A DNA stretch of 63,937 bases, the filler included, from Octopus bimaculoides (Eukaryota): NCBI RefSeq assembly GCF_001194135.2. It is 8 parts of 6 records of this genome, joined end to end, with 100 filler letters (N's around TTAATTAATTAA, not from the genome) between each part and the next. Parts side by side here need not be neighbours in the genome. Positions count along the whole stretch, not along the records: positions 1 to 17,129 come from NC_069004.1; 7 more parts are not named here. One strand, 5' to 3'. Positions 1 to 63,937 of this stretch are shown here, piece after piece. Under the pieces are notes generated by a model, which made no database searches, was not told the DNA's origin, and worked only from the letters and a program-made list of their open reading frames with translations. Within the stretch, counting starts at the first letter, position 1. Every line of letters begins with the position of its first letter. The translations under genes and the position numbers were made by a program.

Positions 1-29
1 ATATATATGTATATATATATATATACACA

Positions 30-364
30 CATACATATGCATGTATGTGTACATGCGCGCGCGTGCTCGTGGTGCCTTGCACGCGCGTGTGCACACCTGC
101 TCCCTTGTGCGCGTGTGCATGTATATACAATCCTACACTTCCACAATTTCCACGCATACACATGTATGCGGGTGCGTGCACGTGTGTGTGTGTGTATATG
201 TGTGCGTGGGCGTGCACATGCATGCACGCACGTGTGCGCCCGTACACACGCGCACATGCATATGCATGTATACGCATACATATAAAGTTCTCAAGCCATA
301 TACACATACATACACACACACACATACATATATATACATATATACACACACATATATACATACA

Positions 365-412
<48 letters not shown>

Positions 413-1026
413 CATATACATACATACACACATACATATACACATACATACCCATACACATATATACACATACACTCATACATACACATATATACGCACA
501 TTTCTACGTACACCCATGCACATGTATATACACTTGTACATGTATATGTATGGATGTACGTANNNNNNNNNNAAACCCTCCCAATAATTGACCATTCTAA
601 CGAAAAATTCTTATTTTGTTTCTTTAACCCCCAAATAAACCTACTAAGACTAGTACTAGCTATTTTACTCCTATCTCTAAACGTATTAAAGTGACAAGAA
701 ATTCTCTTACAAATCTTATCCGAAGAACAACCCACATAAACACTAACATCTGTATCGCTCTTAACCTTACACTGATACACTATATTCTTTAATCTTACGT
801 TCGGACCCTCAAACCATAACCACCTATTATCGAAAACAACACGATTAGCTGATAACTTAGAAAGCCTTAACGAAATATTTCTAACCACATACATGTGTAT
901 GCGTGGAAATTGTCGTAGAAGTGTTGTAGAATTGTATATACATGCACACGCGCACAAGGGAGCAGGTGTGCGCACGCATGTGCAAGGCACCACGTGCGCG
1001 CGCGCACACACATACATGCATATGTA

Positions 1027-1028
<2 letters not shown>
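30..1028. repeat. Inverted repeat pair, arms ~30-168 and ~888-1028
   Basis: gtggtgccttgcac...cacacctgctcccttgtgcgcgtgtgcatgtatatacaat...acaatttccacgcatacacatgtatg occurs on + at left and on - at right. Confidence 0.85.
573..890 (-). pseudogene. Penelope-like element fragment: GIY-YIG endonuclease with a short RT-thumb remnant
   Basis: Minus-strand frame reads ISLRLSKLSANRVVFD...NIVYQCKV...VYVGCSSDKICKRISCHFNTFR...TSLSRFIWGLK...LEWSIIGR, matching the PLE GIY-YIG pattern (IVY/YVG, R..H, T.LS.FIW.LK, W.I). Confidence 0.8.
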
Positions 1029-1085
<57 letters not shown>

Positions 1086-1370
1086 GTGTGTGTATATGTA
1101 TTTGTTTTTACATAGATTTATAGATATATGTATATGGCTAGTCATTTTATTATCTTTATCTTATGATATTTACTTTGTATTATATTATACTCATTTATTG
1201 TGCTTTTAATTATTAATTTTTCTATATGTAACAGTGGATTTTCATCGATGAGTTCATGAACCTTGGTTCTTTTCCCTAAAACTATATATTTATATATATT
1301 TTACTCTGTAAGGCTCAATTTATAAATTGATTTTAATTGAGTTTTTACCTGTAATTTTGGATTTTGTCCC

Positions 1371-1464
<94 letters not shown>

Positions 1465-1616
1465 TGTATGTATACATATGTATATGTATATATAAAAAAT
1501 ACAAAATGGGACAAGAACGCAAAACAATCGGGCAGTTAGGTGATACAAAAATGGGACAACAAAATATCCAGATAGACGATACATGGAAAACAAGGACGGG
1601 TCATTCGAAGTTTTCT

Positions 1617-2975
1617 TCTCAGAGAAAACTAAACTCTAGGACTCAAACGCAGGAATTTCATATGAAACCAATCACCTAATTATCGATGCCACTACAATCC
1701 TTTTACTACTTTCGTCTCGTAGGCTGAAGGTGTGCTGGTGCATATTACACGTGCGCGCACGCCCACATATATATATATACATATATATGTATACATGCAT
1801 ATGCATATATATATACATATATATACACATATGTATATGAATATATATATATGTATAAATATACATATACACATGTATATGTATATACATAGATATATAT
1901 ATGTATATATATATGTATACATATATATATATGTATATATATATACATATATACATATATATATATATGTATATGTATATATNNNNNNNNNNNNNNNNNN
2001 NNNNNNNNNNNNNNNNNNNNNNNNNNNNNNNNNNNNNNNNNNNNNNNNNNNNNNNNNNNNNNNNNNNNNNNNNNNNNNNNNNNNNNNNNNNNNNNNNNNN
2101 NNNNNNNNNNNNNNNNNNNNNNNNNNNNNNNNNNNNNNNNNNNNNNNNNNNNNNNNNNNNNNNNNNNNNNNNNNNNNNNNNNNNNNNNNNNNNNNNNNNN
2201 NNNNNNNNNNNNNNNNNNNNNNNNNNNNNNNNNNNNNNNNNNNNNNNNNNNNNNNNNNNNNNNNNNNNNNNNNNNNNNNNNNNNNNNNNNNNNNNNNNNN
2301 NNNNNNNNNNNNNNNNNNNNNNNNNNNNNNNNNNNNNNNNNNNNNNNNNNNNNNNNNNNNNNNNNNNNNNNNNNNNNNNNNNNNNNNNNNNNNNNNNNNN
2401 NNNNNNNNNNNNNNNNNNNNNNNNNNNNNNNNNNNNNNNNNNNNNNNNNNNNNNNNNNNNNNNNNNNNNNNNNNNNNNNNNNNNNNNNNNNNNNNNNNNN
2501 NNNNNNNNNNNNNNNNNNNNNNNNNNNNNNNNNNNNNNNNNNNNNNNNNNNNNNNNNNNNNNNNNNNNNNNNNNNNNNNNNNNNNNNNNNNNNNNNNNNN
2601 NNNNNNNNNNNNNNNNNNNNNNNNNNNNNNNNNNNNNNNNNNNNNNNNNNNNNNNNNNNNNNNNNNNNNNNNNNNNNNNNNNNNNNNNNNNNNNNNNNNN
2701 NNNNNNNNNNNNNGATATATATATGTATATATATATGTATACATATATATATATGTATATATATATATATATGTATATAATGTATATATATGCATATGCA
2801 TGTATACATATATATGTATATATATGTGGGTGTGTGCGCACGTGTAATATGCACCAGCACACCTTCAGCCTACGAGACGAAAGTAGTAAAATGATTGTAG
2901 TGGCATCGATAATTAGGTGATTGGTTTCATATGAAATTCTTGCGTTTGAATCCTAGAGTTTAGTTTTCTCTGAGA
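1617..2975. repeat. Inverted repeat pair (1617-1770 / 2823-2975) enclosing AT/ATAC microsatellite and a gap
   Basis: ~154 bp arms starting tctcagagaaaactaaactctagga; I count 5 mismatches. Confidence 0.85.
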
Positions 2976-3329
2976 TTGGCACACACGCATACACTCAAAC
3001 AAATACGCGCGCGCACACACGCGCACACAATTCCTGCTTATACATACACTAGCACGTTGCGTTGTTTTATTGTTTATTTATCGATGTATTCGTTTCTGTT
3101 CAGATTGATATTATGTTTTCCGTTGGACAAAGCTTTTGTTTATTATTTTGTTTTTATTTTAGGTTGTTTCAAAAATACATTTTTAATTTTGACTTTGTTT
3201 TTCTCTGTTTGTGTAGTGCGTGTTTGAAGCAATAAGGTGAAAAATACTACATGAATTTTTTGTTTTCGTGCGATATATTATCATCGTTGTTGTTGCTGTT
3301 GTTGATATTATCATCATCGCCATTAATTA

Positions 3330-4006
3330 TTGGCATCTGGAATGTTGCCAGTCGCTCACTGCACTCTATCTGCTGACCCATGAGGTCGGAAGAACGTCAA
3401 TAATTACGTTCTATTGAAGGTTTAATGTAACATAAATGACAACGTTTGAGGAATAATTTTCTGGGCTGTCGACAAGGACATGTTGAGTAGTTAGTTACTT
3501 TTGGAGGACGTTCAGGTTAGAGAATTTGGACTGTTTCCAAAAGTTCTCGGCTTAGTAGTATGAATTGGATGAGAGGGACAAGCGTTACTGTATCGGAGCT
3601 CCTAGTAACTGACCATGTTCAAGATGCGCGCAGGACAACGAAACTGTCCAGTAAACGCTAGTTCGGTTCTGTGTTTACATTTAATTTATTAAATATGTGC
3701 ATTGCTGATTTGTGGGTTTATGTCTAGCATTTGTTATCGCATGCGGGGCGGATTTGGCTATCAGCCGAGTCTGTCGGGAAGATTGATCCACTACCTTCCT
3801 TTGGCAAGGATGAGCAATTTCCCTCTGCCAAGATACTATGGAGAAGAAAATGGTGTGGTAGACGAAGCTGAAAGATTTAAAGACAGAGGGATTTTTGCTT
3901 TTTTTTTTTTTAACCAAATCCTTATCAACTTTCTTCGAGTGCCTTTTTATGAGGAAGATGAAAGTACACTGAACCGCAAAAGAAACACGATTTTTTCAAA
4001 TGTTAT
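3330..4006 (+). mobile_element. Tx1/L1-group LINE unit 0: 5'-truncated, decayed ORF2 C-terminus
   Basis: Aligns by eye to 12200-12830: ECCQSLTAL vs ECRQALVLL; tttccaaaagttc shared; PCSRCAQDNETV vs TCSRCEQSSETV; LWVYV*HLLSHAGRIWL vs MWVYAEELLSQLGRVQL. Confidence 0.8.
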
Positions 4007-4410
4007 NNNNNNNNNNNNNNNNNNNNNNNNNNNNNNNNNNNNNNNNNNNNNNNNNNNNNNNNNNNNNNNNNNNNNNNNNNNNNNNNNNNNNNNNNNNNNN
4101 NNNNNNNNNNNNNNNNNNNNNNNNNNNNNNNNNNNNNNNNNNNNNNNNNNNNNNNNNNNNNNNNNNNNNNNNNNNNNNNNNNNNNNNNNNNNNNNNNNNN
4201 NNNNNNNNNNNNNNNNNNNNNNNNNNNNNNNNNNNNNNNNNNNNNNNNNNNNNNNNNNNNNNNNNNNNNNNNNNNNNNNNNNNNNNNNNNNNNNNNNNNN
4301 NNNNNNNNNNNNNNNNNNNNNNNNNNNNNNNNNNNNNNNNNNNNNNNNNNNNNNNNNNNNNNNNNNNNNNNNNNNNNNNNNNNNNNNNNNNNNNNNNNNN
4401 NNNNNNNNNN

Positions 4411-6090
4411 GGGAGAGGTGCTATGATGAAATACGAAGATGTAAGTTCGTCCGACGTCGTGTTGTCAGATGGAGAATTGATGAATTACACGAGTGGCATG
4501 AAGAAGGAGCTGGCAAGAGGAGGAAAAGAAAAAAACCGGAAAAAGTATCCAAAGTTTTACGGCGGTGGCTGGCGTGTCGAAGAAAAATGTGGAGTTTGAA
4601 AGGCAGCACTTGGTAAAATACCATATGTTAAAACGGGAGGGGTTCAAAGTAGAACTGATCCCTTCTAACGAAATTACGAGGGACATTTGCAAGAAAACGG
4701 TGATATTTAAGACATTTGTGATAAAGGAGAAGAAGATTGAAATGGCAACTAAGGTACAAACTGAAAAGTGCTTGGCACCCATCTGGCCGGAAATATCGTA
4801 CATGGCCAGGGGCGCCAGATAAGCTACAGTGGAAGTGCGGTTCCTAACAGAAGAAAAGGCCAGGCAACACTCCGTGGCCTCCCAGAAAACAGAAGAAATT
4901 ATATTATTACCATCTTACCGAGGAAGACGTGCTTCCAGGTAGAGGAGATATCCCCGGAGGTGGATGTTTCCTGGCTGATGGCAGCAATAACGATGGACTT
5001 GGACGAGAAAATATCGATCCTCCAAACCACGATAACATCAACGCAGAACTGGCTGGGGCAGGGACTGGAAATGATCATCCAGGCTGACCCGGTGATTTGG
5101 AAGATATCATCGACACCATTGTGGAGGGTGATAAGAGATTGAGCGTTGTAGTGGAGGGCAGAAAGCCTCGTTGCTACGAGTGTGGCCAGAAGGGCCACGT
5201 AAGGGCGGAATGCCCTCCACCTCCCGCAAGTGAGGGAAACCGCACTTCCAACTATCGCGGCATCGAATTAGGGAGTATGCGAAGAGGAGCCATGTGCGAC
5301 GGAAAAGAAAGACTAACAAGTGGAGGAAGAGATAGTAAATGGATGGAATAAAGTCACCAAAAGGAACAGAAAGAGGAGGAAGCGAAACCACACCAGTGAT
5401 GATGACCCCCACTCTACACCCACCTTTCCCTACCCCACTCTACACCCACCTTTCTCTACCCCACTCTACACCCACCTTTCTCTACCCCACTCCACCCATT
5501 CCTACCACCGCAGACACCAGTCCTCGTCCTGCCCCACCAAACATTCACCCCGACCATGACCCTACAGACACACAAGCAGACATACAGGAGCCCCAAATTT
5601 CCCAGCCCCCATCCCGTGGAAAGAGTTGTGTTGTAGCTTTCAATGAACTGAATGATGTGCCGACGAAGAAAATAATTTAGAAGACATTGTGAAAATTAAT
5701 ATTCCTCCTTGTACGAAGAATCCCTCAAATATGAGATGCGTTCTTGGTAGCGGATGTCAATTTCGCAGACTGAAGGGGAAGTTCGGGGGAAGTGTGTACC
5801 TTACGAACATTGAAGCCGATATTGAAATATTGCCATCTACGGTGAGTCTTCTAGATATTTTAGAAAATGATGGAAAAACTTTAATAATGTAATTGGTTGT
5901 AAAAGAGTTCAATGTGGTCACTCGGAGTGTTGGGTTCAAGTGGCCGTCATTCCACCCATTCATTAATTTTCTCTCATCTTTATTTTTTTCATTCGTTCTT
6001 TTTCCCACTTATGTGGTTTTGTCAGTCCTTGTGCTGTCCCCTCTATGTTTAACTCTTTGTAGTTGAGTTAAAATGAATTCGAAATCCGTC
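4411..6090 (+). mobile_element. Tx1-derived unit 1: ORF1-only element (ORF1 ~4423-5892, 3'UTR 5893-6090)
   Basis: Frameshifted gag-like ORF1 (EKCLAPIWPEISY, TVEVRF..EEKARQH, CCHC knuckle CYECGQKGHVRAEC, Pro/Thr-rich tract) runs with no gap and no ORF2 into the same 3'UTR as the full unit. Confidence 0.8.
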
Positions 6091-8113
6091 TGCCAAGAAT
6101 TAATGTTGTTATTTACGGTCAGTGTAGTTTGTTTGCTTGTTATATCACTGTTGCTGAATTGTTGAATATTGTTATTGCGTGTGTTTAATACACCATTATT
6201 TTACTGCTTTGCATCGGTCCTGTTATCGTTTTCCCCTTGTTTGAAGGCGGAAACGCTTGTTGGGGAAAATGTATTTCAGTTATGAAAGGTTGAGTCTTTC
6301 TGATTCGTCAGAAAGTAAAATGGTGGAGTCTATGATTAATATGGAGAAGATGTCGAGAGAAAAACGAGAAAAGTGTAAAAAGTTTTGCGGCTGCGACAGG
6401 TACTGTGAAGGAGGGGTATGTCGTTAAAATGACCCCTTCTAGTGAAGTGTCACAGGATGTGCTAGCAAAAATGGTGACATACAAGTCATATTTGATAAAG
6501 GAGAAAAAATCGACGCGGCAAAGAGGGATCAAATTGAAAAGTGCTTGGGACCCATCTGGCCGGAAATCAAGTACTTGGCCAGGGGTAACAAGTATGTGAC
6601 AGCTGATACGTTTTCACACTGAGGAAAGGTCCAGGCAGCAGACCGTGGCCGCCCTGAAGACAGACGAGATAATATTACTACCGACTTACCTTGGAAGGTG
6701 TGCTTCCAAGGTAAGAGTGGAGGAAATCCCACTAAAGGTGGACGTTGCCTGGCTGGAAGCAGCCATAACAATAGGCTGGTGGTGGGGGGGAATATCAATC
6801 CTCCGTGCAACAGGAATACAAACTCAGGAATGGCTGGGGCAGAGACTGGAAATGATTGTCCAGGCTGCCCCGGAGGATCTAGATATCATCGCAGACACCA
6901 TGCTGGGAGGTGAAAAAAAGTTGAGGGTTGTGGTGGAGGGCAGAAGGCCTCGTTATTTCAAGGACCACAGGAAAACAGAATGCCCTTCACCTCCCGTAAA
7001 AGCACCAGTAATCCTACCAGTGGTAAAGAAAATCGCGCATCCACCGCCTGCAACGACAAATGTGGAGGAAAAGAAGACAAGTGACGAATAAAATGATAAC
7101 GAATGGTTGCCAATGGAAAGAGAAAAAGGAGGAAGACCCACTCCACTGATACTAGCCCCTACCCTATCCCCACCCTTCCCTCACCTTGCCCCACTCTACC
7201 CCCAATCTACCCCCGCAGACACCAATCTACCCCCACTGACACCAACCCTGCCCCTACAAATATACAAACATACACACAGGACCATCAAACTCCCCATCCC
7301 TTCCCACCAAAACTTCGTTTGTATTTATGTACGATATAAAGGCAAAAGAGATAGAAAAAAGATTAAAAGATATGATGAGAGTAATAAGGATGAACACGCC
7401 TGTCGGGGATTTNNNNNNNNNNNNNNNNNNNNNNNNNNNNNNNNNNNNNNNNNNNNNNNNNNNNNNNNNNNNNNNNNNNNNNNNNNNNNNNNNNNNNNNN
7501 NNNNNNNNNNNNNNNNNNNNNNNNNNNNNNNNNNNNNNNNNNNNNNNNNNNNNNNNNNNNNNNNNNNNNNNNNNNNNNNNNNNNNNNNNNNNNNNNNNNN
7601 NNNNNNNNNNNNNNNNNNNNNNNNNNNNNNNNNNNNNNNNNNNNNNNNNNNNNNNNNNNNNNNNNNNNNNNNNNNNNNNNNNNNNNNNNNNNNNNNNNNN
7701 NNNNNNNNNNNNNNNNNNNNNNNNNNNNNNNNNNNNNNNNNNNNNNNNNNNNNNNNNNNNNNNNNNNNNNNNNNNNNNNNNNNNNNNNNNNNNNNNNNNN
7801 NNNNNNNNNNNNNNNNNNNNNNNNNNNNNNNNNNACAAACTTGATGTCGTGTGTTGACTGTTTTCTTTAAAAAAAAGTGTTTTTAAAAAAAGAGAAAAAG
7901 TGACTCAAACTATAAAGGGTTTTTTTTAAAAAAAGAGTTCAATGAGGCCACTTGAGATGTGGGGCTCGAGTGGCTGTCATTCTACCCTTCATTTTTTCAC
8001 ATTTCATCGTTTTTCATTCGTTTTTTCCCACTTGGTGTTTTTGTCTGTCCTTGTGTTGTCCCCTCTGTATTTCGACCCTGTGTGGTTAATTAAGAATAAA
8101 TTCGAAAACCGTC
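6091..8113 (+). mobile_element. Tx1-derived unit 2: probably ORF1-only (ORF1 ~6320-7412 into gap; 3'UTR ~7930-8113)
   Basis: ORF1 homology (LLPTYLGRCASKVRVEEIP..VDVAWL, VVVEGRRPR). The 422-N gap is far shorter than a ~3.2 kb ORF2. The shared 3'UTR follows. Confidence 0.7.
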
Positions 8114-8311
8114 AGCCACCGTGTGAGTTGTTCTATTTTGCTACTCAATGGTTTTTTTTTTTGTACTATTATTTTATAGCTGGAATTTGTTTAACTCTTC
8201 TGTTTTTGTTTTGCGGAACACCTTGTTTTCTGCGTTGTAGCAGACTTATTAACTTTTCACCCTTGTTTGAAGGGGGAAATTAACATTTTATTTGTACACT
8301 TGCCTTCAAAA

Positions 8312-8906
8312 ATGAGTAGTTCTTCAGACGAGGAAACTACCATTTACGGTAAAATTTTGGAACAATTGATTATTGACAAGCCCACAGATATGAATAGGAA
8401 AATGGGAATTACTGAGAATAAAGGAAAAAGTATAAGCTTTACAGCAGCAGCTGGCGTTACCGAGGAGAATTTAAAGTTTGGACTACCGAATGGATAAATA
8501 CAAGGGTCTACTACAAAGGGAGGGGTACGAAGTAAAGTGACCTCTCCTGGCAAAGTCACACAGAAAACGGCTCGAAGGACTATTTTTTTACAAGACCTTC
8601 TCTGTTAAAAATTTAAAAAATCGACGTGGCTACAAAGGAAGCCATTGAAAAGTGTTTACGACCGATATGGCAGGATGTATACTACATAGCCAGGAGAAAG
8701 AAATACGCCACGGTGGAGGTACAGTTCCGTACAGAAGAGAAAGCCAGACAGCACTCTTCGGGCTCACTCAAGACAGCAGAGGTGGTTCTCCTTCCCAATA
8801 CCTTGGAAGGCGTACTCCTACGCTAAGGGTGGTAGAAATACCACCGGAAGTAGATGTTACCTGGCTCGTGGCCGCTCTACTCTTGGGCTTGGAGGATAAA
8901 ATTATA
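8312..8906 (+). pseudogene. ORF1 (gag-like) of unit 3, remainder in gap
   Basis: ATKEAIEKCLRPIWQDVYYIARRKKYATVEVQFRTEEKARQH; stops and frameshifts present. Confidence 0.8.
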
Positions 8907-9590
8907 NNNNNNNNNNNNNNNNNNNNNNNNNNNNNNNNNNNNNNNNNNNNNNNNNNNNNNNNNNNNNNNNNNNNNNNNNNNNNNNNNNNNNNNNNNNNNN
9001 NNNNNNNNNNNNNNNNNNNNNNNNNNNNNNNNNNNNNNNNNNNNNNNNNNNNNNNNNNNNNNNNNNNNNNNNNNNNNNNNNNNNNNNNNNNNNNNNNNNN
9101 NNNNNNNNNNNNNNNNNNNNNNNNNNNNNNNNNNNNNNNNNNNNNNNNNNNNNNNNNNNNNNNNNNNNNNNNNNNNNNNNNNNNNNNNNNNNNNNNNNNN
9201 NNNNNNNNNNNNNNNNNNNNNNNNNNNNNNNNNNNNNNNNNNNNNNNNNNNNNNNNNNNNNNNNNNNNNNNNNNNNNNNNNNNNNNNNNNNNNNNNNNNN
9301 NNNNNNNNNNNNNNNNNNNNNNNNNNNNNNNNNNNNNNNNNNNNNNNNNNNNNNNNNNNNNNNNNNNNNNNNNNNNNNNNNNNNNNNNNNNNNNNNNNNN
9401 NNNNNNNNNNNNNNNNNNNNNNNNNNNNNNNNNNNNNNNNNNNNNNNNNNNNNNNNNNNNNNNNNNNNNNNNNNNNNNNNNNNNNNNNNNNNNNNNNNNN
9501 NNNNNNNNNNNNNNNNNNNNNNNNNNNNNNNNNNNNNNNNNNNNNNNNNNNNNNNNNNNNNNNNNNNNNNNNNNNNNNNNNNNAAGTAAA

Positions 9591-12500
9591 ATGTTTATGC
9601 TCTCACTCAAACAAGGTTGCATAAATGTGCGCGGCCTGGGGTCGGATTGGAAGCAAGGTCACCTTCTCAAGTCACCTTGTTTAGATTTGATAGTCACAAC
9701 TAAGACTAAACTGAGTGGCCTGCAGACTTTTCACCTCTCCTAAATGATTACGGGAAATTTATTTCTCCATACCAACCTGGAGTGGGGGGTAGTCGCAGTC
9801 TTACTTGGGAAAGGCCTAGGTTTGAATATAAGAACAATTTTTGTTGACCCGGAGGGCATGTTGGTCGTCCTTGATGTGACGTACAGCAGTGGTAAGTCCT
9901 TCAGGTTGGTGGCTGTCTATGCTCCTTGCGGAGCTGGGTAGTCTGAACTATTTCAGAGGCCTAGAGGATTTTCTAGGAACGTCACACACTTTAGTTTTGG
10001 TAGGAGACTTTAACACAATCTGCGATGCACGCGTCGATCGTGTTGGCTCGAATCCCGATAGGAGGGGAAGCCCTTGCCTCAGCGATCTGCTCAGTCATTT
10101 TCAGCTGGCAGATAGATACAGACTAGACTACCCGGACGCTCCATTGGGGTCTAATAGCAATGGGGCGTCTAGATCTTACTTAGATAGGATAATAGTCAGG
10201 TGTCCACAATTCCATTACGTCAGATACAGTGATCACAACTGGAAACTTGATAAGTCGCTATTAGTTTGTGTACAGGAGCCGGATAAGACAGTTAGTAATG
10301 AGGGCATTAACCGGATCCACTATTAACAACAAATGGTGGTGTGCCCTCAAAAGAACCATACAGTTTGAGTCTATTAGATTTTGTAAAATGTTAAGTATTA
10401 AGAAAAATAGAATAGAAAGGGCTTTAGTTAAGGCTCAAGAGGAGGCGTTGAGGTTTGGTGATGCACCCCGAATTTTGGCAGCGACATTGGCACTCGACCA
10501 ACAGCTCGAAGCTAAACACGAGGGATGCATTATCAGAGCAAAGCTACGTGCAATGTGACCGGAGGGAATTAACGCTGTTGGATGGACTCGTGTGGTAGAG
10601 GCCCAGCGTGGCAATAATTCCACGTTAAGCTCTTTGACAGATCAACATGAGCGTACGGTAAACGAACCCGAGGAGATATGTAAGGTTTTTCACGAGCATT
10701 TCGCCCAGCTGTTTGCGAGGGGCGGTGGGCCGGATCGAAGAGAGGACTTCATAGACTTCCTCGCTGGTTCGCCGCGTCTCTCGGGGCAGGAAGCGATATG
10801 CTGTGAAGGTCCGATCACGGCTGCGGAAGTGGAGGAGGCTTTGTCGGACTGCGGCGGGCACAAGTCGCCGGGACTGGATGGTCTTCTCTGCGTGCTATAT
10901 TACAGTATGCCAGATTTGTTTGAGCACCTACTAACATGCGTCTACACCAACTGGCAACAGAATGGGTATATACCTAGATCTGTGAGCCGGGGGGGGGGGT
11001 TGTAGTGCTGCTGAGAAAGGACCCAAACAAGGGGGATATAGCACATAATGCAGAGCTGAAGATTTTGGCCAAGGTATTAGCAAAAAGGTTGGTGCGGGTG
11101 GTAGATGGACTCGTCAGGGAGGCACAAACTTGCGCCATTCCCGGCAGGACTATACATGACAATTTCTACCTTATACGCTATACCTTAGAAAGGGTTAATA
11201 GGATACCTGGCAAGGATAGGGCATTGGTCCATTTAGACCAATATAAAGCTTTTGATAGGGTTGACCATCAGTACCTGGCGGCAGTCTTCATGGCGGCCGG
11301 GTTTGGCCCGACCTTCCGTGGGTGGATCAACGCTTTATACAATAACATCAAATCGATCGTTCGAGTGAACAGTTTCTTCTCGGAATCGTTCTGCATAGAG
11401 CGCTCGGTCCATCAAGGATGTCCTCTCTCCCCCACTTCCGTACGTTTTGCCTCTTGAGCCATTACTGCGGAAATTGGAGGCTGTGAGAGTTGTCCCGCGA
11501 GATCAAAGGTGTGGAAGATCGGTTACGGCGTATGTGGACATCACCGTCATCGTATCCAGGAACCAGGACCTACAGTTGGTAGGTGAAGCCCTAAAGGATT
11601 ACAAATCGGTGGCAGGAGCAAAAATTAACCGCAATGAGTCGTTCGACTTGCAGCTCGGCACCTGGAAAGGCAAGTCGATGTCGTCCAACAGCGTCGTCGG
11701 ACGCTGGACAGACGGACTGGTTAAATTTGCTAGGGGTCTGGTTCGGTCCAGACCTCCAGATAAAGAGGAACTGGAGCGAGGTTACGAGCAGGGTGGCTCT
11801 CCTAACCCAGACCTGGTCTGGACGGAGGCTATCCCTGAAAGGGAGGGTGGAGGTTGCAAATATGTTTATTCCATCTGTAATCACCTACCGCTAAACCGTT
11901 ATGCCTTGACCAGATTCGTGGCTGAACAAGTTGGAACGAATGCTCTTCCGCTTTTTGTGGCAGGGCATAGGACCGCTTGTAAGGCACTCTATCTGCTGTT
12001 AGCAACCGCTAAAGGGTGGGTTAGGGATACCGTGGCTAAAAATGCGCGGGCATGCGCTGAGGTTGAGGCATCTCTGACTCTACCTGGATGGTGAGTGGGT
12101 GTGATCTCCGTTCGTCAAACTGATACTTCCTCGGTTCACTTCTTTCCGTGAGTTGGAACCATGGATCAAGCGTAGACCTAAGCTGGGAGTACGGCAATCA
12201 GAGTGTCGTCAGGCACTCGTGCTCCTCTCCCGGACGATTAGCTCCAGCAGCGGGGGCTCCACCTCGTCATTCTCTAGAGGGTTGGTACAGATCAAGTGTG
12301 ACGACGGTGTGGAGGAAATTCTGGGTTTTGATGATAGTCAATTTGCCGGCCTGTTCCGAAGAACATTCAGGCTAATTTCCAAAAGTTCCTGGCATGGCAA
12401 TGTTACCGAGGAGCCTTACCAGTTCGGGATAAACTCGCCAGGCATGGCTCTTCGATCTCGCCCACATGCTCAAGATGCGAGCAGAGCAGCGAAACTGTTC

Positions 12501-12847
12501 TGCATGCAATTGTGCAGTGTCCGAGAATTTTAGAAATGTGGGTTTATGCCGAAGAACTGCTGTCACAACTAGGAAGAGTACAACTGTTACCCGAGTTAAT
12601 AATAAAGATTATTCCACCGCCCTCTCTGAATAGGGAAGGGTGGGCATGGTTCCTCTCCGTGGTGGCTATGGTGAAAGAGATAGTGTGGAAGACACGAAAG
12701 AAAGGAGTCGTGACAGGTACCTTCATCTCCGACCTTGGATTGTTAAACTTCCTTTGTTTCCACCTCAAGAGGAGGATAAGGTTGGAGAGGAAGCACTTAT
12801 TACCTAGTATGTACGAGAAAATGCTGAGAGTGAGTGAAACCACTTGA
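9591..12847 (+). pseudogene. ORF2: APE endonuclease + reverse transcriptase + C-terminal CCHC, disrupted
   Basis: APE motifs INVRGL, LVAVYAP, LVGDFN, SYLDR, YSDH. RT motifs KSPGLDGL, ELKILAKVLAKRL, QTCAIPGRTIHDN, LDQYKAFDRVDH, QGCPLSP, LLGVWFG. C-terminal CSRC...H...C. Multiple frameshifts. Confidence 0.92.
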
Positions 12848-13017
12848 GCGAGAGCATAAAGGTTTCTATAATGTTCAGTGCTGTAATGTGGTTGGTGGGG
12901 TCGAACCTGTTCCGTACTTCTTATTGTTTTAGCATTCGTTTTATAATTGTTTGTCCTTTGTATTGTCCTCTCTATGTTTAACCTAAATGGTTATCGAAAA
13001 TAAATTCGAAATCCGTC

Positions 13018-14345
13018 CGTCGAGTTGAACGAACGTATTTTTTCTGCTGATAAGTTAAGTGCTTGTTGTTTTTGATTGTTATAGGTTTTCCCTTTAGGGA
13101 TTGTCTTTTGTTTGCCATTTGTTTCTGCGTCTTAGCAGGATTGTGTTTATAACTGGTTTCCTCGTTTAGGTGCGAATTGTATATCTTATGTGGAGCATGG
13201 AGTTGGACAACTTCATGGAGCAGTTGCCTGAACAGGAGTGCTTCTTAACAGAAACTCCAGAAAGCTCCGAAAGTAGTTACGCATCCATGGCCAGATGAGG
13301 CAGTTACGCGTCCGCAGACCAAGTCACCAGCGACGGAGTACAAGTCAGACAAGATAAACTCAATGAATATAAAGAATTACGGCAGAAGGATGGGACGAAT
13401 GTGAGATTGTCCCCCATCCCCACCCCACCTCGAGAAGGTTAGAGAAAACACAAAAAGGAAAACTATATTTTACCGGACTTTTTCACTGGCAACAAAAAAA
13501 AAATAGAAATGGCATCCATGGATGCTGTCGAAAAATGTTTGAACCAAATTTGGAACGAGGTAAAGTTCTTAAACAGAGGGAAACGTTTTAGTACGGTAGA
13601 AGTGAGGTTTGCTTCCGAAAAAGAAGCTTTAAAACACTCAACCACACCCCTAAAGTCGGCAGAACTGGTGTTACTGCCGACTTACCTCGGAAGACGGACC
13701 TCCAGAATTAAAATTGGGAAAGCTCCACAAGAGGTGGATGAGATGTGGCTGATAGTAGCCATAACGTTGAACTTGAAAGACGAAGCAAATATATTGAAAG
13801 CAACTAAGTCACAACAGCAGAAGTGACAATTTAGGCCACCCCAAGGGATCTGAGGGGGATCACAGATTTAATTATCTTGCCAGACGATACCAAATTCAGA
13901 ATTATAGTAGAGGGCAGAAGCCTAAGGTGTTACAAATGCGGGAAAAAGGTCACATAGAGGCCAAGTGCCCACAGGTTACACAATATGAGGCACACCGTTC
14001 ACCTAGCACATCACTACTACCAGAAGAACCAACAAGCCTTATTATAGAAAAATCCACCAACCTAACCATAACCAACAAGCCGAAGGAGAGGAAGAAACTG
14101 ACCAACAATGCGACCAACCCAACACAAGATATCCCAAAAGAAAAGAAGAAGACAACCGAGACCACAACAATGCATCCCGAAAAAAGCCCCAAGGAAGAAA
14201 CCCAAACGGAAAGAACACCAACCGAAAGCAGCGTCGAGGTGGAACCAGCCAGCAAAAGAAAGGATTAAAGAAGACTCCCACCTCTTAAAAAGACATCCAA
14301 CTGCAAACCAACACCAGCAACCACAAAGCACACACACAACTTCTG
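13018..14345 (+). mobile_element. Tx1-related unit 4: 5'UTR + ORF1 (from ~13188), 3' end replaced by antisense LINE
   Basis: MASMDAVEKCLNQIWNEVKFLNRGKRFSTVEVRF...LLPTYLGRR; knuckle CYKCGKKGHIEAKC; Thr/Lys/Pro-rich tail. Confidence 0.85.
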
Positions 14346-16116
14346 ACACTAAGACTGTGTCACTTGAGTAGAGATCTACTTTCCATTTCTTCATGCTACA
14401 GCTAATTAATTCTCTGCTACACTGAATATATTCAAACATTCATTTATCCATGAGTATGGGATCATGTCATAGGCCTTCTTATAATCCATCCTTGCTATTG
14501 TTAGATTTTTCTTTCTCCCATTTACTTCATTTGGAACTGCTTTGTCTATGTATAATAGATCATGCGTTCTTCTAGCCTTCTTCCTGTTCTTCTTCCTGTT
14601 CTTCTGGCAGTAAATTCTGGATGTCAAGGTGCTCGTAAATGCTTTCTGAATGCATTCCTGTTAACAGCTTACACACTAATGATAAGAAAATTATTGGTCT
14701 GTAATTGCTAGCTGTACTACCCTTGCTTTTGTCCTTCATAGGAAGTATTATCCTTCCTCTAGTCATCAAATCTAGTATTATTCCCCCATTAAGGCAATCC
14801 TGGAGTTGTTCCCTCAGCCTCTCATGTAAACTGCTAAATATCTTTAGCCAGTATCCTTGAACTAAATCCGGTCCTGGGCCCTTCCAATTCTGCATTTTTC
14901 CTAACACTTTATTCATTAATGCACTAGTTAATCTTAGATCTGGCTGCTTCTCACTCACTACTTCTTCCCTCACTTTCTTTAACCATACTGCATCTCCATA
15001 ATGATTGTCTGACTTATCCCAGATATTACTCCAGAACTTTCTAGTTTCTTATGCATTAGGTTTCTCATCTTCAGTATTTCGTTCTCCACTACTCATTTGG
15101 TTAAAATATCTCCTCTGGTCTGTCTCAAATAATCTATTCTGTTGATACTGATCTATTCTTTTCTGATATCTGGAGAGCTTCTTTGCTACTGCTATGATAC
15201 GCTTTTTCAACTCTTCTATGACAGTCCCAAATTCTTTCTCTTTGACTAAGTATATTTTTTTCAAGAGAATATTTAAATCTTGTGTTTCCTAACTTGTTCA
15301 GTTTCCCGTCTTCTATTCTACTCAGATCTTGTCTTAAAGTCTTCACTTTATTTTGTAATCTCCTTTTCGATATTTACTCTTTTCTAATCTTTCCTAGTGG
15401 AATATCTAATCTTCTAGTAACTACTATCCTTCTTGCATAGATCAATAAGTTAGTGTCACCTATATTTTTAGCATCTATCCTACTGATAACAGTAGCTACT
15501 TCCCTGCTCATATGTAGCAGCTTCCTTCTGATGGTACCTTTTAATGCTAACAATCTTTTTCTTATTTCTTCTCTCATTACTTCCTGCAACTCATCCAAAA
15601 TCTTCTGATCTTTCACACTTAAATAATTTAAATCGCTGGTGCCAGTTGTTCCTTCCTTGTTATTATTTGTTCCTTTACGTTCTTCTTTGGTTTGAGTTGT
15701 ATCTCCTATGTTGTATGTCTTTCCTACTGCCTGGTCTTTCTTTTCCAGTTCTCTCGTGATCTCTTCCACCTCCAATTCTGTCATCCACTTTCTTCTCCTA
15801 ATAGTATTAGCTTGATCAACTAATCTCTGCTCAGTCACTTTAAACATGCCTTTCTCTACCCAAAGTGTTCACATCCGTTTTCTATAGCCCCTTCTTTTAG
15901 GTTCACTTTCTAGGTAGCACTGCATCACTATCCTGTTTTCTTCGCTGGTCCACTTCTTCCTTTTTACTCTATTATCTACTGATACTGCATTAGGATAACA
16001 GCTGTGGTTAGTCTGCATCTTTACTGAAAACTGTCGAGCGAGAGGCCTTCCTTTAAAGATCCAGCATCATTTTCGCTGTTACAATCAGAGTTTCTTCGGA
16101 AACTCCTGTCTCTCAT
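14345..16116 (-). mobile_element. R4/Dong-clade (RLE-type) non-LTR retrotransposon, N-terminal half, decayed
   Basis: Myb-like KWTSEENRIVMQCYLESEPKRRGYRKRM..W.EKGMF.VTEQRL.DQ; RT motifs WKGPGPDLVQGYWLK, SNYRPI, MDYKKAYDMIPYSWI. Sequence stops before the QGDSLSP motif. Confidence 0.85.
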
Positions 16117-16158
16117 AAACTGAGGTAAGGTAACGTTCGTCACCGTCGTCGTCACCAC

Positions 16159-16275
16159 TGATAGTTTCAAGCATTTGATAGTTTCAAGCATTTGATAGTT
16201 TCAAGCATTTGATAGTTTCAAGCATTTGATAGTTTCAAGCATTTGATAGTTTCAAGCATTTGATAGTTTCAAGCA
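16159..16275. repeat. Perfect 17-bp tandem array (TGATAGTTTCAAGCATT) x6.9
   Basis: Six identical units plus a 15-nt partial, read directly. Confidence 0.95.
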
Positions 16276-16519
16276 ACTGTCTATTGCATCATTTGTTGCA
16301 CCTCTGTGCTGGTGAGGTGGTATGCGCTGCATTTTTCTTTTTTGGTGGGAGAATATTGTATTGCATCAGTATGGTTTGTTATGAGGTTTGGTTTCAGTCT
16401 TCTGTTGTATTAGTTTTTGTATTGTGTGTTTGTGCAGCGCAGGTTGTGTTCTTCTGTTCGATATCGAACATTATGGCATATGTTGTGGGCTTTGTTCATT
16501 ATGTTGGGTATATACTGTA

Positions 16520-16990
16520 TGAGTTTATTACTGTATGTTTTTGGAGGAGTGTTGCATAGTAGTGTGTGTAAATCATAAATCAACCATTTCATAGTATTCG
16601 AGTTTATCTGTCCCTCGTTCTTTCTTTTTTTGGTTGGTTTTATGGATCCGTATACTCCATATTTGAAAAATCTTTCAGGTTCCTGAGACGGTTTGCATTA
16701 AAACATACTTTTCTTTCGTTGTTTTTGCGGATTTTTAATTCCTGCTTCGTGATGGTTTCAGATTTGATCTATCTTCCCGGCAGTTCGCTGTCACACGTCC
16801 ATGCTGCTTGGTATTCGCTGAGGTATTTCCTGTATGAGTTTATTCCTGCATGTTTTTGGAGAACTGTTGCTTAGTAGTGTATGTAAATCATAAATCAACC
16901 ATTTCATAGAATTCGTGGTTATCTGTCCATCGTTCTTTCTTTTTTGGTCGGTTTTGTTGGGTCCGTCTTTACAGCGTTTACTTTTTGACA
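16520..16990. repeat. Diverged direct duplication, ~150 bp units at ~310 bp spacing
   Basis: gtatgagtttatt...tgtaaatcataaatcaaccatttcatag...cgttctttctttttt at ~16520-16660 and ~16830-16975. Confidence 0.8.
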
Positions 16991-17613
16991 GAACACCGTC
17001 CATGGACATGTGTTGAGGTTTTTTTTTTTCGTAGTTATACTTATTAATGATGTATACGCAAGACAGCAAAAAGAAACAGCAATGTGTATATGTAAATATA
17101 TATATGTATATATATATATATATATATATNNNNNNNNNNNNNNNNNNNNNNNNNNNNNNNNNNNNNNNNNNNNTTAATTAATTAANNNNNNNNNNNNNNN
17201 NNNNNNNNNNNNNNNNNNNNNNNNNNNNNGTTGAAATGATACTCTAACTTCTAAATAATTTAGTGTTAAATAAGTTATCCATTAAAGATAATCTTCAAAA
17301 AAACCAAATGAATAATATAAAAAACAAGAATACATATTATTTTCAAATAGTAGAAAATCATTTAGCAAAGTAAAAACAGAACTTATCCATATTTTTCCGT
17401 AACTCAAACTGAAACTAAGACGTTAACTAATACCTATAGCGTTTTTTAGCAATAGGTCACGTGAAAATACTAGGTTAAAATAGAGAATAGAATATGAAAA
17501 CATGAATGAAAGAATAATACTTAAAATAATGAATGAAAGATTTAAACTTTATATAACTAACAACAAAAAAAAGCCACAGCTATCTTATAAAACATATCAA
17601 TGAATTTTAAATT

Positions 17614-18857
17614 CTAATATATAATGTTAGTTTTAACTTGAACGCTGTATGGAATAATTAACCAGAGTTTGTTCTTATAGATATTATTGAATTTATTATT
17701 AATATTATCAAATTTATTATTATCATTGAAAAAATTAAAATTATATTTAAAATTGTTTCCATTAAAATTATCTTTATGTTTAGGTAATTTATTATCATAA
17801 TACCTATTATTCTTATTATTACCTAAGAAGACATTATCATGAGTATAAAAGTTATGTTTATTAAAAAGGTCATTACTATTATAATTATTAGTAATAAAAT
17901 TATAAAAATATTTCGGATTATTAAAAAATTTTATATCATTAGTACATCCCGCCTTTTGAAGGGCTTTATTGTAATAAGGTGCATGTTTTTCAAAGATCTC
18001 TATATTCGAAGATAGTAAAGATATTCTCTTACTTATAGTAAATGTTAATGATTTTTTAATTGAGGGTGGGTGATTGCTTTTCGTATGAATGTATTTAATA
18101 TTTTCATTAATCTTATGGTAAGGTTGGGTATTACTAGTAGATAAGTTAAAATTAGCATCTAAATAATTAACGTTATAGTACTCATTATAAATAGTAATCT
18201 TTAAACCATTTCTTTTAAAAAAACTATATATTATCTTCTTATATAATTCTAGTTTTCTATTAGTGCAATTTTTAGTAAGTAATAAGAGGTCATCTCTATA
18301 TAAACCACCCTCCAATTTTAAGTTTTCAAGTTCAAGTTCAGATAACAAATATATACCTACTAAATCAGGTACCTGTGCTGAATCAGGCGCCCCCATTGGT
18401 ATATCAAAATAGTCCCTAGTATCTTTCCTAGCCCACAGTTTATTATCATATTTAATCTATGATTTCCTAGCCATTTTAACTACATTTACTTCATCATAAG
18501 TTATACCTACTTTCTTCATAGCAAAAATTAGGGCCTTATTTAGTACAATTTCGTTAATAGAAGAATAATAATTATCAATATCTATTTGAATAAATTTATA
18601 TCTATATTTATCTTTAATATTATTAAACCAATTTAATGTATCAATTGTACTATTCCATAATTTAAGATAATTAATTCCATTTAATTTATTAATATATTTA
18701 TCTAAAATTATTTTACTTAATTTACCTAGATCTGACTTACAAGGACAAGTAAGCCTAACTTTAGGGTCAGAATAAAAGTTATCTTTATGGACTTTTAAAG
18801 TAATTCTAGGGTGCATAGGTACATAAGGTTCTGTCTTATTATCAAGTTCATATTTAN
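17614..18857 (-). pseudogene. Penelope-like reverse transcriptase (Naiad/Neptune-type), one in-frame TAG at 18457-18459
   Basis: ITLKVHKDNF, KVRLTCPCKSDLGKLSK.ILD, IDIDNYYSSI, PMGAPDSA, GLYRDD, VNYLD, SNHPPSI, W.IIPYS..VKTNI. The two listed ORFs are the same frame split by one stop. Confidence 0.9.
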
Positions 18858-19225
18858 NNNNNNNNNNNNNNNNNNNNNNNNNNNNNNNNNNNNNNNNNNN
18901 TTAATTAATTAANNNNNNNNNNNNNNNNNNNNNNNNNNNNNNNNNNNNNNNNNNNNAACCGGGAAACCGGGCCCATGAGCCTGGCTAGGCTTTAAAAAGG
19001 GCACATTTTAAAAATTTTATTTTATATATGTATATGCGTGTGTGGTGTGTGTGTGTACATGCATATATGCGGAGACAGATAGATAGATTGATAGATAGAT
19101 ACATAAGTAGGTAGGTAGATAGATAGATAAACAGACAGATAGATAGAGAGATAAATAGACAGACGTATTTCTTTGCTATTGTAGATACCGTGTGTGTCTG
19201 CGTTTGTATATTTATGTGTTGGTGA

Positions 19226-19289
<64 letters not shown>

Positions 19290-19880
19290 GTATATATATA
19301 TATACGTGCATACATTCCCATTTATGTATTTATCTTAATTATATAAATATATACATATATTGATATATATCCACACACAAACTCTCTCTCTCTCTCTCTC
19401 TCACGCACACACACACACACACACTCACTCACAAATACACACAGAACCTCACCCACACACACTCATTCTGCTCCAGATATTTTTGGGAAGGGACTGAAGA
19501 TTTAAAAGATTAAAATAGCCCCCGATTAACCTAGATTTACCTACAAATTAGTGTTATTAAGATTAATATTATATGTAGCCGTCGTCGTCGTTATCGTAGC
19601 AGCAGCAGCAGCAGCAGTAGTAGTAATAGTAGTAGTGGTTGTCCCTTATCTAAGTCCTGATCTAGAAAGACCTATGATCAAAGATGTACCAGCTGTGACC
19701 ATCCCATCTTTTACTCAGGCATAGTGTATCTAGGACTACATTTCCTAATGTATAGTATAGGAGTTAGCATTAGTGGTTACAGTTGTTGTTGTAGTTTAGT
19801 CCCAGGTCAGTCCTGATCCAGACAGACTTATTCAATGATCTTCCAGCTATGACCATCCCATCTTTTATTAATATTAACTT

Positions 19881-19922
<42 letters not shown>

Positions 19923-21175
19923 TATACATATATATATATACATATATATACACATATATACATACATATACATACATACATATACATACATACACACACA
20001 TATACATACACACACACACACACACACATATACATACACACNNNNNNNNNNNNNNNNNNNNNNNNNNNNNNNNNNNNNNNNNNNNTTAATTAATTAANNN
20101 NNNNNNNNNNNNNNNNNNNNNNNNNNNNNNNNNNNNNNNNNAAAAACACGGAGAAAAAAAATTTAAATGTTGTGGTCAGCGATCTATCATGGCGACACAC
20201 ACACGCACACACACGTCAGGCTACGAAATCCGCCCACAAGGATTTGGTCGAGCCAATGTTATAGGCTTTGGTTGGGTCAATGCTATAAGACTGTGGTCGG
20301 CACAAGCTGCCATGCAGCAGGACGGAACCTGGAACAATGTGATTGAGAAGCAATCTCCTCACTACATGCCACATCATTTCTTTTTGGGGTTCTTTTTTAT
20401 TTTTGTTTTTCTTGCCAGTATATTCTCGTTTTTTTTTTCAATGTATGGCAAACGCATTGCGCAGAAAATTTTAACCAGTTAGCGTTTGAAAATTTCTTAA
20501 TAACTATCAGTGAATGTGGTTCCAAGAATGAACCGATTTCCAACTTTTGTTCAAAAATTGCTTAAGGCTTTTGTAAATTTCAACAAAAGATGACAAAGTG
20601 TGAATTCAGGTATATAGTTTCGTCAATATTTAGTGAGTAATTTTAGCGTTATCACCTGGAAGAAATGGTTTATTTGGAAGTTAATGGGTGTGCCATATCT
20701 TAAAAGTTGGCCATATAATTGAAGAAACATTCAGTCATTAATCGTTCGTTAACAATAGCCATCTTGCTTGATTTCTGGCAAATCTACGTGCATGTGCATG
20801 TGTGTGTGTGCGTGTGCGTGTGTGCGTGTGTGTGTGTGCGTGTATGTGTGTTTGCGTTTGTGTGTGTGTGTGTGAGTGTGTGCGTGTGTATTATATATAT
20901 ATATATGTATGTGTGTATGTCATTTTATGCATATATACGTATGAATACATGTATAACATGTAAACTCATAAACATATAATGCATATATATAAATACATTC
21001 ATATGCATATGTGTGTGTGACTGTGTGTACGTATATCACAGATATGTGCATTTAAAATATATAATACATTTTCTCAACATGTGGAACATATATGAAGTGT
21101 ACATAGCCTTAAGGTATGTATATGTGCGCATACGTACACTCCACCACCAAATTCATCTGTCTATAAATATATACA

Positions 21176-21456
<281 letters not shown>

Positions 21457-21760
21457 CATACACTGTATGTATGTATGTATGTAATAATACATACACACAC
21501 ACACACACACATAATTTCGACACCTGACGTGTGGTACACATGCACCTGTTCAGGCAACGTCGATTTGAAGGAAGGAGTGAGCTACTATACAACACATACA
21601 TTTGATCATTATAAACAAAAAAATTGTGCTGGTCGTTCGGCAAAGCTGACGCTCATACGTCGTCTTCGACGGAAGAGTCCACCATCCGAGCGTTAAACTA
21701 ATACATCCATTTGTTGCTTACACCACCTGTTTTCGTCTGCTGCTTTTTTCGTAAATTCTC

Positions 21761-21829
<69 letters not shown>

Positions 21830-22032
21830 AAATAATATGTGAGTATATGCATATATACGTACATGTATGTACATACCTACATCTACATGTATATATAGAT
21901 GCATATCTGGGTACAGGACGTTACAAAAAAACGAGGACAAAATGAAAAACAGAGCACAGAAAACAAACAGGCCACATAGAAAATATTTCCTTCATCAGCT
22001 GTGCCCTATTCTAAACTAAGCGTTTCGAAGAG

Positions 22033-22070
<38 letters not shown>

Positions 22071-22481
22071 ACACACCAGCTAGCAAAAGATGAATGGATG
22101 AAAATGAATACAATAATGTCACTATTCATTTATTTGCACATAAAAGTATGATATTTACTTACAAATTGATATGTTCGAAAACTTTAGGACATTAACCCTG
22201 GCGGCAATGATTAAGACGTTCTCATCGTGCCGAATATTAATGCGTGACCTTTTCCTATATAGAGGCTTAATTCGTTTTGAGCCAAACCGAAATGTTACAT
22301 CACTACATGAATTCGCTAATATATTTTTAGATTGTTATTGAAGGAACTAAGATGTATAAATTATTCACAACCTTAACAGGATTTTTAAAAATAATTTTCC
22401 CGCTTGAATTTGTTTCTTCATAACTTCCAGAAAAATGGATATTTGTCTCATGAAATTTTCAGCAAATATAGTTTAATTATA

Positions 22482-22693
22482 CAGGGTGTCAACAAGGTCT
22501 GGGTACATGGAGTAAATAAAATCATAGCATAAACGATTAAATATAAGAAATAATAATTTCTTAAAGTATGTGTTAATCCCCATGCGGGTACTTGAAGTAA
22601 ATAAAATCATAACATAAACAATTAAATATAAGAAATATTAATTTCTTAAAGTATTTGTTAATCCCCATATATCCAGACTTTGTGGACACCCTG
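22482..22693. mobile_element. Tc1/mariner-type MITE with internal ~83 bp duplication
   Basis: TIRs cagggtgtcaacaaggtctgggta / cagggtgtccacaaagtctggata, TA on both sides; internal repeat ~22502-22583 and ~22586-22668. Confidence 0.9.
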
Positions 22694-22701
22694 TATATCG
22701 G

Positions 22702-22843
22702 AATTTGTTCTTTTCCACTCTAGGCACAAGGCCAAAAAATTTTGGGGAGAGGACCAGTCGATTAGATTGACTCTAGTACGCAACTGGTACTTAATTTATC
22801 GACCCCGAAAGGATGAAAGGTAAAGTCGTCCTCGGTGGAATTA
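22702..22843 (-). mobile_element. SINE 3' portion
   Basis: Shares ggtacttaatttatcgaccccgaaaggatgaaagg with other copies (e.g. ~34150). Confidence 0.75.
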
Positions 22844-23033
22844 TATCGGAGTTTATTGTGAAAAAAATTTCGGTATTTTAAAGATGGTGTAGATTATGAT
22901 TATATAAGAATTTAATGTAAAAAAAAAAAAAAATGGTTGGCGCGCACACACATACCGACACACATGACAAGTTTTTTTTAAATTTCAAAGTTTAATTTTC
23001 TCCCTTTTCTTTTGGACTCTCCACTGTCTCCTG

Positions 23034-23067
23034 TTTCTGAATAGGAGCTTTTGCTCGAAACGTAAAA
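23034..23067 (+). ncRNA. Degenerate minimal hammerhead-ribozyme-like motif
   Basis: TTT CTGAATA G GAGC TTTT GCTC GAAA C GTA AAA; G8 position is T. Confidence 0.4.
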
Positions 23068-23175
23068 AGCACCCTTTATTTCCTTCCCTGAACATATTGA
23101 TACATTGCATGTACCACGTCTTCGCGTTGTTGTTTTTTTCTTATTTTTTTCTCCGTTTTTTTTTGCATTAACTAT

Positions 23176-23208
<33 letters not shown>

Positions 23209-24183
23209 CTATGTGATATATGTATCAGTATGTTTATGTACGCGCCCACTATTTTCTTTATTTTTTTGCACATGAAATTCTGATGTAATCGAAATGTACG
23301 CCATGTGAGAGATATTTGTAGAAAATTTCATTTAAAAAAGATCCCTTGTTCTGAAAGTTATGAAGAAACAAAATCGCTAGGAGAAGTGCGTGCTTGTGTA
23401 GGCATGCCGTTAAGATATTTTCTGTCGTAACGGAATTTGTTTTCTAGTCTACTGTTGAAAATGCGACTATATCAAGTTAAACTTGTTATTTACGGTACAG
23501 TTTTGCTAAAAAAAACACCAGGTTAAGCTAGAAACTATGTATGTATGTATGTATGTAAACAATGTCGATTTGATTTAATGGGAATTGTTAACATTACAAT
23601 ATGTATAATATATTAGTAAAATAATCTGATTCGTTCAAGCGATCTTAATCATTAAGCTCAATTATTGTATGACGAATTTATGCATCGAAATAGAGAAACA
23701 GAACGACAAGTCTATTAATTAGCATCCGACAAAAACGAGGTAAGCTTGCCCATTTACTGTTGCCATTCAATTTGATTACTATAATTTGTTCAATTTAACA
23801 TGTATTAGATGTTGAAAGTATTCTGGGTATTGGATCAGCTTTAAACACCCAGTCGTTCATAAAAGTTAACGACAGTAAATAGTACTATTGTAATAGAACA
23901 AGTACAGAATCACTGAATCGGAATTGATGGCTTGCATGCATTTAATGTATTGGAGTTCTGAAGTATTCCAAGTTTTCAATTAATCTTAAACGACTAATCG
24001 TTCATAAAATTTGCAAGCAATAGAGGATCTATTAATAAATCATTTAGTTTAACAATAGGCCTCTGGCAAAGTATATTTTACTCTTGTTCCTAGTTTAATC
24101 CGACACTAGTAGTTAGAACCATGTACGTCTTCATTCGATATGTAACAGTTAATATCCATGGGGCAAAAAAATATGGTCTACTT

Positions 24184-24350
24184 GGCGCAGATATGGCTGT
24201 CTGGTTTCGAAACTCGCTTTGCAGCTACAAGGTTTCGACTTCGGTCCCACTGCGCAATACCTTCGAGGATTGTCTTCAACTATAGTCCCTGGCCGATCAA
24301 TGCTTTGTGAATAAATTTGATAGACGGAAACTGTGTGGAAGACTACCGTA
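24184..24350 (+). mobile_element. tRNA-derived SINE head
   Basis: ggcgcag..tggct head with A/B-box-like segments and body gtagacggaaactg shared with copies at 29275, 40355 and 40972. Confidence 0.75.
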
Positions 24351-24478
24351 TGTATGTATGTATGTATGTATGTATGTATGTATGTATGTATGCAGTTCAA
24401 ATTTACAGAAAACAAAAGAAGACAAGTGAGGGAACAACAATCAGATGTATTAGTTTGATGCTCGGGAAGAATGGAAGT

Positions 24479-24514
24479 CTTTGACGTTTCGAGCTTACGC
24501 TTTTCGATTGAAAG
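24479..24514 (-). ncRNA. Degenerate minimal hammerhead-ribozyme-like motif
   Basis: Minus strand CTTT CAATCGA A AAGC GTAA GCTC GAAA C GTC AAAG: helix I, GNRA-capped helix II, GAAAC and GUC present; CUGANGA box degenerate. Confidence 0.35.
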
Positions 24515-27500
24515 GGTTGAGAAGAAAAAAATGGAGAGAGAACAGAAAAACAAGAAGAGAGAAAATGTGTAGGGATTGTATATGTGTGTGTATGTGTGCG
24601 CGCGCGCGTGTGTTTGTGTGTCTAACATTACCGTTACTTAGCGCGGTTCGATAAAAGAAACACCATAAGTACTAGACCTTAAAAAAAAACAGTAATAAGT
24701 ACTAGAGGCGATTTATTCGACAAAACCCCTTCAGAGTGGTACCCAACCGTAGCCATAACCCAATGACCAGTGTCGGCTCGTATATAAAATTAGTTGGGGG
24801 TGCTGCTTTAGAAAATTGTTAGCCCTTGTTTTAATATTGTGTAAAAGGAAACAAAAATATAAAAAGAAAATTTATACGTAAACTTGATCGGTTTGCGTTT
24901 TAGCCACTGCCGTGTAGCGTGCTTAATTTGTTCACTGAATTTCGCCGCGAATTCCCCCTTGTTTTTCAAAAATCCTCCCAAAATCGCAAAATTGCGGGGT
25001 GGAAATGTGCCCTATTTTTCAAATCCTGGCAGCAATACTGAAGCTGGAAGCAGGATAATAATTTAATTCTACACTTTATCACATTTAAGAGTATAAATAC
25101 GTTTTTAAGCACAACATACGCGGAGTCAAAAAGAAGCACTATCTTCCACCGGAACACCGGGTCGGCACTATTGTTCACGCAGCGCGCTCTCTCTCCCTCG
25201 GACATATGAGCATGCGCACAACAGCCAAACACCGCGTCGCTGGAACTGTGAAGCGCACAGTTCTATACAAGGATTTTTGCATTTTTTTCATAAGCTGGGG
25301 GATGACTACTGACATTAAGCTTGAGGATTATATAATGTACAAGTATAAAGAAAGAATTAAAGAAAAAAGGACTCATTATATTGAATGTTATCGATAAGAT
25401 CGAGTGGAAATAGGGGGTGCTGCAGTTCTGCAGTGCCTATACATGAGCCGCCGCTGCCAATGACTGAAACAAGTAAAAGACAGAAAAGATATGACACGTA
25501 CCAAAATCAATAAATTAAAGTTACGTAACATTTCGTAGAACACTGAATACCTTTCGGCATTTGTTCTGACTGTCTCCGCTCCTAGTTTAAATCGCGCTGT
25601 AGTCCACGGATGAGATAGAATATCAGTCCAGAAGCGGTGAACTGTTGGGATTGTAAGTGCATGAGACGAGATGCCCGGTAGTTTTTGTTCTAGCTCTTTG
25701 TGTTCAAAGCTTGTTTGATAGACTTAATATATCGGCTAGTTTAACACTACCAGCTGATCTGTAGATGCTTTTAGCTCTATGACTTGAAGAAAACTCCCTC
25801 TTTTCCTTCCACCAGTCCCTGATGCCCTGGAAAGATAAAGAGCGTAGCTCTCTTATCAATACAGGTGTTTCAGTGACAGGAAACAAGTAGAATGGAACGA
25901 TTACGTACAGCTGTTTAAATGCTGGTGATTTGGCACGACCGATTGAATATTGAAGCTGTTTTGGCGATGGTTTTCATAGTGACAGTACATTTTAGTGCTG
26001 GAAACAAACTTCCCCCCCCCCACACACAAGTGTGGAAATATACACATAGATAGATAGATAGATAGATAGTGTGTGTGAGTGAGAAAGAGAAGTGGGGTGA
26101 GATATAACGATGCATTAATCGAACCTGGTTGATATAAACACTTCTCCACATCTCATATGCCCATACTCAATGAATGTGTTTCTTTGTTCGCTGCGTGAAG
26201 CGCCTGAACGATGATTCCCTCATCTCACTGAGTGTTGAAACACCTGGGAGTAAAAGACAGGCGAGGCAACTTGCCCCAGATCCTATTCAGAAGTGACGGA
26301 TACCGATATTTCGCCATTTTTGTGACTTATCAACATCACGTACCAGAATCGAACCAGAGACGAATTGTATCGCCAGTCTATGACTATACATAAATAGTGT
26401 AAAACCTATTTGCTGGTATGCCACGACGATGAATATATAAGATTAAAATCAGTAACGAATTAAAAGTATTGCTAGTGTTGTAAACGTTATCGACCATCCA
26501 TACTCAATGTATGTGTTTTGTTTGTTTGTTCCTGAATGGGATCTGGGGGTGAGCTGAATTTCAAATGTTTTAATATCCTGTGCAATGCAGAAATCAACCT
26601 TCAGGTGCTTCGCTGCAGCAAACCGAATATGTATGGTTGATAATGTTTAAAACAGTAGCGCTGCTTGTAATTCGTTATTGAATTTAATCGTATGTATGCA
26701 CATTCGTGGCATATCAGCAACTAGTTTTTACATTAATTTAAGCACTCTCGTTTACTCTCCAATCAAAATCCATGTCTTTCACGCCTGTCTAGAGAAGGAA
26801 ATGGAGACCTCTTCAGTGTACCCCATCCGAATCCTACTAAGCTATTCTTTCAAAGCAAATTTCTTACATCGTCATTAGTAGGGCCCCCACCAATGAACCT
26901 ACAGTTTACCGTCGTAAAAATAAAAGTAAATTGAGATAGAAACAGGCAATGACGACATATACTTCAAAACATTTTCTCTGTCGCTCTTACTGCTCGTAGC
27001 ATTCATCACCCAGTAAAGTACTAATATTAGCAATTTAGAAATGATACTTGAGGAGTATCGGAGAGCAAGAGTTAAGCGCACTCGGTTAACGAGCTCGCTA
27101 CTAACTTGAGAAAGAAAGAAAAAAGAGAATGAAGGTAAGAAAGAGAAAAGAAAGAAACAGAGATTTATCTGAAGTAATCACGACCACTCTTCTATTATAA
27201 ACGTCTTATAAACCTTGTCAAATGAATAATTATTGCTTTTGGAAAGTAAGAAACTGTTATTTCGTTTATTTAGTTTCTTGTTTCTTATTCATTCGAATCA
27301 ACTATTCAGTGTGTCTGTGTTTATGAAGTATATTTATAAAATATTTACCAGAACTGTTGAAAATACGGCTGTTCATTTAATATGCTTCACTTTTATTAAT
27401 TTATCAAAATGTTTTAAAATTATCCACTTGTTTTTTCTTAACAGTCGTGGTTATCACTTATATCTTGCCTATTATAGCAGCAGGTTGACAAGGTTATTGT

Positions 27501-28249
27501 AGTTGGCTGCGTGTACTAACACTAGTCCACCCTTAGCAGACACATGACCAAAGGCCGTGATCCTCCAATTATTTTGTGGAGTAGGGGCTGGGTTACCTAG
27601 TGTGTCCAGTACTATATTATACAATGTGTCCTTCCGTTTTTTAAGGCAAATTACGATATGAGATTTATGTGCTATTATTTCTAGCTGTTCGTTGTTTTAT
27701 GTCTAGTATCTGCCTATCTTCAATGTTTGCGCTACACAAAAACAACAACACACAAAACAAGAAAACAAACAAAAAAACTTCAGTACTTTATCCAGTGGAG
27801 CTTTTGCCATGATAACGTATATGAACGTTACAAATGTAAGATTGCCGAAGGATTTTGTAAGAATAATTATGTTTTTTAATTGTATTTATTAATTGTAATT
27901 TGATGGTTTCATATCTTTTATATACTGACAATTTTTTCGAAACAATTACCGCATTTTTTTGAAATAGGATTTTGCTACACTGTTTTGATTATTTGTCTAG
28001 ACGTAAAAAAATATGTAGAAAGATCGTAAAAATCTCGTGTAAAGTTTAACGGTAACGAAATGTTTACATTCAGTGTATAAAATAAAAGAAATCCATTAAT
28101 TTGTAATAATTTCATTAAAATTATTAGAAAATAAACTTATATATTTCATCAACATGAAGTTAAAGCTAGTAAATATATTTATTTTTATGTTGTATTAATT
28201 TTCGATTTTGCTCAATGATCTTTTAAATCTATCCTTTTCTTTCTCACAG

Positions 28250-28360
28250 GTCTCAAACAGATCATTTGGTCTTTAGTGAAAGCGGACTTCGGAACTTAAC
28301 ATAAATGTTCAGGGAGTTTTCCAGCAATCTGGATTGTTACTAAATTGGACGCTAAAAAAT
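28250..28360 (+). other. Candidate non-coding (UTR or lncRNA) exon, 111 nt
   Basis: Acceptor ccttttctttctcacag|G and donor AAT|gtaagt; stops in all three frames. Confidence 0.4.
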
Positions 28361-29274
28361 GTAAGTGATTTTTTTTTCCAGTTAATTTTATATCGAAATT
28401 CGTTTATTAATAATAACGGTTTCTATGAAAAACAAGTCAAAATGAATTTACAGCACATTCGACAACATAACGAACGAACACTTTACATATATTTGTCCGC
28501 GTTAACACAATTGCATAGACCATGTAAATAGGTGTATAATTGATAGTATGGGGTCGAGCGTGTGCGATGTCTGTGTGTGCGTATGTGTATATGTGTGCGT
28601 GTAGTTAAGTAGTTCGCTTCGCAAGCGCGTGATTCCGAGTTCGATGTTACATCATAGCACCTTGGTCAAGTGTCTTTCACTGACCAAATATTTTGTGAGA
28701 GAAATTTGGAATTTGATAGACAGAAACTCTTCCTCTCCCTCTCTTTTTCTTCATTACGTTTACGGTCTTAAAATAATGTGTTTGTCTTTAGGTCCTGTAA
28801 CTAAACGCTTCGAGAAAAAGTTGTTGGGTAGATTAAATGAGTACTGGGTCGATATGGTTAATATTTGAAGCCGTTGACCCGATATAGTCACAGTTCACTG
28901 ACTGAAACCAGTAAAGAATGCAGAGGCATGAATGTATATATAAAGCGCGTCTTGATATAACGATGTGTGAACGTGAGTGTTTCAAATGTAATAGCGGGTG
29001 TGAGTAAAACATATACATCGTGGCAGACGCTTATTTTGATAACTTTCAGTGAAAAGTTACTTTTAACGTAGCAATAACCAGTTGACAATATTAAGCAGAG
29101 AATACAGCGGAGATATGACCCACTAATTTTCATAACATGCAGTTTGATAAAATTATTCGTCATAAACATCCCTCTCTCTCTCTAGCTATATATATGTGAC
29201 ATAACTACATAACGAGCCCTTCAACATTTTTTTCTCAAAACTTTCTGAAAAATGGATTTTTAAAAATAAAATTA

Positions 29275-29511
29275 GGCGCGGGAATGGCTTGCTTCCCAAC
29301 CACCTTGTTCTGAGTTTTGTCACACAACGTGGCATCTTGGATAAATGTCTTCTACTATAGCCCCGGGTCGATCAAAGCCTTGCGAGTGGATTTGTTAGAC
29401 GGAAAATGAAAGAAGCCAGTCTCGTGTGTACGTGTGTGTGCCTTTGTGTTTGTCTCCCACACTACCTTTTGACAACCGGTGTTGGTTTGTTTACGTGCAC
29501 TTAACGGTTCG
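29275..29511 (+). mobile_element. tRNA-derived SINE
   Basis: ggcgcgggaatggct...cccaaccac...cttggataaatgtcttctactatagc...gtggatttgttagacggaaa. Confidence 0.8.
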
Positions 29512-29738
29512 NNNNNNNNNNNNNNNNNNNNNNNNNNNNNNNNNNNNNNNNNNNNTTAATTAATTAANNNNNNNNNNNNNNNNNNNNNNNNNNNNNNNNN
29601 NNNNNNNNNNNTCGAAATATACACACTCTTTATATATTTATGTACATAGTTCATTAATTTAGCTAAGATGTACTAATAATTATATTACATTATCAATCTA
29701 ATAAAAATTTGAAATAATTATTTGAATATTCATTTATA

Positions 29739-31071
29739 CAGGGTAGTCCAAAATTAGGTGGACAGTAGGTGGAATAGGTTTGTGTATCGGTTATAACTTT
29801 GGTATTTGTGCAATATTATTTTAAATTTTATAACTAAATTTAACTAAATTAATCTGTTTTCTTTTAAGATAATTCAGAGAACCCGTAATGATAAATAATT
29901 TAAATACTGTTGAAAGAAAATGGGTGTTAATAGAGTATTGGAAATATCGAAATACTGAAACCGTTAGAACAAAATGGGTTGAAAAATTTGGTACTCAAGC
30001 CCCACAGAGACAAACCATTTAACGCATTCATGAGAAATTCCATGCTACTGGCTCAATTCTTAATGCTTCCAAAACTGGTCGACCCAAAACAGTCGGCAGA
30101 GAGGATCACAAGCAACTTGTCGCCGAAGCATTTGTTCACAGTTTAAAAAAGTCCACCAGGTGAACCTCTTTGGAATTGAGCATTTCACGATCCTCTATTA
30201 TTCGAATCCTGAAATCTATTAGGCTGAAAGCTTATCGTCCACGGCTAATTCATGGCATATTAGAGGATGACCCAGACAGGCGGCAGCATTTAGTGAAATA
30301 AAGCTGAATGGTATTGAAGAAAATCCAATGCTTTAGGTAATATTGTGTGGACCGATGAATCTACTTTCAAATTATCCGGTCAAATTAACAGACATAATTG
30401 TATTTACTGGTATTGTGAGAACATGCATTTAACATTAGAGCAACAAATAAACCAGCCTGGTGTCACTGTTTGGGGTAGTATTTCAAGTTGTGGTTTAGGA
30501 CCCATATTTTTTGATGGAACAGTCACAGGCGATAAGTATCACGAAATTCTAATGAATCAAGTTGTTCCATAATGAAAGCAACAGTCTAATTCACATGATC
30601 TTTATTTCCATGATATGGCACCTCCACACTATTCAAGAGCAGTCTGAGAGTATCTTAATGAAACATTTCCTGTGAAATGGACTGGCCAATTGATTGGCAG
30701 GGAAATTCACCTGACTTGACCCCAATGGATTTCTTTTTTGGGGAAGTACTCAAGGACAAGGTTTATAGTCGAAAACCAAGAAGTAGTAATGATTTGAAAA
30801 ATTACATAAGAGATGCATTTCAAGAAATTAATACACAAAGAGACTTGTGCAAAAATGTTTGTCTAAACGTAAGGGGTAGACTTCAAAGCTGTGTAAAATG
30901 TGATGGGCAGCAGTTTGAACACCGGCATTGATAAAATGTAAGCGCTTTTGTATTATTGTACACAATAAAATTTAATTGCCAATGTAATGATTGTATTTGT
31001 AAATATAATTGTATATGTAATCTCAAAATAAATGTTATCATTTATTGTCCACCTACTTTTGGACCACATTA
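29739..31071 (+). mobile_element. Full-length Tc1/mariner-superfamily transposon (rosa/DD41D-like), transposase disrupted
   Basis: TIRs cagggtagtccaaaattaggtggacagta vs imperfect right end (…tattgtccacctacttttggaccacatta), TA flanks. Transposase motifs KFHATGS..N.SKTGRPKT, WTDES, VTVWGSIS, D.APPH, SPDLTPMDFF. Confidence 0.9.
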
Positions 31072-31347
31072 TATATTACACTTTATATATCCGAAATTGG
31101 AATCTAAATATAACATTGGAAAAAGGAAGTGTTACAGTATTCAGTAATATATTTAATCTTTTATATTCTCTAAACTTTATCTTAATGCACTTTTTGAAGT
31201 AAGTTTTTGGCAAAACAGTTTTAGAAAACTGATATTGTTTTAGAATTNNNNNNNNNNNNNNNNNNNNNNNNNNNNNNNNNNNNNNNNNNNNTTAATTAAT
31301 TAANNNNNNNNNNNNNNNNNNNNNNNNNNNNNNNNNNNNNNNNNNNN

Positions 31348-31890
31348 GATCAGTCATGCCTTCAATTCGTTTGGTGAGTGCCCTCTGGGGTGATTCAATC
31401 CTCGAGATGTTTTGTTTTGTATGGGGAGGCCACTAGGGGCAGCAGTATTCGAGGTGTTGCCGTACAAAGGAGGAGAAAAGCGGAATGATGACACCTTGTT
31501 CTCTGGACCGGAAGATTTAGGAACTCATCCTACGAGCTATATTGACCTTATCGTTGACGTGGGCACTCCAATTGAGATTGTTGTCAACAATTACACCCAG
31601 ATCTCTGATATTGTTGGATACCGTGAGCGGTTCCCCTGAAGGAAGAGAGTATGGCTGTTTTAGTATAGACTTTCTTCCAAAATGCATCAGCTCAAATTTT
31701 CCCTCGTTCAGTTTCATTTTGTTTTTATCTACCCATTGACTCACAGCGTATAGATCAGTCTGGAGTTGGGTTCGGTCTTCTTCTTCATTGATGATTTGCT
31801 GGAGCTTAGTGTCATCAGCAAATATTTTCACTTTGCAGTGATTTACGACGCTGGAAAGGTCATTTATATAAATTATAAAGAAGGTTGATT
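31348..31890 (-). pseudogene. CR1/L2-group LINE RT C-terminal fragment
   Basis: KIFADDTKL...LQTDL..VSQW...MKLNEGK...IRDLGVIVDNNLNWSAHV. Confidence 0.9.
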
Positions 31891-32274
31891 ACGTTTAGTC
31901 TTGCCAACTGAATAGAATATGCTTCACTGAAAAAGCTTAGCAAAACTGAAGTATGTCCGTTGGCATAAAGATCAGGCTTAATCCCATATTGCACTTTTTA
32001 TATTTTCTCAAAATTTCAATTAATTGATGTTACAAGGGGAATCTTCCTTGTCCGCTTCTTGTAGATTTTAAATGCCCCAGAGGAGTTTATAGCAACTAAT
32101 TGCATCGATAACCTCAGTTTATCAACATCTATATTATGTACGTAAAATTGCACTATGAATATGTAAGAACGACCGTGCGAACCCCAAAGGAGAAATGGTG
32201 ACGAATGGAAAAACAGGCTCCTTTTATAAACGCGTCGCACGGTCGAACACAAAATATATCAAATGATATATATA

Positions 32275-33298
32275 TGTTATACTTCGATAACATAGAGAAC
32301 TCGTAAATGCCAGTAAGGAAGACGATAGGAACACAACCGATAGAGATGAATAACAGTAAGATTTATTGTAGCATTAAAATGTATGTCTGTGTGTGTGTGT
32401 GAATGCGACATAATAAAACACAATATGAGACTGGCCGTCATGTAAACAAGAGAAGAGTGTGTGTACAAATATGTATGTGGGTGCGAGAGATACACAGTAT
32501 TGAATAGAGTCAGTAACACGTATAAGGATTTAAGATACCAGTTCTTAGAGTACACAGTGGTAAGTGTCTGTATATAAGAAGTTAAGGCGTGTGGGGCAGA
32601 GCGATCACTAGTTGTGATGTTAGGGCTTCCATGCCTAACCGAGTTCTTGAATACGGATGTTCTTCGCAGGCTAAATTCTTGGCTATTATGTATCGTGGTG
32701 AAGATGAATCACACAAACAGAATCGAAGAGAAGTGCCGCGGTTAGCTGTTGGTAGCTTGTGTACGTGGAAGTTATGTTGACGCTGGCGGGAACGATGCTG
32801 GTAGTCGTAGTGTCGTGTTGCTGCTGGCGATGTCGGGGGCGATGCTTGTAGTTCGTAGTTGTACGATGGTGTTGATGTCGTCGCTGGAAACTGGCTGGTT
32901 GTGTTNNNNNNNNNNTGCTTGTAGTTCGTAGTTGTACGATGGTGTTGATGTCGTCGCTGGAAACTGGCTGGTTGTGTTACGCGTGTGTGGTCAACGCCAG
33001 ATCTCAAAGGAGATCTGAGGCGCGACGACTTTGCCGGGTATAATTTAGTCTATTTATAGCTGAAGGTAGGCTCCAGAGAAGCATTAGAAAAACACTATCA
33101 CGTGACCTTATTAGGGGCTGTGATTGGTCAGTTTGCGTTCTGGCGGGAACGGTACGAGATAATTTACCCGTGCAAAGAATAGTCAGTCATGTGATGGATA
33201 CAGCAGGCTGCTCTCTACTACGCCCGCACTTGATTATATTTATTACAGTGGGGAAGATGGTTTGTTTGTATATAATGGCGATAGAAGTGTTCACTACA
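32275..33298 (-). mobile_element. Probable solo LTR
   Basis: Minus strand begins TGTAG and ends TAACA; internal order CCAAT, CACGTG, TATAAATA, later AATAAA; near-TSD (tata/aata). Confidence 0.55.
33055..33135 (-). promoter_or_regulatory. LTR-type Pol II promoter cluster
   Basis: gaccaatcac, gtcacgtgat and ctataaatag in order within ~80 bp. Confidence 0.45.
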
Positions 33299-34071
33299 AA
33301 TATATACTTCTGGTATTTTAAAAAATGCTTAGCCGGTTTTCTTCTGGCTCTTTACGTTCTGTGGTCAAATACTGCTGGGGTCGACTTTGCTTTTCATCCT
33401 TTCGATAAAGTCAAGTACTGGAATAGATGAAATCGGTTCTCTCCCCTCGAATTATTATAAATAACCCATAAGTCACTGAGAAAGTTTCGTTTATAAACGG
33501 ATATATGAAAACCTGGTTAACTTTTATCAAAGTTATAAATTATAAGTTTTTGAACATACCAATGGCCAACTGAAGACAACAAATACACTAGCGAGGGATC
33601 CTCTTCATAGTCTCTCGAGCTGCAAGAAATAGTAATGAAATCTCACTCAAAACGCATTCTACCGTCTTAATATATGGACAGCGTTACACAGGAGTAGCCA
33701 GGATTTTAACAGAGGGGCTCCTCAAATATTAAAATAGATCTCCAGTTTAATCGTTTAATTTGCGAAAACACAAAACTAAAATAGATGCTAGACAATAATT
33801 AATTACATTTGCATGGAGCTACTGGATGGAGTTTGTCTAAAAACTTACTCTGACTACGTTGAATAACGTTAGTATAAGCTTTAATATGCATGAAGAATAA
33901 AAATAAAAATATATCCTGCTCGAAGAGAGATGGTGGTCTGAAGATGCAACCAAATCCAATAATGAAACTTGACGTAGTCTTCAAAAGCAGCATTTAATCA
34001 GCAATTGTATAACATGATTCGTTTTACTATGCAGCATTATTCATTATCTGCACCAATAATTATAATAACCC

Positions 34072-34490
34072 TTTCTTCTAAAGGCACAAGGCCTGAAATT
34101 GGAGGAAGGGGATTAGTCGATTACATCAACCTTAGTGTTTCACTGATACTTAATTTATCGACCCCGAAAGGATGAAAGGTAAAGTCAAAATCGGCGGAAT
34201 TTGAACTCAGATTGTAAAAACGGACCAAGTGCCGCTAAGCATTTCCTCCGGCTAACTATTATTCCAGCTCGCCGCCTAAAATTTCCTATTTTGGGGACAG
34301 GAACTGAAATCTTGTTGGAGAGGGCCAGTCGATAACATCAACCTCAGTGTTTAACTAGTACTTATTTTATCAACCCTGAAAAGATGAAAGGCCGAGTAGA
34401 CATTAGCAGACTTAGAACTTAGAATGTAAAGTACCGTAAGAAATACAGTTAAGCATTTTGTCCGGTGCGGTAATGATTCTGCTATACCTG
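34072..34490 (-). mobile_element. Two adjacent SINE copies (~34072-34277 and ~34280-34490)
   Basis: Both share tacttaatttatc.accc.gaaag.atgaaagg and cttagcggc-type head segments. Confidence 0.75.
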
Positions 34491-34701
34491 ATGTTCTGTT
34501 ACCTGTTACATTGCAAAAGTTAAAGGAATAGAAAGTTAAAGGAACAGAAAAACGAAATTGTTGACTGATAACAGGTTAACTAAATATATGATGACGGCAA
34601 AATGACGCTAAAGAAACAATACTATGATTTTGTTGCGTACAATCTATCTATCTATCTACAAGGTTATATATATATATATATTTATACATACCAAAGATAC
34701 A

Positions 34702-34735
<34 letters not shown>

Positions 34736-35719
34736 CATGCATATATACGTTAGTATGGATNNNNNNNNNNNNNNNNNNNNNNNNNNNNNNNNNNNNNNNN
34801 NNNNNNNNNNNNNNNNNNNNNNNNNNNNNNNNNNNNNNNNNNNNNNNNNNNNNNNNNNNNNNNNNNNNNNNNNNNNNNNNNNNNNNNNNNNNNNNNNNNN
34901 NNNNNNNNNNNNNNNNNNNNNNNNNNNNNNNNNNNNNNNNNATAGATAGATAGACAGACAGATAGGTAGTAGCAAATCAAATCAACAAAGCCTTTTGTTT
35001 TGTTTCTACATCAAGGTTTAAACATAGTTGTCGGTGGTACACTAGTAGTCTCCTACTTCCTCACTGCTTCTGATTTAGAACAAAGAGGAATTTCTTTCCA
35101 TTTTGCAAGAATTAATTAGTATATATTTAAAAATAGATTCACTTTTCGCTGGTCATTCGCCAAATAACCTACTACGGCCTGCAATGATTCAAACCAAACA
35201 ACAGGTCACGTGTTTGGAAGCCAATGAGATTATGAATGTATGCAATTTTCTATAAGAATTACATGTAGGTGATGTTATCAAATAAAATTAGACTGAATAC
35301 ACAGACACGCTCGCGCGCGCGCGTGATCACTTTATAGTCAAATGGTCAAGAAGTTTTCTTTGCAATCTTGTGGTTCCGGGATCGATCCAACTGCTTTGCA
35401 AATGACAGTTTCAACACCTTCGAGTCGGTTTATTTCTTACTGAGTTGAGGGAAATTGCTCAGAAAGCCTGTCAGAGTGGATTGCACCTGTAATTCCAAAA
35501 GCTATCACCTTGCTACATCCTGTGTTATGCTAAATTACATTAAGGGTATACATGTCAGACACTTACACTCAAAATAAGGAGCAGGTAATTTAGCCGATTC
35601 AAGAAAAAATTATCATCATCAAACGACGGAGATCCATTGCGGGAAGAGCTGTTCTAAGAGCGCATTCTGCCTCATCTTCGAAACGCCTAGTTTAGAATAG
35701 AGGCAGCTGATGAAAGAAA

Positions 35720-36541
35720 AGTTCCATAGTAATGACAGCTTTTGAGAAAGAGGGAAAAACCTCGTCGAAACAAAACTCCGAAAGAAAATCAAAACTTTTA
35801 GATAGGAACCATCGGACTCTTACGCAAATTGTTAGAAAGTATCATAAAAGTACACCTCCCAAAATTACTGCAGAGCTTAATGACCACCTCGAGAACACAG
35901 TTTCCACAAAAACTGTCCGCCGGGAGCTGCACAAAGCCAGATTTCACGGGAGGGCTGCAATCAGAAAACCACTACTTTCAAAANNNNNNNNNNNNNNNNN
36001 NNNNNNNNNNNNNNNNNNNNNNNNNNNNNNNNNNNNNNNNNNNNNNNNNNNNNNNNNNNNNNNNNNNNNNNNNNNNNNNNNNNNNNNNNNNNNNNNNNNN
36101 NNNNNNNNNNNNNNNNNNNNNNNNNNNNNNNNNNNNNNNNNNNNNNNNNNNNNNNNNNNNNNNNNNNNNNNNNNNNNNNNNNNNNNNNNNNNNNNNNNNN
36201 NNNNNNNNNNNNNNNNNNNNNNNNNNNNNNNNNNNNNNNNNNNNNNNNNNNNNNNNNNNNNNNNNNNNNNNNNNNNNNNNNNNNNNNNNNNNNNNNNNNN
36301 NNNNNNNNNNNNNNNNNNNNNNNNNNNNNNNNNNNNNNNNNNNNNNNNNNNNNNNNNNNNNNNNNNNNNNNNNNNNNNNNNNNNNNNNNNNNNNNNNNNN
36401 NNNNNNNNNNNNNNNNNNNNNNNNNNNNNNNNNNNNNNNNNNNNNNNNNNNNNNNNNNNNNNNNNNNNNNNNATATTAAAATAAATTTGTTTGAAATTTT
36501 AATGGGCTTTCATGATTTTGTCCAACGGCTGTATTTTTATA
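35720..36541 (+). mobile_element. Tc1 transposon remnant (HTH region, gap, right end)
   Basis: KSKLLDRNHRTLTQIVRK...TAELNDHLENTVSTKTVRRELHKARFHGRAAIRKPLLS; right end ttttgtccaacggctgta. Confidence 0.8.
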
Positions 36542-36643
36542 CGTATAAATGTCTAGATATGTATTATGTTACGTGTATGCAGGTAAGCATATCTATCTAT
36601 CTATATATATATATATATGTATATATATCTATCTATCTATCTA

Positions 36644-36718
<75 letters not shown>

Positions 36719-38030
36719 GTGTGTGTGTATGTGTAGATATGTGTGCAAGTAGAAGTACGTACATACTTATATGTTTGTGTGTGTATATGTGCATGTACGT
36801 ATACATGTTTGTGTGAGTGTGTACGCATGTAGACGCTGTGAACGCAGGAGGTGCATATTCGTGTATTGTGAGAATATGGCTGTGTATTTTTTTCATCTTT
36901 TTCTCTTTTCGTTTTCTACCTATGAAAGTAACTTCCCTTTTATTCAACGGTTTTTCATAGCGTCTGTTGCCATTAATAACCGACGAGAATATATCGTAGC
37001 TCTTCGCTCTGAGTACTATAATGACAACCTTTTATTGTTTGTTCTAAATTATAACATATATAATCCTAATAGCGAGGTCTCATTCTTTTGCTATTACTTT
37101 TTTATGNNNNNNNNNNNNNNNNNNNNNNNNNNNNNNNNNNNNNNNNNNNNNNNNNNNNNNNNNNNNNNNNNNNNNNNNNNNNNNNNNNNNNNNNNNNNNN
37201 NNNNNNNNNNNNNNNNNNNNNNNNNNNNNNNNNNNNNNNNNNNNNNNNNNNNNNNNNNNNNNNNNNNNNNNNNNNNNNNNNNNNNNNNNNNNNNNNNNNN
37301 NNNNNNNNNNNNNNNNNNNNNNNNNNNNNNNNNNNNNNNNNNNNNNNNNNNNNNNNNNNNNNNNNNNNNNNNNNNNNNNNNNNNNNNNNNNNNNNNNNNN
37401 NNNNNNNNNNNNNNNNNNNNNNNNNNNNNNNNNNNNNNNNNNNNNNNNNNNNNNNNNNNNNNNNNNNNNNNNNNNNNNNNNNNNNNNNNNNNNNNNNNNN
37501 NNNNNNNNNNNNNNNNNNNNNNNNNNNNNNNNNNNNNNNNNNNNNNNNNNNNNNNNNNNNNNNNNNNNNNNNNNNNNNNNNNNNNNNNNNNNNNNNNNNN
37601 NNNNNNNNNNNNNNNNNNNNNNNNNNNNNNNNNNNNNNNNNNNNNNNNNNNNNNNNNNNNNNNNNNNNNNNNNNNNNNNNNNNNNNNNNNNNNNNNNNNN
37701 NNNNNNNNNNNNNNNNNNNNNNNNNNNNNNNNNNNNNNNNNNNNNNNNNNNNNNNNNNNNNNNNNNNNNNNNNNNNNNNNNNNNNNNNNNNNNNNNNNNN
37801 NNNNNNNNNNNNNNNNNNNNNNNNNNNNNNNNNNNNNNNNNNNNNNNNNNNNNNNNNNNNNNNNNNNNNNNNNNNNNNNNNNNNNNNNNNNNNNNNNNNN
37901 NNNNNNNNNNNNNNNNNNNNNNNNNNNNNNNNNNNNNNNNNNNNNNNNNNNNNNNNNNNNNNNNNNNNNNNNNNNNNNNNNNNNNNNNNNNNNNNNNNNN
38001 NNNNTATATATATACTATGTTTGGGGTTTC

Positions 38031-38299
38031 GTTGAGAAGGAAATCAACAAGCATGCCTCCGATAACAAGGACACGTTGATATCTACTATTGGAAACGTTG
38101 TGTCCAACATGAATAAAGATCACTTGATCAAGGCATTCAGAAGCTGTATCGCGGCTGAAGGCGGTTTTCTTGAATAATCCTTTGCTATGTTTATATAAAA
38201 AATATGTGTACCAAATTCTATAAAAATATATTAGTTTTTCTAATAGATTTGTTTTTAATTTGATTAAAATTTTGTTCTCAAATAGCTGACGCACCCTAT
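38031..38299 (+). mobile_element. Mariner-like transposon 3' end
   Basis: YVWGFVEKEINK...LISTI...HLIKAFRSCIAAEGGFLE*, then TIR-like ctgacgcaccctata. Confidence 0.75.
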
Positions 38300-38329
38300 A
38301 TATTTTAGTGTCTGGAAGAAAATGCAGTG

Positions 38330-38610
38330 TCTATAGGGCAGGCCTTCCTACGTCCGTGAACTTCATGCATTTAATTGTTTCTGTTAAACCTTTGTGCGTC
38401 ACCTTCTACAGAAAATACGTGAGCAGGGAGGGAATTTCAGGGTAGATGAGTTCTAAGAAGGAAAGACTGCATATAATGATTAGTGAGAGGTTGGCGGATA
38501 CAAGGGCAATGGAAAGAGAAGAGACGATTGGATCAGGAATGCCTTAATAGAGAGAGAAAGTAATGTCGTAGTTTAGGTACCGGTGTAATGTTGCCTGAAC
38601 AGGCGCATGG
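38330..38610 (-). pseudogene. CR1-like LINE 3' terminal fragment
   Basis: HYMQSFLLRT..P*NSLPAHVF, resembling the CR1 RT C-terminal SFFPRT..WNSLP motif. Confidence 0.55.
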
Positions 38611-40554
38611 TGTACCACAAGTTAGGTGTCGAAGTAATAGCAGAGCAACATGAAATGCAGTGTTTTCTTTAAGAACACAAGGCACAACTCAGTCCAGGAA
38701 TTGAAAGCAAATCTCGCGAACGTGAGTGTAACACCCTAACCAATAGGCCATGCACACTCATGATGTTATTTATAAGTTTATTAAACATCGTCTTTTAATA
38801 TATTTTTTTCACACCTGATCCCTCTTACGACGAGAAAATGATCCCACAGTGAGTGCCGATTAGCGGTGATTGCAACACGGTTTTGACATCTTCGTTTTCC
38901 GACCGACGTCGTTCTACTACTTACGAATTATCCATGCCAGACTAAACTTTCATTCCCGCCCCCCGGGAAAGAATGTTTATCATCCATTGATGTATATCTC
39001 TTAAGTATTAACAGTAAAGTCATTTACCCTAATTATTACATCTTATTATCTCACTTCCATGAAACAGAATATTTATGTAAACCATTCGCAGTATCTAATG
39101 ACATAGAAAGGAAGAAAAGAAAGAAAGAAAGGTGTTTAATGTGGTATAAAACTACTGTGTTAGAATGTAGGAAGGGGTTCTGTTTTTCTTTTTATGTGTA
39201 AATATATTCCTCTGTGAGGGATTTCTATAAGCTGCAGAACAGTGGTTCCCAACTATTCGTTGCTCAGTTATCCCCATTCACCGAATGGTGTTTTACAAAC
39301 CACCGCATTCTCAAAAATTCTCAAACTATTTTAACCAGGCAGAAATTCTAATTTTGTGCTGTGATATATTATTCGTGTTGGATCTTATCCATTTCATTTG
39401 CAGCGTCCGATGTAGTTCAAATATTCTGCACTGATATAGTTTGGTATGCTAATTATATAAATCACATATTTTCCTATATTACTCCTTTCAGCATTGCCGC
39501 CCATCACTTGCTTCTGATATATTTGCGTATATTAGAGCTCCCCTTGCAATTTTTATGGAAATTACTAAAGACACCAACAATATGGAACGAAATAGTATCA
39601 AACTTCAGCGAATTATCAATCATGTTTTTGCGCACTGATAAAGCATAATATCTTGCTTGTATTTTAATCCCAACAAAGGTTTTTTTCGAATGCGCTTGAA
39701 ACCGTAACTAGTTTAAATATTTTCTAAGAAACATCAAGACGCTTCTAAATCCTTAACAATCTCTATTCCTTCATAACACTTCCTAGACAATTATAGTTAT
39801 GGCAAGGAATCACTACTGTAGAATCATTACATTCAAATAAGCAGACGAAAAATAAGTTTTATTTGTTACGCTGGATTTAATAGAAACTAGTGAATTTGGA
39901 GTAAAATAGTTTTTGATATATCCTTCACAGAAAAAAAAAAAAAAGATTATATAAGGCGACGCAGACATGGCTGCTTGGTTGAGAAGTTTGTTTAGTAGTC
40001 ACGTCGTTGCAGATTTGATCCTACTCTGCGATACTTTGATCAAACGTTTCTCATCTCGTTTTGTTAGTGAATGTTTTGTAGATGGAAACTACGAGAAAAC
40101 ATATCGTGAGTGTGCGTGTGCATACATACATACATACATACATACACTTGCGCGCCCGCACACACATGTTTGTGTGCATGTATACGGGAAAATTTGTGAT
40201 TGTGTAAATTGGTGAAAATACCTTTCAAGTAAGTTAAATCATCAAAGAGAAGCAGTTTTCCAAAAGCGACGTAACTCACTGTGTAATCTACCGTTCTATG
40301 AATATAGGTTGATATGATAAATATCAGACTAAGTATTAGGATCGATATAGACAGAGGCTTGCTTCCCAACTACATGGTTCTGGGTTCACTCTCACTGCGT
40401 GGAACTTCTACTATAGCCTCGAGCCGATCAAAGCCTTGTGAGTGGATTTGGTAGAAGGAAACTGAAAGAAGCCCGAAGTAAATATGTGTGTGTATGTATG
40501 TGTGTGTGTTTCTGTGTGTGTGCATGTGTGTGTGTGTGTGTTTGTACCCCATCA

Positions 40555-41118
40555 CTACTCTTTTACTTGTTTCAGTCATTTGACTGCGGCCACGCTGGAG
40601 TACCGCCTTTAGTCGAGTAAATCTACCCCAGGAATTATTCTTTGGAAGCCTAGTACTTATTCTATCGGTCTCTTTTTGCCGAAGCGCTAAGTTATGGGGA
40701 CGTAAACACACCAGCATCGGTTGTCCAGCGATGGTGGGGGGGGGCAANNNNNNNNNNNNNNNNNNNNNNNNNNNNNNNNNNNNNNNNNNNNNNNNNNNNN
40801 NNNNNNNNNNNNNNNNNNNNNNNNNNNNNNNNNNNNNNNNNNNNNNNNNNNNNNNNNNNNNNNNNNNNNNNNNNNNNNNNNNNNNNNNNNNNNNNNNNNN
40901 NNNNNNNNNNNNNNNNNNNNNNNNNNNNNNNNNNNNNNNNNNNNNNNNNNNNNNNNATATATATATATATATACGACGGGCTTCTTTCAGTTTCCGTCTA
41001 CCAAATCCACTCACGAGGCTTTGTACAAAACACTTGCCCAAGGTGCCACACAGTGGGACTGAACCCGGAACCATGTGGTTGGTAAGCAAGCTACTTACCA
41101 CACAGCCATTCCTGCGCC
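40555..41118 (-). mobile_element. tRNA-derived SINE spanning a gap
   Basis: Head ggcgcaggaatggctgtgtggtaagtagcttgcttaccaaccacatggttccgggttcagtcccactg; tail ccagcgtggccgcagtcaaatgactgaaacaagtaaaag. Confidence 0.85.
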
Positions 41119-41399
41119 TACTTGACAATTGGTGTTTACGTCCCAGGTTATCCATAATCAGAGATACCTATGAATAAAGACATTCCTGTCATAACCATCC
41201 CGTGTGCATCAGTTACGCAGTGAATCAGCCGAGCCATTAGAACGTCGAATAGAATTCCTCGCCGTATTTGCTCCGATTTGTGTCCTGAGCTCAAATTCTA
41301 CCGAGATGTACTTGCTTGACATCGTCTCGGGCCTGATAAAAAAGAAGACCACTAATCTAGCGCGGTGGATTCGCGAAACTAAGATCGTCGGGTTAGGTG

Positions 41400-41700
41400 C
41401 CTAGCGGTATTTGCTCTTAGTGTTCTGGTCAACTATATCGTGTTTTTCATCAAGGTCTCGCACTATCTACACATTCAGTTTTTCCTTCCTGGAAAGTTGA
41501 CCTTTAGTAAATTCGTCTTATCGTTCTGTATGTGTGCCTTTTTTCACCTGATAATGTCTTCTTATAAGTTTGTAAGAAGGAACGTTAGCCGCATCGATAT
41601 TAGCATGTTGGCGTGTCTGCGAAAACCACGGGCACACTAAATTCCGTCAGACTGAACCAATACAAAACTATCTAAGACTTCAATATCCAATCAGTGTGTC
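41400..41700 (-). pseudogene. Possible highly decayed RTE-like LINE RT fragment
   Basis: EVLDSF and LSRKEKLNV..V remnants across frameshifts. Confidence 0.3.
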
Positions 41701-41722
41701 CTTTTTCAGAAAGGAAGAGTGC

Positions 41723-41754
<32 letters not shown>

Positions 41755-42704
41755 TGTATACATGGTAGGATATAATAATTTATTCCTTCTGATAAACCGT
41801 CTGGACATCGAAGAAATCCTAGAGTAATGCTCAGCTTGAACAACCAAAATAAATTTTATGCTTTAGAATAATGTTCTGGTTATCCTTTTAGAGAGTGAAA
41901 AATTTATAAGTTTATTTCCTTTATAATTTTTCTTCTTTTTTTAGCTTTCCAAATCAGCTATAGTTTCCAATTTTAAATAATTTTATTTATTATAAACGAA
42001 ACAGATGAATACCACAGGACCTCGGTTAACAAAAATATTGTGGTCGAACGATTATTAAACGGGGAACGGAAGTAAATTCTAAGGTTTCACTAAATAAATT
42101 TTAGAACTTCTTTACAAATACAATATCCTCCTATCATTGGAGGACATATGAATGCCAAAACTCTATTTATTTTGAAAATATTAATAGCTTAATGCAACAA
42201 CCTTCTCAAGACAAATTTATCGGGACTGAAGATTATTTTTTGTTACTCCATTTACAACGAGCGAGCCACAACATTTTTGCATGACTCGCTAGAAATAGCG
42301 ACCAAAGCTTAAAACGTAAGAAACAAAATACAGTGGATAATATACTCAGTTATCCAAAGGCTCTTTGAATTTGACAGGTTGGTAATGGTTAGAACGCACT
42401 GGTCTGTCTGCTCATTGCTAGCTTGTCTCTAAATAACAAACTACCCCTTCAGGTGCGCATCATCATGTAATTTGCATAAATACCAACATCGACTACCTGT
42501 ACGTAAATATTTTGGGGGACTGCCTCAACAGCTTGAGAAGACGACTACGTGAAATACAGTATATTCTTAGAGCTATAGTTTTTAATTATATCTTTGACCG
42601 AAGAAAATTTCAAAATTTTCTCCATTTATTTTTTTCGCAGATTAAACAATAGGGAAGAAAATGGTGTTAAGGTGTTGTCATTTATACCATACACACATAC
42701 ATGC

Positions 42705-42805
<101 letters not shown>

Positions 42806-42955
42806 CAGTAGAACCTCGCAGTACCATTGTACCAGTGCACAACTGTACGAATAATTTGCTGTATCTCAATGGGGAAAATTGATTTGTAAAATGAATACAT
42901 CGTAAGACGAGCTCGGTCATGGAACGAATTAAAGTCAAACTGTGAGGTATCACTG
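42806..42955. mobile_element. Pogo/Tigger-type MITE
   Basis: TIRs cagtagaacctcgcagt / cagtgatacctcacagt with TA flanks, next to (TAT)n. Confidence 0.8.
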
Positions 42956-43395
42956 TATATTTAGCAGAAGTAACAGAGTGACTCAAGGTCCGAGAGTTTC
43001 GTGCGTTGGCACTTATCAAACTACTTACAGTTTGAAGGTCTGTATTTATATAACTATTGACAAATGCGCACATATACATGCGCATATGTATAAATCTCTG
43101 CGTTTGTGTTTGTATACCTCGTCCCTACTATTGACATCTGGTGTTGGTCTATTTACGCCCCCTTAACTAGCGGTCCGATAAAAGAGGTCGACAGAATAAG
43201 TACAAAACTTTAAAATATAACTGCTGGGGTTGATTTGTTCGACTAAACCATTTGAGGCGGCGCCCCAGTATGGCCGTCGTCTAGTGATTGAAACAAGTAA
43301 AAAGCAAAAGGTAAATGATAGGTAAAAGAATTGATATATGTATATATCAGGTGCATGTGTATATATATGCATAACTATACATATGATTTATACAT

Positions 43396-43454
<59 letters not shown>

Positions 43455-44102
43455 CGTAGGTGTATGTGTATGCCTTGTCGTATAAATTTTGGCTATATTT
43501 CTTTTATGGTTTCACGATCAGAACGGTACTTGTTATGTTTTTATTTGTTAGTTTGTTTTTAAGGCAAACTCCGTCACTCCTTATACGGTGGCTTTCACTT
43601 ACACATCATCACGTTTATTTTCAAACAGTTTCTTGGAAAAATTACATCTCGATAGCCGAATTCCTCTCTGTTTGGTCTGGGAGTACCGAACACGCCCGAT
43701 CGCCATATTTGGTTGCGCCAGTTTCCTAGTGCGTTCTTAACAAGGATAGATAACTACAACTTTCTTACTTAACAAATAGACGGCAGCACTATCGAAAGAG
43801 AAGATTTACGACGTGAAAAGACGGGAATTATAGCAGAACATTAAAAAAGAAGTTTTGAGACACAACAAAATCTTTTTTTTATTACTAGTATTTGTTCACA
43901 CGTGCACATTCATGTAGATATGCAGAAAAGGGTAGCCAGGTGCATTTTCATATTGCACATAGTACACACATTTATATATGTATATGAACATATGTATGGT
44001 ATGCCTGCATTTGCGCGTGTGGGTGTGTGCGTGTGTAAGTGTGTGTGAATATATATACACAGACGTATACATACATAGATACGTAAGAATGTATTTGAAT
44101 GC

Positions 44103-44134
44103 ATCTATCTATCTATCTATCTGTCTATCTATCC

Positions 44135-44211
<77 letters not shown>

Positions 44212-44235
44212 ACTATCTATCTATCTATCTATCTA
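44103..44235. repeat. (ATCT)n microsatellite
   Basis: Direct reading. Confidence 0.95.
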
Positions 44236-44502
44236 CATACTCATGTACATATTCAATCATGTATANNNNNNNNNNNNNNNNNNNNNNNNNNNNNNNNNNN
44301 NNNNNNNNNNNNNNNNNNNNNNNNNNNNNNNNNNNNNNNNNNNNNNNNNNNNNNNNNNNNNNNNNNNNNNNNNNNNNNNNNNNNNNNNNNNNNNNNNNNN
44401 NNNNNNNNNNNNNNNNNNNNNNNNNNNNNNNNNNNNNNNNNNNNNNNNNNNNNNNNNNNNNNNNNNNNNNNNNNNNNNNNNNNNNNNNNNNNNNNNNNNN
44501 NN

Positions 44503-44544
<42 letters not shown>

Positions 44545-44734
44545 CTCACACACGCGCGCGCGCACACACACACACACACAAAATTCAAACATTCTCACAC
44601 ACAACACCTACTAAGCATACTCTGCTACGGATCTCTTATATTCTTCAGTGATATTTTTACCATCAAGAGCGCAACAAGAAACATAATACCTATTAATAAC
44701 CATTCTATTTCGAGTCACTTAACGAAATGATCAA

Positions 44735-45500
44735 ATAATGAGCTGGCAGTGGTGGCGGTGGGGCAGGTGTGGTGCCGGTAGCGGTCATAATTTGATGGTG
44801 CTGATTGTGGTAGTGACGATATGGTGGTGGTGATGTGATGATGTGATGGTGATAGTGATGGTGGTCTTAACGAAGGAAGTCGAGGTGATGATACTACTGA
44901 TGATGGTAATAGTAGTAGTAGTGATGTGATTGTATTAATGATGGTGGTGGTAGTGGTCGTGGTGGTGGTGGTGGTGTTGGTGCGGTTGGAGTTGGCGATG
45001 GTGATGATGGTGATAGCGGCGGAGGTGGTGATGGTGATGGTGGAGATAGTGATAGTGGTCATGGAGGTACTGTTAATAGAAGTGATGTGGTGATGGTGCT
45101 ATTGAAGGTGGTGGTGGTGGTGGTGGTGGTGGTGGTAGTTGTGGTGGAAACGGTGGAGGCAGTGACGATGCCTATGAAAGTAGGTGGTGAGGACTGTGGT
45201 GGCAATGGCGGAGGCGGTGATGATGCAAATAAAGGTAGTAGTGATATTGATGATGGTAGTGGTGATGATGGCATTAATGAAGGTGGTGAAGTGGATGATG
45301 ATGCCGATGGTGGCAGTGGGTGGTAGCAGTGATGAGGTGGAGGTGGTGATGGTGGTGGTGAAGAAGAATGTGTTGTTGATCGTTGTTGTGGCGGCGAAGT
45401 AATAATGAGGGTGAGAGTTGTGGTATGGGGTGGTATACAGGTATCGTTGTGGTATGATGTGGTAGATTATGCAGCAGTGGTGGAGGAAGTGTGGGGTGGC
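44735..45500. repeat. Degenerate (GGT/GAT)n low-complexity tract
   Basis: Mixed trinucleotide runs; ORF translations are poly-T/V/H with no domain. Confidence 0.9.
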
Positions 45501-46556
45501 TATAGAGACGACACGAGAAACCATGGATGTATGATTGTACCAGATTGCTGGTAAATGGCTCACAATTATTATCTATTAAAAACATCTTCAAATTCCATTA
45601 AAAATTCTCCTGTGGATAACGAAGCAGTTAAATATTTTGTCTTCTCTATTAACTGCCAAACTTCTTTATTTTATTTTAACTAACCTAACACCTTTATATG
45701 TAAATATATCTACATGTGGAATACAGCGGATTTTTGATAGGTAAACCTTAACTAGGGCTTTCTTTTACCCTATACCAGGTTGTTTAGTCCCAAATCGGTC
45801 CTGTTTGAGTAGAATAATGAACAAAACTGTTCACTCATGAAGTTATCATCTAGTTTTCAAACATAGAATATCTAAGACTACATTATCCAAATATATCCTT
45901 TCTTTTCCAAGGCAGTTGGGAGTAAGTTGTAGGCGATTTAGTTGTTTTTTTGTTTTTTCCTCAAAGGTCAACCGGCCATACAGAAATACCCTGGATGAAT
46001 TATGTTGTAAAGCAAACCACCTACCGATGTACTTATCGCCATAATTAAAAGAATTAGGTCGGATGTCGATAGTCGACTCCACCCCTCTATATGTACGAAA
46101 AACAAACTATCAAATGTAACTAAGTGGTGATAGAAACGTGTCAAGTTCTATACACCAGACTCAATGCATGAGGAATTCTTCGTCTCGTACAAAAAAAAAA
46201 AAAAGAAAAAAAGAAAAAAAAGGAGTGGGAGAGAAAGAGAAAGAGTTGTTGGGGAGGAAGCAGTATAAACTAGAAAGCTCAGAAAAAGAAGGTTGAATAA
46301 AGTGTGGTGTTATTGTTTTTAGGTTTCATTTTGTTATTGCATTCAACCCGGATGTATTTCAGTGCGTCTTGACCGTGAACTCATTGATAGAAGCGTTTTG
46401 TATCAGTTTTAAACGATTGATTGTTAATGTTAATGATCTCAGTCAATCTTTATTCAACAGATATATGACACACTGATCGAACTTAGGCGGCTCGATCCAC
46501 TGATCCAACAGCGTCGGGACTTCAATAAAATGAAAGTATTTTTCTTGTGCAAAGTA

Positions 46557-46710
46557 CCGTATTTGATGACATAAAAGACGCACCTCAGTTTCAGCAGCGC
46601 ATATTCAGGAAAAGAAGATTTTAGAGCATTGCCTAATTTCGCATAAAATTTTGAGACATTTGTGGGTGGTGCGGAGAGAAGGTGCGTCTTATATGCCATA
46701 AAAAAAAATG
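46557..46710. mobile_element. Degenerate pogo-type MITE
   Basis: ccgtatttgatgacataaaagacgcacc versus ggtgcgtcttatatgccataaa. Confidence 0.5.
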
Positions 46711-46998
46711 AAAATGAAAGATGAAAAGTGAAAGTTTTATGAATTTTTTAATACAAACTTTGGATGTTTCTAAATTGTTTAAACAGTTTTTCAAAGACGC
46801 TATCATCATTTCCATCGCTGACATTGACATCAGCATTTCAAATGAATTTCACGCAGGTCGTGTAATAATAGTGTATGAGATCGATGGCTAGTAGCTTTCC
46901 TTGGAAATTTTTTCTGTTTGCAATGGTGATTTCTTGTAGCAACCTTTTGTTCCACCACCATAAATACCTTTGCAAACCAGTGTTTGGACCCATTTGAT

Positions 46999-47561
46999 GG
47001 ATCTATTTTAAAACGGGGACCACATTTTTCATTAATGTTTTACGTAGTGTTTTTGGTACTGAAAGACTTTCAAACTTCGTATATTTATCTATTTTGTGTT
47101 ATAGAACAGAAAAATATTTTTGTATTCGAATTTATTTCATGTAAAAAATTGTCTTATTTCGATAATTTCAACCAATCACTGACAAGTATTCAGTTGTTTA
47201 TATTTACTCCTTTGGCTGATTAAGCGATGTAAAGCGTATTTAATCTCCATACCTTCGTTTTATTTGCTTTTTTCATTTTAAATTTGCTTTAACCCTAACC
47301 GTAGGGTTAGGGTTAGGGTTAATTGTTTCAGAATCGTTTGTTTATGTAGTCGGCACTTAATGTATATCGGCTGAATGGACGTCAGTGATTGGTTGAAATT
47401 ACAGAAATACGACAACTTCAACATGGAATAACTTATGGATTTCTTTTTTTTTTTAAGAAGACTAAGAGAAAAAGATGTTTTATATGACACATTCTACCAG
47501 TGTTCCAAGTTTCAAAGTGTTTTGTTAATGAAAAATGTGGCCCCCGTTTTAAAAAAGATCC
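46999..47561. mobile_element. Foldback non-autonomous DNA transposon with 8-bp TSD
   Basis: GGATCT...AGATCC termini, ~190-bp imperfect TIRs, CATTTGAT duplicated at 46991-46998 and 47562-47569. Confidence 0.9.
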
Positions 47562-47569
47562 CATTTGAT

Positions 47570-47783
47570 TCCTATATTACTCAGACGGGCCTTCATAACC
47601 ATTTGTTGTTTTAAAAAATTCTCTTATACTCTATAATGAAATATTATTAGGAATTGTATCTAAAAAATTGTTAAAATGTGTTGTGTATTGTAGAAGTATA
47701 ACCAATTTATTGCACATTAATTTTAACAACAAAATTTTATATGGACCCCCAAGGATCATATGGACCCTGGTTGAGAACCACTG
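47570..47783. mobile_element. hAT-like element remnant (host of the foldback insertion)
   Basis: Ends ggttgagaaccactg, the reverse complement of a CAGTGGTTCTCAACC hAT-type TIR. Confidence 0.55.
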
Positions 47784-47970
47784 CTCTAGACAATCTATGT
47801 CTTTAGTAAGACTCGTCTCGTCTTTACAACCAGAAGAAAGTCGAATGTAATAAAGTAGGCCTTAATTTTCAAGAGAAGTTGCCGTTAATCGTTGTTTCTT
47901 TTAAGAACACCGTGTAGATTTGGATAGTTTATAGCCATGTTTTGTTGACATAGGCTATGAATATAGTCAC

Positions 47971-48019
<49 letters not shown>

Positions 48020-48588
48020 GCACACATCGTTGAGAACGTCATACTGGATGCGTTAAAGTACCGGCACGGTATTCTACTGTGTGCTATTCTTCAGTTCTTT
48101 AATGATTTCCTTTTGTAGTAGAACACTATCAGTCTTTGGCTCAACACTTTTCATATGTCAATACTTTTAACTTTCATAAGGCTTTCAAAACGAAAAGGCG
48201 CCAATCTATCTGCACAGTTACAACAGCTCAGAACCAGCGGTTATAAATCATATGGAATTAGTGTGACAGTGTGGATATGTTACAACCTCTCCAATATCCA
48301 GTTTATTTCTGTACTCCCATAGATTCTTGCGACCACAGCGGAGAGAGGTTAGTAGATTCAGGCAGAGTACGACAGTTGTTCCTCGCACTTATTATCGGTC
48401 GTGTTACATCACAGTATAGTTGTTAGGGCTGGTGACGCTATGGATGTTACAAATATAGATATATGTTCCTTTTTATGTTTGTCAGTGCCGAGTAGGAGAA
48501 ATAATATCTCTAGAGTGTTGTTGTAGTAAGGGTGGTGTATATGCGAGTGGGTTTCTGTAGGTGATTTTTCATTTAGTANNNNNNNNNN

Positions 48589-49651
48589 CGGATGACTTAA
48601 GACACGCACGTACTGCATCAGCTTTAGTCCCCTTGTGAATAACTGGCAGTGTTTGCCTGAAGTCCCCTGAAAGAAGAAGTGTTATGCCTCCCATGGGAGC
48701 CGTAGAGTCTTTGATGTCTCTCAGAGATCTATCTAGCGCCTCAAGAGCACCTCTATGGGTCATTGTGCATTCATCCCAAACGATAAGCTTGCATCGTCTG
48801 AACACTTCTGCCTGATCGGAGCTGTTACTGATGTTGCAAATTGGTGTCTCAGTCTTTGCTAAGTCAAGCGGAAGCTTGAAAGTGGAGTGAGCTGTCCTGC
48901 CGCCTGGCAACAAAGCAGCCGCAATTCCAGATGATTCCACAGCTAAGGCAATGCCTTGTGTTCGCCTAATCTCAGCCAATATTAATTTTGTGACAAAAGT
49001 TTTGCCAGTGCCCCCAGGAGCGTCGGGGAAAAAAATCCCCCCAGCTTTGTCCTGGACAGAATTAATAACGGAATTGTAAGCGAACTTCTGTTCTGGAAGG
49101 AGCTTTGGCTCATTCTCCGCTATGTACTGGGCAAGTTCGTCAACATTATAACATGTCTCACGCATCAAATCCGAAGACAGTGTGTTTGCGCCTTCCCGGT
49201 TTATTGAAGGTAGGCCATACACCGCCAACGCTCTACCGCCCATATTGAGAACAGTATCTTCGATTTCAAGCAGCGCCCTGTTGTAAATGAGGTCACTGTA
49301 CCCGACCGACCTCCATTGATGGATTTAGCAACTGAGCCTGACGCAGGAAATCTTCAGACATATAATCTTTGTAGGTAAGCCATAAAGAAGCGGGGTCACC
49401 CAAGTCGCACCATAGGAGTAGAATAGCGAAAAGCGATCTTAGTCTTTTAGGGAATTTTGACAAAACGCCCTCCGCCATAGTGGCGCCCCATTGTGAATCG
49501 TCCTCCAAAAGTTCACGCCTGAAGCAGGCTTCCCAGAAAGTGTCACATAATTCATCGTCAACAGTTCTTATGTTTTGAAAGCTTTGTGGGCCGAAAACGT
49601 CATGGAGGAGAAGGCGCAGGTGAAAACACTCATGTTGGTTGGGAGGTACAG
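48589..49651 (-). pseudogene. Helitron Rep/Helicase fragment (PIF1 helicase domain)
   Basis: ECFHLRLLL..V.GPQSF, LRSLFA.LL, DAPGGTGKTF, SSGIAA.LL.GGRTAHSTFKLP, IVWDEC, GDFRQ.LPV; both ends in gaps. Confidence 0.92.
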
Positions 49652-49913
49652 NNNNNNNNNNNNNNNNNNNNNNNNNNNNNNNNNNNNNNNNNNNNNNNNN
49701 NNNNNNNNNNNNNNNNNNNNNNNNNNNNNNNNNNNNNNNNNNNNNNNNNNNNNNNNNNNNNNNNNNNNNNNNNNNNNNNNNNNNNNNNNNNNNNNNNNNN
49801 NNNNNNNNNNNNNNNNNNNNNNNNNNNNNNNNNNNNNNNNNNNNNNNNNNNNNNNNNNNNNNNNNNNNNNNNNNNNNNNNNNNNNNNNNNNNNNNNNNNN
49901 NNNNNNNNNNNNN

Positions 49914-49939
<26 letters not shown>

Positions 49940-49946
<7 letters not shown>

Positions 49947-50133
49947 ATCTGCTTTTTATAGATAAGATTTCGTAATTGGGAGTTATTTTGACCGAAGAAA
50001 TGACCCTATAACCCAAGTTATGGTATTTAGTATATTAATTTCGATTTTTTCATCCACAAAATTTGGAACTGTGTAAATGTATAAATTTTAAACATGCATA
50101 CACACAGAGAAAATCTGCCTTTTATAGATAAGA
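49940..50133 (-). repeat. Two copies of a ~30-bp Helitron-5'-end-like motif
   Basis: Minus strand atcttatctataaaa(a/g)gcagat at ~49968 and ~50133. Confidence 0.5.
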
Positions 50134-50716
50134 TAAATATTTGGGTGTTACATTGAGATAATCGAAAAGCTATATATATATGCTTTCTCTCTCTCTCTCT
50201 CCTCGTTCTCTTTTATTTTAGTAATAATTCATTTTGAGCTATTCAGCTGCTCTAGATGTTTCATGGTTGGCAACAGGAGAAATGGGGTGTTTCGATGTTC
50301 ATTTTTTTTTAATGTTAATTCTTCCATTCTTTTATTTCATTCAGTCATTGAACTGCGGCTCATCGCGGGAATACACAACTTTCACCTTTTTTACTTGTCA
50401 ACTCAGAGAGGTAAATTCTTTTGCTCTTTCTATTCCCTTCTATCATCCGTCTTCTAGCTGTCACTCACCGATGGGCTTAACTACCTACAGAATGGATAAT
50501 AGAACTAAACCTAATCTGTGTATAACAACAATTCGAAGTTCTAACTTACATTGTATCTATATAATAAATGCCATATCAACTAATATTTTTCTTCCTATTT
50601 ATTACGTATTATCATTACAATATGTAAGTATGTATGTATGTATGTATGTATGTATCTATCTATCTATCTATCTACACAGACACAGACACATACACACGCA
50701 CACACACACGCATACA

Positions 50717-50756
<40 letters not shown>

Positions 50757-50913
50757 TAAGCGCACACGCGTATATAAATTTATATATGTAATATATATAT
50801 GTGAGCGTGTGTGTGTGTGTGTGCATTAGATGTGCGATACCAGCTGCAATAAACATAAAAAATCTCTTGCCCATCGGTACTGAGTAGGTTTGAACATCTT
50901 GTGTGTACGTACG

Positions 50914-50948
<35 letters not shown>

Positions 50949-51062
50949 TCTCTCTCTCTCTCTCTCTATGTGCGTGTACACATACATAAATATATACATA
51001 AATACATATACATACACCACACACACTCACCTCTCTCTCACTCTCCCCTCTCTCTCTCTCTC

Positions 51063-51116
<54 letters not shown>

Positions 51117-51963
51117 TATATATATATGCATATATATATATGTATATATATGCATATATATATTTGTATATATATATATATATATATATATACGCACATA
51201 CATACATACATACATACATACATACATACATACATACATACATACATACGCACTTATATTTTATACATACATACATCCACATATGCATGCATACACACAT
51301 ATCTTCCCGGCTGTCGTCGACTGTTATCTAAGCACGCTAACCTTATCTTAATTAGTTAAATGAAGATTACAAGCCCATCTATGTTGCCCCCTCTCCTCCG
51401 TCTCTAGATCGTTTGATGTATATAAGTTGTCAGAAATATGGTTCACTTTACCATTTATTTAGTTTTGCTCTATTTTCTATCTTCCTTCTTAACTATCGCT
51501 TATTTCAAATGGATGTGCGAACTGAAGGTAAAAATAGCATTTCCAGTGATAAGCGATGAGATTTAGCTGTCGTTGTTTATAATGCAAGGTCAGAACTGAT
51601 TGGTAGACCAAAAGCGTTCCAGTTATGCCCATCCTAGGTGATTTTTTTTTCTCTTTCGAACCCTAGGACGCACAAGGCTGGTTACTCAGTTTCCATGGCG
51701 TACAAGTGACCGAGATCACAACACTACCCCTCACCCTGAGGGTTCGAGGCTAAGAGTATTGAGGGTGGGGCAGGTCGGTTAATTCTAGTCCTTGACCTCT
51801 AAATGGGTGAAAAACAGAGTTGATCGTGACAAGATTTGAACACAGAACGAAAAAAATGCTGCTAATCATTTTGTCCGATGAGTTAACGATTCCGCAAGCT
51901 CGCTGCCTCCAGCTGATTTAGAAACATTTTTTTATCCAGGATTATAGATTCTCTCAACAATGC

Positions 51964-51997
<34 letters not shown>

Positions 51998-52098
51998 NNN
52001 NNNNNNNNNNNNNNNNNNNNNNNNNNNNNNNNNNNNNNNNNTTAATTAATTAANNNNNNNNNNNNNNNNNNNNNNNNNNNNNNNNNNNNNNNNNNNNC

Positions 52099-52430
52099 GA
52101 GATACTGCAGCAGCCTCGGTTTCAGAGGACCTCGGCTCTTCAATGCCCTGCCAAAACATTTGAGAGACATGCAAGACATGGATGCGGAGGTCTTCAAGAC
52201 AAAACTTGACGCTTTCCTCTCCACGATACCAGACGAACCAATGGCTCGTAATGAGACGCAGTTTAGGGCAGCTGTGTCAAATTCTCTTATACACCAGATG
52301 TGCCATCAAAACTCTTGATTGGACCATGTCAGGTGGGGGAGAAGAGCCATGCAAGGAACGTGAAAATCACGGTGGTGCACCAGCATGACCGCAGCCACTT
52401 GGCTGAAACACATAAATAAATAAATAAATC
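52099..52430 (+). mobile_element. CR1-group LINE 3' end with (TAAA)n tail
   Basis: SLGFRGPRLFNALPKHLRD...FKTKLDAFLSTIPDEP, followed by 3'UTR and taaa repeats. Confidence 0.88.
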
Positions 52431-52534
52431 AACAAAAGGGTATTTTTGTTTGCATATATGTATGTGCAGATTTGTATGTTTTATGTATGTATTCTCATGC
52501 ATAGAGTTACATATCTAGACATGCTCATATCTAT

Positions 52535-53220
52535 TTAAATGATAAACCTCTGGAAAGTTTTACATATTTTTACAGTTCCAGTGATGGATCGTATATGTAG
52601 CCTTCGAATTATTTTTCTCCTTTCTGGTTTTGAGAAGCCTAATTTCTCAAGATTGGTATTTAGGCAGTGTATTACATATTCCAGGGACCCAATAGTTACA
52701 GGTATAAACCTGACCTTGTAACCTGGATGGAGTAACTGCAGATTTCTCAATAGTTCAGCATAGGTGTTCTCTTTTTCACTGATCTTCAGCTTTATGTTAA
52801 CATCCGCTGGGCAACTAATTTCCACAACTGTGCACAGTTTCTCTTCTCTATCCCAAATCACTATATCAGGTCTGTTGTGCTTACATTTTATTGAGGTCTT
52901 CACTGGAACATTCCACCAGTATTCCTTTTTATTATGAGTGACTACGACTCCTACCGTATTGTCGGTTTTTATTTCTTGTCCTTCCGATGGATTTCGTTAT
53001 TGAGTGTCATAGCTACAACGTCATGTCTTATCGGTAGATAATACCGTGATGACATTTTCGGACAACTGCTTATGATGTGGGTGATATCTTCAGTGTGAAC
53101 TCTACAAAGTCTGCATCGGTTGTCACATTTTACAGATTTTCCTGCGTCTCTATCCCTTTTGTGCATCAAGTACTTGCTTGATATTTCCTGTTCCTGGATT
53201 GCAAACACACACCCTTCAAA
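52535..53220 (-). pseudogene. RLE-type non-LTR retrotransposon C-terminus (CCHC + restriction-like endonuclease)
   Basis: CRLC...EDITHIISSC, RHDVVA, HNRPDIVIWD...VVEISCP...K...Y. Confidence 0.9.
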
Positions 53221-54312
53221 GTGGGAGGTAATAATCCGGCTATTCGGCTAAATATGTATGTGTGTATGTATATATGTATGCATGTTTGTGTGTGTACATA
53301 TGTACATGGTATGCGTCACTAAATTATTTCCGATATTAAATTAACGAGTGATGTAACCTAAGAGGAGAATCAGAAATGCTGTGTATTTGTTGCCAACGGA
53401 GATAATTTTTGCCAAAGTAACTACATTTGGAATTAGAACGCCAGTCTATATATATAAAAAAAAGTATATTTAAATGATTTCTCTTGGCAATAAATGTCTG
53501 GCTTAAGCCTTATCCCTCACACTACAGTAATTCAGTGTGTTAAATTTCAATTGGCAATAAACATTTGCAATTTTTTTTACATATTTCCCACCTGAGAAAT
53601 CACTACAGTTTTAGCGACGTTTCAACACATTTGTTTTAAAGATACGAAACCGGAGTTTAAAAACTCACGTCTGGCCGTACTATATTTTGTTTCTATTTTA
53701 CTAAAATATAAATATAAGAACAGCAATCCTCTAATGACTTGTGCTTGGGGCGTTTTGCTTATGTAAAATGGTATGTGCATATGTTCCCTAGTAAAACAAT
53801 GTCCATAGAAAATATAATGATTATGTATGTATTCATTTTAAGATATGCCTTTACGTTTTCTCCATTTCACATACTAATACATTATAGGTATGAACTTGAA
53901 TATGTATAACTTCGCAATACTTTCCAGAAACAGTCTAATGAAAATCGATATACATAGATTAAGAAATAAACGAATAGGATCCAATTTAATGAATTGCAGC
54001 GCAGATGCCAAAAATATTAAATTAAATTTTCTTCATTTTATTCTGGAGTGTAAAAAGGATGTTTGCTTCAGTAATTTAAAATGTTTCTCTTTCTGCATGA
54101 CCTTATTGCTATACAATGCACTTTAACTTGGACAACACTTTCTCGATGCTTCCATTATAATTCCACTCACATCAAAGATGTCTTATAGTGATATTATTAT
54201 ATATCAACACAGTACATGACTCAGACGGCAGTTCACTTCGATATGAATACGTGAAGATAATCATACCGCGTAGAATTGAAACTCTGTAAAGATTTGTATC
54301 TAAATACTGTAA

Positions 54313-55109
54313 ATAGTTCGTGCTGCGCTTTAAGAATGCTATTGGTTCTAGATCCATTTTATCTGTCGATGAATTTTAAAAGAAATTTTTAAAGTTGTTC
54401 ATTTTTTTTTTAATTCATCGAAATTTTGTAAGTATTTCCTTAGTGATCGCTAGTATAAGCATGCTATAACTCGTAGTTTAATGTATTTATCATTGAAATT
54501 GTTATTACAGGAGCGAATAAGGTGGATAGCTGGAAGAATTTTTAGCGTGCCGGACAAAATGATTAGCGATATTTTTCGTGGCTCTTTCCATTACGAGATC
54601 AACATTTGATCTTTTCAGGGGTCGGTAAAGTACAGTACTAATCAAGAGCCGGGATCGAAATAATAAACCAACGTCCTCCCGTCAAAACTGGGGTCTTTTG
54701 CCAAAATCAAAAACAAATGTTTATAGGAGTAAGAAATCTCAGAAAACCCCGTTAACTTTTCTTTAATTTAACCAAGTAAACTCAGTCAGGAATTTACTCA
54801 AAGCTCACTGTATATTCAAACTGATATTTTCTTCATTTACCTTTTAAATTTTATAGTTCGTGCTGCGCTTTAAGAATGCTATTGGATCTAGATCCATTTT
54901 ATCTGTCGATGAATTTTAAAAGAAATTTTTAAAGTTGTTCATTTTTTTTTTTAATTCATCGAAATTTTGTAAGTATTTCCTTAGTGATCGCTAGTATAAG
55001 CATGCTATAACTCGTAGTTTAATGTATTTATCATTGAAATTGTTATTACAGGAGCGAATAAGGTCGATAGCTGGAAGAATTTTTAGCGTGCCGGACAAAA
55101 TGATTAGCG
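54313..55109. repeat. Near-identical direct duplication (54313-54568 / 54853-55109)
   Basis: ~256 bp; two substitutions and one poly-T length difference seen. Confidence 0.92.
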
Positions 55110-55130
55110 GTATTTTTTTCAGTATTTATA

Positions 55131-55747
55131 CTTTTCACAGACGAGTGTGTGGAGCAATTACGTCAGAAGCTAAAACAGCTGTCTTAGATCTAATTTTGAA
55201 ATTCTCGTTCTTCATTGAAAAGACTATTATAATGCAGTTTGTGATACAAACTAATTTCCTTAGATTTATTTACGAATATATGCCTCTGAATAATACACAA
55301 ATGCATTTCATAAATTCATACACATTATATATGTATGTATATATGTGTATGGAGGTGCGTCCCGCCAGTCCATCGTAGCGTTACTCATTTTTGCCAGCTC
55401 AGTGGACTGGAGGATCATGAAATGAAGTGTTTTGCTCAAGAACGCAACGCGTCGTGCGGTCCAGGAATCGAAACCACAATCTTGTGATCCTGATGATGAC
55501 ACCCTAACCACTAAGCCACGCACCTCCATACACATATATACATACATATATAATGTGTATGAATTTATGAAATGCATTTGTGTATTATTCAGAGGCATAT
55601 ATTCGTAAATAAATGTAAGGAAATTAGTTTGTATCACAAACTGCATTATAATAGTCTTTTCAATGAAGAACGAGAATTTCAAAATTAGATCTAAGACAGC
55701 TGTTTTAGCTTCTGACGTAATTGCTCCACACACTCGTCTGTGAAAAG
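55131..55747. repeat. 230-bp inverted duplication (55131-55360 / 55518-55747) around a SINE head
   Basis: One mismatch seen between arms; spacer is a minus-strand tRNA-like SINE 5' part. Confidence 0.95.
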
Positions 55748-56342
55748 AGATGGAGTTCTAATCATAGACGAAAATGAACTTGATGAAGGTTTCTTAGACC
55801 TGTTTGCATGCGTTTGAGGACCAAATCTAGCAGGCGTAGACAAGAACTAATCCACATAGCTTTCAAATATTGACATATTGTGACGTGTGCTGCAAATCAG
55901 CTTCCGTCTTCGAGTTCAGTTATCCGGAATATAAAATATGTTTATATCACAATGGTTCGATTGTTTCTTTAACACATTTAATAACTGCCGGCAAGATTCC
56001 GGTGTTTGTCTGATGGAAGAACATGTGTGTATGAATTTTATGCAAATTATGAAGGGTGATGATATGGTAGAAAAATAAGAAGGTAAAATAATCAAATATT
56101 TGCGACTAATAGTCTTACTGAAATCTGATTTTTGAGTGTTTGGCAGACGATATTACCAGTGTTCGGACGATCATTATCGTTTAGTCCTTTGGCTCATTAG
56201 ACTGCTGTCAAGTTGGAGCACCGCCTTGAAGAATTTTAATCGAATAGACACAAGTAATAGTTTTGTAAAGCCTAGTATTTATTCTATCGGTTACGATAAT
56301 GACGGAGATGTAAGGACAACATCGGCGATGGAGACAAACACT

Positions 56343-56439
<97 letters not shown>

Positions 56440-57539
56440 TTATTTATAAGATGATCTTTCAGTTTACGTCTGCAAAAGCCACCCACAAAGTATTGGTCAA
56501 CTCGCAGCTATTGTGAAAATGTTTTGCATACGGTGCCACGCAGTTTGGACTCAACTTGGAACCACGTGGTTTGGAAGCAAACTTCTAACCACACAGACAG
56601 ACTTCTTACTTTCAATAAATTTCACGAAAAACAAACTGAAGAAAACTAATATATATTCAATCCCTTCAGTTCAACACATTTCAAATCATTTCAGGTGTTG
56701 AACACCTTTACTTTCGGAGTCACAAGCCTAGCTGAAGGCAAAAGATACAATGATAAAACTGGTTCAACAATAGTTTAATAACCGCACTCCCTTCAACGAA
56801 CTTGATGTTAATGGCTATATGATCCCCAAGTTATGGTAATGTTAGCTGTCGCACTTAATCGGAAAATAACAGGATTAAGAAGAGAATATTCTTACTGAAA
56901 TTTTCAAAGGACAAAAATCCGGATACATAGAATATATANNNNNNNNNNNNNNNNNNNNNNNNNNNNNNNNNNNNNNNNNNNNNNNNNNNNNNNNNNNNNN
57001 NNNNNNNNNNNNNNNNNNNNNNNNNNNNNNNNNNNNNNNNNNNNNNNNNNNNNNNNNNNNNNNNNNNNNNNNNNNNNNNNNNNNNNNNNNNNNNNNNNNN
57101 NNNNNNNNNNNNNNNNNNNNNNNNNNNNNNNNNNNNNNNNNNNNNNNNNNNNNNNNNNNNNNNNNNNNNNNNNNNNNNNNNNNNNNNNNNNNNNNNNNNN
57201 NNNNNNNNNNNNNNNNNNNNNNNNNNNNNNNNNNNNNNNNNNNNNNNNNNNNNNNNNNNNNNNNNNNNNNNNNNNNNNNNNNNNNNNNNNNNNNNNNNNN
57301 NNNNNNNNNNNNNNNNNNNNNNNNNNNNNNNNNNNNNNNNNNNNNNNNNNNNNNNNNNNNNNNNNNNNNNNNNNNNNNNNNNNNNNNNNNNNNNNNNNNN
57401 NNNNNNNNNNNNNNNNNNNNNNNNNNNNNNNNNNNNNNNNNNNNNNNNNNNNNNNNNNNNNNNNNNNNNNNNNNNNNNNNNNNNNNNNNNNNNNNNNNNN
57501 NNNNNNNTATATATACGTTTGTGTGTCTGTGTTTGTTCC

Positions 57540-57720
57540 CCCACGATCCCTTGACAAGCGATGTTAGTGTGTTTACCTCCCTGTAGCCTAGCGGTTCGGC
57601 AAAAAACGATAGAATAAGTACTAAGCTTACAAATAATAAGTCCTGGGGTCAATTTGTTCGACTAAAGGCGGTGCTCCAGCACGGCCGCAGTCAAATGACT
57701 GAAACAAGTAAAAGAATAAA
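57540..57720 (+). mobile_element. SINE 3' portion
   Basis: gaataagtactaagctt...ggggtcaatttgttcgactaaaggcggtgctccagcacggccgcagtcaaatgactgaaacaagtaaaagaataaaag. Confidence 0.8.
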
Positions 57721-57944
57721 AGAATTTATATATATACTTACATATAAATTTGCATATTTCAGTTATAATACAGCCCCACGCATATGCATAACTACGTTCA
57801 GACACACACACACACACACACACACACACCCATATATAACTAAATCTATAACGATATCCCTCCCTTTCCATATGTGTGTGTGTTTGTGTATATCTGTGTA
57901 TGTGTGTTACTTTCGTAACATTCATTCAAAACATTTTGTGTAGC

Positions 57945-57983
<39 letters not shown>

Positions 57984-58476
57984 AGTGTATGTGTTTGTGG
58001 GTGTGTGTGTAATATGCATATCAGCCGGAGTCACAGTCGTAATATTCGTCAAAATTTCAACATGATACTAGGGAAAAAGGTGAAATATATAAAAACAAAT
58101 AATAGAACGCCATAATAAACATTAAATTGGTTGTAAGCAACCCACATGTAGTAACGTGTAAAACAGTCTGTTTTGGTGCGTGTGTTGCAAAGCTTTCGCA
58201 TTGCTAATACCACTAAGATAGTAATGGAATTTTTATTATTTTCTATCAGATACCTGTTGGACGATATACATAACTGCCAGCCGCAAATACCCAAAACAGA
58301 AAATAATAAAGCTATATTGTTTTGAAAACTGTTTTATTTTGAACAAGTAAATAAACATTCGGCATTGTGCTATTCCTATGAACATATTTTTGTACCAACA
58401 TCTATGGACATATGTATTATTCGACCAGAACGCTTGTCACAGTTTTGTTTACGGTGGCGTTTTCAGTGTACGTGTC

Positions 58477-58477
<1 letters not shown>

Positions 58478-58562
<85 letters not shown>
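58478..58562. repeat. (CT)n microsatellite
   Basis: Direct reading. Confidence 0.95.
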
Positions 58563-58564
<2 letters not shown>

Positions 58565-58649
58565 GACTGAGTAGACAAACGAAAAAAAGAGACACTTTAT
58601 ATGTTTAATAGTATATATTTCGTTTGACACTGCATCATTCGGCGTCATG

Positions 58650-58685
58650 CAACATAACGTTTCGTAGACTCATCAGAGGAAGCTA
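58650..58685 (-). ncRNA. Minimal hammerhead-ribozyme-like motif with intact core
   Basis: Minus strand CCT CTGATGA G TCTA C GAAA C GTT: all catalytic boxes present, minimal helices II and III, weak helix I. Confidence 0.5.
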
Positions 58686-59028
58686 ACTTGTACATATGTA
58701 GACACATACAAACATACATGCATACCCACAGACATATATGCACACATAAACACACACACACATACACATACACACATACAAACACACCTACACACATACG
58801 CACATGTATTTTTTCAATTTTGGCGAAAGGCCGGCAGTGTTAGGAGAAGATGTTCAGTGAATTACATTGACCCTAGTGTCCAACTGGTACTTATTTTATC
58901 CAATCCTAAACGATGAACAAGAAAGTCGACCTCGGTGGAATTGCAAAGCTTAAATGCCAACGAAATGCCGCTAGAAAATTTTCACAGCGTACTGAGGATT
59001 CGACTTACACACGCACTCTCCCACACGC

Positions 59029-59073
<45 letters not shown>

Positions 59074-62000
59074 TATACATATATATACATATATATACAT
59101 ATATTTAGGGGAACCAAAATCATTTTTGATCGTCTATTTCTCGAATGGATGTATTTTTCCTGTTCTAATCCTATCCCAATCCACCGAAAATATCTTACAT
59201 TGCTTATCGTCACAGACGTAACTGTCACAGGACTAAACTAGTTTATCAAGCGACAATTTATTTATGTATAAATAATTTACCGATTTGTTTGACAAAGAAA
59301 GTACGAATTAAAAATGTATTTCGGGAACAAGACATCTGTTTGGAAATTTCTAAAAAAAAAAGCCAAAAAAAAAAACATTCTGAGACAATATATAGATGCA
59401 AAGAAAGTAAATGTTCTTACCGAACACCCATATATCATTAATTCATCAATGTCTGCCAGATTCTGAAACATTTGTTTAGCTGAAACATTTGTAGATTGAT
59501 AATTTCTGTTTAATATCTGTCAATAACGTTCGTGAAAAGATTATACATGCATAAATATATAATTACACAAAAATACACACACACACGTAAATATATACAC
59601 ATATGTGTGTACGCGTTTCAGTGTTTATGTGTATTTGCGTTTGCCTGCACGCGCGTGTTTGTGTGTGTATACTTGCATATCTAATCTGAGAAAGTGTTGA
59701 TGGTGATAGGATTAAGGACAATTGTTTCCGAAATGATGTGCAGGGGACTCGTGCAATAGAATTCTGAAAAACAAAAATTAAAATGGAAAGATAGTCGTCT
59801 AAAGAAAAGTTTTTCCTGTATATTTATTCATGACCTTCTAACGTAAGCGATGTCTACTTAGTTTTCAGGCACTTACCTATGCTCTATACATATCCCTGTG
59901 TATTTCTCTATTTTATGTATATTAAATTACCTCTCGTGCATCATTCAAATTTTCGAATGCTGTACATTTAAGATTTTGACTTTATTTATTCGCTTCCCTC
60001 TTAATGTTTTTTCTTCTCATATTTTTTTATATATATTCTCTCTCCTTTCATTTTCTCTACTCTATCATTTATTTTGCGTGTGGTTTATTCTTTTACTTTT
60101 GTCATTTATTTAATTTCCTATTACATTCTTGAAGATTACTTTCATGTTTATTTTTTTCTTTGATATTCTTAGCACTTTATTCTTTTCGTGTGTTCTTTCT
60201 TTCCTTCGTCCGTTTACTTATTCATCAGTTATTGATGGTGTCTCAGGAATGTATATTATACTGCTACCTGTCTGCCATCAGCTGAAGCAGTTTTGAAGGA
60301 CATGAACCGGTCTACAGATCTATTTTTTTCTCCAATAATGACTGTCTATCTTCCGTCAACAGTAATGTAATATTGGATGCAGACTTGTGTCTAGTGATAC
60401 ACTTCAGCTTGTAGTGTTTGCTTGAAACAAGTGTTGTCGTTTCCTTCTAGTTTTGAAAGTGTCTTTCTGACATTTGGCAACAATGGCATTTACTGCTCAG
60501 TTCTCTATTTGCGGCCTAGGCCAGTATTCATATTAAATATATTATTTAGCCACCATATATGTCTCAGATATTTAATATTCAATCCATTTCAAGTTGTAGT
60601 ACGAGAAACCACTTCAGGTAGTTTGCTAAAGCTACTGACAAGATCCCTGCTTCTTATAGAGCTTACTGTCACACCAGGCTTTTTTTAAGTGTGTATATAG
60701 ACACAGACCATCTTTAGTATCTTCTATATTGAAGAGCAGTCAGTGTTCTATAAACGTCAAGCTTGGATATTAAGTAATCTCCCAAAATTTTCCATAAAGC
60801 TGACGAAGAAATGCAAAAGATGAAACCTATTATGCACCCTGATATCAGTGCAACTTTATGTCTTTTTTTTTCTTTGAGTTAAAATGGAAATTGCAAAATC
60901 ATTATTAGACTGGCAGCATGTTTCAAGTATATATATATAAAGTCTTGTTGAGGATATGTTTATCTCTTTTTAGCTGATCATATGAGACACAGTATTATAT
61001 CATACACTGAACCAATGCATGGCCGCAACAATTTTATGGTTCCCTGGGGTTTCAAATTCACATATGTGATGTATACAATAGACTAAACCGAAACCATTCT
61101 CTGCGGATTCAGTTTTGCCATTTAGATGTAACTCTGGCGTTCCACACACAAATTCAGACTTGATTACGTCGAAAATTTTATTTTCATGGTTACGAGAAAA
61201 AAAAATCTCAATTGTCAGTAAGTAGGCTGGATATCTTTCGGTTTAAATAAACCTCACCAGTGAAGTATGTTTTTTTAAAGTCTGCTAAATGGGAGGACAG
61301 AAGTTTGGAAGAGGAGAACTTGTTAATAAGAATTGTGTATAAAGAAATTTGCATATAGTAACGGAACTAGGGGTTTGATTAAAGTGAGCTAATGTTACTA
61401 ATTTAGATAAGCGAGACTACGAGATAGTGAGTTAAATAATGTACACAAAAAGTCTCATCGAAATGGATTCTACAATTATGTTCAAAGAAGAGAAGAAAAC
61501 GGAGAGGAAATGCCAGTTATTTTCAAATAGAATAATGGATAATTTCAAGAAAATGATAATTTTACGGTAGTTTTATTTTACATGCGAATTTTTTACGATG
61601 ATGGAGAGATTACATTCTAAAATGTGATGTCAGCCAAGCTGTCGTCATACAGCACTTCCGGTATTACTTTTACTTCGTTTTGTAGCTTTCCCAAATTCAT
61701 CAAGAAGATTAAATGACTGAAGATGAGTGTGCAAATAATGATACTTGAATCTATAAAAGCGTAGAACAAAGACCTACTCTAAGTTGATAAATTGCATGGT
61801 AAATAACTCTATGAATTCTGACCGGGAATTTTCAATAATCAATATAGCAGGGAGCCTATATAACTTCATGTTCCTATAACAAAGAGGTAATATTTCTTTA
61901 AATCATTAGTCTGGCTACTTTTCTAAAGTTCAGTGTGCTGCTTAAGATATTAGAAGGATTATAATGTAAACACTACTTTCTCAGCTCTTTCAACATACGC

Positions 62001-62689
62001 AGGTGTGCGTGTGTGCATTTCAATGGGAGACAGAGCGAGGGAGGGCAAACAGACGTAGATAGCGACGAAGAAAGAGAGAAAGAGGGAGAAAGAAAGAAAG
62101 AGAGAGATATGGGGGCGATAAAAGATCTCAGTATTTGTCTGGAAGTACATTTATTGACTCTGATGTAACGAAATGTAAGATAGACATGTGTGCTCTAAAC
62201 AAATATTCTAAGGTGTTCTATCGTAATCTGCTCTACTGCCATAAAATATTCTTTATATTGATGCTACTTTCAATGATGTAGAAATTATTGTTGTACCTAA
62301 AGAGAAAATTCAGTGTAATTTAATCAAACCAAACCCCTCGCCCCCAGAACTCGTGACAATCCCTTAGGCTGTAAACTTGACATTATTCACTTTTATTTAA
62401 ATATATTTTCCTTGTAATCGAAGTCGAATAAGTTCTAACAATATTTCATGGCCTAGATCTATTCCTTTCTTTTTGAGAGTAATATATAATTTTTAAAGAC
62501 ATTAAGAAACAGAAACTGTAAAACACTATTTAATTCGTAATATTTAATTAGAGACTTTATGGTTATTTAATTATCATGCATTCTGTTAGATTTCGTCAAA
62601 ATACATTTTGCGTTCAAATTTTGCAACCTTAAATGTAGCATCCTTGTTAGTGTTTGCCTTTTTGTGTATTTTATTAATAATGGGTGTGA

Positions 62690-63062
62690 CAATGCGGTGA
62701 GCTGGCAGAATCGTTAGCACGTCGAGCAAAAATAAATAGCGGTATTTCACCTGTCGCTACGTACGGAGTTCAAATTCCGCCGAGGTCGACTTTGGGTTTC
62801 ATCCTTTCTGGATTGATAAATTAAGTACCAGTTTAGTAGTGGGGTCAATATTTATCGACTATCTCACTTCCCCCAAATTTCAGGCCTTCTGTCTATAATA
62901 AAAAGGATTAATAATAAGCGTGGCTGTGTGTTAAGGCGTTTGCTTCCGAGTTCAGTTCTATAACACGTCTTCTGCCATAGCAATGGGCTGAGCAAAGCCT
63001 TCTAAGTGAATTTGGTAGACGGAAGCTGCATGGCTCCAGTCAAATGACTGAAACAAGTAAAA
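62690..63062 (+). mobile_element. Two adjacent SINE copies
   Basis: gcggtgagctggcagaatcgttagcac head; then gtggctgtgtg...gtagacggaa...gtcaaatgactgaaacaagtaaaa. Confidence 0.75.
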
Positions 63063-63521
63063 TATATTGAGAAAATATATATGCATACATATTGAGAAAA
63101 AAGGTCGTCAGAATTTGGGCGAAAAAAATATTTTTATTTCTTCGTTATTATTAGCACTTTCGTTCGTTTCTCGAACTTGTCAGATAGAATTTTGTTAATG
63201 TACAAACAGCTTCTTCATTTATGTAAAACAGATGTGTTTTGGAAGTTTTGTTTAGAAACGAAAATTTTTTTTGGGGGGGAGGGTGAATTTCTATGACAAT
63301 AGAGATAGATCGATAGATAGATAGATAGTCAGACACACAGAGAGACATATAGATATTAATAAAATACACAGAAGGCAAACTCTGACATTGATGCTATTTT
63401 TAAGGTTGCAAAATTTGAATGCATGATGTATTTGGATGAAATCTAACACAATGCATAATAATTAAATAACCATAAATTAAATAAGGTATTATTACCATTA
63501 ATAATAATAAGAATGATAAGA

Positions 63522-63925
63522 ATAAGAAGCCAGACATAGTCTTAATTAAGAAGGAAAACAAACTATACTGGATCATAGATATAGCATGCATAGCTGACAA
63601 CAAGGTATGCGATAAGGAAAAAACCTCGATAGATATGACAGATTCGCTTGGGAAGTTAAGCAGTTGTGGTCGATGTAAAAGGTGGTTGTAGTACCAATAA
63701 TTATCGGAGCCCTGGGAACAGTAAGTAAAATTCTTGAGAAGTACATGGAACAAATAGGGTCTACAATAACGGTGGAACACTTGCAGAAAACAACACTGCC
63801 TGGAATCGCTTGAATACTCCGGAAGGTGCTCGAAAAATAAGAGGTGTTACCTTAGTTCACTGGTAGTGAACAGCTGACACTGTAGTACATCTCCATCGTA
63901 AGAAGCTGTGCAAATGCAATCATAT
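63522..63925 (+). mobile_element. 5'-truncated R4/Dong-type LINE 3' end (RLE domain + 3'UTR)
   Basis: NKKPDIVLIKKENK..WIIDIAC..D.KV..KE...VVVVPIIIGALGTV...LQK..L...ILRKVLE*. Confidence 0.9.
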
Positions 63926-63937
63926 ATATATATGTAT

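What the first reader, a model, noticed from the sequence alone, without database searches (positions are those of the whole stretch)
3330..14345. Head-to-tail array of five diverged Tx1-like retrotransposon units
Seen: five consecutive same-strand units (ORF2 3' end | ORF1-only | ORF1-only | ORF1+ORF2 | ORF1). At the three visible junctions each 3'UTR abuts the next 5'UTR with no host DNA. The ORF1 proteins are homologous but very different (EKCLAPIWPEISY / EKCLRPIWQDVYY / EKCLNQIWNEVKF), so this is not a recent tandem duplication. The 404-N gap between units 0 and 1 is about the size of an ORF2 end plus both UTRs. Known: Tx1-clade LINEs often target fixed sequences (Keno U2 snRNA, Mutsu 5S rDNA, Dewa tRNA arrays); R1 forms tandem arrays at a regenerated target; Drosophila HeT-A/TART form head-to-tail arrays. 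Inference: several subfamilies inserted repeatedly at one site, possibly the element's own end, building an array of autonomous and non-autonomous members. I am not aware of this being described in cephalopods but cannot search.
Basis: partly seen in the sequence, partly recalled or inferred. Interest (0 to 1): 0.85.

Follow-up and report, generated by a model that had tools for sequence, protein, structure and literature searches.

The report
Head-to-tail array of octopus LINE retrotransposons
Five dead copies of an octopus L1/Tx1-type jumping gene, from several different sub-lineages, sit nose-to-tail with nothing between them, and the same family does this at other places in two other octopus genomes, which suggests that new copies tend to land at the end of a copy already there.

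Summary
Five same-strand units lie between about 3409 and 14268: an ORF2 3' remnant, an ORF1-only unit, a probably ORF1-only unit, ORF1+ORF2, and an ORF1 unit cut off by a rearrangement. Two junctions lie in uninterrupted sequence. All three visible junctions are collinear: a conserved 3' tail, then a T/G-rich 5'UTR, then ORF1.

The units are not local duplicates. Third codon positions differ far more than first and second positions in every pair. Disabling indels are private to each unit. In an ORF1 tree, sequences from other octopus sources fall between the units.

The family forms such arrays elsewhere. Octopus vulgaris has at least three intact units, 99% identical, period 5273 bp. O. bimaculoides has two units 75% identical. 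Both are chromosome-internal. The edge of the O. vulgaris array shows that the window's "spacer" is 5'UTR, not host DNA. Single copies lie at unrelated sites with ordinary target duplications, so no fixed host target was seen.

Best reading: new copies repeatedly insert at the end of a resident copy. A single-event concatemer is not excluded. L1-group membership is shown. Tx1-clade membership is consistent but untested. All window copies are dead. Interest is moderate to high for transposon biologists.

The parts
3409..4006 (+). Unit 0: 5'-truncated remnant of the ORF2 3' end (zf-RVT region). It runs into the gap at 4007-4410.
   Evidence: Collinear with 12270-12717 of unit 3. tblastx sum E about 1e-11. 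DNA local alignment z = 20.7 and z = 6. Motif PCSRCAQDNETV against TCSRCEQSSETV.
4411..6095 (+). Unit 1, ORF1-only. ORF1 spans about 4424-5680 with 3 frameshifts and 2 stops and an intact CCHC knuckle (CYECGQKGHVRAEC). Positions 5681-5900 are of unknown origin. The conserved 3' tail spans 5901-6095.
   Evidence: tblastn with P0019. tblastx between units. No ORF2 profile hit anywhere in 4411-7412. Tail aligned. Uninterrupted sequence.
6096..8118 (+). Unit 2, probably ORF1-only. T/G-rich 5'UTR at 6096-6269. ORF1 at 6270-7412+ with 2 private frameshifts and a 12-nt deletion in the knuckle. Gap at 7413-7834. A-rich stretch at 7835-7930. 3' tail at 7931-8118.
   Evidence: 74% DNA identity to unit 1 across ORF1. 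Private indels. The tail is 76-82% identical to the tail of unit 1. The estimated gap is too small to hold an ORF2.
8119..13025 (+). Unit 3, ORF1+ORF2. 5'UTR at 8119-8311. ORF1 at 8312-8906+. Gap at 8907-9583. ORF2 at about 9600-12847 (endonuclease, reverse transcriptase, zinc finger) with at least 8 frame breaks and the catalytic YADD motif changed to YVDI. 3' tail at 12848-13025.
   Evidence: Pfam PF03372, PF00078 and PF13966. ORF2 profile map. Best solved relative is human L1 ORF2p, E = 5e-15, against R2 at 4e-7. The tail begins within about 10 nt of the ORF2 stop codon.
13026..14268 (+). Unit 4. 5'UTR at 13026-13187. ORF1 at 13188-14268 with at least 2 frameshifts. The unit is cut off somewhere in 14269-14408, so its content downstream of ORF1 is unknown.
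   Evidence: P0019 residues 25-175 align to 13299-13760. tblastx between units. No tail or ORF2 follows it.
6072..6090 (+). Most conserved core of the 3' tail (AATRAATTCGAAAWCCGTC). It also occurs at 8095-8113 and 12999-13017. It carries an AATAAA signal a few bases before the end of the unit.
   Evidence: 3 matches with at most 1 mismatch, 0 expected. The surrounding 75-bp core is 75-80% identical among all three junctions, while the rest of J3-4 is about 50% identical to the others.
14409..16066 (-). Not part of the array. This is an unrelated LINE fragment that marks the array's right edge. It keeps an upstream ORF and only the first half of the reverse transcriptase.
   Evidence: RVT_1 profile positions 5-97 of 205 only. 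ORF2 profile positions 440-605. It and unit 4 both lack their 3' parts and point towards each other, which suggests a deletion or rearrangement.

Best explanation
This is an old, dead cluster of L1-group (L1/Tx1-type) LINE retrotransposons of octopods. It was built by separate retrotransposition events in which new copies, from already diverged sub-lineages, were joined to the end of a copy already present. The result is a same-strand, head-to-tail array in which the 3' tail of one unit abuts the 5'UTR of the next.

The likely cause (inferred) is that the family's own terminal sequence is a favoured entry point. The tail is conserved and A-rich and ends just after AATAAA. Its complementary strand in a resident copy can pair with the 3' end of the incoming RNA to prime reverse transcription. 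This is how L1 and Alu copies land in each other's A-tails and how Zepp clusters grow. Insertion at the resident's 5' boundary would also fit.

Unit 1, and probably unit 2, lack ORF2 but keep the same 3' tail as the full-length unit. They therefore look like 'half-LINE' derivatives that would need ORF2 protein supplied in trans.

Shown: the anatomy, the independent origin of the units, the recurrence of arrays in other octopus genomes, and the absence of host DNA and of RNA genes at the junctions.

Inferred: the homing mechanism, its direction, and trans-mobilisation of the ORF1-only units.
For: 1. Independent lineages.
- The excess of third-position differences holds in all ORF1 pairs. Examples: u1-u3 0.57 against 0.25, u3-u4 0.67 against 0.32, u1-u2 0.38 against 0.25. 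Fisher p ranges from 5e-4 to 8e-9. dN/dS is 0.14-0.42, against about 1 in the off-frame controls.
- A copy sitting in place mutates neutrally, so this signal must have arisen along chains of active elements.
- The disabling indels of u1 and u2 are all private.
- In the ORF1 tree the units are never monophyletic. u2 is closer to P0274 (69% identity) than to u1 (63%). u4 falls in another clade.
- The relatives come from O. bimaculoides, O. vulgaris, O. sinensis, Argonauta hians and Logan run assemblies of unidentified source.

2. Recurrence.
- L029 (O. vulgaris OX597840.1, at 31.9 of 40.2 Mb) holds at least 3 units of 5273 bp, 99.0-99.4% identical, with an intact ORF2 in the first unit (the second has one frame break). 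Each unit is followed by the same 3' tail.
- L031 (O. bimaculoides CM046605.1, at 65.3 of 127.5 Mb) holds two full-length units only about 75% identical that abut directly. They also diverged under selection: 0.37 against 0.19, p = 1e-12.

3. Unit boundary.
- The left edge of the L029 array places the unit start directly after the tail.
- The T/G-rich 'spacer' of the window shares TTGTTGCTG..AATATTGTTATT with that 5'UTR.
- In the window, identity between J1-2 and J2-3 falls from about 80% to about 47% exactly after CCGTC.GCC.

4. No fixed host target.
- No Rfam family and no tRNA gene lies in the junctions.
- Single copies have different flanks: a 16-nt target-site duplication in Argonauta, (ATT)n in O. 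sinensis, and an unrelated flank in L034.

5. Separate junction-forming events.
- In L029 the two junctions differ by 3 mismatches and 3 indels within the last 22 nt of the tail. The sequence on both sides is almost identical, with a single mismatch in the next 60 nt.
Against: - The order and direction of the insertions could not be read. No clear target-site duplication flanks any single unit in the window.
- All six internal 5' ends seen (three in the window, two in L029, one in L031) are complete. If new copies entered downstream of a resident tail, some 5'-truncated internal units would be expected. That pattern fits insertion at the resident's 5' end, or a one-step concatemer, at least as well.
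- Only six octopod loci were sampled, and they were found through predicted ORF1 proteins. That favours places with many ORF1 copies.
- Two of the window's joins cross assembly gaps.
- The near-identical L029 array could owe part of its size to unequal crossing-over.
Confidence: 0.6

Rival explanations
1. One-step concatemer. During a single insertion the reverse transcriptase reached the 5' end of one LINE RNA and jumped to the 3' end of another, several times. RNAs of co-expressed sub-lineages were thereby joined head-to-tail.
For: - The junctions are exact end-to-end joins without filler.
- All six internal 5' ends are complete. Only the leftmost unit of the window is 5'-truncated. This is what end-to-end template jumps followed by a final abort would give.
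- It is compatible with the codon-position and tree results, since the RNAs would come from diverged active lineages.
Against: - It needs four successive jumps over more than 10 kb in the window.
- The two L029 junctions differ from each other only at the tail end. That is explained as easily by separate events.
- End-to-end template jumping is known to me mainly from R2 reverse transcriptase in vitro and from short L1 chimeras (own knowledge). I know of no multi-kilobase arrays made this way.
- No whole-array target-site duplication could be checked. The right ends of all three arrays are lost in gaps or in a rearrangement.
Confidence: 0.15
2. Ancient local tandem duplication of one LINE-bearing segment by unequal crossing-over, followed by decay in place.
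For: - The junctions are collinear and all units lie on one strand.
- The O. vulgaris array has a constant period and 99% identity, which unequal exchange can produce.
Against: - Decay in place is neutral and would hit all codon positions equally. Instead the third position is 1.5 to 2.3 times more diverged in every pair.
- No disabling mutation is shared between u1 and u2.
- Sequences from other sources fall between the units in the tree.
- The units differ in content: with ORF2 and without.
Confidence: 0.04
3. Assembly artefact. The scaffolder strung together contigs from dispersed copies of a repeat family.
For: Three N gaps fall inside the array, one of them inside unit 3.
Against: - Two head-to-tail junctions (u1->u2 and u3->u4) lie inside uninterrupted blocks.
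- The units are only 59-74% identical, too different for repeat collapse.
- The gap sizes fit the missing parts.
- The same arrangement is present in the O. vulgaris chromosome-level assembly GCA_951406725.2.
Confidence: 0.05
4. Site-specific insertion into a tandemly repeated host target (an RNA gene, satellite or microsatellite), as for Keno, Mutsu, Dewa, Kibi or R1. A piece of the target would then lie between units.
For: - Target specificity is common in the Tx1 clade (PMC4640811).
- The stretch between tail and ORF1 is T/G-rich, and a similar composition lies left of unit 0.
- One single copy sits in (ATT)n.
Against: - No Rfam family or tRNA gene is found in the junctions.
- The T/G-rich stretch is the element's own 5'UTR. 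It is homologous to the 5'UTR of the O. vulgaris units, and the first of those is preceded by unrelated flank.
- The arrays and single copies have unrelated flanks.
Confidence: 0.04

Closest known systems
Zepp LINE clusters of Chlorella and Coccomyxa (L1 group)
   Same: An L1-group LINE that accumulates in clusters made of its own copies, at chromosome-internal sites (PMC3446292). The family, rather than a host gene, appears to be the landing place.
   Different: Zepp clusters are described as nested, one per chromosome and possibly centromeric. Here the units are cleanly head-to-tail with complete 5' ends. The number per chromosome is unknown, and the units belong to clearly different sub-lineages.
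Tandem transposons formed by double insertion, including the Drosophila R1 array (McGurk and Barbash, 10.1101/158386)
   Same: Head-to-tail tandems of non-LTR elements arise by repeated insertion at one place and can later expand by unequal exchange. The near-identical O. vulgaris array may be at that later stage.
   Different: R1 units are separated by a 33-nt duplication of the rDNA target, and most fly LINE tandems join a tail to a 5'-truncated copy. Here no host segment lies between units and all six internal 5' ends are complete.
HeT-A / TART / TAHRE telomere arrays of Drosophila
   Same: Mixed head-to-tail arrays of elements that have only the gag-like ORF1 and elements that have ORF1 plus ORF2 (PMC5537684, PMC13534243).
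   Different: Those are Jockey-group elements added to chromosome ends. The two octopus arrays with known positions are far from chromosome ends. The window's position is unknown.
HAL1 ('half-L1') elements of mammals
   Same: Non-autonomous L1 derivatives that keep ORF1 and lack ORF2 (PMC5753468). Unit 1 keeps ORF1 and the family's 3' tail.
   Different: HAL1 families are dispersed in thousands of copies. Whether units 1 and 2 belong to a propagating ORF1-only lineage was not tested.
Target-specific Tx1-clade LINEs (Tx1L in Tx1D, Keno, Mutsu, Dewa, Kibi, Koshi)
   Same: L1-group ORF2 with an apurinic-like endonuclease, ORF1 with a CCHC knuckle, and repeated insertion at a recurring sequence (PMC4640811, PMC5203782).
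   Different: Their targets are host multicopy genes, another transposon or microsatellites. Here the only recurring neighbour is another copy of the same family, and single copies have ordinary, unrelated target duplications.

Membership tests
L1 group of non-LTR retrotransposons (L1 and Tx1 clades) | ORF2 with an N-terminal apurinic-like endonuclease, a reverse transcriptase and a C-terminal zinc-binding domain | tested here: met
   PF03372, PF00078 and PF13966 occur in that order along 9880-12844. A profile of relatives maps collinearly from position 68 to 1123.
L1 group of non-LTR retrotransposons (L1 and Tx1 clades) | Reverse transcriptase closer to L1 than to other LINE groups | tested here: met
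   Against solved structures, the unit 3 reverse transcriptase hits human L1 ORF2p at E = 5e-15 and R2 at 4e-7. Its relative P0002 gives 9e-73 against 2e-23. Only L1 and R2 are represented among solved structures, so this is a coarse test.
Tx1 clade | Placement inside the Tx1 clade in a reverse-transcriptase phylogeny with named reference elements | not testable with these tools
   No named Tx1 or L1 reference appeared in three protein searches. Indirect support: L1-Tx1 is the only L1-group class annotated in O. vulgaris (PMC13282606).
Tx1 clade | Type I ORF1 protein: CCHC zinc knuckle | tested here: met
   PF00098 zf-CCHC, E = 8.6e-5, 22.9 bits against a cut-off of 20.8, on the unit 1 knuckle CYECGQKGHVRAEC. 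PMC5203782 links RRM/zf-CCHC ORF1 variants in non-mammalian animals to Tx1.
Tx1 clade | Type I ORF1 protein: RNA-recognition-motif fold | tested here: inconclusive
   There is no Pfam RRM hit. The AlphaFold model of P0019 with window rows had mean pLDDT 42.7 and is unusable.
Target-specific Tx1 families (Keno, Mutsu, Dewa, Kibi, Koshi) | Insertion at one fixed host sequence, seen as a shared flank | tested here: not met
   No RNA gene lies in the junctions. The flanks of L029, L030, L031, L033 and L034 are unrelated.
R1-type tandem array | Duplicated host target segment between successive units | tested here: not met
   The tail is followed directly by the element's own 5'UTR in the window, L029 and L031.
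Telomeric retrotransposon array (HeT-A/TART type) | Location at chromosome ends | tested here: not met
   L029 lies at 31.9 of 40.2 Mb and L031 at 65.3 of 127.5 Mb. The window's own position is unknown.
Half-LINE (HAL1-like) non-autonomous element | ORF1 kept, ORF2 absent, same 3' end as the autonomous partner | tested here: met
   Unit 1 has ORF1 at 4424-5680, no ORF2 profile hit anywhere in 4411-7412, and a tail at 5901-6095 homologous to the tail after the ORF2 of unit 3.
Half-LINE (HAL1-like) non-autonomous element | Propagation as a family: many dispersed copies with the same deletion | not tested

The most novel reading that the evidence does not exclude
Octopods carry an L1/Tx1-group LINE lineage that homes to the ends of its own copies rather than to any host sequence. 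It therefore keeps building mixed head-to-tail arrays at many internal chromosomal sites. These include arrays of intact, possibly active units in O. vulgaris and arrays that mix autonomous elements with ORF1-only partners. This would be a route from LINE to long tandem repeat that needs no host target.
Probability: 0.35. Interest if true: 0.75.

Novelty: new variant of a known kind. Interest (0 to 1): 0.6.

Why it matters
LINE arrays are known where a host target exists (rDNA, telomeres, snRNA genes) or as rare double insertions. A family whose preferred neighbour is its own copy would be different in three ways. It would be a self-reinforcing way to confine insertions to harmless DNA. It would be a ready source of long tandem repeats. 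It would also be a natural system for studying how the 3' tail of a LINE RNA and its DNA target find each other.

Octopus genomes are unusually rich in repeats, and their LINEs have been linked to brain expression. Knowing that one L1-Tx1 lineage clusters in this way also matters for repeat annotation. For example, the O. vulgaris ORF1 found here is annotated as 'EPM2A-interacting 1-like'.

The papers I searched on octopus repeats (PMC13282606, PMC8967140) do not mention such arrays. I cannot rule out that they are described elsewhere.

Tried and rejected
- RNA genes as targets. An Rfam scan at E <= 1 and a tRNA scan found nothing in the junctions. All Rfam hits are microsatellite look-alikes left of 3000.
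- Boundary 'B1', with the unit starting at GAGTTCAATG after an A-run. Rejected because the homology runs on upstream of the A-run to within about 10 nt of the ORF2 stop, and because the edge of the O. vulgaris array places the start after the tail.
- A (TTG)n-like microsatellite or T/G-rich host spacer as the target. The composition was suggestive. Rejected once the stretch proved homologous to the 5'UTR of the O. vulgaris units.
- A conserved RNA structure in the tail. Only 4 pairs were predicted, at -0.3 kcal/mol.
- Looking up window ORFs in public assemblies. Not on record. P0019, P0241 and P0218 were not on record either.
- A scan of metagenome contigs for the 19-mer gave 27 loci, all chance matches with no further similarity.
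- Named Tx1 references. None appeared in three protein searches or in the cluster look-ups.
- The structure of ORF1 was too uncertain to use, so no fold search was run.
- The origin of 5681-5900, 7835-7930 and 14269-14408. No similarity to ORF2, to the tails, or to any fetched octopus locus.
- Extra copies of the junction in the window. A profile search finds only the three.
- Relative ages of the units from lesion density. All have about 2-5 disabling changes per kb, which is not informative.

Full report
**What is in the window.** Real sequence runs from 1 to 17129. N gaps lie at 563-572, 1983-2713, 4007-4410, 7413-7834 and 8907-9583. The finding therefore falls into four uninterrupted blocks: 2714-4006, 4411-7412, 7835-8906 and 9584-17129.

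Stop-to-stop translation and comparison between units show four homologous ORF1 copies on the + strand, all broken by frameshifts and stops:
- u1 at about 4424-5680
- u2 at 6270-7412+
- u3 at 8312-8906+
- u4 at 13188-14268

ORF2 follows u3's ORF1 across a gap, at about 9600-12847. It has endonuclease, reverse-transcriptase and zinc-finger domains in the order typical of L1-like elements, and at least eight frame breaks. Its catalytic YADD motif is changed to YVDI.

The claimed 'unit 0' is real but faint. Positions 3409-3551 and 3565-3887 are collinear with 12270-12393 and 12416-12717. The DNA local alignment has z = 20.7, and the CSRC..ETV zinc motif is kept. Nothing ORF2-like lies to its left, so unit 0 is a 5'-truncated copy and marks the left end of the array.

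**Gaps.** Two head-to-tail junctions (u1 to u2, and u3 to u4) lie inside uninterrupted sequence. The other joins cross gaps and are unverified, and frame continuity across estimated gap lengths means nothing. The sizes do fit:
- Gap 4007-4410: 404 N, against about 500 bp needed for the end of ORF2, the tail and the 5'UTR.
- Gap 8907-9583: 677 N, against about 667 bp for the rest of ORF1.
- Gap 7413-7834: 422 N. This is far too small for an ORF2, so u2 is probably ORF1-only like u1.

For u1 the lack of ORF2 is certain. No ORF2 profile hit occurs anywhere in 4411-7412.

**The junctions.** The three visible junctions align collinearly.
- A conserved segment starts within about 10 nt of u3's ORF2 stop. 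It runs about 180-200 bp and ends in AATAAATTCGAAATCCGTC.GCC.
- That 19-mer occurs exactly three times in the window, against none expected.
- A T/G-rich stretch of about 100 bp follows, which does not align between units.
- Then comes a conserved 60 bp, and then the ORF1 start.
- Between J1-2 and J2-3, identity is 76-82% up to the 19-mer, 44-50% just after it, and 75% before ORF1.

No Rfam family and no tRNA gene lies in any junction.

**Are the units local duplicates?** No.
- In every ORF1 pair the third codon position is much more diverged than the first two. Examples: u1-u3 0.57 against 0.25, u2-u3 0.65 against 0.33, u3-u4 0.67 against 0.32, and the closest pair u1-u2 0.38 against 0.25. 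Fisher p ranges from 5e-4 to 8e-9.
- The same holds for ORF2 of u0 against u3.
- dN/dS is 0.14-0.42. Reading the same segments out of frame gives values near 1.
- A copy sitting in the genome mutates neutrally. This pattern can only have built up along lines of active elements, that is, before each unit was inserted.
- The frameshifting indels that separate u1 and u2 are all private to one or the other.

**ORF1 tree.** A full scan of 1.8 billion representative proteins with the one octopus homologue, P0019, gave 158 ORF1 clusters. The named ones come from O. bimaculoides, O. vulgaris, O. sinensis and Argonauta hians. I built a neighbour-joining tree of 93 sequences on a 90-column core.
- The four units were never monophyletic (0 of 100 bootstraps).
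- u2 pairs with P0274 (69% identity, against 63% to u1).
- u1 pairs with P0341.
- u4 sits in another clade.

The core is short and the deep branches are weak, but the interleaving is clear.

**The same family elsewhere.** Four relatives could be traced to chromosome-scale records, and one more to short run assemblies.
- O. vulgaris (L029). At least three units of 5273 bp stand head-to-tail at 99.0-99.4% identity. ORF2 is intact in the first unit and has one frame break in the second. Each unit ends in the tail seen in the window. The array runs into an assembly gap.
- Its left edge shows where a unit begins: directly after the tail. The first 130 bp of the unit are T/G-rich and share TTGTTGCTG..AATATTGTTATT with the window's 'spacer'.
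- The two L029 junctions differ by three mismatches and three indels within the last 22 nt of the tail. The sequence on both sides is almost identical, with a single mismatch in the next 60 nt. This hints at separate junction-forming events.
- O. bimaculoides (L031). Two full-length units only about 75% identical abut directly, tail to 5'UTR. They also diverged under selection: 0.37 against 0.19, p = 1e-12.
- Both arrays are far from chromosome ends.
- Single copies. Copies in O. sinensis (L030), Argonauta (L033) and a Logan contig of the u4 lineage (L034) stand alone. Their flanks are unrelated: (ATT)n, a 16-nt target-site duplication, and an unrelated upstream flank.

Counting the window, three of six octopod loci are arrays. 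The sample is small and biased towards places with many ORF1 copies. Even so, exact abutment is not expected by chance in a genome of nearly 3 Gb.

**How it most likely works.** Separate insertions of diverged family members were joined to the end of a resident copy.

The tail is the best-conserved non-coding part. Its 75-bp core is 75-80% identical even between the most distant units, about what decay since insertion alone would leave. It is also shared by the ORF1-only unit, as expected for the part that the reverse transcriptase recognises. Since the tail is A-rich and ends just after AATAAA, the complementary strand of a resident tail could prime on the incoming RNA. L1 and Alu copies enter each other's A-tails in this way (own knowledge). 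That step is inferred.

The pattern of 5' ends argues for caution. All six internal 5' ends are complete, and only the leftmost unit of the window is truncated. That fits insertion at the resident's 5' boundary, or a one-step concatemer made by template jumping, at least as well. I could not tell these apart, because the right ends of all three arrays are lost in gaps or in a rearrangement.

**Classification.** ORF2 belongs to the L1 group. Its domain order fits, and human L1 ORF2p is by far the best solved relative. ORF1 has a CCHC knuckle, which fits the Type I ORF1 linked with Tx1 (PMC5203782). L1-Tx1 is the only L1-group class annotated in O. vulgaris (PMC13282606). A phylogeny with named Tx1 references could not be made, and the RRM fold could not be confirmed. 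'Tx1-like' is therefore consistent but untested. The fixed-target habit of Keno, Mutsu or Dewa is not seen here.

**Right edge.** u4 stops after ORF1 at about 14270-14409. There it meets a different LINE on the minus strand that keeps only the first half of its reverse transcriptase. Two elements that both lack their 3' parts and point at each other indicate a deletion or rearrangement. The array may once have been longer, and u4 may once have had an ORF2.

**Verdict.** This is a new variant of a known kind of structure, in a lineage where I found no description of it. It rests on one gap-ridden window plus two clean loci from other species. The mechanism remains to be shown.

Noticed in passing
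window 14409-16066 (- strand): Fragment of a different LINE: an upstream ORF (15374-15868) and only the first half of the reverse transcriptase (RVT_1 positions 5-97 of 205). It is cut at about 14409, where it meets the truncated unit 4 tail-to-tail. This suggests a deletion or rearrangement.
   Followed up: partly
window 5681-5900: 220 bp between the ORF1 stop of unit 1 and its 3' tail. It has no DNA or translated similarity to anything in the window or in six fetched octopod loci. Its origin is unknown.
   Followed up: yes
window 11480-11510 (unit 3 ORF2): The catalytic YADD motif of the reverse transcriptase reads YVDI (TAYVDITVIV, against SAYADDVTVFV in relatives). The enzyme would be dead even without the frameshifts.
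   Followed up: no
window 5407-5492 and 7202-7245: Short tandem repeats (26 bp x 3.3 at 98% identity, and 20 bp x 2.2) inside the proline/threonine-rich C-terminal part of ORF1 in units 1 and 2.
   Followed up: no
window 1-2975: (TA)n/(CA)n-type microsatellite tracts with inverted repeats: 1617-1880 against 2975-2715 at 92%, flanking a 731-N gap, and 1-171 against 1057-885 at 87%. All Rfam 'mir-297 / mir-3149' hits here are far below the gathering score and are microsatellite look-alikes.
   Followed up: partly
window 16159-16275 and 16507-16966: A perfect 17-bp tandem repeat (TGATAGTTTCAAGCATT x 6.9), and a 145-bp direct repeat at 88% identity (16507-16651 against 16822-16966).
   Followed up: no
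L029 (O. vulgaris OX597840.1:31862384-31883409) 4445-19184: A tandem array of at least 3 apparently intact full-length units. Its ORF1 is annotated in the record as 'EPM2A-interacting 1-like', which looks like a misannotation of a transposon protein. The array is flanked on both sides by related repeats of about 200 bp (3972-4245 and 19409-20004) and by (TA)n.
   Followed up: partly
L031 (O. bimaculoides CM046605.1) 9765-9783 and 15396-15414: Two units only about 75% identical both begin with the identical 19-mer TTTTTCAAACAGCTGGTCG. This is either a target-site duplication of the left unit or a strongly conserved 5' terminus. The 3'UTR of the left unit also holds a (TG/TA)n microsatellite (about 15110-15215).
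   Followed up: partly
L028 (ENA ERZ21867824 contig ctg123344l) 7935-14000: A single full-length relative (ORF2 35% identical, ORF1 26% identical) in an unidentified eukaryote from a metagenome assembly. It is flanked by a 12-nt direct repeat, AAATCATTCATC. Hundreds of near-identical ORF2 clusters exist in that source.
   Followed up: partly
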